The notes: generated from the letters alone by a model not told the origin. Positions 1 to 64,000 are shown, counted from the first letter of the stretch. The stretch is DNA of 64,000 nucleotides from Octopus bimaculoides (GCF_001194135.2 NC_068994.1:2781000-2844999); one strand, 5' to 3'. Made by a program: numbers and translations.

Positions 1-134
1 TAAAATGGTAGAAAATATCTTCAAATTATTTAATAATTACATTTTCTATTGTGACATTTTCAGTATAGCATAAGAGTCTTTGGATAAAATAAAAAATTAA
101 AAAAACGTTTTTATTGACGATAACGTCAATAAAA

Positions 135-442
135 ACAATTAAACCTTGGGAGAGGCATTATGCCGGTAATAAACACACGCACTGGTTCAGTCCTTTATTA
201 ATTTATATAGTTTTTTGTTAAATTATTTCATTGCACTCTTGCAATCTCTTCAGTAACTTGTCTCTCCACTTCCATTTATTTTGAATATATATTCAAAATA
301 AATGGAAGTGGAGAGACAAGTTACTGAAGAGATTGCAAGAGTGCAATGAAATAATTTAACAAAAAACTATATAAATTAATAAAGGACTGAACCAGTGCGT
401 GTGTTTATTACCGGCATAATGCCTCTCCCAAGGTTTAATTGT
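135..442. repeat. Perfect 308-bp spacerless palindrome (154-bp arms)
   Basis: Position i is complementary to 577-i from 135 to 442, centre ...TTGAATAT|ATATTCAA...; an adjacent 13-bp stem/4-nt loop hairpin lies at 107-136. Confidence 0.95.
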
Positions 443-1346
443 ATTTCTTTCAACACACGTATCCACATCAAGAATCTTGCACACGAAATACACATACGAA
501 ATAAGTCAATAAAAACGTTATACATCAGTGTTCTACTTCAACAAGATGTTTTTTTTATGACAAGTAATGCAAAGACTTCCGCCCGTCCCCACACCCCACC
601 CATATTCTCCCAAATTTGTTTATTTTAAAAATTTGTTTTGCCAAAAGCCTCCGTTTTCGGATAGGGAGTTCTGGAAAATTGCCAAAAATCGGCATTGTTA
701 AATTCTTCCCACCCTTCCCCGCAAGTTCTTCAATTTTGACTTTTTCCCCAACACTAACAGTAACCTTAACTCTAAAACCCTAGCCGTAACTACAGAAATG
801 TAATTGTAAATACCTTGCAACTGCTGCGATAATTATTAACTGGTAATTGAACGGTAAATGTGTATTTTTATATACCTTGGACTTGCCACCTTATTGTTCC
901 ACCTCCAGCCGTTCGTTATATTAGTCAACACACACTGACACACCATTTTGCTGTGGTGGCTCAAAAATTTGGAGAGCAGATATTGGAAGAGAAAGTGAAA
1001 GATGTATGTACGTGTATATGAAATGGATGTGTTTGTGTGCGTGCGCATGTGTGTGAGAGATAGAGTGAGTGAAGGTGTGTGTCGTGATGATTGAGGTCTT
1101 TTAAGACAGGGGTTTTCAAACTTTTTGACTTGCGGACCCCTTTATATTTCAGGCTTTACCTAAGAGACCCCCTTATAAACGCTTATGAAATTTATACATA
1201 AGTATTTGCTTAAAATAACATTTTTACATTTATTCATTTAACAAATAGATTTATTGTCAATTATACACACAGGATTTTTTTAATACATACTTAGTGAGAA
1301 GGATGTGCTTGCTTGGCTTTGCACAAACTGTCAATTCTTGGAGATA

Positions 1347-4072
1347 TTAATGACAAACATAACGTAAGTCACTTTCTGGAGCAAGTATGGATCTGTATTT
1401 GTTTTTCAGATTGGTCAGTGCCGAAAATCCTGCTTCGCATAAATATGCTGTTGCAAACGGTAGCAAAATCTTAACTACCTTTCGAGGTAACAATGGATAC
1501 TCGGAGGCTACAGTAAGCCAGAATTTCGAAAGTGGTTGCTGCATAAAACTGATTTTTAAAGTTCTGTCGCATGAAATTTCAGCCAGTTCTTCCATTAAAC
1601 GGATTTCTGATCCAGTCAAAATTTTCAGTACTATCTGGAACATCTTTCGAGAAATATTTGTCAAAATGCTCACCTACTGATATCAAATGTCGTTTAATAT
1701 CTATAATTACCAAATCAACATTAACCGAGATATTCGTCCAGTGTAGGAAACGTATCTAAAGTTTTCTTACTAACTTTTGTAGTCCATATATTCAGTTTTT
1801 TCTTGAAGGCTTCTATTTTGTCACGACTAAATAAAATATTTGAATTTCTTCCTTGTAGAGATAAATTCAGTTCATTAAGTTTGTTGAATATATCTGCCAG
1901 ATAAGCAACTTTGCAAAGCCAAATTTTATCAGCCATTATCGAAGCCAGTTCAGCATTATAATCACACAAAAAAAATCAACAGTTCTTCTCTAAGTTCAAA
2001 TAAACGCTGGATTGTTTTACCTCGTGAAAGCCATCTGTAGCGAGATCTCTCTCTCAGGCATTCAATCATAAATGATAACGAAGCTGCTAACAGCTAGCCT
2101 TGGACCCTTTCTGTCCATCATCCTGATTGGTTCTTATTTTGCGCGGCAATTGTCCCCATGTTCTGCTTGCTAAGGGGGCATTACATCCAATCGCCGGCTT
2201 CAGATAACATCACGTGAGAAGGAGTTTTCAGATCTCTCACAGGTCTGGTCATTGACCACAAATATACAGAACACAGATACAGCCAGTTCCAGCGCCGACG
2301 TCTTCACCACCAATGTACTGTCTACCATTGTCGTCGCCAGCAACATCAAGCGCGGTTTTATCTCGACACTGTTGAGTGGAGTTTCCACTCACGAACAATA
2401 GTCAGAACTAACCAGCGAGAATATTCCGTATCAGGTAACACGGTCACAGCATTCGACACTCAACACACATAGTGTGATACTACAGCTCTGCTCCTTGACC
2501 ACAACTTGTGTAACTTTTATACGAACTGGTTTTTCTCTATCTCAGCGTTTATGACTTTTTACAGTCTATGTTACAGACACTCTTTCTATGTTTCCTCTCA
2601 TTCACACGCATACTTGTACTCTCACATATTGTACACACACTATTGCTTAAACGACTGTCCGTCACTTCACATTGTTTTATACATTCTCTTGTACACCAAG
2701 GCCTGATTTATCTACTGTGTTAATTTTATATGTCGCATGCACGCGCACACAGACACAAACAGTTTCACTTTGTTAATAAATTTATTCTCATTATATATCT
2801 AACGGTTGAGTTTGTCCTAAGTTCTTTTACTGGCACTATGGCTCGTATCTCACGGTGAGCCTTCCTTCCAACTTATATATCTTGTTTTGTGTTCGACCGT
2901 GCGACATGGTAAAAAGGAGCCTTTACCGTCTACGTCGCCATCTCCTTTGGTTCGCACGGTCGAAGTATTACACATCTTACCTCTGTAAGAAGCAACAGAC
3001 TTGAATGTTCTTCCCCCATCGCACCACAGAGTATTGCAAAGAAAAAACTATACAGTGGTCTTGTTTTAATGAAATTTATCACTTTAATACAACATGACAA
3101 GACTTCGGACAAAGAAGCATCCATTTTTTTGGCAACCGGAGCTTCTCGATGAATCGTGCAATGTGTTGCAGTGATGTTAGGTGCTACTTTCTTAATATAT
3201 CCCACAACACCCGAGTAAATACCAGTCATTGATGCCGCCCCATCTGTACATATGTCAATACACTGGCTCCATAACAACCCTGATTGAAAAGAAAAGTGTC
3301 CAATACTTTGAAAACTTTCTCCCCAGTTGTTCTAGTGGGCATAGGATAGAAAATCTTCAAGCATTTCACTTTCCCAACAATATCGCACATACACCATAAG
3401 TAATATCTGTGCTTTCATCAAGTTGTAATGCAAAAAAGCTTGTTTTCACTGTCAATTAACTGAGATTTTATATCTTTTGACATATCTTCTATTCTTCGAG
3501 CAATTGTGTTGTNNNNNNNNNNAATTAACTGAGATTTTATATCTTTTGACATATCTTCTATTCTTCGAGCAATTGTGTTGTCTGACAGTGTCACAGCTTT
3601 CAATTTCGCAGCACATTTTCCATCCAAAACTGCCTCACACATGTCTATTGCACAGGGCAATACAAGTTCTTCAGCAATATTATGGGCCTTAGCACGAACC
3701 ACTCGCAGTGCCACTAAATAAGATGCCCGTAGTAGTTTATAATTTGATGTTATTGACATTTTAAAAGTTGTTGTCTCTTTTTAATATGCATCCTTTTTTC
3801 TTTCAAAAAAATATTTTGGTTTTGTGGCAAATTGAGGATGTAGTGTTGTTAAATGTCGCTGCATTTTAGCTGGTTTCAAGGCTTCATTCGACAACAGCTT
3901 ATGACAAAGTAAACACTGTGGTCTGTTAGCATTAGACACACTTTCAATGAATCCAAATTGAATATACTCCACGTCGTGTTTTCTTAATTTATTTTTCTGT
4001 ACAATCTCTTCTGTCTCTATCAGATTCTGAGTTGATTTCATCATGAGCTTTCTGTTTCAAAAATTTATCCAT
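1347..4072 (-). pseudogene. Frameshifted hAT transposase (ZBED5/ZBED8/SCAND3-like Buster family)
   Basis: Starts MDKFL at 4072; BED finger (PQCLLCHKLLSNEALKPAKMQRHL); CTDGAASM and HCTIHRE catalytic regions; EVRWLSRGK split by an insertion; C-terminal dimerisation motif (LLPFATAYLCEAGFS). Spread over several frames. Confidence 0.9.
2036..2972. mobile_element. Solo LTR (Ty3/gypsy-type) inserted into the hAT transposase
   Basis: TGTA...TACA termini and 4-bp TSD CATC (2032-2035 / 2973-2976). Removing it restores GAG GTA AGA TGG CTT TCA CGA GGT AAA = EVRWLSRGK on the minus strand. Confidence 0.85.
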
Positions 4073-4215
4073 GAGTAACGCTTGCACCCTGAAAATTTGA
4101 ACGTGAAGCTCTTGCATGTGTGAAATAATTTTCGTATAAACAACGTTGACGTATAATGGGCAATAATGTAGGTTTTATGCCATTTAGGAACATTAATAAA
4201 TAAAAAAAAAAACAG

Positions 4216-5183
4216 GGTAATCTTCAAGTTTAGGGGGTTAAAAAAAGTAAATAAAAATATTCAAGGGAAATAACTGAACGACTTACCATTATTATTCGTT
4301 TTCTTTTAGCTATTTATAAATAAGTCACACACGTGCTTTTTTTTTATTTTCTAAAACCTCATGCGACGGAATTTTTTCTTATAANNNNNNNNNNNNNNNN
4401 NNNNNNNNNNNNNNNNNNNNNNNNNNNNNNNNNNNNNNNNNNNNNNNNNNNNNNNNNNNNNNNNNNNNNNNNNNNNNNNNNNNNNNNNNNNNNNNNNNNN
4501 NNNNNNNNNNNNNNNNNNNNNNNNNNNNNNNNNNNNNNNNNNNNNNNNNNNNNNNNNNNNNNNNNNNNNNNNNNNNNNNNNNNNNNNNNNNNNNNNNNNN
4601 NNNNNNNNNNNNNNNNNNNNNNNNNNNNNNNNNNNNNNNNNNNNNNNNNNNNNNNNNNNNNNNNNNNNNNNNNNNNNNNNNNNNNNNNNNNNNNNNNNNN
4701 NNNNNNNNNNNNNNNNNNNNNNNNNNNNNNNNNNNNNNNNNNNNNNNNNNNNNNNNNNNNNNNNNNNNNNNNNNNNNNNNNNNNNNNNNNNNNNNNNNNN
4801 NNNNNNNNNNNNNNNNNNNNNNNNNNNNNNNNNNNNNNNNNNNNNNNNNNNNNNNNNNNNNNNNNNNNNNNNNNNNNNNNNNNNNNNNNNNNNNNNNNNN
4901 NNNNNNNNNNNNNNNNNNNNNNNNNNNNNNNNNNNNNNNNNNNNNNNNNNNNNNNNNNNNNNNNNNNNNNNNNNNNNNNNNNNNNNNNNNNNNNNNNNNN
5001 NNNNNNNNNNNNNNNNNNNNNNNNNNNNNNNNNNNNNNNNNNNNNNNNNNNNNNNNNNNNNNNNNNNNNNNNNNNNNNNNNNNNNNNNNNNNNNNNNNNN
5101 NNNNNNNNNNNNNNNNNNNNNNNNNNNNNNNNNNNNNNNNNNNNNNNNNNNNNNNNNNNNNNNNNCTAAACTTGAAGATTACC
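4216..5183. mobile_element. MULE/Mutator-like non-autonomous element nested in the hAT 5' region (mostly N-gap)
   Basis: 18-bp inverted ends GGTAATCTTCAAGTTTAG (4216-4233) / CTAAACTTGAAGATTACC (5166-5183); 9-bp flanks AAAAAACAG vs AAAAATCAG (8/9). Confidence 0.65.
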
Positions 5184-6149
5184 AAAAATCAGATATTCAG
5201 ACACTGAAAATTTATAATTTGAACTTCACTGGATGTGTAAATTAACAAAGTACCTGTGTGCTTCTTTGGATCTGACTAAGCAGTCTTAACTCAGCAAATA
5301 CGTGAACGCAAAAAAAAACACAAATTCACACTTTTCTTATGTCACGAACCATAATTAATGTGAATGGAATTCCTGACACGCAATCAATGCTCAAGTGACA
5401 ACTTAATTGTTTTAATCGATGGGACTTTTAGGATATATTACAAAATTATTTACCTGTTATTTCATGCGCTTACATTTACAAAATATAAGAAAAATGATTT
5501 CGATTAAAAACGTATATAAAATCAAATTGCTCATAAAAAGTATTTGCTGTCCATGGACCACAGTTTGAAAACCCCTGATTTATACAATCAATTGAATATA
5601 TAATGTAAAAATATTATGATTTAACATTGTTTTTATATCAGAATTAGCTTGGCCAGTGAAAGTAGCAAGTTTAGAAAGTCTAGAAATTGAAATACTAATC
5701 TGAAAACTGCCTAAAGCCAGCTTAAAGTTTAAGGTATTTACAAAAGTAGAGAGTGATATATATCAACAATAAATTGTAGACAAATAATGTTAGTGTTTAA
5801 TAGATGTGAGAACAGGAGTAAGTTGAACACGAGTCCATATGTAGATAGTATGAACTAAAAGAAAAATGTAAATCATAGAGTAATTCAGTATATAAATGTG
5901 TCCAGACAGCCATAATATTCTCTTTATTCAACACTGACATGTGAATCTAAACAGCCTTTTAGTTTATAAATTTCTTTCTTTCAAGTTCACTTTACACGTA
6001 CATCATTGTAATCTTGCTTTATTCAAATGCAAGACTGCCTCTTTTACTTTACATGTCTCACTGCCATATGTAATATATTTCTCATGTGCATGATTCTTAG
6101 ATATGGTGTAAAAAATATGAGCAGTTGTGACTTGGACATTATGAACAGC

Positions 6150-6480
6150 TTTGATTGCTCACTAGATAACTTTTGTTTCCTAGGTGATATATGTAGAGCT
6201 GTTGCTACTTGTTTGTGAAGATGGTAGTGGTAGTTTGAAAGTAGGAAAGGATTTGAAGGCAATAAGAGCTTTAGGTAAGTGCTTACTATGTTGGCAACAA
6301 AGTACAAAAGACACTTGTGAGTTGGTACAGTTACTCTACAGCAAACTGCATATTTCATGGGTGAAGCAATGTAGAAAGACAAGATGCAGAGTAACTGAGA
6401 AAGCAAATGGATATTAAAAGAATTGGTGGATGTACATAGAAGAAACATTTATACTTATATGGATATGTAATGCTATCTGG
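6150..6480 (+). mobile_element. Highly degenerate RTE LINE fragment
   Basis: LDNFCFLGD and LLATK/LHG-like remnants match the post-RT region of the copy at 30730-32200. Confidence 0.4.
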
Positions 6481-9400
6481 AAGATGCATGTTGGAAAAAT
6501 TGTCAGAGCTGTCGGTACATAATAAATCAGAGAAAAGGCTTGGGAAGAAATTCTTATATCAGATATGACAATATTGAACCTCAAAACTAAAACAGCAAAA
6601 GAGAAAGATGGCATATTGCTGTCAGTTGAGGTAGCAATGAAAACTAAATAGAAAACAGATTTGAAATGAAACTGTAAATGTGGATTATGCACACACATAT
6701 GCATTAAATTACAGGGTACAAGAGGTATTTGAGGACATTAAGAAATTGAATAAAACAAATCTACTCTACTAAAAACTAAATATATTTAATAAAAATTTGT
6801 GCATATGTTCTTTAGAAAATTAGCAATTTCAAAATCACTGTGTTCTGCATATGTGGCAACAATAACTGAATGTCTTTTTCTTTCTTGTGTTAGCATTTTA
6901 TCAGCTATGAGGGGATCTGAAAGAAATGAAAAACTTTTAACTGGTTTGAAGAGATTAATTATACTGGTAATTGAGTGTCCTCAAATACTCCTCAACCCTG
7001 TATATCATATATTTAAATATATATATATATACACAATCATACGCAAACACATTCATTATATTTTCATTATCCTCATCATTATTTTAACCTCTACTTTTCC
7101 ATGCTTACAGAGGTCAGATGGTAATTATTCAGTCAGGTGCCCTTTCTGTTGCCAAACTTCATGTTTCCAAGCAAGGCAATAGTTTCCCATGGCCAGCTCT
7201 GTTTTCATGGAAGATTGGAAATGAAGTCCACAGTTTGTATGACAGTGATGCTCATGTACAACTAACTATTGGATGATGTCAAAACAAAGAAACACAAACA
7301 AATATATATATGTGTGTGTGTGTACATATATATATATGTATGTATGTGTATATATATATATATATATTAGTGTTTATGGAAAATAATAGAAAATACGGAA
7401 TATAAAAAACAAAACAGATGAAGTAATAGTCTTAACTTTACAGCTGTTTCAGATTTAGCATGATTACTGCCATAAAAATATCCTATAACTAGATGTATTG
7501 ATGAATGGAATAACAGGAATTTTTATATATCCATGAGGCAACTTTTGTGTGTTGTATGTGTGTGCACGTGCGTCTGTGTGTGTGTGTGTGTGTGCACACA
7601 TGCACTTGTGTGTTTGTATGTATTTATGTATACATGATGACATTTATTGGATGAAAAATCTCCATAAGCTATCAGCAATAAAAGAAAACTAAAATAGATA
7701 TAGTAAGAAGTAATAAGGTGAGATCTGAGGAGTCTAAGGCCCACAGAAACAATAATGTAAGATTAAAAGGTAGAGCAATATATGCCCCATTGCAGACTCA
7801 GGTACAGTAAACCAATAAAAATGATACCTACTTTGCTCATGTAAACTTTTTTAATGCAATCCACTTTTAGAGAGAGATAGAATAGGTGTGTATGTGAGTG
7901 AATAATTGGATGTGTGTATGAGACTATGTGAGTTGTTTTGACAGCAATAAAAGATATGTGTAATTTTGATGTAACAGAAACATTCCCATTGAGTATATAC
8001 CACTTTACCAGTCTTTGGAACAGAGATTTGTTATCTATGGTAGTCCATTGCATGTTGGCACAGATCAGCTGTAGATTAAATCAACCTAAGAACTTGACTG
8101 ATATTTAATGCTATTTTTTTCCCAAAAGGATAGAAGGCAAAGCTTACCTTGTTATAGATTGAACTCAAAATATAAAGTGCCAGAATAAATACAAAAATAA
8201 GAACAAATTTTGCATGATATTTTAAAAATGCTGTCTGACCACCAGCTTAATGAAGCTGATGATATAATCACCTTCCAATTTCTTGAATGATCACTTTTCT
8301 ACACACACACATCTGTTATTTATGTGTGTGTGTGTGTGTAAGTATGTATGTTTATGTATAAGAACTAAACTGCAAAGAAAACTTTGGAATAGCAATAAAT
8401 ATTTATAAATTTGAACACTCTTATGCATAGAAAAGTGTTAATATATGTGTATATTTGCAAATATTCATTGTGATTAAGGCAAATATTTTCGACCTTTTTT
8501 TTTAAATAAATAATCCTTTTCAACCCATGAAATTTTTGCTAAGTTTTCATAATATGAGGGAAATATTACATATATTTATATGGGCATACATATGTATATG
8601 TATTTATATATGTGTGTGTATTTGTTTTATATGTTGCTAAACACTGTTTTCTTTTTATTAATATATTCTATATGAAATATGCTTTTCTATCATCAAGAAT
8701 GCTTAGTTTTCATGGGTAGTTACACATGTTAGTATGCAAATATGAATATGTATCTTTGTCAGTTTGGGAGAGAGAGTGATTGTGTGTCTACATTCAAATA
8801 AATGCTATTATGTCCAAAAACCTGATATAATAGGCATAAACTGAAGCTAAATGTCAAAAATCTCTAAAGAAACAAATTTTCTAAGTGAGGATTTTCACAA
8901 TATATATGACTTAGGGTGAAGACAAAGCAGATATGACAATAAATGGAAATTGTTTTCTAAGCTGACAGTTTCTATTGACATTTATTATGAAAGTATATTT
9001 TATATCTCACTCTCATAAATGCATTCTCTCTAACAACAATATACCATTACAGGAAAACATCCTGTATTAGAATATAATACCACAGAGAAATCTCTTTGAA
9101 AATGTTCTTATTCCTTTCATTTCTCAGTTTCTAAAATTCTTTTAAGTTCCAAAGACATATATTCTTTCTACATCTTAATATCTTCATGAAAATGTCTACA
9201 CTTAGAGTTCTCTTTATATTTGAACTATCATTTTCTATTCTTGGCTATATCCATTAACATGGTTAATCTCTATTTCACAGCTTAGCCTTTCAATACCCTG
9301 CAGTATTCTATCATGTAGCAATGTTAGCATTCCATTAACTCAGTATTTCCCGTGGCTATTTTTCATTAAACTAGCCACATAATCTCAGTTCAGAAACAGA

Positions 9401-10197
9401 ATAAAGAAAAATATACTGAATATATTTTGACAGGCAAACGTAACTATATACACAGATTTAGTTGTTTATTTTCTGTATAATGTTGTTTAAATATTTTTTT
9501 TAATAATATTTTTGTCAGCTATCATAAATATTAATATATATTATTTCTCAATTTTTCTATACTGTTTTACACTTACATATTAGATATATGATAGTATTTA
9601 TAAAAATGTATGTTCATATTATCAATAATGTTGAAAGTTTTCATACAATATTCATATTTTAAATATATATACTTATATAAATGCACACACTTACACATAT
9701 GCATGCATATTAAATAGCAAGGAAAACAGTAGATTAATTTAATCATTTCATTCTTCATGTAATTTCAGTAATACTTTAGTAATAGCTATTATACATTTAA
9801 TTATTTAAGAGTCATTATAGGTATTATATCCTCTGAAGACATATAAACTAAATGTTTAATAACTATCACTAAGTATTATTAAAATATTACTGAAATGGAT
9901 ATAAAGAATGAAATAAATTAATTGGTTACTTTATTTGTTATAGAATCAATGCATTTTTACTCTATGGTTCAATAGAGCCACATGTATGAAAACATTCTTG
10001 TGAGCACATGTGTTTGAGTGTATTGAAATATACTGAGTTTTAAACAAAGCATGAATAAAAATTAAGTAGGAAGAAATATGAATTTTCTGACATTTACCAA
10101 GCAGGTAAGACTTATGACTAATAAGAAGATAATTACTATCATCATTAAAGGGAAATGTACTATGTTGTTGCTGTTATTGTTATTATTATTACTATTA

Positions 10198-10640
10198 AGG
10201 CAGTGAGCTAGTAGAATCATTAGCATGCTGGTAAAATGCTGAGAAGTATTTCGTCTGTCTTTACATTCTGAGTTCAAATTCCACCAAGGTCAACTTTGGT
10301 CTTCATCCTTTTGGGGTTGATAAATTAAGTACCAGTGAAACACTGGTTTGTTGTAATTAACTAGTCCCCTCCCGCAAAATTGGGGAAAGGAGAAAAAGAA
10401 AAAAAATGTGCCTATAGAGGAAAGGATTATTATCATTATTAAGATGGTGAGCTAGCAGAATCCTTAGCATGCTGGGTAAAATGCTTAGTGGCATTTTGTT
10501 TGTTTTTTTACATTCTGAATTCAAACTCTGAGGTTGACTTTGTCTTTCATCCTTACAAGGTTGATGAAATAAGTACCAGCTGAGCACTGGGGTCAATGTA
10601 ATCGACTTGGTCCCTCTCCAAAATTGCTGGCCCTTCTTAA
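10198..10640 (+). mobile_element. Two head-to-tail tRNA-derived SINEs
   Basis: A-box-like GGTGAGCTAGCAGAAT, B-box GAGTTCAAATTCC, conserved body CTTTCATCC...GATAAATTAAGTACCAG, (ATT)n tails. Confidence 0.85.
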
Positions 10641-11289
10641 CACCAGCCACTCCACTCTATAGAGTGAGAGAGAGAGAAGATAAGAAAGCAAGAGGGAGAG
10701 GAATAGAGAGAGAAAGAGAGGTACAAGAAAGAGGACAGAAATAGGTGTGCTGATGTAAAGGAGATACTTGGTTACCTAGTCAGACAGAAAAGCAAAAGGA
10801 GAGAGAGAGAGTGATCAAGAATGAGGACAGAAACAGATGTGCTGCTGTAAAGGAGACACATGGCTACTCAACCAGAAGGAAGAGCAAGCAAAAAAAGAGA
10901 CAGTGGGAAACAGCAAAAGTGCAAGAGAGAACAGGAGAGAGATTGTGTGAAGTGCCAGGGTGTACTCACAAGTAACAAGGATCAGAGAATAAATGAGATG
11001 AAAGAATAAGGAAGAGAGAGATAAATGGTGGTAATTGCCAGGGCATGCCCTCAAGATACAGAGGTCATAATATATGCAACCTGGTGTTGCTAAGAAGGCA
11101 TGAGTAGGGATTGCAGTAGCTGGTGAAAACCTGGGTGTAAAGATGAGGTGGGGAAAAGCAGTAATACAGCGAGCAAGGCAGTAAGGGCAGGGAAAAGGAG
11201 TGGGAGACAATCATATACACTATGTATATGACTTGAAGAAGAAATGTGAGGAAGAGAAAGATGCAGTTTAGAAGAGATGTTGTTCAGTT

Positions 11290-11810
11290 TCTTGGGGTAG
11301 GATGTGTGAAAAGTTTATTGTTACATGTGGGTGGGACACAACACTTCTAGCACTCAGATGTGGGTGGGTCTTCTCTAGAACCTCATATGGTCAGACATCT
11401 CGGTCCATTGTCATTTCCTCCGTGAACCCTAACATCCTGAGATTGGTTCTCATCATTTCATCTCATGTTTTCTTGGATCCCCTTCTTCCACAGGTACCAT
11501 CCACTGTCAGTGACAGGTACTTCTGTATACAGCTTGTCTTTACTCATACGCATCACATGTCCAAACCAATGCATTCTCCTCTCCAGCATGCCACATTTAA
11601 TTCCTCTTATACCTAAGTCTCAACACAGTTGCATTTTGTTGATCATGCACACTAATGCTGCAAATCCAATGATGCATACTACCTTCATTCCTCTTCAGTC
11701 TATGCATGTCCTCTGTATTCAGAGCCCATGTTTCACTACCATGAAGTACAAAGTGTATTCTATATGGAGAATATCTGTCTCTCATCTCTCTATATATACA
11801 TATACCAGAC
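11290..11810 (-). mobile_element. RTE LINE 3' fragment
   Basis: LHGSETWALNTEDMHRLKRNE and RGxxRKT..LGFTEEMTMDRDVW..VLEKT remnants, same family as 30730-32200. Confidence 0.75.
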
Positions 11811-13304
11811 AAAGCATTATGAGAACTGAGGCATCCCAGACAACAATTATGGAAAAAAAAGTAGCATGACAGATTTTGATTATAGGGACCATCTCAAAAC
11901 ATTTCTCTCTAATGTCACCATAAAACTACATTATTTGCATAATGTGGAGATGATACCACCCACGCTGCTCAAGCAATCTTAACATCAAGTTTACAATTCA
12001 TCTACAGCTGGGACCCTGTGGCATATGCCCTCTACATGAATCAAGTTCATAACACTTAACTAGCAAATCAATGAGATTTAAATTTCTCAGCAAGAATTTT
12101 TGATATTTTCAAATTTATTATGACAGTCTAAAATAACTCAAAAAATTTTGATATTGATGTATTTTATAATCTCATTACTTTCATTTGCTTGTTGACTTGA
12201 AGATACACAAGGACCTTTTGTAAGGAGAAAAGTAATTCCAGTTCATTTGACTTATAAGGATTCAGATTATCAACAATAAAAGAATGGAGGACAAAATGAA
12301 CTTTTAGGGGAATAGAACTTAGAAACTTAATTATATAAAGCATTTAAACTATTTCTGTGGTAATCGACTTCAGCTCTAATTATTAAAATAAATATTATAA
12401 ATAGAAAGAACTGAAGTATTTTGTAAAAGAATAGGAAGTATTTGTTGCAAAACCTATAAAAGAATTGGAAATTTTGTAGAATCTATAAAACTCAAATTAG
12501 ATGAAAACTTAACAACTTGACTGTTATTTACAAAAGTGCACTTCCATTTGTAGATTTCACATGAAAGTGAGCAATCTTGTAAGCTGTGAGCATGATACTT
12601 GGTGACTATCAATTTAAAATTATGACCTGGGGTCATAATCCAGCTGCATTTTTCAAATTAATGTCAGATGAAATATTTGGGAAGAGTATGAATCAAGAAA
12701 GATTGTTTCATGTTACAATACCAGACAATAAATTGTTTGAATTCATGTGGAGTTAAATAAAACTTTGGAATTGCTTCTAATAGGATGAAAGCAGTCAGCT
12801 CTGCTATGCAAAACCAGTTTTCTAAGGGACAAAACGACAATTTTGAAGTCTAAAATCAGACTGGAGGGAATTGTGTATCAGAGAAGACTATTCGGATTTA
12901 TAGGATTTAATCAAAAGCACAGAACACTCTTTATGTGGAAGAGTGAAAGAAAGTGTGTCCATTTGTATGCATTTCTCTTTTGTGTGTAGAGAGTATATGG
13001 ATATGAAAATGCATGTGTTTGTGGAGACAAATACACATGTATAAATGTGTGCATGTATATGAATGTGATGTAAATGCACCTTCACAATCTGATTTTACTG
13101 ACTCACTGTATAAATTGCAGTAAAAAAAAAATTAATATGTCTTCATCTTTATATTAATGAAATAACAGTAAGATTTATTAATAATGAAGCTTTGAAGAAA
13201 TGAGAGATAGAAAATTAGGTTCTTTGCCATAGAAAGTTAATCAATCTCATTAAAACGTTGCCTCTTATCTTTCTTCCACAGTAGCAACATCAATAATAAT
13301 AATA

Positions 13305-13745
13305 ATTCTTTATACTATAGGCACAAGGCCTGAAATTTTGGGAGAAGGAGCTAGTCAGTTACATTGACCCCAGTATTTGACTGGTACATATTCTATCAAT
13401 CCCAAAAGGGTGAAAGACAAAATCAACCTCAGTGGAATTTGAACTCAGAATATAAAGATGGGCAAGCTGGCAGAAACGTTTGCATGCCGGGTGAAATGCT
13501 TAGCAGTATTTCATCTGTCTTTACGTTCTGAGTTCAAATTCTGTCGAGGTTGACTTTGCCTTTCATCCTTTCAGGGTTGATAAATTAAGTACTAGTTGCA
13601 TACTGACGTCAATCTAATCGACTGGCAACCTCCCCAAACGTTTTAGGCCTTGTGCCTAAAGTAAAAAAGAATATAAAGATGGACAAAATGCTTAGCAGCA
13701 TTTTGTCTGGAATGCTAATGATCTTGCCAGCTTGCTATCCTATTA
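13305..13745. mobile_element. Plus-strand SINE (13462-13667) nested in a minus-strand SINE
   Basis: 15-bp TSD AGAATATAAAGATGG at 13447-13461 and 13668-13682; the flanks join into one antisense SINE. Confidence 0.85.
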
Positions 13746-13989
13746 ATAATAATAATAATAATGTTTCAATTCTGGTGCAAGGTCACATATTTTAGGGAGC
13801 AAATTAATTGAGTGGCTCAACAATAGTGCATGACTGGTACATAGTGACTTGGGAAGGATGAAAAGTAAGTGTAACCTCATTAGAATTAAAGCTCAGAATA
13901 TGAAAGCCAATGAGCTGAAATTACAAATACTCTGGCCATCCTAATATTAATAATGATAACGATAATGACAATGAGTCATTTTAGTAACA

Positions 13990-14520
13990 CCACTGCCACC
14001 ACCACCACCATAAAAAGAAACCAAAACAGAAGATAAGCAGATATGTGAACAGAAGTAAGCAGTTCAAGGAGAAGAGATCATTCAAAAATAATCCAAAGCA
14101 ATTCTTCTGTGCTTTGGAAGAAGTGAATAGGGAGGATGTTGTTCCTAATGCTGACCAGGCCAAAGAATTCTGGAATGAGATATGGGGAAACACTGTGATG
14201 CATAGAAGAGATGCCAAATGGATAGAATCGATCAAGACAGAATTGCAAAGAGGAAATAGACAAAGATATATTGCCATATGCACACAACCAATGTCGGGTA
14301 TCAAACTGGAATGCTCCTGGTCCAGATGGGATCCATAGCTTTTGGTTGAAGAGGTGCAATATAGTTCATGAAAGACTGGCAACTCAATTGAATGAATGTG
14401 TCTAGCAAGGTGAAGTTCCCTCATGGCTGGTAATGAGAAAGACAACACTTGTAATGAAAGATAAAAGGGAAATTACCATCCCATTGTATGCCTCAACATC
14501 ATATAGAAGGTACTTAATGA
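13990..14520 (+). mobile_element. R4/Dong-type LINE fragment (pre-RT region)
   Basis: FKNNPKQFF..EFWNEIWG..AKWIESIK and a degenerate GNYxPIxCL motif. Confidence 0.6.
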
Positions 14521-14579
14521 AATATTTGTGGAGAAGGCAAATACTTTTCTTTCCATATGTTAGTTTAAAGATGAATAGC

Positions 14580-15400
14580 AGTGGCTATAACTGAAGCCTG
14601 AACCTTCAAGGATGATCAAATTGATGTGGCTATTCTGTTAAAATTCTCATACGTTGATGAGAAGAATTTCAAAAGGTTGAGGTTCGAGGAATAAGAGTTT
14701 AGTCAAAGCATTTACTTCAGTGTTTGGATGGAAGGATAGGGATGAGGAGAATGTGAGAGGTAACAAAAACTGATGGGTTGCAATTGATATCTTATATGCT
14801 CAGAACTAACACTAAGAGAAGAGATAGAGGAAAGAAGCAACATTTTGCTTGGCAAATGTGTATAGGACTCTCATGAAAGAAAGTTAGCCAGTTAGATATT
14901 CATTTATTTTTCAATATGATGCATGACTTTTTTTGGATTTGACTTAGGTTGTTTTTAAGCAGCATAATCCAAGTTATGAGAGATCTATTCCTATATGGCT
15001 CACACTAGAGCTTTGTAAAGCTAAAGTATTTTTAGTCCTACAGTTGACACTTTATCTTTTGTGACATAGTTTAAGCATTGTAATATATGTGAGGTTGCAA
15101 TGAAAGATTATGAGGCTTGCATTTGTAGCAACTTTGAAATTTTAATTTGCACGTTGTTCTCATGAGTAGAGAGGATGAAGTACAGCTCTGTCTTTAATAT
15201 TTGTAGCAACTGTTTCTTTATATTGTTGAAAGAAACTAGGATATCATATCCCTCAGTGGAATATGTTTCCAAGCTCTATATTCATCACAGCAGTGCATGT
15301 CAAATGTAAAGTGTTTTGTTTGCATGATAATTATGCTCATGTGGAAAAGATTATCAAAAATGAAGGCTGTCATCATCTGTAAAGGAGTGTTTTCAGCAAC
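14580..15400 (-). mobile_element. Very degenerate CR1-like LINE 3' region
   Basis: YKALV..-like remnant at ~15020; many stops. Confidence 0.3.
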
Positions 15401-15737
15401 AGTTAACATATGTGGGTTAGGTCTATTGAGATTATGTGTTAACCTTTATTGCTAATACCAAGAGAGAAAAGTGAGCAGTGGGAAGAATGGATTCTAAATA
15501 ATTAAAAGAATCATCTTTTGCAAAAAGGAATATAGTAAATTTCTTGAATGTCAGATAGAGATGGAGATTGAAATATGTCTAACTTAGAGACAAATAGAAA
15601 ACAAAGAAGTTTTGTGAACAAAAGATTAAATTACATAAGGAAAGCTTTAGGAATACAATGAAATGAATGTGCATTGAATAAAACAGTAATTCTTGTCATG
15701 GTGTGATTTTTAATACTCTTATTTTCTTTCTTTACAG

Positions 15738-18169
15738 AGCAACTCACTAAATACTTCACATGCTTTACTCCTATAACTGTGATTCCAAGCAATATGTTGT
15801 TATCCATATACATATTTTTAATCTTACTGCACTGTTGTCAATGTGTAGATCTCATCTATCATGTACAAGAAGAAAAAGGTGCAAACACCTTCGTTGGAGA
15901 TATTGCAAGTGACTCACAATTGTTTGCTAGTTTCTCATCTCAGGATTATGGACACATTACTTTTACTCAACTCAAACGCCGGCAGTCTAGTAGCTCTCTT
16001 CTGTTCAATGTTACTAAGAGTGGGAAATTATACACAGCCCAACGGTTAGATGCTGACTCTCTTTGTACATATAACAAAGAATGTTCAAAAATTGTCAAAG
16101 TTGCAGTAAGGCAAGCAGAAACATTTATAAAAGTATTGAAAATCAAAGTGATAATTGAAGATATCAATGATCATCAACCTGTATTTTCTGACAAGCAAAT
16201 TGATCTTCAGTTTTATGAGACAGATGGGAAAGGGACAAAGAAATCAGCGCCAAGTGCCATAGATGGAGACATGGGAGCTTTAAATTCCAAAATTAACTAT
16301 AGACTAAAAAATAATGTAAATCAGACATTTTCATTATTTGTTTCCAAAAGAGTTGATGGTGTATCAACATTGGAAATTATCTTAGAAAAAAAACTTGATC
16401 GAGAGATCAAAGATCTATATTTAGTGCAAGTTGTTGCTCAAGATGGAGGTTCTCCACCACATCAGTGTATTCTAAATGTTCAAATTTCTGTTATTGATGA
16501 AAATGATAATCGACCTGTTTTCTTTCAAAATATGTACAATGTTTCAGTGAAAAACACTCATTCAAGAATGAGGCCTGTTGTAATATTATCAGCAAAGGAT
16601 AAAGATTCAGGTGAAAATAGTCATGTTTCATATTACTTTAGTCCCAAGACATCAGCAATTGCAAGAGACCATTTTAGGATCAATAAAGAAACAGGAGAAA
16701 TTTTCCTTGATAAAACATCAAAGTTAAGTGAGAAAATGAATTTTAAGTTATTTATTGAAGCCAGAGATGGAGGTAGTCCACCTTTGAGTTCAATTGCAAC
16801 AGTTATAGTGAGTGTCTTGAATCAAGAAAATAATGCCCCAACTATAGATGTAGATTTTGTTTCTGTATTAACTGAAAACACTACAAAAATAGTTGAAAGT
16901 ACCAAAGTTGGTAGTTTCATAGCATATGTTATGGTTACAGACAATGATGTTGGACACAATGGAGAAGTCACATGTGACCTTAAACATGAAAAATTTAAAC
17001 TTTCTGCAATTAGTTCAAAAGAATACAAGGTTATTTTAAAAGAGCGTGTTGATAGAGAAATTGAGGATCATTATATAATTACAATAAAATGCCAAGACCA
17101 TGGATTCCCACCATTGCAGAGAGAAAGAAAATTTTCCCTTCAGTTGATCGATGTCAATGATGTACAGCCAATGTTTACTAAAGACACATTCAAATTTTTG
17201 ACCTATGAAAATGAAAAACCATCATTTCCAGTTGGATTTGTTAATGCCACTGACCCAGATTTAGGGCTAGGAGGCAAATTGTCATATGCTTTATTTGATA
17301 AAAACCAATTTGATATTCCTTTCAAAATAACAGACAATGGATTTATTTCAACTAGAAAATCTCTTGACCGTGAACAAAACAGCATTTATAAATTTCAAGT
17401 TTTAGTCAGAGACAATGGAAGTCCATCACTTAATAATACAGCTAACGTTATTGTTGAAATTATGGATGAAAATGATAATGCTCCTTATTTCACCTTTCCT
17501 AGTGTTAGCCCCTTTAGTTTGGATCTTCATTACCATCCACAGAGTGACACTGAAATCACTGTTCTGAGAGCATCAGACAGAGATAGCCATGTAAATGCTT
17601 TCCTTACCTATGAATTAATTGGAGGTAATGATAAACGATTATTTATGATTAATGCTCATTCAGGTATTTTATCTTTTTCTCGAGCAGTTTATCAAAATGA
17701 TGCAGGGTCATATGAACTTCAATTTATAGTTAAAGACAGTGGAAATCCAGTTCTATCAGCAACAGCCATTTTGTCCTTAACATTGACAGTCAGTAATAAA
17801 ACATCAACAATGTTAACAGCTGTCCAGATTCAATCCAGTGATATGATTGATGTAAACTTAGTTATAATTATTGTTGTTGTAGCAGTGGTGCTGTCTATTG
17901 CCATTGTGATATTCATTACAACATGCATTGTTAAATACAACTACCCCAGAAATGCTAACCATGGCACAGATGTAAATACTTCATACCAGTCAAGAAGTGA
18001 AATGCGAAATCTCATTTATCAAACTAACAATCGAGTTTCAATGACAAGAGGCCAAAATGAAGGCATGAGTCCAAATACTCCATCAATGAGATCAAGGGGT
18101 CAATTTTATCCAGAAATCGAATCTCAGAAACCTTCCACTATGATCAGAACACTTTCAAAGTCTTCACAA
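15738..18169 (+). CDS. Protocadherin unit 1, large exon (ATG 15794): signal peptide, EC1-EC6, TM, proximal cytoplasmic tail
   Basis: Acceptor TTTCTTTCTTTACAG|15738; 792 open codons from ATG 15794; cadherin motifs DINDHQP, LDRE, DENDNRP, DVND, DENDNAP; EC1 C-X5-C (CTYNKEC); TM LVIIIVVVAVVLSIAIVIFITTCIV; donor CAA|GTAAGT, phase 0. Confidence 0.97.
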
Positions 18170-18371
18170 GTAAGTTCATTGCTTTCATTATCATTATTTT
18201 AAGTTGTTTTATTGTTCAAGTGAAAATAATTGAGATTGATTCATGATAATATGAAGTAACTGAAGATTAATTTGTTGGTATTAAAACAAAAACTGATTTT
18301 TAAAATACAATAATGTCTGAAATAAATTATTTTTTTGTTTGGGAAGCAAGTCATTTTATTTTACTTCATTT

Positions 18372-19420
18372 ACTCCTCCCTTTTTAGCATTTTTTTTTTC
18401 ACTTCATACTCTTTCTTTTTGGCATGTATTTGCAGGAATTCTGTGTTCTTCCTTTTTCTTCCACTTGTATGCATGGGTTCTACCACCTGTAATGGTATTG
18501 GTACCTGGAATGTGTTATACAATCATTCCATAGGTTCTTCTAATCTGTCTGATTCGTTTTCTATGAATCTCTTCTTTAATTGGTTCATGTGTCTTTTTTC
18601 AATACCTTTTTTGCTTTTTACCCAATACATCATTTTTCCTATATACTTTGTAATTTCACCTTCTTCCTAGTACTGCTTTCCATTTTTATACAACATCATG
18701 TACACCTTATCACCAATTTTGAAAAATTTTTATATGACTTTCTTGGCACTTTTTCTTTCCTTGGCAGGTAACAGTTTATCAAAAGCTGATTTCACCTTCC
18801 TCATGAACATCAGTTCTGCTGGTGACCTTCCTGCTGGTGTATTGGAGTTTGGTGTCATCCTGTACACCCTTAGGAATTGTTGCAGAGTGACTTCTTCTGT
18901 GACTTCCTTGTTTGCTTTTCTCAAAGCTCTTTTAAACATGTCAACAAATCACTCTGCCAGTCCATTTGATCTGGGATGGTAAGGCACTATAATTCTATGT
19001 TCTACTGTGAACATTTCGCAGAATTTTCCATTATCAGATACAATCACGTCTGGGATACTGAATCTTGCGAATAATTTGTGCAAAAAATTTATTACAATTA
19101 AGGCAGTTGGTCTTTTGCATTTAACAATTTCCGGTCATTTTGTAAACCTGTCAACTACCACTAAGTAAGCGACTAAGTAGTAGTTAATGGACCCAAAAAT
19201 TGATGTGTAGTCTTGTCCATGATTTTTTACTTCTAGCCAAGGTTCCCATTTTTGAGTTGGCAATTTCACTGCCAGAGCAGGCTATAATTTTTTTCTACTG
19301 GCAATAGTGTCCTTGACATGTGCGCTATGGCCTTTTGGCTGCCATCATCACATTTGTGTAGGAGTATGGCACCTACTTTATACTCACTACCATCTGTTGC
19401 AAGTGTTATCTCCAACTTTG
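18372..19420 (-). mobile_element. Ty3/gypsy pol remnant (RNase H-like + integrase + PPT) in Pcdh1 intron
   Basis: LATDGSEYKVGAILLH; VVDRFTK; IVSDNG; YHPRSNGLAE; SPAELMF; purine tract AAAAAGGGAGGAG at ~18372-18385. Confidence 0.8.
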
Positions 19421-19599
19421 GATCGAATTGTTTATATCCTCATCACCACTGTTATAACGTGAACTCTTGTCCACTTGTATGTTATTTGTTGACAGTGTAC
19501 TATCCTTGTCACCACTATTATGTTGTGGTGGTATTCCATGTCTTATTATCTTTGACTTGTCTATCATGCTTTGCTGATAGCTCTGCAAGACGATGACTG

Positions 19600-20480
19600 G
19601 GAAACATCTAGAGTGCTAACATGGAGAGTGCTAACTTCATTTCTTTCTAGCATTTGTAGGTCTTCTGCATTTAGGCCCATGTCTCACTATCATGTAGTTT
19701 TGCTGTTCATATGCAAGTATCACAAATTCTGCCTTTTACTCTAAAAGACAAACCTTTTGTTGCCAACAGAGATAAACAGCTCCCTGAACTTTCATCTGCC
19801 TGTTCTTAGGCTTGCTGCTATACTTTCAAAACATCTTCCACCTCTGTTAATAAAGGTACCTAGGTAACAGAATCAATCTGTTAGCTCTGGGGAAATTTGC
19901 TTGGCAACTAAGAGTATTTTATTTTGTGTGCACTCTTCATGCTTATTACTTCTGCACAGCTGTCATATACAAATCTGCTTTCTCTAGTAACCTGTCCATG
20001 ATTCCACTGTACCTCTTGTGTGTCCATAGTTTGCATTGATTACACTGTATGGAATTCTACCAACTTCTCTTCTATATGTTGGGCAAGGTCATTTCTCTGA
20101 TGGGAGTAGGGTCATATCTACTTTCTCATTTGCTAATATTTTAGGCTTTGCTAAATTACTTTGAAGCTTTTCAATTCCAAGTTTGGCTTCCATGCTTGGA
20201 ATTTCTCCTCTAATCTTACTACAGTTTCTGCTATAAGAATGAGGACATCACAATATGTGAATTCCCATTTTTATGGTTAGGAAGTCTAAGATGACTAGAT
20301 AGGGATAGAGAACTGAACCTTGCTGGGCATACTAAATTCATTGCTATTTTTGTTTCTAACTCTTACCTGCCAACAGAATCTCTGTACATGGCTTTCACAA
20401 GCCATTTAACTTCTCTCAGCTTCTCAGCACCCACCGGATCACCAAGCTAGGGATTCTGTCAAAGGCTTTCTTTGGATGAA
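19600..20480 (-). mobile_element. RTE LINE fragment with PHD-like insert
   Basis: KAFDRIP, QGSVL-like, LEEKFQAWK, NSIQCNQCKLWTHKR, FCYLG, LHDSETWA remnants. Confidence 0.8.
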
Positions 20481-21511
20481 CCAATACACTGTTAAAAATT
20501 TTTGAGAAGTACAGATAAAAGTCTATTATGTATCAAATGAAGATGCCAATCAGTAATTTTAACCTTCAAATGCACTTTTAAAAGCGCTGATGTATGAACA
20601 GGGTTAGGGTTAGTAACAAAAATTATAGATTTAATTTGAAATTCAATTTGAAATTTTACAATTTTATTTAGATGAAGTGAGATGGAAATGCTGTAAAAAT
20701 TCCACATGCAAAAAGTTCCACACACCTATTCTGGAATAAAATTTTATGATATATTTTACTACAAAAATTAAAACAGCATCTTAATCAAAACAGGTTCATT
20801 ACATTTTCAAAGACTATATATAACCTTTGTTGCATAATCAAAATTAAGATCTTTCTTAAATAATATCACAATAAACTTTACGAAAATCACAACAATGTAT
20901 AAAGTATTGCTTTCTACCTCTGATGAAAGTAAAATTAAAAATTAAAATTAGAGTGTAAGAAAAAATGCTTTGCAGCATTTATTCCAGTTCTTTCTACTTT
21001 CAACTTTGTCTTTCCTTTCGAGATTGGTAAATAAAGGACCAGTCAAGTGCTGGGAGTGAAGCATCCAGCTAAATCCCTCTCCTCAAAATTGCTGGCCTTG
21101 TACATAAATTAGAAACAATTATTCCTGATAAAAGAGAGGTCATTCTAATATTTACTAGTGTTAATTTGAGACATAACTATCAACTAAAGAGCTAACCAGT
21201 GCCATCTAACATGACTATCAGCGGAAGAGCTAACCAGTGCTATCTTACTAGTACTATCAGATGGAAACTGAATCCAAGTTTACTAGGAAAAGGCTTATAC
21301 CACAAAATATTTTTTCAAATATAAGATATCAGCACATGAACAACACTAAATTGCTACAGAATATTCTTATCCTTAATAGAGATTTCTTAAAAGATTTTAA
21401 CAAATTAGAAATGGAGGAACATATCAAAACTGAAGACTGTAACTGATGCTCTTTTTCTGTCCTCACCAAACTTTATATTTACAAGTTTTTATTCTTTTTC
21501 AATACTCTTAG

Positions 21512-21668
21512 ATGTACAGTCAACCTGTTACTGTGACATCTGGTGGTGAGCCAATGGAGCAAAACATTGTTATGGTCCCTAACTATCTGAGTGATACAAT
21601 GTCTACCAAAAGAGACAGTGGACATAACTGGAATGAAGGAGAAACAAAACAATATGAAGAAATACCTG
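21512..21668 (+). CDS. Protocadherin unit 1, tail exon A (MYSQPVT...NYLSDTM...HNWNEG...IPG)
   Basis: Acceptor CTCTTAG|, donor G|GTATGT; 157 nt, phase 0 to 1; homologous to 47574-47730 and 59507-59654. Confidence 0.85.
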
Positions 21669-22453
21669 GTATGTTAGTGGTTATTTTCTGTTTTGTTTCC
21701 TCCTTGCTATTCATTAACCTTAATTTATTTGAATTGAAAGATGCTCCAAAACATGAAAATTATTATATTTGTAAATAAACTGATCATAACACAGAATCTA
21801 GCAAAAATAAGTTTTCTGTGTAAATTAGTTAAATTAATGGCAAGGATATTAGCAGGCATTAGTTTACTAACAAACCCTCTGATTTATAACATTATGGCTG
21901 CTAAAATCTCAATTTTGTTAAAATAGCCCTCTCAAAAATGCAAGAAAATAGGAGCATGACCCACAACTAATGTACAGTTTAAGTTTAAACACAGAAAGGA
22001 GTATACAAGATAAATCCAACCAACTTTATAAAATATCACTCTCATTTTAGCTCAGATCCTGAATAAATGGATTTGAAAAAAATACTATGCATGATACTTG
22101 AAAGAAATGTTTTACATTAACTGATGATAGAATTCAAGTTCCTGTTTTGAAACTACTTTTTTTTTCTTTTCATTTTGGAATACAATGTATATTTACAAGT
22201 TATTATTGTCATTAGAATTACATGTTAAAAAAACTTCCTGTATTGTTATCATCCTTGAAATATGCAACTGGATATGAAAGTTTAAACTTTCAGATAAGCA
22301 TATAATGGAATTCAGTTTGTCTTAGCAGGAAATAAAATAAAAAAATTTGTTGGCTATAACTGAAAAATATACATATATATATGTATATATTTTGTCAACA
22401 TATATATCCCAAAAAGAAGCACATACTAAAGCATAGAGCAGTAGTGTATTTAT

Positions 22454-22602
22454 ATGCAGTGAAGTTTATGTCTGGTCATAGAGTGACCTATGGTTTCACA
22501 TCCATAAAGGGCCTAGAGTCTGATGAGCCATCCATGGGGCTAGGCTCTTTATGGATGCAAAACCATTAGTCACTCTATGACCAGACACAGACTTAACTGC
22601 AT
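22454..22602 (+). ncRNA. Fold-back element containing a type I hammerhead ribozyme (22514-22577) plus an inverted copy of its 3' half
   Basis: TAGAGT / CTGATGA / G..stem II..C / AAAA CC ATT A GTC / ACTCTA. The left arm read on the minus strand gives intact GAAA CC ATA GG TC ACTCT. Sequence is related to the Penelope termini at 48074-48128 and 50070-50117. Confidence 0.75.
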
Positions 22603-22641
22603 CTAAAAATATACATATACATATATATGTATGTATGTATG

Positions 22642-22691
<50 letters not shown>

Positions 22692-22749
22692 CACACACAT
22701 ACATACATACATACATATATATATATGCAGAGTTTGACCACCTCCTGTA

Positions 22750-23385
22750 CCTGCACCTCAACCTCAGCACCATCATGGCATCTGATGTGGCTTTTTAAAC
22801 CAGACAATGTTCTGAAAAGATACCCACTTAGATTGCACATCCGATTTGGACCACCAAGAGCTGCAGATAAGTTCTGATCTTTGTGGATCTTTAAATGTCT
22901 TTTGAGGCCTCCATTTTGGCAAACCTTCTGCCATACATTGCATTCAAACGTGTGCTCAAATATATAGGCAGAATAGTTGGTGGAGGTTTGTTTTTCATGG
23001 GTTCACAAATTAGATTTGAGCCCAGCAAAAGAAAGGCATGGTCTGTCACAAACTGTGCACACAAAAAGGTCATTGTCATTCACCTTCTCAATCGTAACAT
23101 TGTTCCTTAGATCTCTGTTGAGTCTTACATGCATTATCCTGGATTCTTCAAATACTTTCACTCCACACTTTTGTTCGCCATCCAACTCGATCTGAAACAA
23201 GGGTTTCCATGTCTTATGGGTCCATTCCAAGTGACTGCCATCCTTAAACCTTTTTTTTTAGGTTTATGCTGATAGCATTTCCCCTCTGCAAGCTCACCAT
23301 AAAACAGGTGTTTTGGCATGCGTTCACCTGTCATTCAAACAATATGACCACACCATCTCATTTGGTACATATGTATGTATACATA
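22750..23385 (-). mobile_element. RTE (BovB-like) LINE 3' end with C2H2 fingers
   Basis: QMRWCGHIV..RMPKHLFYGELAEGK; CTVCDRPCLSFAGLKS; TLSGLKSHIRCH. Confidence 0.75.
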
Positions 23386-23833
23386 TATACATGTATACAT
23401 ATACACACACACATATATATATTGTGTGTGTGTGTGTGTGTGTGTGTGTGCTTGTGTGTATGCATACATATGCCACCAGATAATCCTCATGTGAAAATTA
23501 TGGTTTAAACTTTAAAATTGTCTGGAGATTTTAAATTATTTTATTTCTTTAACAAGATATATTAAAAGAAATGCAAATCTCACAACGTTAAGTACATATT
23601 CTAGGACAGAGATCTAAGATAAAATATATTCACCATTTTTTAACTGGTAAGTTATTTTTACAATATGTTTTTTAACCTACTGACGTGATAAATCTGATGG
23701 TCTAATTCAAGATTGAGTATTACTGTCAAGCATTTTATGGTTTATAATTATACTTAATTTTAAATTGGGTTTCTAAAACTATTATCCTGTAAAGATAAGT
23801 TTGATAATTTTCTCTTCTTTTGGCATTTTCCAG

Positions 23834-23880
23834 GGCTTTACAACTTCAGACACATATCATCCACTTCAAAGATGGACTGA
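23834..23880 (+). CDS. Protocadherin unit 1, probable terminal coding exon (GLYNFRHISSTSKMD*)
   Basis: Strong acceptor TTTTCTCTTCTTTTGGCATTTTCCAG|; phase 1 fits tail exon A; weak similarity to the paralog YSNYRPNIPPTPKSD. Confidence 0.55.
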
Positions 23881-26129
23881 AACCACAAAGACAGACATAT
23901 AAAAAGAAATCAATGAGATTGTAATAGAAATGAATCAACAAACAGGGAAGTGAACAAAATGCCTATAAGCCTTCCAGAGACAGAATCATAAAACACCCAT
24001 TTATGGTTGCATTCGATTGTAGGAGTGATATAGTACCATTTAATGTGAACGAGACAAATGTCTTTGAAATACATTAGTATTGTTAATATTGAAGATAGAT
24101 ATAACAAAAAATATTTTTTACCTCCATTCAATCATACAAGGTATGCATACAGACCATAACGAGGTGAACATAGATCTTATCTTCATTTTAAATATTCTGG
24201 TTTATATATACCCTGATATATGTTTTCCCTGTGTACAGATACATAATTATGCACATAATATATAGAAAATGTGTATGTAAAAATGTGTACATACACATTT
24301 GGGAGTATGAAAAAGATGACTCATCCTCAATACATGAAGAAGAGTTTAATTAATTTGGGGTGATGCTAAGTTCAAGTATCACTGTGATTGATTTTATCTT
24401 TCATCCCTTCAGGGTCAATAATAATAAGTCATGTGCTAGATTTAATTTAATCATCTGTAATAACTTCCTTAACCATAAGAATGTATGAAATTTATATTTT
24501 AGTTATTAAGGTAACAATATTTTATGCTGTATATCCTACATTTATAAAATAGGATTTAAAACAGTATGCAGTATTTATCATTTAAAGGAATATTTTTCAT
24601 ATTCCATGTTATGTGATGTAATGTCTTTTGCAAAAACGATCCTATATTTAGAAGAGAAATATTTTTATATAACGCTAACTGCTATAGTAAGCATAATTTG
24701 GCATTAATCATATTATGTTTTAACTAATAGATTATAACAGTTACGATGATAAGTGTAATGTATATTACTACTAAACAAAAATGCATGTGTCTGTGCATTT
24801 GAGTAGGAATGTACATGTCAGTGTACATTTGTTGTGTTTCATCCCAAGTCAACATTGATTCAGCGAATTGATTAAAGACATTCCAATCATGAACATCCTA
24901 TCTTTTTCCAAGGAACCCAGAACCATATTTACTAATGTGCCCTCTTATGGTAGTGCATGATTTGAAGAAAATTTGGCTGCACTCTCTAGCAGGTCTAGAA
25001 ATAAACCATGTAGAGGCCCCAACATTGGTCTGTTGAATGTATTCGAAGCATATCTGTATGGCAATTCTGTGATTTTCTTTCAAGTTGAAATTTTTAACAT
25101 TAACAATCACAATTATATACTGAATGAAGATGATCTAAATACGAAATATTACTGAATGTCATCTGTAATTGTGCATTTTCAAAACTTTTTATAAAGTTTT
25201 AAAGGTAAACATGTCAATTTAACAAAGGGTTTTGTTAAGAGTCATTGACAGATATTACAAATTAACATTGTTTATAAATTGATCCAATGCTTCAAGACAT
25301 AAACATATTTCAGATGACATAAACTGAANNNNNNNNNNCAAAGGGAATCAAACAACTTAAATCTTCAGTTATTTTTATTTTGTAATATTTGATATTGTGT
25401 AATTTTATCAAATCAGTTATTTCAAAGTAAAACTTTTAAAACACTTTTTATTTCCAGGAAATTTGCTAAATGCTTTCAAAATGAAAAGAAAAATTTCAAA
25501 TATCTCCAGAAAAAACATTTTTATAGGAAATGTTTTCACACATTGGTAAATTATACAATAAAGAAAATGATTTCTCATTTTTTACTTGTTTCCAAGAGAA
25601 AATCTGTTCCCAAATTAAATGTTTATTTGTTAAATAAAAGTCATTGTAAAATCTTTCCTTACAGAATATGTATGTGTGTGTGAGGGAGGGAGAGAGTGTG
25701 AGAGATGATTTATATAAAAGAAATCTCTATTTTAGGTAATGTAATATTTTAATATTAAAACATTCCAATCATAATATGATTGGAATGCTTCAATAGATAT
25801 GCATGTCATTAGATTTTACACAAAATTTGACACTATAAATGTGACAGTGGACAAGAAATGTAGCATGACTGTGTTTAAGAGTGAACAGATAATGTATTGT
25901 TGAAATACTGTTAAAAGTGTACATATTATTTGAGTTCAATTTTTTAAGGTCCTCTTTTTTCCAATGGTGTTAGGAAGTGCATCCGGCTGTAGAAACTATA
26001 TCAAAGCAAACATTTGAGCTTTGCACAGTCTTCTGGCTCACCACCTACTGTCAAACTGTCCAAACCATGCCAATATGGACTTTAAATGATGATAATGATG
26101 ATGTAGAGTATAGTTATGACAGTCAGAGG

Positions 26130-26550
26130 CTCTCTTAGGTGAGTTTGATGCAACTGATGTTCCTCTTGAACAATTGTAAATCAATAACTGCCAAACAAGC
26201 ATGGGTAGGGATAAAATTCCTGAGGAATGTCATTAGAAAGAAAGGATTTGGAAAGTGGTTAGTGTGGGCCTAAGGAGGCAGGCATCATATGGAGAAGAGA
26301 AGAATAAAGAAGAGTTAGTTAGGTAAACTTGGGTGGAAGTGACATGAGACCAGCTAACCCAAATCCAATGACAAGAGACTACAATTGTAGCTGTAGAAAT
26401 AGCAGAACATGCCTTTCCTCCAGTTGTTGGAGAAAGTTGGTGAGCAACTCTGTCAATTAATCAGGTGGCCTTTTTGCAGATTCAATTTATGATGTACATG
26501 TGTGCAGCTGTGGCATTGTCCTAGATTTTACTGTGGTCCTCACTCGAGCC
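26130..26550 (-). mobile_element. CR1/L2-like LINE C-terminal remnant
   Basis: LYKARVR...ICKKAT.LID remnants. Confidence 0.45.
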
Positions 26551-26639
26551 TTGTAGAGAGATTAAAATCAAAGCAAAAGTTTTAGGAGGCAACAAATTAG
26601 GTTTTGATATCTGATTTAACCATTAATTATGGTTAATTT

Positions 26640-27750
26640 TGGGATATCTAGAACAATAACTCTACCAAGAAATAGTGGAAAACTATAGCACTGGATTTAG
26701 AAATTATATTGAAAAGGCATGGAAAAGATACCTTGACAGTTGTTTCATAATGTGGACAGAATCTCTAAATACATTGGAAGAGTTTAATATCCTCCTGAAC
26801 AACCTACACCCATCTCTCCAATTTATAAAAGAGATGAGTAGTACCATATTACCATTCCTAGTTATAATGGTAACTAAAAAGGACACCACCATTACCATAG
26901 ATATATACTACAATCACATGGACACACATCAATACTTGACTTTTAAGTCATGCCATCAACATACAAAACACAACATACCATACTGCTTAGCCAGAAGAAT
27001 TTGTACCATTGTAGAAGATGCAAATATCAAGAACAAACACCTAACAGAACTATGAGAATTTTTGCTCAAACAAAAATACTTGTCTCTACTTATAGAAAAT
27101 TGCATACAGCAGGCTATAAAAATACCCATACAACAACTGAAGACAACTCAAAGAAGAGGAAAACAGGAACAAGACATACCATTTATTCTGACACACAACC
27201 CATGTCACCAGATATCTTTAACATTGTCAAAGTAAACCTACAAATCATTGCTCAAAGTAATGAATTAAAAGATATAATCACAGATCGAGCCATGTTTCTT
27301 AGTAAAATCATTAACAAAGGAAAAGTTTGACCTCAGCAACAAAGACTAATCATTCACTGTATTTAAATGCAATGATAGGTGATGTGACACAAGCCAATTC
27401 ATGCATACCGACCAATATATGAACACAAAACCCAGAAAAATATTCACAAACACAAATATGAACTGCAAAAGCAGAAATTTAATTTACTGCATCAAGTACC
27501 CGATTCGTGAAGAACTATATGTAGGTCATGTACTGTCAATGCACTGTCAGAATGTTCATGTGTGCAACGACAGCAAATTAGAGATCCAGATGTCCGTCAG
27601 ATACATTTGAGTAACCATCTAGAAACATGCGGTTGGAAGATATTTATAATTCTTCCATTCTACAAACTATACAGTCCAAGTGAAATTGAGAGAAAAATCA
27701 GAGAAAAGAACTTTATTAATAAAGTTCAACCCAAGCTAAATAAACAATAA
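26640..27750 (+). mobile_element. Penelope-like element (RT C-terminus + GIY-YIG endonuclease), degenerate
   Basis: WKRYLDS, LPFL, DIYY..DTHQYL, IPYCLARRICTIV; CKSRNLIYCI..LYVG..REKNFINKVQPKLN*. Confidence 0.85.
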
Positions 27751-28074
27751 TACTAATGCACATTTTTCCTTGCTCATACCCCACTGAGCCATAAAACTAT
27801 CTCTCCTCACCACTACATCTTTCACCCTCCTCATTCACAATATTTGACACAACCCATCCAAGACTCCAGCAACCTACACAACCACAAGTCATCTCCCTCT
27901 CTCTTTTCTCTCTCTCTCTCTCTCATCCTTCACCTTTCTATTGTATTAATATCACTATTCTGTGGAGTTGATATAATATTAAAAAAGCCTATTTCCAAAT
28001 ATACAATGTATACCCCACCATTTCACAATATCCACAACTATTATCATCATAAGCTACTCTTTTATTCTTTTATT

Positions 28075-28450
28075 CATTTACTCGTTTCAGTCATTTGACA
28101 TGTTGGAGTACTGCCTTGAAGGGTTATAGGCAAAGCAAATCGATCCCAGGATTTATTTCTTAAGCCTAGAACTTACTCTATTGGTCTCTCATTCCAAACC
28201 ACTAAGTTACGAGGATGTAAACTCACCAAAACCTATTGTCAAGCAGTGATGGAGGGGGGGGGGGCACAGATACAAAGACATGCACACATAGATATATACA
28301 TATATCTTCTTTGAATGTCTATCCACCAAATCCACTCACAAGGCTTTGGTTGGTCCAAGGCTATAGAAAAAGATACTTGCTCAAGGTGCCATGCAGTGAG
28401 ACTGAACACAGAACCATGTGGTTGGGAATCAAGTCTTTTACTGTACCTAT
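28075..28450 (-). mobile_element. Second tRNA-SINE family with central (CA)/(TA) tract
   Basis: CTACCAAATCCACTCACAAGGCTTTGG...CAAGGTGCC..CAGTG.GACTGAAC..AGAACCATGTGGTTGG block; related copies at 60230-60380 (-) and ~62170-62400 (+). Confidence 0.8.
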
Positions 28451-28899
28451 ACAAGCCATGCCTCTGCTTTATAATTATTTCATGAGGAACATAATTCTAA
28501 TGCTGATACAGAGCTGTTATATATGTTATATATACACTCATATGTTATATATATATGTTATATATACACTCATACATTAAAAAACAGATATGTACCAAGT
28601 TCCAATTAGATGGCAAGCTAGAATACTCAATGAAATTTTACTTTCCACTCTCCTCCAAATTTCTTGTTAGCTTCTATCATGATGCCTTTTTCAGTTGTTC
28701 CCCTTGCAACATCTGTTTTCTGATAGTTGCTAATACATTGGTTTGTCATGTGAATGTAGACTACAGGAGCCATCTAACTCATAAAATAAAGATTTGCTTG
28801 ACACTATGTAGCATTAATTTAGTTCATAGACTTCAGTGTTTTGGAACGAACAATTGAAGGCAATCTGAATAAGTCTTAATATTTCAAAATAGTCACATT

Positions 28900-30250
28900 A
28901 TTCTATCATGATGCTTTCTTTCTCAATTAAGACTATATCTGGCTTCCCTATTCTCAATCTCATGGTTGCACTGAATCATAAAATCCCACAGGATCTTTGC
29001 ATTATCATTTTCGATGATGCCTTCGGGTTTATGGTCATACCAATTTTTTGCTCTGTCAAGTCCATATTTGTTGTAAAGTGTCCAATGGACAAGCCTTGCT
29101 ATACTGTCGTGGCATTTCTTATATTCCTTCCAGGCTAGTAGCATACATTGGCTGGTAATATGCCATACGGTTTCACCATTTTGTCCACAAATTCTGCACT
29201 TATCACTTTCTGATATGTTGTCTATTCTGTATTTTATGTAATTTGTTCTTAGTGCTTGCTCTTGGGCAGCACAGATTAGAGCCTCCGTTTCCGGTTTTAA
29301 ATCACTTTTAGTGATCCACAAACATCTTTTTTCTCTGTCTGTCTTATCTTCATCATCCCTATGAAATTGTCCATGTATTCTTTTCTTTATCCACCTGTTT
29401 TCAGTTTCATTCTTTTTCAATTGCTTGTACAGTGCTTTATCTTTGCAATCTGTCATCTTACACAAGCCTGACCTTCTTACTTCTAATAAGTGGTTCTGTG
29501 GCATTTTTTTACGTACCATGCTATGTTGTTTTCTTCTGCTCTAATGCTGTGTTCACATCCAATAAGTCCTCTTCCCCCTCTTTTTCTTGGTACATACAGT
29601 CTGCCTGTGCCACTTTTTGGGAGGAGTGTTCCATATCTAGTTAGCAACTTCCTTGTCTTTCTGTCTAAGTTCTTTAGTTTGTCTACTGACCATGCAATTA
29701 CCCCTGCTCCATATCTAAGGAGTGAAACCGCCCAGGTGTTGATAGCTTCAATCTTATTCTGTCCATTTAATTTCGACTCAAGGATCAATCTCAGTCTGCA
29801 CAAGTACCCCACCTTAAATTTTTCTGTCATTTCTTTCTTCATCAATTTATCCATTTCCAGAGTCCCCAAGTACTTATAGCCCATCTCTTCTATCTGCTTC
29901 ATAACCTCCCCCGATGGTATCATTAGCCTGTCCATACATTTGATTTTGCCTCTCTTCAAGACTAACACACCACACTTTCTCAGTTTGAACTCCATTCTGA
30001 TATCAGCACTGAAAGTATACACTGTATCAGCGAGGGAACTGACTTGGGCTTCATCTTTACTATAAAGTTTGAGGTCATCCATGAATAACAAATGGTTGAC
30101 TTTTTGTTGACGGCTTTTGAATACACACCCAGCTCTTGCTTTCTTCAGAATCAGTGTTAGTGGTATCAATCACAGTACAAAGACCAGTGGGGATAGGCAG
30201 TTCCCTTGGAAGATGCCCCTCCTAATTTCTACTGTCCCTAAACTTTTTCC
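28900..30250 (-). mobile_element. R4/Dong-type LINE (RT, CCHC finger, start of restriction-like endonuclease), 5'-truncated
   Basis: NHLLFMDDLKLY, GYKYLG, KLNGQNKIEAINTWAV, LYVPRKRGGRGL, CRICGQNGETVWHITSQC, KILWDF; abuts an (ATT)n/(TA)n tract at 30310-30466. Confidence 0.9.
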
Positions 30251-30379
30251 AAGCAATCGCTCAACATTCGATGCAATTTTTCCAAGCAATCACTCAACAT
30301 TCAATGCAATAAATTATTATTATTACCATTATTATTATTATTATTATCATTATTATTATTTTTATTATTTTCATTATTT

Positions 30380-30469
<90 letters not shown>

Positions 30470-30729
30470 GGGATCATAAATCCGAAATACTGACCGTCAA
30501 CAAAATTAGATTGTCAATCAACAAATTGTTTTCTTAACTATCATATATTCTATCATATTTTATGTGAGTGCAGATAGTTTCAAAAGAAGCAATATAAGGG
30601 AGGTCACTCTACTCAACTACCGTCTTTTGGAAAAGAATGCAAAATAAAGCATTGAACTTGGAAATAAACTTCAAAGAGAAATATATATTTAAAAGCTAGT
30701 TGTTAAAATGGATGTATACAAAGCAATGT

Positions 30730-32200
30730 ACTCAGGCTGCCTCTAGGAGCTTCTCTTTGTTAATGACCTTACTCTAATAGCTGAGTCACTACCAGAACTA
30801 GAGAAAAAGTTTCAGGTGTGGAAGCAAGGTCTAGAATTGAAAGGCCATAGAGTCAATCTAGCAAAAACCAAAGACTTAATAAGTAGGAAAGCAGACAAAT
30901 CACAAATCCCTTCAGATTGAGCACAAATCCCTGCTCAATCTGTAGAAAAGGCATTGGCAAAAAGTCCATACGATGTACCCGGTGTAAGCTATGGATACAT
31001 AAGAAGTGCAGTAATATCAAAGGAAGGTTAACTGGGAAGATAGTCTTTGTGTGTGGCAGAAGAACAGGTGCAATAAACACTGAAGATGTACAGGATACAG
31101 ATTCCATCACATGCCAGGGGAAAAAGCTAGAAGTAGTTGATAGCTTCGATTACCTAGGTGACCAAGTCAGTAGTGGGGGGTGAATGCTCTGAGAGCGTAG
31201 CTGCTCGAATAAGAATAGCCTGGGCAAAAGTTAGAGAGCTCCTACCTCTGCTGATAACAATGGGCCTCTTCCTCAGAGTGAAAGGTAGACTGTATGGTAC
31301 CTGTGTGCAAACAATCATGCTACACAGCAGTGAAACATGGGCTGTGACTGCTGAGGACATGCGTGGGCTTGGAAGAAATGAAGTTAGTATGCTCTGCTGG
31401 ATGTGTAATGTCAGTGGGCAAACATGACAGAGTGTAAGTGCTCTGAGAGAAAAGTTGGACATAAGAAGCATCAGATGTGATGTGCAAGGGAGACAACTGT
31501 GCTGGTATGGTCGTGTTGCATAAGGATGAGTACAGCTGTGTGAAGAAGTGTTACACTCTAACAGTGGAGGGAGCTTGTAGAAGAGGTAGACCCAGGAAGA
31601 GATGGGATGAGGTGGTGAAGTACGACCTTCAAACATTGGGCTTCACAGAGGCAATGACAAGTGACCGAGACCTTTGGAGATATGCTGTGCTTGAGAAGAC
31701 CTGGCCTGTCCAGTGAGAACATAGCCATGACAGATACCAGTGTCGCATAACTGGCCCATTTAAAAATACCCTTCAATCATTGGGCAATATGCCATGCTTG
31801 TAAAAACCTTTTGGACCAAGTGAAATTGTAGTCATGGCCAATGCCAGTGGCACCTGACTGGCAACCATGCCAGTGACATGTAAAAGCACCATTCAAGCAT
31901 GGCTGATGCTAGTACTGCCTGACTGGTACCTATACCAGTGACAAATAAAAAGCACCATTTGTGCGTGGTCAATGCCAGTGATACCAGACTGGCTTCTGTA
32001 CCGGTTGCACATAAAAAACACACGCTACACTCTTGGAGTGGTTAGCGTTAGGAAGGGCATTCAACTGTAGAAACCTTGCCAAATCAAATTGGAGCCTGGT
32101 GCAGCCTCCTGGTGTGTCAGTCCTCAGTCAAACCGTCCAATCCATGCCAGCATGGAAAGCGGAAATTAAACGATGATGGTGATGATAATGATAGTAACCT
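30730..32200 (+). mobile_element. RTE LINE, 5'-truncated, with PHD-like insert, three ~65-bp 3'UTR tandem repeats and (GAT)n tail
   Basis: ELLFVND (YADD), ELEKKFQVWKQGLE, PCSICRKG..CTRCKLWIHKKC, SFDYLG, LHSSETWA, RGRPRKRWDE; repeats at 31835-32020; tail ATGATGGTGATGATAATG. Related 3' ends at 25970-26105 and 50700-50870. Confidence 0.9.
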
Positions 32201-34690
32201 TCATGTGAGGATGTAAAGAAGGTGCCAGAGAAGCTAAAATGGTTGATATAATACTTCAAAATCTATGAGCTTAACTAAAAATCACAAAACGTGTTTGTCA
32301 GGTGACCTTCCAGTTCTGCTTCTCTGCACCATATTGGTTTCTCAAAATGTATAATCAAGATTTTTTTTACTTCTATGCCTCACCAAATTTTATATGGTGA
32401 ACTTTATACTGAAAGAAGGCTCCATGGCTGTCCCCTCTGTTGATACAAGTACTAGCTGAAGCAAAGCCTAAAACTGACTGAAATCAGGGCTTGGGACATT
32501 GAAGCTCAGGACAGGCCTGGCTGGCATCATTCTATCTTCACTGTGACAGATCATTTTGAAGCAGAACAACAGAGGAAAAAAGAAGAGAAATGACAAGAAA
32601 GAAAATGGAGGCTGCAACAACCAAAGCCTCCATGACGGATCCCTTGTGGACATTGCTATAGACACTTCCAAGCAAGAATCAGTCTCATTAGTCATTAGAA
32701 ACATAAACATGGACAGAGGGGAAGAAATGGTCAAGAAGAAGCCAAATAAATTATTGGACACATGATAAAATGCTGATGGTAGTCAAGATTATTTCTACTA
32801 TTATATGAAAGAATTTTAGAACAGATTACTCACACAACAACACACTTTAAGATTAGATCTAGTTTTTTGCATTCACAAAATATGCATTTTTTTAAAAAGA
32901 AGTAAAAAATCTGATAATTGGCTATATTAATGTAGCCTTCCAGTCTCATTGCTTTGAAGGTATGATGTAGTGGAGAAAAAAATTGGAGAAAACAGTTACG
33001 GAAGTTTAAAAATAAAAAAAACTAGTTATTTTTAGCCAAAGGCGAGACAAATTTTCTGCGTTCAGTGGAGTGATGTCAACTTTAAGGTTGTATCCTGTAA
33101 AATTTATAATTTAGCATTGGACTTGTTCATTGTAGGTTTCTAAATAAACAGAATTACTTAATTTCATTGCAGGTTTCTGAAATAAACAGAAAATCTTAAA
33201 ATCAGCATGCATCATTTTACTGTTCTTTTGTCTCTTTATTTGTATTTTCTTTATAATTTTTAAAAATTTGTTATATTAATATATTTGCATGTGTTTACTT
33301 TATGCGTATTTCAGTATTATGTAGACCTGTCATGTACTTGTGTACATCATTAATATATAAGTGCATGTGCTTGAGTGTGTGTATGTGTACATGAAAAGTG
33401 GGCAGCTGTCTCCAAAACTTCAAAGTTGAGTAACATTTTCATGCTTGGATTTGTAAACTACGATAAGAATAACACTGGTCAACAAAGAATTTGTCCCAAG
33501 GAAAAGAATACCTGTATTTTATATGCTTTTGCATGCAGAATTCAAAAATAATGTCAACTTATCTGTGTCACCCACAGTTTCTCTGTTCCACAATATCCTT
33601 CTCAGTTCCTGTTATGTGGGCTAAATTTCAGTTCAGCTGTTGAAATGTGAAGCTAATGGTTTAAGAAATACTCCTAATTTAAATTTTTATGAATACATTT
33701 AACCTAGTGAAATCATAAATCCAGCTAACTGAGTAAATGAGTCCCCACAAAAAAAAAAAAAAAACGAAATATGTAAAAATACTAGCACACAGAAAAAGCA
33801 CAGAAAAATACTAATACACAGAAGCACAGAAAAATATGTGATATACTAACACACAAAAATTAAAACAAAACAGCAATACAGACAACAGGGAACCGCAACA
33901 CAGCTTGCGGTTGTCATGGTAACAAACTGCTAATGCCACGCTGTCTGTTGATTGGATAAAATTACCCAAATTTCCCAACTTTAATTCCAAATGACATCAG
34001 ATTCTTTAATTTACAAGATAAAGTAATTGGTTGATCGTAATCAAAATTCCAAGTTGCATCGATGCACCAAAATTGAAAGCAATCTGAGCAAAATTAAGGA
34101 GTGGCTCATTTTGCGAATGAGAAAGACTAGATCTCCAAAATTTAAGAAAAATTAGTATTCCATTAAAAATTTCCCGTCGTTATTTTTTAGAAACAATAAA
34201 ATAAAATTATATTCATACGTTTATAATTTTTAAATATTTCAGCATTCAGAAATAGATACGTTGTAAGGGGAACAACTCAGATATTTCAATGATTACATTT
34301 ACAGGTAACGACTATGCATAAATATCAAGATGACTTATCTGTTGCGAAATAATATGTGCGCGCGCGCGTGTGTGCGTGCATGCGAGCGCGAGAGTTGGCT
34401 GTTAATTCAATCGAACATAAAGAAATCAAAAAAGTAGTGAAAAAAGCAATTAATAATTTTTGAAATATTTTCACCAAACCTGATAGTATGAAAGGTAGCA
34501 AAGCATGATAAAAGATAATAAGAGTAGAAATTAATATTATTTTTAGCATACAAGGGATCCACTTAGTGGTCTCTCCTCTTGTTTATGTCTAAATGTAATT
34601 CATGATAAAAGATATCAGTAACAAATTCTTATAACAATTCATAATACAACTATAAAGTGCAATGTAACTTTTTATCCACATAAAAAAATG

Positions 34691-34727
<37 letters not shown>

Positions 34728-34941
34728 NNNNNNNNNNNNNNNNNNNNNNNNNNNNNNNNNNNNNNNNNNNNNNNNNNNNNNNNNNNNNNNNNNNNNNNNN
34801 NNNNNNNNNNNNNNNNNNNNNNNNNNNNNNNNNNNNNNNNNNNNNNNNNNNNNNNNNNNNNNNNNNNNNNNNNNNNNNNNNNNNNNNNNNNNNNNNNNNN
34901 NNNNNNNNNNNNNNNNNNNNNNNNNNNNNNNNNNNNNNNNN

Positions 34942-35145
34942 CCAAAATTTCTCTCAAGGACTGAGATGAGACAAATCCTGTATCAGACTAACAATCCTGT
35001 TGCAATAACTAGAAATGCAGAAGAGATATTTAACCGAAATCTTCAATCAATAAATCCAAAAAGTCCTTATTATACAGAGACAGAACAACCAATAAATGAA
35101 TGGAAATTCTCAACAACACCCAGGAGGCTACCACCAGTTCCTCAG
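34942..35145 (+). pseudogene. Orphan protocadherin: 3' end of large exon (proximal cytoplasmic tail)
   Basis: PKFLSRTEMRQILYQTNNPVAITRN...EWKFSTTPRRLPPVPQ, very similar to units 2 and 3; begins at an N-gap; donor reads CAG|ATATGT instead of GT. Confidence 0.85.
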
Positions 35146-35473
35146 ATATGTAAAATATAATCTATTAACATCTATGAATATGTTCATAATTTCATATATA
35201 AATATCATTTCTACAGAAGAAATGGAATGAATATGTCATTATGTATTATGAGGAAATTAAATTAATTCTGAAGCTTTCAACATGGTTATAATTGTCATAA
35301 ATAGATTTTTGGGTTTCGTTATTGGGATAGATTGCATAAAGAACATCAGAATTTAGCAGTAAGTGAATAACCAGAGTAAAATTCCTTATGCAATTCTTAT
35401 TATATATCATAGAAAAATAATAGAAACCATTTAGAATAAAATGTAAAAAGCATTTGCAAGTATTTGAAAATAT

Positions 35474-36476
35474 ATGAGTGTCGGCTGAAAAGTTCATCGG
35501 CTGACCAAGATACTCTCATGGAATGTAATCTCAACATAGTCCCCGTTGCAATTCACACAAGTCTTCCATCGGTGTTGCAGGATCCTATTTGAGAATAGGG
35601 AGGGTGAAAAACTTCTTCAAATTCACAGTCATGCATAGCAGCCATTGAAACCAAGAAGTTATGTACTAGAGCATTGTCCTGATGAAACAAGATCCCTTTA
35701 TTCAGTTTTCTTGGGCATTTAGTTTTTATAGCCTTTCATAAATGCTTCAGAAAGTTGGTATAGTTCTCTCCATTGATGGTGTGGCCCCTTTGAAGATAAT
35801 CAATAAACACAGTGCCTTTTGTATCCCTTCCCTGCTGATAAAATGACCTTGTCCCTCTTTGGAGCAAATAAGGAGGGGCGTTTCCACTGCATGGATTGTC
35901 TCTTTGTTGCTGTGTCATAGTGATGAAGCCAGTACTCATCCTAGTTAAGACATACTCAAGGAAACCAACTGGATCTGCCTGAAACAATGTCAGATTTTCC
36001 CATGATGTGATCAGCCTGGTGGGCTTTTGATCACATGTCAGAAGACATGGCACTTGCTAAGCAGAAACCTTCATCATATCAAGTTCATTGAGCAGAATAT
36101 TTTCAACTCGCTCACAGGATATGCTAATAACATTGGTTATTTGATTTATAGTCAATTGCTGGTCATCCATCAACTTGTGTTGAATACAGTCAATGTCTTC
36201 CTTGGTGGTAACAGTTGCAGGACATCCAGATCTTGGGTCATCTTCAAGACTCTCCATTCCCCTCCTAAATTCAGCTGTCCATTTTCAAGAGAAGTCGTTA
36301 CTAGTTACTTTTGAAGTTTTCTTTGAAATATCAGATGTCAGTTTACCTAGAAAGAAATCATGCTGAAATAAATAAATTATTAATTTCTGCATAGTTGAAA
36401 TTAATGCATGCAAGATTTCACAGCACTGGCATCACTCCTTCATAGTCAGCCTATGAACTTTTCATCCCCCCCCCCA
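35474..36476 (-). mobile_element. mariner transposon, internally deleted
   Basis: TIR core TGAAAAGTTCATCGGCTGAC (35486-35505) vs GTCAGCCTATGAACTTTTCA (36445-36464), 19/20; LEDDPRSGCP, KVSARWVP, TDE-W-HHY-like, FHQDNA remnants. Confidence 0.9.
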
Positions 36477-37365
36477 CACACACACACTTGTAGCTCTAAG
36501 AACATATTGTTGTTTTGTTAGCATGGGGATTTAGGTTCTGAGAGTTTTCAGTAAATGGGTGTTTGCGAGTGAGGCAATAAGCCAACCAATAAATCTGTTC
36601 TTAGAATAAATATAATTCAGGATACTAATCACTGAATGCAATATGAAATTCCATATAAAAGGGAAACATTTTATTCTGAGTTGTTCAATTATAGTCCAAC
36701 TTGCTGAAGATATTTTGTCCTATGTCTGCATGTTGTATTTATATATTTCATTTTGTATTTATTTACCTTGTCAGCAATATGAAACAGAAATCCTGTCAAT
36801 AATAGTTAGTTATAGCAACTCTTGTCTCTCAAGAGAGAGAGCACACTTTCTTAGTTAATACTATGAATGCAATGCTTAAAGAAGTCAGAAATCAGATGGA
36901 TAGTGGGTTCCATTCAATACAGATATCTATTAGAAGAGAGCACTTTCTTACAATTTCATCACATGAAAATACTAAGAGGAATCAAGATGTAATCTATACA
37001 CAGTGTAAGAAAAGATTGTAACTTTAAATATTTGAGGCATCAAGTTTTATTCTCTCAAATGGTTTAACCTTTGTGCAACATACCTACATTACTGTGGCTC
37101 CTGGCTTGATATTCAGTTAATATGAATAACCCATACAAACTTTCTCTTCTTAAGTCTCATGATAAATAATTTTTCATTACATAGACTACTTTTTTGAAAT
37201 ACTTTCCTCCTTTCAATCATATCAAACCCCACATTAACCTCACTCATATTATTTACATCTTTTTCTAACTATCTAATATGTTAAAAGTTTCACAGAATGT
37301 TAACAGTTCTTCCTACTCTTCCTACTTGAACATAGTTATTATTATTGATTGTTATTTGAAGTTGA

Positions 37366-39800
37366 TGATTGGCAGAATTGTTAGAGCTTCAAACCAAATG
37401 CTTTGCAGTATTTGTTTCAGTTCTTTACATTCTGAGTTCATATTCTGACATGGTGCACTCTGCTGTTGGATTCAATAGAATAAAGTACTAGTAAGTCTTG
37501 GGGTTGATGCAATTGACTAACCCCCTTCTTTCAAAATTGAAGGCCTTGTACCTAAATCATAACTCATTATTATTATTTGAGGGCAGAGAATTGGTAGAAT
37601 CATTAGAGCATTGGACAAAGTGTTTTGTGGTATTTAGTTACAGCACATCATATTCTGATTTCAAATTCCACTGAGATCAGCTTTGCCCTTCATCCTTTTG
37701 GAATTGATAAAATAAAGTACCAATCAAGTAATGATGTTGAAGGTATTGATGAAAATCCTCCCTTGAAACCTGTGTCCATGTACCTAAATAAGAAGCCATT
37801 ATGATTATTATTATTATTATTATTATTATTATCATTATTATTACTATTATTATTTAGGACAGAAGTGAGTTGATTACATTGACCCATGTGCCCAAAGTTG
37901 ACCTTAACTGAGTTTAAATTCTGTTCAGGTCAACTTAGCCTTTCATCCTTTCAGTGTTAATGAAATAAGTACCACTTGAGCCCTTAGATTAATGTAATCA
38001 ACTAATCTCCTCCCACAGAATTCCAGACCCTGTACCAATAGTAGAAAGGATTGTTGTTGTTGTTGTTGTCAAGGTGATGTGCCAGCAGAATTGTCAGCAC
38101 ACTGGACAAAGTGCTTAGCAGCATTGCTCCCCTCCAAATTACTGGCCTTGCACCAAAATTTGCAATCATTATCATTGTTATTATTTTTTTCCTTGTGTGC
38201 ACTCCTGTCGGGATTACATTTTGTAGATTTTTTTCCCAAAGATAAATGGTTGTTCTCTTTCTGTGTCTATCACAAGAAATTACAAATGGAGATTAGAAAG
38301 TTATTTTCAATATTTCTCTGTCTTATTAGGGTAAAAAAATTACATTTTTGGTGGATACTTTCAGTTCGTTTTATGCTTTTTTGTGCATGTATTTTTTATT
38401 TAACCACATATAAAAATAGTTCTTTACATTATGATAGTAGGAGAAGTACACACACACACACACACATGCCCATGTACACACTCATAGAGGCTTTGTTACA
38501 TGAAAGTAATGATAGAAATTGAAATAAAAGAGCTTCATTTTCAAACAAAATTTGCATCACCCCAGTACTTGAGTGGTACTTTATTGATCCCAGTGGGATG
38601 ACTAGCAAAGTTGACCATGACAGAATTTGAACTCAGAAAGTAAAATGCTGGAATAAGTATTGTAAGGCACTTTTTTTTACAGTGCTCTAGTGTTTCTGCC
38701 TGTCCACTACATAATTCAGATTAGCAAGTCCAGCAATTTTATCAATTTTGGAAAGAAAAACGCAGAGTTGATCTTGTAATTTGAACTCAGAACTTTAAGA
38801 GCCAGATCAAATATTGCAGGGCACTTTTTACTGTACATTAATGATTCAGCTACGCTGCCACCTTAATTGTTTATAACATACACACAAAATTTAGGAAGTG
38901 ATCTTAGTTAACTATTTTAAAGCTTGACTAGTAGTTTATCTATGGATTCCACAATAATGAAAGGTAGTTGACCTTAGAAGAATTTGAACTGAATATGTAA
39001 AGGGTTGGAAGGTATTTTGTTTAATGTTCAAAGGATTCTGCTTGGCACAAGGCCAGCAATTTCAGGGGAAGGATTAAGTCGATTATATTGACCCCAATGC
39101 TCAACTGGTACTTATTTTATTGATCTTAAAAAGATGAAAGGCAACGACAACCTCAGTGGTATTTGAACTCAGAACATAAAGATGGATGAAATGCTGCTAA
39201 GCATTTTGCCCAGTATGCTAATGATTCTGCCAGCTCACCATAATAATAATAATAATAATGATAATAATAATGCTTTCTAATTGATGTATCAATACCAGCA
39301 GATGACAACGTTTCCCTAAAAGAAATGGAAAAACTTTCAAAATACAAAGACCTGGAAATAGAGGTAACTCGAATGTGGAATCTGAAAACAGAAACAATTC
39401 CTATCATAGTAGGTGCCTTAGGTATAATAAAAAAATATTCAGACAAATACATAACAAAAACATCAGGANNNNNNNNNNAAACCACAGCACATACCCAAGG
39501 CACACAGAGCTGTGCTCAGTAGTGAAGTGAAAGCACGTTATAAAAATAAAACTACTGAACAATAATAATAATAATGCTTTCTACTGGAGGCACAAGGCCT
39601 CAAATTTGGTGGGAGGGAACTAGTCGATTACATCAATCCCAGTATTTCACTGGTACTTAATTTATCGACTCCGAAAGGATGAAAAGCAAAGTTGACCTCG
39701 GTGGAATTTGAACACTGAACCTAGCAGCAGACAAAATACCATTAAGCATTTCACCTGGCATGCTAATGATTCTGCCAGCTCACCACCTTAATAATGATAA
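37366..39800. mobile_element. Dense cluster of about 8-9 tRNA-SINE copies in both orientations
   Basis: Repeated A/B-box heads and bodies (+ at 37366, 37580, 38065; - at ~37860, 38550, 38740, 39050, 39584) separated by (AAT)n. Confidence 0.8.
39280..39564 (+). mobile_element. 5'-truncated R4/Dong LINE 3' end inserted in a SINE (AAT)n tail
   Basis: IDVSIPADDNVSLKEMEKLSKYKDL..IPIIVGALG; 19-bp TSD ATAATAATAATGCTTTCTA at 39261-39279 and 39565-39583. Confidence 0.85.
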
Positions 39801-40210
39801 TAATAATAATGATAATTTTCCTTTCTATTATTTCATGTAACTTTAGTAACTGAGGTTAGATGTAATATAATTGACCCAATATTTTCTGGAAATATACCTA
39901 ATTGTATCATTTAGTTCATGCTACTTTGATTATAAAGCAAGTAAAATAGCTACACTGCTGCCATTAACAGCCTTTTGATATTTTCTTTTAAAAAGTGATA
40001 ATTTATAAATGTTAGTTCAATCTCAATTATAACTTATAATTTTAACTATAATTCTAACTTTTAACTTTTAATTCCTTATAACTATCAGTTATAAGGAATT
40101 AAAGCAAGATTATTTTTCCCCCTTTTTATCAGAAATTAGATTTTTTAACTGTATGTAACAATGGAGATAACATGTGCAAAGTAAGTTTCCCATTTATCTT
40201 TTTCTGAAAG

Positions 40211-40361
40211 AATTACAATAAAGATGTAACAGAGAGTTCAGGTGAACAAAAATGTTATAATGGTACATCAAACAACTTAAATACAACTCTAACTTCTCAT
40301 AAAGAATGAAATCGAGGATGGAGCGAAGGAGATATTACTCAACAGACATCTGGAGTATCAG
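40211..40361 (+). pseudogene. Orphan protocadherin tail exon A with in-frame TGA
   Basis: NYNKDVTESS...SNNLNTTLTSHKE*NRGWSEGDITQQTSGVSG; AG|...|GTAATT intact; TGA at 40307-40309 where paralogs encode Arg. Confidence 0.85.
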
Positions 40362-40651
40362 GTAATTACAAAATAAATCAGAAACTTCAAATTATTATCA
40401 GAAGTTTTTAATTACCTAAAATAAATGTAAAGGAAAAAAATTATTACTTAATTTTCTTTTAAATATATTAGTTCATAAACTATCATTTCCATAGAAAAAA
40501 AATTGTTACTTAATTTTTTAAAATATATTAGTGCATGAACTATCATTTCCACAGGAAAAAAAATCATAACAAAATATGAAATATTTTCAGTTCAGAAATC
40601 AACAATATATTTCAAAGCTAGTTGAAGTTGTGTTTATATATATATTTTCAG

Positions 40652-40730
40652 AGTATAGTAACTATCACCAAACATACCTCCAACAGCAAAGAGTGAATAT
40701 GAACAAGAAACCTATCTAGCACCAGTTTAA
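40652..40730 (+). pseudogene. Orphan protocadherin terminal exon with 1-nt deletion
   Basis: TTTTCAG|AG TAT AGT AAC TAT CA CCA AAC ATA CCT... lacks one base relative to paralogs; the paralogous frame also ends early (YLAPV*). Confidence 0.8.
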
Positions 40731-41018
40731 CATACATCATGTTTACTTTCCTTTAATTACAGAACCACTTAGGAAAATAATTTAATATAATTTAATGATG
40801 ACATATTAAACACTACTTTAAATGTATTGAGGTTTTTTTGTTTTGAGTTTTTTTTTAAAAGATTTCTATAAAGAAAAATCCTTTTAATTGTAATGAAAAT
40901 CATAAAACTATTGATAGTTTTACTGAAGCTTTTTGTTATAATCAAAAACAACAAATATCTATATAGTTGTTACACTGATAAATATTTAACAATACAATTT
41001 ATATTTTGTAAAATAAAA

Positions 41019-41019
<1 letters not shown>

Positions 41020-41062
<43 letters not shown>

Positions 41063-41140
41063 TCTCTCCTCTCCTCTCTCTCTCTCTCTTCTCTCTCTCT
41101 TCTCTCCTCTCCTCTCCTCTCCTCTCTCTCTCTCTCTCTC
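41020..41140. repeat. (CT)n / CTCTC compound microsatellite
   Basis: Direct reading; (TG)n at 41886-41950. Many further (TA)n, (CA)n, (CATA)n and (AAT)n tracts throughout the window. Confidence 0.95.
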
Positions 41141-41882
41141 AAATTCAATTAATAGGAGCCAAATTAACATCATCACATTTGTCCTTTGTCATTTCCTTCA
41201 TGGCAGTCAACTCCCTAAGATCTGCTTCCTCCCACTATTTTCCATTATTTCTTTGGTCTTTTCCTCTTACAGGTTCCTTCCACTTGGACCGTCTGAGGCC
41301 TCTTTACACATCTATATTTGACAAAATGCTTGTTCAGCTTTTCATGTAGTGAAAAATTGTAATAAAAGGATTTGAAATAGAAGCCATACAAAATGCATTA
41401 ATAAAGTAAAATTTTAGTAGCAAATTTATAGATGTATATTAGAGAATTTACTGGATGATAAACAACCACATCATTTTATTTTATACACTTTAATGGCAAA
41501 ATAGACATTACTATCAACAATAGATATATTATCATGTAAGAAGTTCACATACATGTAATGTATGTGAACATGTTCACATACATTACATGAACAAAGGCAT
41601 TCTGAAATACAACTAATCTTGATATACAAAAAACATTTTCATAAATTTCCTCAGAACAAAAAGAATTATAATATGATTTTAAAATCATTATATAATTTTG
41701 GAAAATTTATATAATTTTGGAAAATTTTATATAAAATTACAATTAAAAAATACAATTTGAGTCATAAATTCAAAAAATTGAATTGATAAATTAAATTTAT
41801 ATATGTTTATTATGATGTAATTATTTTGTTTCATAACATTAAATGTTTAAAAGAATTTGGTGACAGATTTGTTATTCTAAAC

Positions 41883-41952
<70 letters not shown>

Positions 41953-42162
41953 GTACACATATACAGAGAGAAACAGATTATTAAGATAATTAAGTATAAT
42001 GAATAGATATATTAAGTTCCATAAACAACCAAAAGGCACTGAAAAATAAAGAAAACTCTTCCACACTCCAACACATACAGTGCAGATGTACAAATACACA
42101 TATACATACAATTACAAAGTTATAACACAAATTCCCAAATAAAGATTCTACTTCCTATCATC

Positions 42163-42292
42163 TGACTCACAACTGCAGTTCATCGATATGCAGCGCTAGT
42201 CATACTACAATAGCAGTTGTAACACCAGAATGCTATGCTGGGATGCACATCTCTGATCTCATATTATGGAAACAATGGATTAAACAATGAAG
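42163..42292 (+). promoter_or_regulatory. Unit 2 promoter cassette and non-coding first exon
   Basis: TGACTCACAA at 42163, GCAGTT at +50, GGATTAA, donor AG|GTAAGT at 42293; homologous blocks precede units 3 and 4. Confidence 0.7.
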
Positions 42293-44031
42293 GTAAGTCT
42301 CCCTATCTTGACATTTGCCGTTTAATTCCATTTTGGATGACACTTGATATTCTAGGCAAAACATAACAGATAGTGAAATCTAGTATTCACTTCCACCATT
42401 CGTGAGAGTGGCTACTACAATAGTTGCAATACAATTATATGTAGAAGGATGACATTTTTCCATAGCAGTCAAAACCAAACAAATTACAAATTTATAAGAT
42501 GAGATAATTAATCATATAATCTCCTATAGATAGGCAGAATATATTTTATACATATGGTTATTTTTGTTTAGTTAAAATATAATGTATACAACTGTTTCAA
42601 TTTATTGGCTGCTTACTTGAAATAATAACTTTGTCACTCTTGTGTGTGAAAAACTAACACAACCATGGTTTGTGCTGATAATTTTGAAATTATTTTGCAA
42701 TTGAAGATGAAAGTGATTTGTTAAAGAAATAATAAAATTTTCCACATACCAGAGAAAAAAATTCATATTACTAAATTTCCCATAAAATTTAACAGATATA
42801 TTTATGACACATGTAATTGAAATACAGAAATTTATAATAAGACAATCACAAACTATTATACATAATTTTGCATTAATCTCTTAAAATATAAATATATAAA
42901 TACTGGAAAATGTTGTATCGTAATTTATTTTTATGTAAAATGTCTCCTATCAAAATTAACTTTAAAAAATAGTTACCACTTAAAAATATGTAGTTGAGAA
43001 ATTATACTTCTGAAATTTTACAGCCATGTTGTAACGAAATTCTGCTATCTCTTGACTAACATGAGCAGAAGGAAAATAGCAATCTGGCATTTATAAATTC
43101 CATAAAGAATTAAATCTACTGCATCTAAACATACAATGAAATTTATTTTTAATTTTAACTACACTATTTATCACATATATTTCTGTATTATAATTATTAT
43201 AAATTCCTTACATGTGAGATTATAAGCAATTTTGTTCATTGTTTATCTGCATACATATACATATCCACTTGTACTTACTTATACAATATATACATAAATA
43301 CAATATACATTTTACACTAAAGTAAAATTATAAAAAGCTTTGTTCATTGCTATCATCCAAGCTGCATTATAAAAATTTAGAAACAAAAGTTTGTATTTCT
43401 CCTGAAACCAAATTTGCAGAAAAGTTAATTGAACCTTATCCTTAAATATTTGTAAATAGCATCAGCCGAAACAGAAAAAAAAATTCTCATAATAAAATGT
43501 ATTAATTTGTCATAACAATATTTTCCTCCTCTATATTGGATTTCCAGGGAAGTAACTCTTCATATAATCTTTATACAGGTCAAACACTAAAAGTTGATGT
43601 CATACAAATGTGCTGAACCAAATCTTGTTTGGTATCTAGTTCCATCTTTCCACAACCAGAGTTAAAATTTCATTGCTGGTTAAATTTTATCTTTGTTATC
43701 AATATAATGTAGTAATATAAGTATTACTATCGTTTTAACTCACTTGGCCTAACTACAATTAAAAGAAGATCTGAAGAGTAGCGATTGAATGTTTAAGTCA
43801 GGAAGATGACGCTAACTGTCAATGTTAGCAATGCGGCATAAATAAATACAAATGTGCAGTTTTTTCAAAGCCAACAGCATTAATACTGACACATAAGAAT
43901 AGCTATAGTAGGATTACTTTTCAGTTAAATATTCTTGCAATAATCTCTGGTAATACATAATTCTGGACATGATTTGCATTTGAGATAAATAAATAAATAA
44001 ACAACTGCATTCATCTTATCTTTGTTTTTAG

Positions 44032-46541
44032 GTGCTGATAAATTTGGGGATCAATGATGATCACAACAATGACTATGTACACACTACTATTGTTCATTGC
44101 ATACACAGGGCTGCCAGTTGTTATTTCTGCAAATATTGTTTACCATATCAATGAAGAAGAGAGTCCTCACACCTATATAGGAGACATTGCAATTGATTCT
44201 AACTTATCATACTCTCTTACACTTCAACAACATACTGTTGTTACATTTACACAATTGCAAAGGAAAGTGTCGAGTGGTTCTCACTTATTTAATGTCACCA
44301 ACTCAGGAAAACTATACACTACTCAAACACTAGATGCTGAGTCCCTGTGTATTTACAAGAAAGAATGTTTTAAAATTGTCAAAGTAGCAGTGAGGAAAGC
44401 AGAAACATTTACAAAAATATTAAAGATTAAAATAATTATAGAAGATATTAATGATCACCAACCACAGTTTCCAGAAAATGAAATGAAATTAGAATTTTAT
44501 GAGACGGATGTAAAAGGAATTTCAAAATCAATACCAAATGCTGTTGATAAAGACATTGGCCTTCTTAATTCTAAGATTACATATAAACTCAAAGATAAAA
44601 GTAAGAAATTCTCACTATCCATATTTAAAGGATTTAATGGAATAAACTTACTTAAAATCACCCTAGAAGGAATGTTAGATAGAGAATCAAAAGACACTTA
44701 TATGTTACAATTGGTGGCTAAAGATGGTGGCTCTCCACCAAAAGAGGGTTTATTGAATATAGAAATATCTGTTATAGATGTTAATGATAATCAACCACAG
44801 TTTCCTCAGCAAATATACAATATCTCTATTAGTGATACACATCACATATCTACTCCTGTTTTTATCTTATCCGCTACAGACTTAGATTCAGATAAAAATG
44901 GAGATATTACGTATAACTTTTATCAAAAGGCAAGTTCTTATGCTGAAAGAAATTTTAAATTAATGTCAAATGGAGAAATTTTCCTAAATGAGAACTTTTA
45001 TAAAGATAGGGAACAAATTTATAAACTATATATTCAAGCCAGGGATAGAGGAAGACCTCCTTTAAGTTCTACAGCAATGTTGATTATCAATGTAATTAAC
45101 AATCAAAATAATGCCCCAAATATAAACATAGATTTTGTATCACCTTTAACAGAGTCTTCTACAGCTATTTCAGAAGCAAGTCAACTGGGTAGTTTTATAG
45201 CTTATGTTATGGTCATTGACACTGACAGTGGACCTAATGGACAAACTAAATGTAATATTCATCACAAAATGTTTCAACTTTCTAATATGGGTTCTAAAGA
45301 ATATAAAATATTGGTGAAAGAACCTCTTGACAGAGAAACTATAGACCATTTTGTTGTTTCTATTGTATGTCATGACATGGGATCACCTCCATTAAAGACT
45401 AAGAAACAGTTCTCTGTCAAAGTAACTGATGTCAATGATGTAGAACCACATTTTACCAAAGAGACATTCCAATTNNNNNNNNNNNNNNNNNNNNNNNNNN
45501 NNNNNNNNNNNNNNNNNNNNNNNNNNNNNNNNNNNNNNNNNNNNNNNNNNNNNNNNNNNNNNNNNNNNNNNNNNNNNNNNNNNNNNNNNNNNNNNNNNNN
45601 NNNNNNNNNNNNNNNNNNNNNNNNNNNNNNNNNNNNNNNNNNNNNNNNNNNNNNNNNNNNNNNNNNNNNNNNNNNNNNNNNNNNNNNNNNNNNNNNNNNN
45701 NNNNNNNNNNNNNNNNNNNNNNNNNNNNNNNNNNNNNNNNNNNNNNNNNNNNNNNNNNNNNNNNNNNNNNNNNNNNNNNNNNNNNNNNNNNNNNNNNNNN
45801 NNNNNNNNNNNNNNNNNNNNNNNNNNNNNNNNNNNNNNNNNNNNNNNNNNNNNNNNNNNNNNNNNNNNNNNNNNNNNNNNNNNNNNNNNNNNNNNNNNNN
45901 NNNNNNNNNNNNNNNNNNNNNNNNNNNNNNNNNNNNNNNNNNNNNNNNNNNNNNNNNNNNNNNNNNNNNNNNNNNNNNNNNNNNNNNNNNNNNNNNNNNN
46001 NNNNNNNNNNNNNNNNNNNNNNNNNNNNNNNNNNNNNNNNNNNNNNNNNNNNNNNNNNNNNNNNNNNNNNNNNNNNNNNNNNNNNNNNNNNNNNNNNNNN
46101 NNNNNNNNNNNNNNNNNNNNAACAACTGCTATCATACTAACACTGTTTGTTAGTAATGATACATCTCCAATGTTGACTGCTGTCCCATTCCAATCTGATA
46201 ACAACCTAAATATGACTTGGATAATTATCATTGTAGCAGCAGCTGTAATACTATCTGTGGCTATTGTGGTGTCAATAACACTGTGTGTTTTTAAATGTAT
46301 CAATCACTTCAATAACTTGCCTGCACCAGCAGATAATCCAAAATTTCTCTCAAGGACTGAGATGAGACAAATCCTGTATCAGACTAATAATCCTGTTGCA
46401 ATAACTAGAAATGCAGACGACATATTTGCTAGAAATCTTCAATCAATAAAGCCTAAAAGTCCTTACTATCCTGAATCAGAACAGTTGACCAATGAATGGA
46501 AATTCTCAACAACACCTAGGAGGTTACCACCTACTCCTCAG
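44032..46541 (+). CDS. Protocadherin unit 2, large exon (ATG 44054 or 44069); EC5 to most of EC6 lies in N-gap 45475-46120
   Basis: Acceptor TTTGTTTTTAG|44032; EC1-EC4 open; TM and tail after the gap; donor CAG|GTATAG, phase 0. The frame change across the gap is attributable to gap sizing. Confidence 0.95.
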
Positions 46542-47573
46542 GTATAGTTCACACAAATTTTTCTGTCTGTAATATATGATGTTTAAATTCTTTATTTGTC
46601 TATCCTTTTAGATTTTAGTTTGTTTTTATGATTTTATATTATCTGTTTTCTTTGAGATCTTCTAGTTCCAAATCTTGAGGAACCCAGTGTTCTAACCTAA
46701 TTACATTAATGTTTTGAAAATCTTTCAGGACATATTAGTGTTAAAATCCACATTGAAAACAATATACTCAATTTAAAATTAGAATTTTAAAAGGAAATAA
46801 TCCTAATAATTGCTGGTGAGTTGACAAAATCATTAGATATGAGAAAAACCTAATAATATATGACAGCAAAGTATGTTCTGAGTTCAATCCCAGTAGGAAC
46901 CAACTTTGTCTTTCATTCTTTAAGAGTGATAAAATCAAGTACCAATCAAATATTTGGATCCATATTTTTCTCTTCCATAAAATTTGAGCCTTGTAATCAA
47001 TAATTGAAGTCCAAACCAGTTTTCTGTGATTCAAGATAAATTCTAAATACTTCAGCAAATCACCACTTAGGATATCTCAATCTGCTGGAAATAACAAAGA
47101 AATATCTCTTAAATCTCTTATGTCCAAAACTACTATCTAAAATAATCAAATGACACGCTGGTTGATGTTGTCCAAGATAACCTTTAAAAAGACAGTATGC
47201 TTACAGCTTGAATGGGTCATAGGTCTACTCAATAAGATTTGACCTTTGGCTAAATGACAATAGCCACATGTGTACTTAATAGTATAATATTCTACCTTGT
47301 GAAATAATTTTCACAACTCTACATTCAATTGAATATTTAAATTATTATTAAGAAATGATATGATCCAACAGATGTACTGTTCTTTAATGTCCCTTCTTAA
47401 CCATCTCAAATTTAATTAATTATAAAGAGGATATTGCATAATTAGATCTATTGATATATCTATTTAGGTTGATTTAGATATGTTTTATGAAAAACTGTGC
47501 AAAATTGGTAATTTAAATGTACACATCTAAGCAATTAAATTGTAAATGTAAATTTTTGTTACTTTCATGTTAG

Positions 47574-47730
47574 ATCTATAATAAGCAGGTTTCTGATGGG
47601 TCATCTGAGCAAGGCGACAATAATAGTATTGTGACATCAAACAATCTAAATGACACATTACCATCTCAAAAGGATCGCAACCGTGGATGGAGTGAAGGAG
47701 ATATTTCACAACAAACTTCAATAATATCAG
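47574..47730 (+). CDS. Protocadherin unit 2, tail exon A (IYNKQVSDG...SNNLNDTLPSQKDRNRGWSEGD...SG)
   Basis: CATGTTAG| and G|GTAATT; 157 nt, phase 0 to 1; open. Confidence 0.9.
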
Positions 47731-47955
47731 GTAATTTGCCAAATATTATCACTTTTACAAAGTTGAATTCTTATAAAGGCATTGGCACAGTTGTATCATA
47801 TATAAACAACTTTTTAATGTAATATGAATAGTTCACTAGTGAGAAAAATTTTAATCAAGAGGGTTCATAGTATAATAGTTGAGTGTTAAATATATCAAAT
47901 GTTAAAGTTGAAGTAAATGGTTATTTAATATGAACATATGGTTGATGAATTAGTT

Positions 47956-47991
<36 letters not shown>

Positions 47992-48073
47992 TCTGTAAAA
48001 GACATAAATTCAAAAGAAGCACACTCTAAGATGTAGAGCAGTATATATTAAAAATGGGGAAGGCCAGTTTATG

Positions 48074-48128
48074 GGATTACCTTAGGTTTCCTGTCTATAA
48101 AGGATTTATGGTGTATTGTCAGATCCCA
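48074..48128 (-). ncRNA. Degenerate type I hammerhead ribozyme at Penelope 3' end
   Basis: Minus strand GGGAT / CTGACAA / stem II / GAAA CC TAA GG TA / ATCCC; the G8 position reads A. Confidence 0.7.
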
Positions 48129-50069
48129 AAATTTGTTGGCCCAAAACCTCTTTAAAATATGGAGGAGGAAATGCCTCACTACTCAGAGGTAATAATTGGG
48201 GATCATCTCCCTTTGCTATCAGCTATCAACTTCCAGCTGTGCCATCATCTTGTGGGCTCCGAAAGGCTAGCAGGAACCTCCTGAAATGTAAACATGGCCC
48301 CCAAATCTCTGTTCTGGAGTTAAAGCTGTGCCCTGGTTCGAGTGAGTTCTTTAGGATTCTTGCCTGTCCAGCTATGCATAACTTGCAACACTTTATCCAG
48401 TTGATGTAGGGGCATTGATGTAGAGGCATGGGTTCTTGGTGTTGCTGGAGGTGGTGGTAGTGGCATCAGTAATGGTATTGCCATTGCCAGTTAAGATGAG
48501 GTGCTGTTGTATATTATGGTCCTCGTCATTAGTGGGAGAGTTGCCATTGCTGCTAGCAGTGTCATTAGCTGTGGTTCCACTGGTGTTTCTCCTAGGGCCA
48601 CTATCACTGCTGCTGCTGTTGCCATTGTTGTTATCATTGCCATGATTGCTGGCAGTGTCACTGGACCTGTTGCTGCTGCTATAGGAGTTGTCAGGTCTAC
48701 TACTGTTGACGTTAGCTGCTGCTGATGGCGATGTTGCTGTTGTTTTTGTTGTCGGTGACGTCAGGGGAACTACCAATGCTGTTGCTTGTGCTGTTTTCCT
48801 ATTGCTGGTAATGTTGTTAACTGTGGCGATGGTGGCAGCATTGCTGGTTCTGTTCTCATATCTCCAACTGCTACTACTTCTACTGGTGGTATTGACAGGG
48901 TTTGCTAGTACTTCAGCTTCATAGACAAGCCCCTTTGGTTTCACAGTGGCCTCCCACCAGGCATCTGTTGTAGTCCTGGCATGAACATCCTGCCTCTTCC
49001 TCATGGCCTAGGTGCACTAAATAGGATGCTCTTAATATTGGGACCACAGCTAAATGAGACTCTAATGTTGTGCCTGTTAAAAATGGACCCATATCTATGG
49101 GAGCTAGTGAAATGCTTATCTAATAATTTAAGGGATATTCTATTTATGGGCTTTTGTGTTAAGAGAGAAGAAGGGGTGCTTCTTTCTGTGGCTGCTGGGT
49201 TCCAGCATGTAGGAGATGTGATCCTTAAATCCACTGGCAGCTAGAGCCTCATTATAGTATGGGGCTGCTGCATCGAAAATCTCTTCATTTGTGATCCTCT
49301 TACTAACACCCTTCCCCAGGTTTTTGAACATAATGGGTGGGTGGAAGTGTTGATGTACATTAGTTTCTCATTTGGTTTGCAGTAGGACCTGTATGTACTA
49401 GAGCTCAAGATGAGTGTGACGTCTAAGAAGTTTGCAGTTGTGAGGTTGGTCTCTATGGTGATTTTCAATCCCATGGAGGCAAGCATGCTGATTAGATCTC
49501 TTCTCAGCCTGTCTAGTGTATGTCCATTTGCTCCCCTAGAGATGGCCGGGGCATCATCTCTGTAGAATCCAAAGAGGACAGAGGGGAACTTTTTCCTAAA
49601 GGTGTCAAGGATATACAATCTGATGAGGTCACATACGTAAGTACTGGTGAAGACCCCCATAGCTACATCAAAGGAGCCCCCCATGCCGATCTTTTGTTGA
49701 ACAGCACTCTCTTTCTGGCATGCATAATGGCTTCTATATCTCTGTCGCTAATGTTAGTGAAGCCCCTAGCAAAAGAAAGCTTCTTGGCCAGTAGCCTTTT
49801 TGATACAGATGGATAAAAGTCGACAATATCAAACTGGGTGAACCTTGCTCTGCCTCTTCCCTTGTTGGTGTTAAACCATGCAGTCACTTCATTGGTGTTG
49901 CACCACAAAGAAAGGTTGGTGGCCCTCCTTATGTCGTTATTGATATTTCACACTATGTGCTTGCTCGCCAGACCAATCTTGGATTTGGCCGGATTGATCA
50001 GGCAGCATTTGGGGTTTGAGGCAAACTTTGATTTATGACCTTTTATGGTAATGAAGGCGTTTCTTTTTT

Positions 50070-50117
50070 GGGATCTGATGATATGCCATAAAGCTAAACC
50101 CTTTATGGATGGGAAAC
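50070..50117 (+). ncRNA. Partial hammerhead (inverted copy at Penelope 5' end)
   Basis: GGGAT CTGATGA ..CCATAAAG ctaaacc CTTTATGG.. GAAAC; stem III and the 3' strand of stem I are deleted between AAAC microhomologies. Confidence 0.6.
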
Positions 50118-50134
50118 CAGCCTTCCCCATTTTT

Positions 50135-50165
<31 letters not shown>

Positions 50166-50216
50166 AAACATTTTCCTTTCAAAACTATATTTGAAATACT
50201 TTTCTGTACATTTCAG

Positions 50217-50305
50217 AATACAGTAACTACAGACCAAACATACCTCCAACACCAAAGAGTGATCATGAACAAGATACATATCTAGAACCAGTATATAAGA
50301 AATAG
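50217..50305 (+). CDS. Protocadherin unit 2, terminal exon (EYSNYRPNIPPTPKSDHEQDTYLEPVYKK*)
   Basis: ACATTTCAG|, phase 1, TAG at 50303-50305; paralog at 60528-60616. Confidence 0.9.
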
Positions 50306-51419
50306 CAAACTCAAAAATAGCAAAATGTTGATTCTTTATCATAGACATTATTAATTTACATTGAGATGTAACATCAAACATTACTAATAATAGTATTAAG
50401 ATAAATGATACAAACAAATTCATCAAAGTTTATGTATTAAAATTATTTATTTGCAGTTATTTACATGGAGAATATGCCTTAGCTGTAAAGTGAATAAAAT
50501 CATTAGAATTCTAAATGTTCACAAATATTTCATTGATCCTTTTTAAGGCCATTTTTATACAATGGGAGTTCTTGTATAGATAATTACTACAAGAAATATG
50601 TTCTGCTCTACTTCTTTCATACTTTAACTCCTTCCTCTCCTAGCATAAAGCTACCTCTCTGGGGGATCATAGTTTTGCAAGATAAAAGGTGAGCTATTTG
50701 GTGCTGGTGGCATGAAGAAAGCACCCTGTAAATGTTGTAAAGTGGTTGGTGTTAGAACAGGCATCTAGCCATAGAAATCATGCCAAAGTAGATAGTGGAC
50801 CCCAGTGCAGTCCTGTCAAACCATCCAGATCATGAACATGGGTTGAAACATTGAAGTTAAATGATGAAGCTTATCAATTTCCTATGAAAATTCTGATTTC
50901 AGATTGATCATTATATATTATAATGCATATATTCCAACAAGCTACCATATTTGTCCCATTTTATTTTGAGCATTATAATTTTAGTTGATATTTTAAATTT
51001 ATTTTTTAAATAAATTATGAATAAATAAAAATAACAGATAAAGTTACAGCAATTTTTCAGTTTTCCTTTTATTTTAAATGAACAATTTTAGTAATTCAAT
51101 AATTACTGTAAGAACTATTGGAAAATAGCTGTTAAGGATAAAAATTAAAAGGACTATATATCACAAAAATGTGTGTGTGTGTCAGTGTGTGTAAACACAA
51201 ATGCATGCACACATACATGTTTAGACAGATATATGTGAGTGAATTTAGAATTATGTATATGGCACAATCTGATGATTATATGCTATATTCAATTATAGAC
51301 CAAAATATATTTCACTTTAGACCAAAAACAATCTTCATTTATAGTGAAATAATTTTTAAATATATATGCAATACACAAAGTTAAATAGAATTCCCTAACA
51401 TGAAACTGCCACCCAACTA

Positions 51420-51546
51420 TGACTCACAAATCTACACAACCAAGATACTGCTATTGTAGCATTATTACAGCAGCAGTTATACTGGATCACTACGCCATGA
51501 TGAATGTCTTCTCTAAGGGACAAGAACAAAGGATTAAGCAAAATAG
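51420..51546 (+). promoter_or_regulatory. Unit 3 promoter cassette and non-coding first exon
   Basis: TGACTCACAAATCTA, GCAGTT at +53, GGATTAA, donor AG|GTAAGT at 51547. Confidence 0.75.
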
Positions 51547-52525
51547 GTAAGTTTGTTTACATTACAATTTCATATGAATTGCTTAGATAATATTTTGAGA
51601 TAGAAGTACTTGATAACAGTTAAAAGTGTGCACCTACAGAATAAATATACAAAGAAGGAGAAAAGAAAAAAACATTGATTCCCCCAGTATCAAGAGCAGC
51701 TACTGGAATAGAAGTATAGCTACTTCTAGAACAAAGATGCCTTTTTACAGTTACCATCACACAAAAATTCTGGTTTGTCAAGTAAAATTTATTTGATCAT
51801 TTATTTTCAATATTAGTTGTATGAAGTGTAACCATTTTAAGTGGTTCTCAGTACATGTTTAATTATCTCATTAATATGTATCAATTATAGTAACAATAAT
51901 GAAGTCATTTAACTATTTTTTATCTGCAATCAACATTTTGCACCATGCATATTGAAATACAGAAAAAAATATTGAATTACAAAATGTCTTTAGAATAATG
52001 TGAAATTTTGTTAAAAAATGCTTCAAATTTTAGGATGTAAATTACATAAATAATATTATATATTCATGTAATAATTATACTCTCATTCACTATATAGAAT
52101 TTTTTCTTTTCATTGAGTCAACGGTTTCATTTTGATTACAAGTGATAGTTCTTACTGTAATTAACTTATAACCGATATTTAATTTAACACTTTTTTTCAT
52201 GCCTAATAAATATTATTGTATGTTAGCATGGTAATTTAAATCAATATTCAAAATCAGGTATATAAAACAGTATATAACTCAAAGTATATTCTTTAAATAC
52301 CCAACGTTATTAGGAATTTGAAATGCAACATCAATTTCTTAACAAAACCCTATTAGAAATATGAAGAAAGCCACTGTTTACTTGCAATTTTCTTCATTAT
52401 ATTTTTTGTCATTTTAGCTATGATCCTTAGTATAAGCATTATTTCCCCACATCACTTTGATGAGAACCGTAAACTGGAAAAGACAATCATTATTATCTTC
52501 ATCATATCGTTATTTTATGTTTATA

Positions 52526-53606
52526 CAGGATCCTTAATTTTTTAGGTCATTTGTGTGAATTTAGAAAAGAAGCATAGATTATCAAAGAAAAGCTATATTA
52601 GCAAACAAATTGGTACAAATAATCTTGAGAATCCTTTTATCACATCTATTCCATGAATTTACCGTTAACATCAATGGTTGTTTCAATATGGAGTTAGAAG
52701 CATTGACATACCCAAATCAGATGATCTTTATCAGTTTTGGATATAGTGCTGGTTATGATGGACTTGAGAGATTGCATGGTGTTATGGGGATATTGACTGA
52801 CCTCTCTCTCAACTGGCCCTATATGTAATAGTCCAATAGACTGAGGTCTGGTGAACTAGAAAGCCATGTGTTTGGGAGAACATGACCATGGAGATTAGCA
52901 CACATCCATGCTTGGGTTGTCCTAGTCTTATGAGACAGTGCAGAGTCCTGTTGGAAGATATACAGTCTTCTATTGCATACTCTGCCCAATCAAGGCCTCA
53001 CAACTTTCTCCAACACCTCTGTGTAGACAGCAACATTGTCTCTTAAGCCTTGTGAAAAGATGTGTGGATGCATGACATATTCCTTGTTGCTGATGACTCC
53101 CAAAACCATCACAGTTGCTGAGAACTTATTATGTTGGAACATCATTCAGATCTCCGTATAACTATGTGTCAATCCTTCGGTTTACCTTTTTGGCCAGATT
53201 GAAGTTTTTCTCATTCGAGAAAAACCAAATCATTCCAGCCTTTTGGTGTCTTAATTCATTCAGCAAACACTTCGCATGGATAGAACAATTCTCACTTCTC
53301 ACATGCAACTTGTACAGGATGTCCTGATGCACATCTCTTCTGATGGTGATTTTGAAAGCTTAAGGTCCTTTGTAATGGCTCTGATTGAACCATTGGAGGT
53401 TTTATTGATTGTTTCTTAGACATTTTGTACAAGATTCTGTGTTCTGATGGTATTAGGACATTGTGTATGCATTTAACATTAAAGTACGTTTTCTTAAAGT
53501 GCAATATGGTAGACTCGAAATAACTCAAAATGTCAGTCCTCCTCCACAAAAGTAAGGAGTGATTATATTTTATAACTATTATCTATTATAACCCATATAA
53601 ATCCTG
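52526..53606 (-). mobile_element. Tc1/mariner superfamily (maT/DD37D-like) transposon remnant in unit 3 intron 1
   Basis: WFFSNEKNF, VMVLGVIS, YIFQQDSALSH, SSSPDLSLLDYYI; short inverted ends TACAGGAT / ATCCTGTA. Confidence 0.8.
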
Positions 53607-53763
53607 TAACTGCATGTTCAAAAACATTTATAAAGAAAGGAATCATCCCACCAGAGCTGTACCAAAACATTCTTTTAATAACAGCTTAACCCATCTCTCA
53701 AATGCTACAGACATAAAATACACATTATGCATCAAAGTCATTTTAATGTTAATGGTTATAATA

Positions 53764-54200
53764 AGGCAGTGAGCTGGTAGAATTGTTAGCATGCCATGCA
53801 AAATGCTTAGTGGCATTTCATCCATCTTCACATTCTAAATTCAAATCTGCCAAGGTCAACTTTGTTTTTCTTCCCTTCAGGGTCAATTAAAAATGGATTG
53901 GTTGAATACTGAGGTCAGTGTAGCCAGCTTACCCCTCCTCTAAACTTGCTGGCCCTGTGCCAAAATTTGAAACCAATATTAATAATAACATAAGGTGGTG
54001 AGCTGGCAAAACCATTAGCGCGCCAGGCAAAATGCTTTGCAGCATTTCATCCATCTTATAGTCTGAGTTCAAACTCTGCTGAGTTTGACCTTTGCCTTTC
54101 ATCCTTTCGGGATTGACAAAATAAGTAGCAATTGGTCACTGTGGTTGGTTACATCGACTTACTTATTTCCTCTGAAATTACTGGCCTTGTGGTCTGAAAG
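53764..54200 (+). mobile_element. Two tandem tRNA-SINEs (antisense partner at ~55015-55140)
   Basis: Same family as 10198-10640. Confidence 0.85.
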
Positions 54201-55798
54201 CAACATTAATAATTGCATTATGTTTAAGAGCTGTGCTCTGTGAATCCTAAAAATAAAAAATGCAAGTTACCTAATGAGTTTTCAGTAATTAGGAGCAAGA
54301 CGGATAAAAAATATTGAGGAAATGTCTCTGAAGCTCAGTGTAATTTACGCAACCATTGACTTAAATTGAGAGACATTAACCATGTCAACTTCACCAGTTT
54401 CAATGGGCTCTGCAATGGACATGGGCACAACCTTTTCTTTCTGACTAAAAATAAATCATATTGCAGAACAGAACAAAACAAATATGTAATTGGACAATTC
54501 TCTACTTGAATATAAATAATTGCACTTGATTAACAACAAAAATAATCTAAATGATGTGAATATAGCTTTCTATTTGGTATAATTTTAGGGATATGTTTCA
54601 AATGGAAAATTTCATATTAATTCCAATAACAGTTAAAAGAGGAATATCATTAAATAGGCCACTATTTCATTGTATAATTAAGAAAACAAACAGAAGATAA
54701 TTATGTAAATACTGAGCTGCATTACTTAAAAGCTATTGAAAATTTTCAATGCAGTGTGTAGTGTTCAACCGAACGTATTCAATCATTTTTATACATCATA
54801 AAAATCATAGTAGAAGGGAACAGGGGAAGTAACTCTAAAGTTTTAGAAAGTTTTAACAAAAATGTGCATTTATATTAGTTGACTCAAAAAAGTAAGATAT
54901 AAGTATGAAACATAAAAAGAAGGTAATTATATAAGAATTAGTTTTGCAAGTATGTATCACAAATTGCAAATATTTATATAATGAGTAGGTCTTTATTACA
55001 TTTTACATTAGTAAAGTAAAATTTTATTGACCCCCAGAAGGAAGGAATGCAAAGTTGACATTGGTGGGATTTCAACTCAGAATGTAAACAGCTAGGACAA
55101 ATACCTAACTGGATAATGCTCTAATGATTCCATCAATCAAACACAACGCCATTTTTTAATAATAAGAATGGTTCTATATAAGATATATAAAAGAAACAGA
55201 TTCGCTTGTCATACTGAGTTGGTTCAGTTTTCAAATCATTCTACTCTCCAAACTTTCATAGGCACAACTCATTATTAGTAAAATATCTTTAGTTTATGAT
55301 CTAGTTATAAAAATACTTCATATCAGTTCAATTTGTGATTTTGTGTGATAATCACATTTGCATCTCAGTAAATCTTTTTTTTTTTTATATTGTCTTATGT
55401 TTTATTAAATTAAGCAACACTTCATTCTCATTTACATAATCTGTGTTATACAAAATAGCTGAAAATTATATTTTATAATTAAGATAGTTTTAATTTAAAT
55501 TTTCAGAATAAAGTATATTGATGTGAGCTAGCGACTATAACATCTTGCTAATTTTCTTTTCCTGTACCTAACTGGTACATGCAACTGTGAAAACTAATTA
55601 AAAAAAAATCAATCAGGTCATTACCTTGACTATATTCTCAGTTTAACAAATTCATCTGTTAATAAAAAATTTAAGACATTTTTAGAAATCTTAATTATGA
55701 CTGAAAAGTAAGGAGGATTTTATTTAAGATATGTACATTCTGTAATACTTTAAAATGTATTTGTGTCAAAAAGCTAATATTTTAATATTTCATTTTAG

Positions 55799-58206
55799 AT
55801 GTATGGATTTATGAATTGTAATAATGAATTACAATAATGAGTGTAATCAACACTCTGCAGCTTTACATTCTGTATGGGATAATGTATCCAGTTGTGTGCA
55901 TAGATATTATATACCATGTCAATGAAGAAAACAGTCCACACACATATATAGGAGATATCGCAGCTGATTCTAACATATCACATTCACTTATACACCAGCA
56001 ACATGCACTCATTACATTTACACAATTACAAAGGATGGTATCAAGTGGGTCTCAATTATTCAATGTCACCAGCTCAGGAAAACTATACACTACTCAGATA
56101 CTGGATGCTGAGTCTCTGTGTACATATAACAAGGAATGTTCCAGAATTGTTAAGGTAGCAGTGAGGAAAGCAGAAACATTTACAAAAATATTAAAGATAA
56201 AAATAATTATAGAAGATATCAATGACCACCATCCAGAGTTTCCAGATGATCGAATTAAAATAGAGTTTTATGAGACGGATGTAAAAGGATCAACAAAATC
56301 GATACCAAATGCTGTTGATCAAGACATTAGTCTTCTCAATTCTAACATCACATACAGACTCAAGGATAAAAGCAAGAAATTTTCACTATCCATATTTAAA
56401 GGATTTGATGGAATAAACTTACTTAAAATAACTCTAGAAGGAATGTTAGACAGAGAAGAAAAGCACAGTTACATGTTACATTTGGTAGCTAAAGATGGAG
56501 GTACTCCACCAAAAGAAGGCATACTGAACATATATATCACTGTTACAGATGTTAACGACAACCAACCAATGTTTACACAAAAATTATATAATACCACCAT
56601 CAGTGACGCACATCACATATCTTCACCTGTGATTCTTTTATCAGCAACAGATTTAGATTCTGGTCAAAATGGGAACATTACTTACTATTTACATAGAAAT
56701 ACAAATAAATATGCCAGAAAACATTTCAAATTAAATTCTAAAACAGGAGAGATTTTCATCAATGATAATTTATTTAGAAATAAAGAAAGTAAATATCACT
56801 TGTACATTCAGGCTAGAGATGGTGGAAATCCTTCATTAAGCTCCATGGCAATGTTGATTATCAATGTAATTAACAATCAAAATAATGCTCCAACAATAAA
56901 TATAGATTTTGTATCACCTTTAACAGAGTCTTCTACTGCTGTTTCAGAAGCAAGTAAAATTGGGAGCTTCATAGCATATGTTATGGTCATTGACACTGAT
57001 AGTGGACCTAATGGACAAACTAAATGTAATATCCACCATAAAATGTTCCAGCTTTCTAATATGGGTTCTAAAGAATATAAAATATTGGTTAAAGAACCTC
57101 TTGACAGAGAAACTATAGATCATTATGTTGTTTCTATTGAATGTCATGACATGGGATCACCTCCATTAAAGACTAAGAAACAGTTCTCTGTCAAAGTAAC
57201 TGATGTCAATGATGTAGAACCACATTTTACCAAAGAGACATTCCAATTCCTCACCTATGAAAACCAGAAAGTTGACTTCCCTATTGGCTTCATCAATGCT
57301 ACAGACCCTGATCTTGGAGAGGGAGGCCAACTTACATATTCTATCATCAATGATAACAAAAATGATAATATTCCTTTCCAACTGACAAAATATNNNNNNN
57401 NNNNNNNNNNNNNNNNNNNNNNNNNNNNNNNNNNNNNNNNNNNNNNNNNNNNNNNNNNNNNNNNNNNNNNNNNNNNNNNNNNNNNNNNNNNNNNNNNNNN
57501 NNNNNNNNNNNNNNNNNNNNNNNNNNNNNNNNNNNNNNNNNNNNNNNNNNNNNNNNNNNNNNNNNNNNNNNNNNNNNNNNNNNNNNNNNNNNNNNNNNNN
57601 NNNNNNNNNNNNNNNNNNNNNNNNNNNNNNNNNNNNNGAATACTGAGATCCAATGATAGAAACCTGTTTACAGTGAACTCACACACTGGTGTGTTATCTT
57701 TCTCTCGCACAGTTTACCAAAATGATGCAGGAACATATGAACTGGAATTTATAGTGAAAGATGGTGGTACACCAGTTCAGTCAGCAACAACTGCTATCAT
57801 ACTAACACTGTTTGTTAGTAATGATACATCTCCAATGTTGACTGCTATCCACTCACAGTCTGATAACAACCTGAATATGACTTGGATAATTATCATTGTA
57901 GCAGCAGCTGTAATATTATCTGTGGCTATTGTAGTGTCCATAACATTGTGTATTTTCAGATGTATTAATCATTTCAATAATTCATCTGCAGAAAAAAATA
58001 ATCCAAAATTTCTATCGAGGACTGAAATGAGACAAATCCTGTATCAGACTAACAATCCTGTTGCAATAACTCGGAATGCAGAAGAGATATTTAGCAGAAA
58101 TCTTCAGTCAATAAACCCTAAAAGTTCATACTATCCAGAGATGGAACAGTTAAGTGGCGAATGGAAATTCTCAACAACACCCAGGAGACTTCCACCCATT
58201 CCACAG
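55799..58206 (+). CDS. Protocadherin unit 3, large exon (ATG 55837); part of EC5-EC6 lies in N-gap 57394-57637
   Basis: Acceptor TTTCATTTTAG|55799; signal peptide, cadherin repeats, TM WIIIIVAAAVILSVAIVVSITLCIF; donor CAG|GTACGT, phase 0. Confidence 0.96.
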
Positions 58207-59506
58207 GTACGTAAGCAGTAAATTCATTTTCTAAATGTATTGTTACTATTTTTACATTATACCTATTAATTCCAAATCACCATACAGTAACAGTTAAATA
58301 TATTTTGAATATTTGTCAAATTCTGTTTATAAATCCTTGAATGAAATCTCTATTGGTAACACTACACTTTTGACTAATATACACATTTTAAGCTTAGTTT
58401 CATATTTCCCTTTTTATCTAAAAGCCAGAAATTTTAGATGGTATTCAGGTATTGTAAGCCCAGATATAGTGTGAATGTTATTTTCTTGTTCATAGTCATT
58501 TCTAGCATGGATATGATTCCAGTGAGTAAACATTTAACCTGGCATACCTTGGAACCCACAATTTTCTGCCATTTTCTTTTCTTTTCTGGAAATGATTTTG
58601 TTATATAAGGATTCTATAATGTTACTATTTTCATTATATTCACTTCTGATCTACCACAATGGCTTTCAGCTGTTTCCTCTATCAAGCTTTAATACATTTA
58701 TATTATCATATAACCTCATAATAACCTATTAAACTTATGCATTTTTATATTCCCTTCTTGATGTGATGTTTCCTTCACTGCATTTCTCATTTTTAATAAT
58801 TGGACAGACAATAACACTAATACATACCTGTAACTAAAATATATTTTAATTAAATAATTGCATTTTCTAAAAAGCAATTTCCCAACATTCAGAAGTTATT
58901 ACTTTTAAACTTCGTGAACTAATTTTTGATATCAACTTATTAAAAATACTATAAACATTCTAGGGAGCACCATATGTGCCATGATTTTATGAAACTGACC
59001 TGCAGAATTTTTAAGCAAAATCAATTTAATGTTCATATATACTGCAACATTGCTGCCTATTTTGTATACCATAGTATGTTAAGGTCCACATACATAGGTA
59101 TGATATATCAGCAGCTCTGGATTTGTTGATCATACCTAGTTATACAACCAACTATGCTGAATCAATAACGAAGCCCCTATGGATTCCTCAGTCTACTTGA
59201 AACAATACTCAAATTTCCTTTAAATCTTTCCTACTATCTTTAAAAAGAAGTATACTTTATTAATGTCATCCTACCCTACAATCAGAAACTCAGTGTGGTC
59301 ATGGCTGGAATGCCTTTTACTATAAACTTACAACTGTCATAAGTTTGGACTATCAATACTACAAAAAAGAATATTAGAATAAATTTCCCAATTTCCCTGA
59401 AAATATTCCAACTAGTTTTCTTCAAAGATGTAAAATAGAAATCATAGAAATATCATGCACTATAATCTCTCAAATATTCATCTAATCCATGTTGTTCTTA
59501 TAATAG

Positions 59507-59654
59507 CTCTATAATAAAAAGGTTTCAGATGGATCTTGTGATCAAATTGACAACAGCAGTATTGTGACATCAAACAACCTAAGTGATACATTGCCATCTC
59601 AAAGAGATCGTAAACATGGATGGAATGAAGCTGATATTAAACATCAGACATCAG
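59507..59654 (+). CDS. Protocadherin unit 3, tail exon A (LYNKKVSDGSCDQ...SNNLSDTLPSQRDRKHGWNEAD...SG)
   Basis: TTCTTATAATAG| and G|GTAAAT; 148 nt, phase 0 to 1. Confidence 0.85.
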
Positions 59655-60527
59655 GTAAATTACCTATTATCAACAATTGTGTATATTGACTTTGCCTAAA
59701 CTTACTGGTACAATTACATCATATTTATAAATGAAACATTTTTTTCTTTTGTAATATAAGAGGTTTATATCAAATACTCAGGAGTGTATAATACTGTATT
59801 TAAAGTTTATAGAGCACATGAACATATAAGGCACATTTCAATTTTGGCAGGTTTATTCTTGAACTGCCATTTGCTTGTAACCTAAACCCAAACCTCATGC
59901 TTATGAAATGCAGGCTGATTTTCTGGAACACATTTTTAAAAAGTGGCCTGATAAGCAACTGAATATGGTATTTGAAAAGAATTTCTATACTAAGGTTAAA
60001 CCACAGGCAAAATTGACATTTCAACTGTAGCAGTGTTGTTTTAGCATTCACTTTTCCATGCTTACATGGATCAGATGGAATTTGTTATCACCAACTCTCA
60101 ACTGCTTCCAAGCAAGATCATATTTCCCCATGATCATATATGTTTTCGTGGAGGACTGGAAGCAAAGAAAAGTGCTTGAATGATGATGACACTTGTTTAC
60201 ACCTATCCCTACTCACTACACAAAAGCATGTAGAAGGGACTTGTTTGAGTTTCTGTCTACCAAATCCACTCACATGTTTTTGGTCATCCCAAGGTTGTTT
60301 TAGAAGACACTTGTCTAAGGTGCCAAGCAGTGGGCCTGAGCCCAACTCCATGTGGTTGGGAAGCAACCTTCTTTACTGCAGACCCATTTATCTATGATAA
60401 ATATAAATTGCAAGTAAAACCTAATATGCATGTAAGAATTATTTAGAAAAATGTCATTTACTCTTCATTCATAGACACAATATCATAAGAAAACTATGAT
60501 ATATTTATGTTTTTCTCTATCTTTCAG

Positions 60528-60616
60528 AATACAGTAACTATACACCAAACATACCTCCAGTACCAAAAGGTGAACATGAACAAGACACATATCTTGAACC
60601 AGTATATAAGCAGTAA
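60528..60616 (+). CDS. Protocadherin unit 3, terminal exon (EYSNYTPNIPPVPKGEHEQDTYLEPVYKQ*)
   Basis: TCTATCTTTCAG|, phase 1, TAA at 60614-60616. Confidence 0.9.
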
Positions 60617-60771
60617 ATATATATAACCAGTAAACTCAATATTAACATGACTTCAATTATTTGCCCCAGAGATTATGAAATTTCTCTGGAGTTTTATCAT
60701 CAGTAATAGAACTTAATCAGAACATTTCATTAGTAAACACAGAATAACATATAGAATCAGGTAATTAATGC

Positions 60772-60811
<40 letters not shown>

Positions 60812-61530
60812 GTGTAAATATTTTCATTATGTCTGCACCTTAAGAGTAAACAAATGGGACAATTGAAATTCAAAACACATGATTATGAAACTGATTATTT
60901 TGGTTACACATTAGGCCAAAATCATGTAGGATATCATATAATACTTTAAATTCTAACTATTATATTAGAGATGCTACTAGTGAAAAGGAGTTTAAGCTTC
61001 ATATAGTCAGCAGTCTGAAAATACAAGAACGTCATATTAGAAAACACTTGCTTCAATAATCTACCATTTGTCACTATCTATTGTATTTTCAAATAATATA
61101 CGATTTAAAAAATAAAAATATGAGTTGATATTTTCAAATTATAAAGATTATCTTTAAATTATAAAATTATCAATAACTAAGGAAAATTATAAAACATTTA
61201 GAATTCAATCTAAATGAATACTTTATGCCATAATCCACTGTCACATATGTTGTGATATTGCTGTTGAGGATAGAAGTTAATATTCACATATTGTAATAAT
61301 CATTGCATGAATATGAGTATGTGTGTGCCCGTATGTTAGTGTGTTGTAAGCATTCATGTATAAGAGCAAATCTGTTATATATATATGTATATATATTGCT
61401 GTATATTAAAAATACTTACTGCAAAATTCATTATTAAATGTTTTAATCATTCTTTAAAGTGTATAAATCTAAATAGATACAATAAGAATAGATAAAAAAA
61501 AGTATTTTAAAGTGTAGTTGGCTCCCTCTA

Positions 61531-61653
61531 TGACTCACAAATCTATTCCGTAAAGATACTGTCATTGTCAAACTACTACAGCAGCAGTTACACAGGAACA
61601 CTACAAAAGAACAAATGCCTGTCATAAGAAACACAAAAGATTAAATAATTTTG
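61531..61653 (+). promoter_or_regulatory. Unit 4 promoter cassette and non-coding first exon
   Basis: TGACTCACAAATCTA, GCAGTT at +53, AGATTAA, donor TG|GTAAGT at 61654. Confidence 0.75.
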
Positions 61654-62042
61654 GTAAGTCATTTTACATTGCAATTTTTCATTTAATATTTTGTTTATAT
61701 ATATTTCAGCATTGATGTATGAGAAATAGACAATAAATAGTACTATGTTTAGTGATTATATAACACAGAGAAGAAATTGGGAAGCAATAGAACTGTGTAG
61801 CCATTAGAGCAATTATTACAGCACTGGTGTAGTTACTTTAAAACAGATATCTTTGTCTGCGAATGTTCTGCAAATACTGATCTGTCACTCGATTGTATTT
61901 ATCACATAATTTCAGATATATTGTTATAATTCACATGTAACATTATTTAATAAATTAGTTTAAACAGGGAATATTTTTTATATAATTATTGCTTATCATC
62001 ACTGAAGAAGTATTTTAAATACTGATTTGCATAGCATATACA

Positions 62043-62495
62043 TTTGATGTGGAAATTCCAATGAAGGAACCTTGGACCTCGGTTGAAACCAGTTCTTTCT
62101 CTATTGACAAGAAATCTTGAAATAAACTGAATAANNNNNNNNNNTATTTTATCTTTCATTTATTTCATCAGCAGTGTTATAATCAGATATTCGTACTTTA
62201 AATCTAAATCCTGAGCAAGTGTCTTTTGTTACAGCTTTGCACTCAAAGCATTGTGAATTGTTAAATATCGTAGATGAAATTATGAAGATAGCCATTGGAC
62301 ATGTATGTGTGTGTATGTGTGTGTGTGTGTATGTATACGTGTATATATATGTGTATATGTGTGTGTGCATGCATGTGTGTATGCAGGCAATCATGCAAGC
62401 ATGTGTGTATGTATGTATGTAGAGAGACAGAGAGACCCATACATACATACATACATACATGTATACATACATACACACATACATACACACATACA

Positions 62496-62526
<31 letters not shown>

Positions 62527-62655
62527 TTACATACATACATACATACATACCCAAATATCCTGTTTTTGATGTTGAAATTCCAATGAAGGAACTTTGGATC
62601 TCAGTTGAAACCAGTTCTTTCTCTATTGGCAAGAAATCTTGAAATAAACTGAATA
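62043..62655 (+). repeat. Two ~92-bp direct repeats (62043-62135, 62565-62655) around a degenerate SINE and (CATA)n
   Basis: TTTGATGT.GAAATTCCAATGAAGGAAC...CAAGAAATCTTGAAATAAACTGAATAA occurs twice with about 5 mismatches. Confidence 0.85.
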
Positions 62656-63562
62656 ATGACATACATACATAACTTGATGAAACAAGGGGAATCTAAATAC
62701 CAAATAATGTATAGTTTCCATTCCATTTCAGTTATCTTTATTTATGTCCTTTCGGTTCTACCTTTTGTTCCTCCTTATGAGATTGATAAAATTAGTAGCA
62801 GACAAGAGATTTGGGGTGGAGCAATATAATCAATTAAAAAATCATCCAGGCATGGCCACAGTCCAATGACTAAAATTAATAATAAAAAAAAAATTATCAA
62901 ACAGAAACATAATGTTCTCTGTCCAAAACCTTAGTAACTAGAGCTTATAATTTAAATTTTAAAGACATTAGGTATGTTGTTAAAAGAGTTGGTTATTGCA
63001 TTCAGTAAGTTCAATGACTCTATAATATAGACTTAAAATAAAGCAGGTACCAAATTTACCACGTTGGATAGAATATGAGCATATAAAACTAATTTTAAGA
63101 ATATTTATCACTGTGAAAAAATCAACAAGGTAGTCATATGTCACATTAATTCAATTTTCTTGTCTTTCTGATCTCAGGTCTTCAATCGAGAAGTACCTAC
63201 ATCTCAGTTTAATCTCTTCATTCCTGTTTGCAGTGATTCTTAAAATTCTTGTAGATTATCTGATAGAATATCAATTGCAATAACTATTAACTTATTTTCA
63301 TTTAGATAACTACCTTCATACATGTATAAAGTTTTTACTTCAAAATATTACCTCAAGTCTTAATTCTTATTAACTATATCAAATATTTCACGATATCACA
63401 AATGGTTCAAAATACTAATTGGATAGATTAAATGCATTTGGTTTTTAAAGAAATATGTATTTTGCATATATAAAACCTTTTATATATAACTGATGATATC
63501 AAATATATGTAGCATTAATTCAAAATAATTTTTCTTTTTTAGAACAATATCCATGACAAATA

Positions 63563-64000
63563 ATGAATTACAACAATGACTATAATCAACACATAAAATT
63601 TTACTTTCTCTATGGATTGATGTATACTGTAGTTTCTATAGACATTACTTACTATGTCAAGGAGGAAGACAGTCCTCACACCTATATAGGAGACATTGCT
63701 GTTGACTCCAACTTATCACACCCTCTCACACATCAACAACACACTCTCATTACATTTACACAACTACAAAGGACAGTCGAGAGTGGTTCTCACTTATTCA
63801 ATGTCACCAACTCAGGAAAACTATACACAACTGAGACATTAGATGCTGAGTCTCTGTGCACATACAACAAGGAATGTTCCAGAATTGTTAAGGTAGCAGT
63901 GAGGAAAGCAGGAACATTTATAAAGATATTGAAGATAAAAGTAATTATAGAAGATATCAATGACCACCAGCCAGAGTTTCCTCAAAAGCAAATAAAAATA
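63563..64000 (+). CDS. Protocadherin unit 4, start of large exon (signal peptide + EC1), runs off the window end; not in the ORF track
   Basis: Acceptor at 63541-63542; open frame from ATG 63563: MNYNNDYNQHIKFYFLYGLMYTVVSIDITYYVKEEDSPHTYIGDIA...LCTYNKEC...DINDHQPEF. Confidence 0.92.
   Translation, partial: MNYNNDYNQHIKFYFLYGLMYTVVSIDITYYVKEEDSPHTYIGDIAVDSNLSHPLTHQQHTLITFTQLQRTVESGSHLFNVTNSGKLYTTETLDAESLCTYNKECSRIVKVAVRKAGTFIKILKIKVIIEDINDHQPEFPQKQIKI

What the first reader, a model, noticed from the sequence alone, without database searches (positions are those of the whole stretch)
42163..61653. Conserved per-gene promoter cassette: TGACTCACAA, +50-53 GCAGTT, GGATTAA, G|GTAAGT
Seen: at 42163, 51420 and 61531 the same AP-1-type heptamer lies 130, 127 and 123 nt before a perfect donor, with an initiator-like GCAGTT at fixed spacing, although surrounding DNA is not alignable. 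Known: vertebrate clustered Pcdh promoters share a CTCF-bound conserved sequence element that underlies stochastic promoter choice; TGACTCA is the Fos/Jun site. Inference: a convergent, bZIP/AP-1-type and potentially activity-responsive shared element in cephalopod Pcdh arrays, with non-coding first exons that ORF-based annotation misses.
Basis: partly seen in the sequence, partly recalled or inferred. Interest (0 to 1): 0.7.

Follow-up and report, generated by a model that had tools for sequence, protein, structure and literature searches.

The report
Conserved untranslated first exon of octopus protocadherins
Each protocadherin gene in this stretch of the Octopus bimaculoides array is preceded by a ~150-base promoter-proximal, non-coding first exon that stays almost unchanged between octopus and argonaut while all surrounding DNA has diverged beyond alignment, making it a candidate shared control element for this neuronal gene family, though the factor that reads it is unknown.

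Summary
TGACTCACAA, AGCAGTT, GATTAA and G|GTAAGT occur in the same order and spacing at 42163, 51420 and 61531. Shuffled sequence gave 0 such arrangements.

The motifs are not independent. They are the invariant islands of one homologous ~150-nt block running from about -22 of TGACTCAC to the splice donor. Each block lies 1.7-4.3 kb upstream of an acceptor placed just before a protocadherin start codon.

The window is O. bimaculoides CM046614.1. The same block precedes orthologous genes in O. vulgaris (3 copies) and Argonauta hians (4 copies). Copy C is 87-88% identical to the A. hians copies, against 54-58% at fourfold-degenerate coding sites, and the flanks do not align. This indicates strong purifying selection.

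An annotated O. vulgaris protein reads exactly across the predicted donor-acceptor junction.

TGACTCAC is invariant in 10/10 copies of this subfamily but absent from 5/5 copies in a sister subfamily. Those copies keep CAGCAGTTACAC-GGAACACTAC and GGATTA(A/T)AC plus the donor. No block was found upstream of gene A, its A. hians orthologue, one distant paralogue or one cuttlefish gene.

The start of transcription, AP-1 binding and activity dependence remain untested. The assembly gaps lie inside coding exons and do not touch the element.

The parts
42141..42298 (+). Block B: conserved segment from about -22 of TGACTCAC to the donor, taken as promoter-proximal sequence plus untranslated exon 1 of Pcdh gene B. 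Contains TGACTCACAA 42163-42172, AGCAGTT 42212-42218 and GGATTAA 42277-42283. Exon ends at 42292; donor GTAAGT 42293-42298.
   Evidence: (nhmmer E=7.5e-30)
42293..44031 (+). Predicted intron 1 of gene B (1.7 kb). It does not align with paralogues or orthologues.
44032..46547 (+). Gene B large exon: acceptor AG at 44030-44031, ATG at 44054. Interrupted by the assembly gap 45475-46120, across which the frame is not preserved. Downstream coding exons at 47574-47747 and 50213-50302.
51355..51362 (+). TTTAAATA, 65 nt upstream of TGACTCAC. An A/T block at this position is conserved in 9/10 copies and is a candidate TATA element.
51398..51552 (+). Block C: TGACTCACAA 51420-51429, AGCAGTT 51472-51478, GGATTAA 51531-51537. 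Exon ends at 51546; donor 51547-51552. It is 87-88% identical to the Argonauta hians copies.
   Evidence: (E=4.5e-40)
51547..55798 (+). Predicted intron 1 of gene C (4.25 kb).
55799..58221 (+). Gene C large exon: exon 2 starts at 55799, ATG at 55837. An out-of-frame upstream ATG lies at 55825. Assembly gap at 57394-57637. Downstream coding exons at 59507-59653 and 60521-60613.
61462..61475 (+). TATAAATCTAAATA, 69-56 nt upstream of TGACTCAC. Candidate TATA element of gene D.
61509..61659 (+). Block D: TGACTCACAA 61531-61540, AGCAGTT 61583-61589, AGATTAA 61638-61644 (not GGATTAA). Exon ends at 61653; donor 61654-61659. Closest to the O. vulgaris copies.
   Evidence: (E=3e-35)
61654..63542 (+). 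Predicted intron 1 of gene D (1.9 kb).
63543..64000 (+). Gene D exon 2, which runs off the window. The in-frame start is ATG 63563 (MNYNN...).

Best explanation
Each block is the promoter-proximal region plus the untranslated first exon (about 125-165 nt, depending on the unmapped start site) of one complete protocadherin transcription unit.

How it arose and persists:
- Tandem duplication copied the whole unit: promoter, exon 1, intron, large coding exon and small 3' exons.
- Purifying selection has since held the block nearly constant in one octopod Pcdh subfamily, while the upstream DNA and the intron diverged beyond alignment.
- This has lasted since before Octopodidae and Argonautidae split.

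How it works, as shown or predicted from sequence:
- Exon 1 ends at an invariant GTAAGT donor.
- It is spliced over a 1.7-5.6 kb intron to an acceptor 20-40 nt upstream of the start codon.

What is inferred:
- The invariant islands are most likely binding sites, on DNA or on the RNA leader, that give the subfamily a common expression logic. These islands are TGACTCAC at the 5' edge, ATACTG, CAGCAGTTAC(AC) with (GG)AACACTAC, and GGATTAA next to the donor.
- TGACTCAC fits a bZIP/TRE site. It equally fits an initiator-like CTCA+1CA or an element at about +35 of a TATA-driven start.
- Which factor reads it, and whether it serves gene choice, is inferred and not shown.
For: Sequence:
- Order and spacing are exact in the three window copies, with 0 matches in 100 shuffles.

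Per-gene placement:
- All 11 large exons of the two related subfamilies that have at least 6 kb of upstream sequence available carry one block 2-5.7 kb upstream on the same strand.
- Four further blocks face genes beyond the ends of the fetched loci.

Selection:
- Exon-1 alignment z = 10-60, against about 0-3 for 600-nt flanks on both sides.
- O. bimaculoides copy C against A. hians: 108/124 and 109/124 identical, against 0.58 and 0.54 at fourfold sites of the adjacent coding sequence. Binomial P = 2e-12 and 6e-16.
- No non-coding similarity survives in the 10 kb upstream of gene A between the same two species.
- TGACTCAC is the longest invariant run in the 10-copy alignment (8 columns; P = 0.0016 by column shuffling).

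Splicing:
- GTAAGT is present in 14/15 copies and GTCAGT in one.
- Acceptors lie upstream of every ATG examined.
- The O. vulgaris annotated protein P0080 ends ...KHNGLNNV|DFEVYP*. This is encoded by the last 24 nt of block Ovul_2, then joined exactly at the predicted donor to the predicted exon-2 acceptor of the next gene.

The block belongs to the downstream gene:
- In A. hians the first block follows a gene of a different subfamily, lying 5.9 kb past that gene's end and 3.9 kb before its own large exon.

Context from papers:
- Cephalopod Pcdh diversity arises by full-gene duplication without shared constant exons (PMC9068888).
- Cephalopod Pcdh clusters are described as 'still-enigmatic' and no functional data on their regulation are reported (PMC10658181).
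Against: - No transcript reads, CAGE or chromatin data could be consulted for this window. Genes B and C are not in the protein collection at 100% identity, so the TSS and the three junctions in O. bimaculoides are predictions.
- The one annotated junction belongs to an odd read-through model of the upstream O. vulgaris gene. Its entry into the block needs a non-canonical acceptor.
- Conservation cannot separate DNA-level from RNA-level function.
- TGACTCAC is missing from the sister subfamily, so it is not essential to the exon as such.
- Only a few loci per species were sampled, because the number of locus look-ups was capped.
Confidence: 0.75

Rival explanations
1. TGACTCA is a Fos/Jun (AP-1) site about 50 nt upstream of a GCAGTT initiator. 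It makes Pcdh promoters activity-responsive and acts as a cephalopod-wide analogue of the vertebrate CSE.
For: - The perfect TRE heptamer is invariant in 10/10 copies across three species, and TGACTCAC is the longest invariant run.
- CAGTT resembles the arthropod initiator TCAGTY (my own knowledge).
- AGCAG is also invariant.
Against: - The heptamer is absent from 5/5 copies in the sister subfamily, which read AGTCTCAC, ACCTCAC or TGACTGAC.
- The block was not found upstream of gene A, its A. hians orthologue, P0008 or a cuttlefish Pcdh.
- No TATA-like sequence lies about 30 nt upstream of CAGTT. A positionally conserved A/T block at -60 to -70 from TGACTCAC would put TGACTCAC inside the transcript.
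- In the sister subfamily the CAGCAGTTAC unit is repeated 2-4 times in tandem, which is not how an initiator behaves.
- There are no binding or induction data.
Confidence: 0.15
2. The conservation is mainly at the RNA level. The block is a 5' leader that controls translation, stability or localisation, through upstream AUGs/uORFs, protein-binding CAG/CUAC-rich motifs, or a small hairpin. The promoter itself needs little of it.
For: - Conservation fills the whole predicted exon up to the donor and stops there.
- An ATG at one alignment column is present in all 9 aligned copies.
- The composition is strand-asymmetric and CA-rich.
- The CAGCAGTTACAC-GGAACACTAC unit is tandemly expanded in the sister exons.
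- The inverted repeat ACTGC..TTGT/ACAG..GCAGT is paired in 98.8% of cells, with two double changes.
Against: - The uORFs differ in frame, length and peptide between copies (sequence read).
- Folding energies are ordinary, with z from -1.0 to +1.3.
- Hairpin covariation is weak (15/500 shuffles reach it) and the structure was derived from the same sequences.
- There is no Rfam match.
- Conservation also extends about 22-40 nt upstream of TGACTCAC, and to an A/T block at -65.
Confidence: 0.3
3. The similarity has no function. It is left over from very recent tandem duplication, or is maintained by gene conversion among neighbours.
For: - Genes B, C and D are tandem paralogues, 70-76% identical at the N-terminus.
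- Homogenisation by gene conversion has been proposed for cephalopod Pcdh arrays (PMC9068888).
- The A. hians copies 1-3 are 96% identical to each other.
Against: - The block is an island. Introns and upstream DNA of the same paralogue pairs are at background.
- Copy C is closer to the A. hians copies (0.87-0.88) than to its neighbours B and D. Copy D is closest to O. vulgaris. The lineages therefore predate speciation and were not homogenised.
- Identity far exceeds that at fourfold sites.
Confidence: 0.03
4. The block belongs to the upstream gene. It would be a conserved 3'-UTR element, or an internal exon of read-through transcripts that chain neighbouring Pcdh genes, and not an independent first exon.
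For: - Blocks lie only 0.7-1.8 kb past the stop codon of the preceding gene.
- The O. vulgaris model P0080 runs from one gene into the block and on into the next gene's exon 2.
- A pyrimidine tract followed by AG sits about 30-40 nt before the donor in most copies (sequence read).
Against: - In A. hians the first block follows a gene of a different subfamily, 5.9 kb past that gene's end and 3.9 kb before its own large exon.
- The P0080 entry junction is non-canonical, and the model ends at a stop 7 nt before the next ATG, which is typical of a merged annotation.
- The A. hians gene models end before the blocks.
Confidence: 0.07

Closest known systems
Conserved sequence element (CSE) of vertebrate clustered protocadherin promoters, CTCF-bound (my own knowledge; reviewed in PMC7811963)
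   Same: - One copy per variable gene or exon, in the same orientation and at a fixed position relative to the start of the transcript.
- Conserved among paralogues and across species while the surrounding promoter DNA diverges.
- Lies in a large tandem array of neuronal protocadherins.
   Different: - There is no sequence resemblance. CGCT occurs in only one copy (gene B), and nothing resembles a full CTCF motif.
- The block is AT-rich and about 150 nt long, not about 22 bp.
- It is, or abuts, a separate untranslated exon split from the coding exon by a 1.7-5.6 kb intron.
- Octopus genes are complete units without shared constant exons (PMC9068888), so no promoter-coupled splicing choice is involved.
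- It is restricted to one subfamily, or two in diverged form.
AP-1 / TPA-response element TGA(C/G)TCA bound by Fos/Jun-type bZIP dimers
   Same: A perfect heptamer, invariant in 10/10 copies of the subfamily across three species. The flank (A/T)TGACTCAC is compatible with TRE consensus flanks (my own knowledge).
   Different: - There is no evidence of binding or inducibility.
- It sits at or very near the likely start of the transcript, not in an upstream enhancer.
- It is lost in the sister subfamily, which otherwise keeps the exon.
- It lacks the GC flank of MARE/NF-E2-type sites.
Mammalian odorant-receptor gene architecture: non-coding 5' exon(s) spliced to a single large coding exon, with short homeodomain and O/E motifs near the TSS (my own knowledge)
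   Same: - A very large tandem family expressed in neurons.
- An untranslated first exon, an intron, and an acceptor just upstream of the ATG.
- Short shared motifs around the TSS. GGATTA is the reverse complement of TAATCC, the K50 homeodomain (Otx/Pitx-type) core.
   Different: - The motif content differs.
- Here the entire exon, not only short motifs, is conserved.
- No evidence bears on singular or stochastic expression.
Chelicerate shortened-Dscam arrays with one promoter per 5' variable unit (cited in PMC6339937)
   Same: Recognition-molecule diversity made from tandem units, each with its own promoter, in an invertebrate.
   Different: These use variable 5' cassettes joined to constant exons. 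No comparable conserved leader is known to me.

Membership tests
Vertebrate Pcdh CSE-type promoter element | One copy per variable gene, same orientation, fixed position near the transcript start | tested here: met
   11/11 large exons of the two subfamilies with enough upstream sequence carry one block on the same strand.
Vertebrate Pcdh CSE-type promoter element | CGCT-box consensus or CTCF-type motif | tested here: not met
   CGCT occurs only in copy B (GCAGCGCTAG). The conserved GCTCCCT upstream of TGACTCAC matches only one half of a CTCF motif by eye. No matrix scan was available.
Vertebrate Pcdh CSE-type promoter element | Promoter contiguous with the variable coding exon, with no intron in the 5' UTR | tested here: not met
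   Invariant donor, and a 1.7-5.6 kb interval to the acceptor.
Vertebrate Pcdh CSE-type promoter element | CTCF/cohesin binding and enhancer looping | not testable with these tools
   No ChIP or Hi-C data were accessible.
AP-1 / TRE site | Heptamer TGA(C/G)TCA | tested here: met
   10/10 copies in the B/C/D subfamily, but 0/5 in the sister subfamily.
AP-1 / TRE site | Bound by Fos/Jun-type bZIP proteins; stimulus-inducible transcription | not testable with these tools
   Needs EMSA or DAP-seq and expression after stimulation.
Cis-spliced untranslated first exon | Consensus 5' splice site at a conserved position | tested here: met
   GTAAGT in 14/15 copies and GTCAGT in one, always at the 3' edge of conservation.
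Cis-spliced untranslated first exon | 3' splice site just upstream of the start codon of the coding exon | tested here: met
   Pyrimidine tract plus AG 20-60 nt before the ATG in B, C, D and the orthologues.
Cis-spliced untranslated first exon | The junction is observed in transcripts | tested here: inconclusive
   The exact junction is present in the annotated O. vulgaris product P0080, which is a read-through model. No reads or transcripts were retrievable for this window.
Cis-spliced untranslated first exon | Mapped transcription start upstream of the donor | not testable with these tools
   Only sequence hints exist: an A/T block at -60 to -70, TATA-like runs at about -25 to -30, and CTCA+1CA.
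Structured cis-regulatory RNA / Rfam family | Match to a curated family, or unusually stable and covarying structure | tested here: not met
   No Rfam hit at the blocks. Folding z from -1.0 to +1.3. Only a 9-bp hairpin with weak covariation.

The most novel reading that the evidence does not exclude
Octopods independently evolved a per-gene cis-regulatory module for their protocadherin arrays that works like the vertebrate CSE. It would be a deeply conserved promoter/leader block whose invariant TGACTCAC is read by a bZIP factor (AP-1-like, possibly activity-dependent), together with Myb-like (TAACTG) and K50-homeodomain-like (TAATCC) sites. This would set which members of a subfamily a neuron expresses. 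Different subfamilies would carry variant blocks and therefore different regulatory inputs.
Probability: 0.15. Interest if true: 0.8.

Novelty: new variant of a known kind. Interest (0 to 1): 0.5.

Why it matters
Cephalopods and vertebrates expanded protocadherins independently. How cephalopod arrays are regulated is openly described as enigmatic (PMC10658181), and I found no promoter element for them in the searchable literature.

This is a short, sharply bounded non-coding block, conserved as well as or better than the adjacent coding sequence across octopod families. It gives concrete sequences to mutate, to use as bait for binding factors, and to anchor TSS and ATAC analyses. It also turns 'do octopus neurons choose protocadherins through a shared promoter logic?' into a testable question.

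It has a practical use too. Genes B and C are missing from the current annotation, and first exons can be found by homology to the block. Subfamily-specific variants, with or without TGACTCAC, offer a natural experiment.

Tried and rejected
1. Transcript evidence.
- Exact-protein look-ups for gene A found nothing.
- Searches for genes B, C and D returned no 100%-identical product.
- Logan contig L005 is a spliced Pcdh mRNA from another, GC-richer species and lacks the block.
- L008-L012 carry sequence that reads like an intron, ending in a pyrimidine tract and AG, upstream of the ATG. They look genomic or unspliced.

2. A block for gene A.
- The TGACTCA/TGAGTCA sites at 13099 and 13972 and the GGTAAGT at 6274 do not resemble the block and are not conserved with A. 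hians.
- nhmmer with the 10-copy profile finds nothing else in the window.

3. More distant genes. O. bimaculoides P0008 (L013) and the cuttlefish gene P0162 (L014) have no block within 10 kb upstream.

4. My first identity calculation used cheap gaps and gave 0.70-0.78 even for unrelated flanks. I replaced it with local-alignment z-scores.

5. RNA families and RNA structure. Rfam hits in the region are microsatellite artefacts below threshold. Folding energies are unremarkable.

6. Conserved uORF peptide. An ATG is shared, but frames and stops differ between copies.

7. CTCF-like motif. Only half-site resemblance by eye.

8. Literature search for cephalopod immediate-early genes or AP-1 returned nothing useful.

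Full report
**Where the window comes from.**
The 802-codon ORF at 15794-18199 (gene A) is 100% identical to an Octopus bimaculoides protocadherin. The genomic locus fetched for that protein equals window 5794-33902. By that offset the window corresponds to about 2,781,000-2,844,999 of CM046614.1 in assembly GCA_001194135.2.

The plus strand carries four protocadherin (Pcdh) genes:
- Gene A: acceptor at 15737/8, ATG at 15794.
- Gene B: ATG at 44054.
- Gene C: ATG at 55837.
- Gene D: ATG at 63563; the gene runs off the window.

There is also a remnant exon at 34942-35148. According to PMC9068888, O. bimaculoides Pcdh genes are complete, tandemly duplicated, multi-exon genes in a 43-Mb cluster, without the shared constant exons of vertebrates.

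**Assembly gaps, tested first as requested.**
Both gaps inside the finding's span interrupt the large coding exons, more than 3 kb downstream of the element.
- Gene B: the sequence before the gap ends at residue 470 of the O. vulgaris orthologue (position 45472, frame 2). It resumes at residue 661 (position 46122, frame 0). About 190 codons are missing over 649 nt and the frame is not preserved, so the N-run length is only an estimate.
- Gene C: the two sides are 246 nt (82 codons) apart and in frame, but orthologues predict 92 missing codons.
- In both genes the two sides match consecutive parts of the same proteins on the same strand.

The gaps affect whether B and C can be called intact. 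They do not affect the element.

**The observation.**
- TGACTCACAA at 42163, 51420 and 61531.
- AGCAGTT at 42212, 51472 and 61583.
- GATTAA at 42278, 51532 and 61639.
- Exon ends at 42292, 51546 and 61653, each followed by GTAAGT.

The composite pattern occurs three times in the window and never in 100 shuffles. The proposed acceptors at 44032, 55799 and 63543 are good 3' splice sites, 20-38 nt before the start codons.

Three corrections are needed:
- The third copy reads AGATTAA, not GGATTAA.
- A fourth TGACTCACAA, at 15910, is inside the coding sequence of gene A and is coincidental.
- The sequence between the motifs is alignable.

**What it is.**
The motifs are the invariant columns of one homologous block of about 150 nt, running from roughly 22 nt upstream of TGACTCAC to the donor.

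A profile built from the block finds it only upstream of Pcdh large exons, always on the coding strand. It occurs:
- Three times in the window.
- Three times in O. vulgaris (L003: 6012, 17772, 31620).
- Four times in Argonauta hians (L004: 7842, 14985, 23960; L002: 28167).

In each of these the donor lies 119-126 nt after TGACTCAC. Large exons follow 2.0-5.6 kb downstream.

Local-alignment scores for the block are 10-60 standard deviations above shuffled controls. For the 600 nt upstream, the first 600 nt of the intron and the last 600 nt of the intron they are at background, apart from one close O. bimaculoides/O. vulgaris orthologue pair.

The sharpest comparison is copy C against the A. hians copies:

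| Comparison | Block identity | Fourfold-site identity, adjacent coding exon | Binomial P |
|---|---|---|---|
| Copy C vs Ahia_1 | 108/124 | 0.58 | 2e-12 |
| Copy C vs Ahia_2 | 109/124 | 0.54 | 6e-16 |

A. hians belongs to a different family (Argonautidae) from O. bimaculoides (Octopodidae). The 10 kb upstream of gene A and of its A. hians orthologue share nothing but microsatellites and the acceptor. This confirms that neutral DNA between these species is saturated.

Copy C groups with the A. hians copies and copy D with the O. vulgaris copies. Several block lineages therefore predate the species split and were not homogenised. The block is under purifying selection at least as strong as that on the protein.

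**Evidence that it is a spliced first exon.**
- GTAAGT is present in 14 of the 15 copies found and GTCAGT in one. It always marks the 3' boundary of conservation.
- Every Pcdh large exon examined has an acceptor a few tens of nucleotides before its ATG. This includes gene A, a distant O. bimaculoides paralogue and a cuttlefish gene. An untranslated first exon is thus a family-wide architecture, even where this particular block is absent.
- The annotated O. vulgaris protein P0080 ends ...KHNGLNNV|DFEVYP*. The first part is encoded by the last 24 nt of block Ovul_2. The remainder is encoded by the first bases of the next gene's exon 2. The join is exactly at the predicted donor and acceptor.
- This is annotation-level support for the junction, not proof. 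The model is a read-through from the upstream gene and enters the block through a non-canonical site.
- No transcripts for genes B-D could be retrieved.

**How general it is.**
A sister subfamily (63-68% protein identity to gene C) in O. sinensis (L006) and A. hians (L007) has a recognisable but diverged first exon.
- It keeps CAGCAGTTACAC(N)GGAACACTAC, tandemly expanded two to four times.
- It keeps GGATTA(A/T)AC followed by the GTAAGT donor.
- In place of TGACTCAC it has AGTCTCAC, ACCTCAC or TGACTGAC.

No block was detectable within 10 kb upstream of gene A, its A. hians orthologue, O. bimaculoides P0008 or the cuttlefish gene P0162.

The AP-1-like heptamer is therefore a subfamily-specific feature: 10/10 copies, and the longest invariant run in the alignment (P = 0.0016). 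The AGCAGTT and GATTAA-donor modules are shared more widely. None of them is a general cephalopod Pcdh element.

**Where transcription starts.**
This is unresolved. Three positions are compatible with the sequence:
1. About 35 nt upstream of TGACTCAC. This assumes the positionally conserved A/T block is the TATA element. That block is TTTAAATA at -65/-67 in copy C and A. hians, TATAAATCTAAATA in copy D, and is present in 9/10 copies.
2. At CTCA+1CA inside the motif. This fits the metazoan initiator consensus BBCABW (my own knowledge) and has TATA-like runs at about -25 to -30 in most copies.
3. This has no TATA-like partner, and the tandem repetition of that unit in the sister exons argues against it.

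Under positions 1 and 2, TGACTCAC is at or just inside the transcript.

**DNA-level or RNA-level function.**
Conservation alone cannot tell.

For an RNA role:
- Conservation fills the exon and stops at the donor.
- One ATG column is shared by all aligned copies.
- The exon is CA-rich and strand-asymmetric.
- A 9-bp interrupted hairpin (ACUGC..UUGU/ACAG..GCAGU) is paired in 98.8% of cells, with two double changes.

Against an RNA role:
- The uORFs differ in frame and length between copies.
- Folding energies are ordinary.
- The covariation is weak.
- There is no Rfam match.
- Conservation continues upstream of any plausible +1.

My best reading is a combined core-promoter and leader module. The conserved islands would be factor-binding sites. 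By sequence alone (my own knowledge) the candidates are a bZIP/TRE site (TGACTCA), a Myb-type site (TAACTG, the reverse complement of CAGTTA) and a K50-homeodomain site (TAATCC, the reverse complement of GGATTA). None of these was tested.

**Comparison with what is known.**
Functionally the closest analogue is the vertebrate Pcdh conserved sequence element. Both have one copy per variable unit, a fixed position, and conservation while the surrounding DNA diverges. Membership fails on sequence (no CGCT/CTCF motif), on architecture (a separate exon and an intron) and on scope.

The gene architecture resembles mammalian odorant-receptor genes, which have a non-coding first exon, a single large coding exon and short motifs near the TSS.

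I found no description of such an element in the accessible literature. PMC9795677 only speculates that neighbouring expanded genes (Pcdh, C2H2 ZNF, GPCR) might be co-regulated through 'similar transcription elements'. PMC10658181 calls the clusters still enigmatic. Subscription-only papers, such as Wang & Ragsdale 2017, could not be searched.

**Verdict.**
It is a sharply bounded, strongly constrained promoter-proximal first exon, shared by a protocadherin subfamily across octopod families.

The specific interpretation is not supported beyond the presence of the heptamer. That interpretation held that this is a convergent, AP-1-driven, activity-responsive element common to cephalopod Pcdh arrays, with a GCAGTT initiator. 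The evidence narrows it to one subfamily.

This is a new variant of a known kind of feature. It is of moderate interest, mainly as an entry point for experiments.

Noticed in passing
window 34942-35148 (+), with 40214-40360: The C-terminal end of a Pcdh large exon (84-87% identical to residues 733-801 of the O. vulgaris orthologue) abuts the assembly gap 34728-34941, and a matching small 3' exon lies at 40214-40360. The rest of that gene is missing. Either the 214-N gap hides more than 2 kb, or this is a truncated remnant. Its first exon was not found.
   Followed up: partly
L003 (O. vulgaris OX597827.1) 16407-16450, 17863-17890, 23441-23462: The annotated protein P0080 is a read-through model. 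It leaves the normal last coding exon early, enters the next gene's untranslated exon 1 through a non-canonical site, and ends in the next gene's exon 2, 7 nt before that gene's ATG. This is either a merged annotation or real chaining transcripts between neighbouring Pcdh genes.
   Followed up: partly
window 63563-63600 and 55825-55840: In gene D the ATG homologous to gene C's start (63577) runs into TAA after six codons. The in-frame start is the upstream ATG at 63563 (MNYNN..., as in O. vulgaris P0121). In gene C the same upstream ATG (55825) is out of frame and forms a short uORF overlapping the main start.
   Followed up: partly
window 28923-30169 (-): Two adjacent ORFs have weak reverse-transcriptase (RVT_1) and zf-RVT matches, both below Pfam cut-offs. 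This looks like a degraded LINE-type insertion between gene A and the next Pcdh unit.
   Followed up: partly
window 44054-50302: The old UniProt model A0A0L8I168 (P0138) is gene B. It was spliced across the assembly gap and uses 48495-48698 and 49538-49645 as extra exons, which the orthologues do not share. Genes B and C have no 100%-identical entry in the protein collection, so they appear to be unannotated in the current assembly.
   Followed up: partly
window 41885-41951, ~51169-51192, 60775-60815: (TG)n microsatellites lie 0.2-0.7 kb upstream of each of the three blocks. An O. sinensis copy has one about 40 nt upstream (L006 ~4050-4066). This may simply reflect how common such repeats are in octopus DNA.
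   Followed up: no
L006 4100-4329 and 20070-20398; L007 6041-6221, 15200-15387, 23128-23307: In the sister subfamily the first exon has grown to 180-330 nt. It did so by tandem repetition of a ~35-45-nt unit, (CTA)n-(CAG)n-TTACAC-N-GGAACAC-TAC, together with CA and CCA runs.
   Followed up: partly
It is paired in 98.8% of cells across 9 copies with two double changes. It is not thermodynamically unusual.
   Followed up: yes
window 15738; L013 ~9960; L014 ~9906; L008 ~143: Every Pcdh large exon inspected has a 3' splice site 20-95 nt upstream of its ATG. This includes genes without the block and one gene from an unidentified species. An untranslated first exon therefore seems to be a general feature of cephalopod Pcdh genes.
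   Followed up: partly
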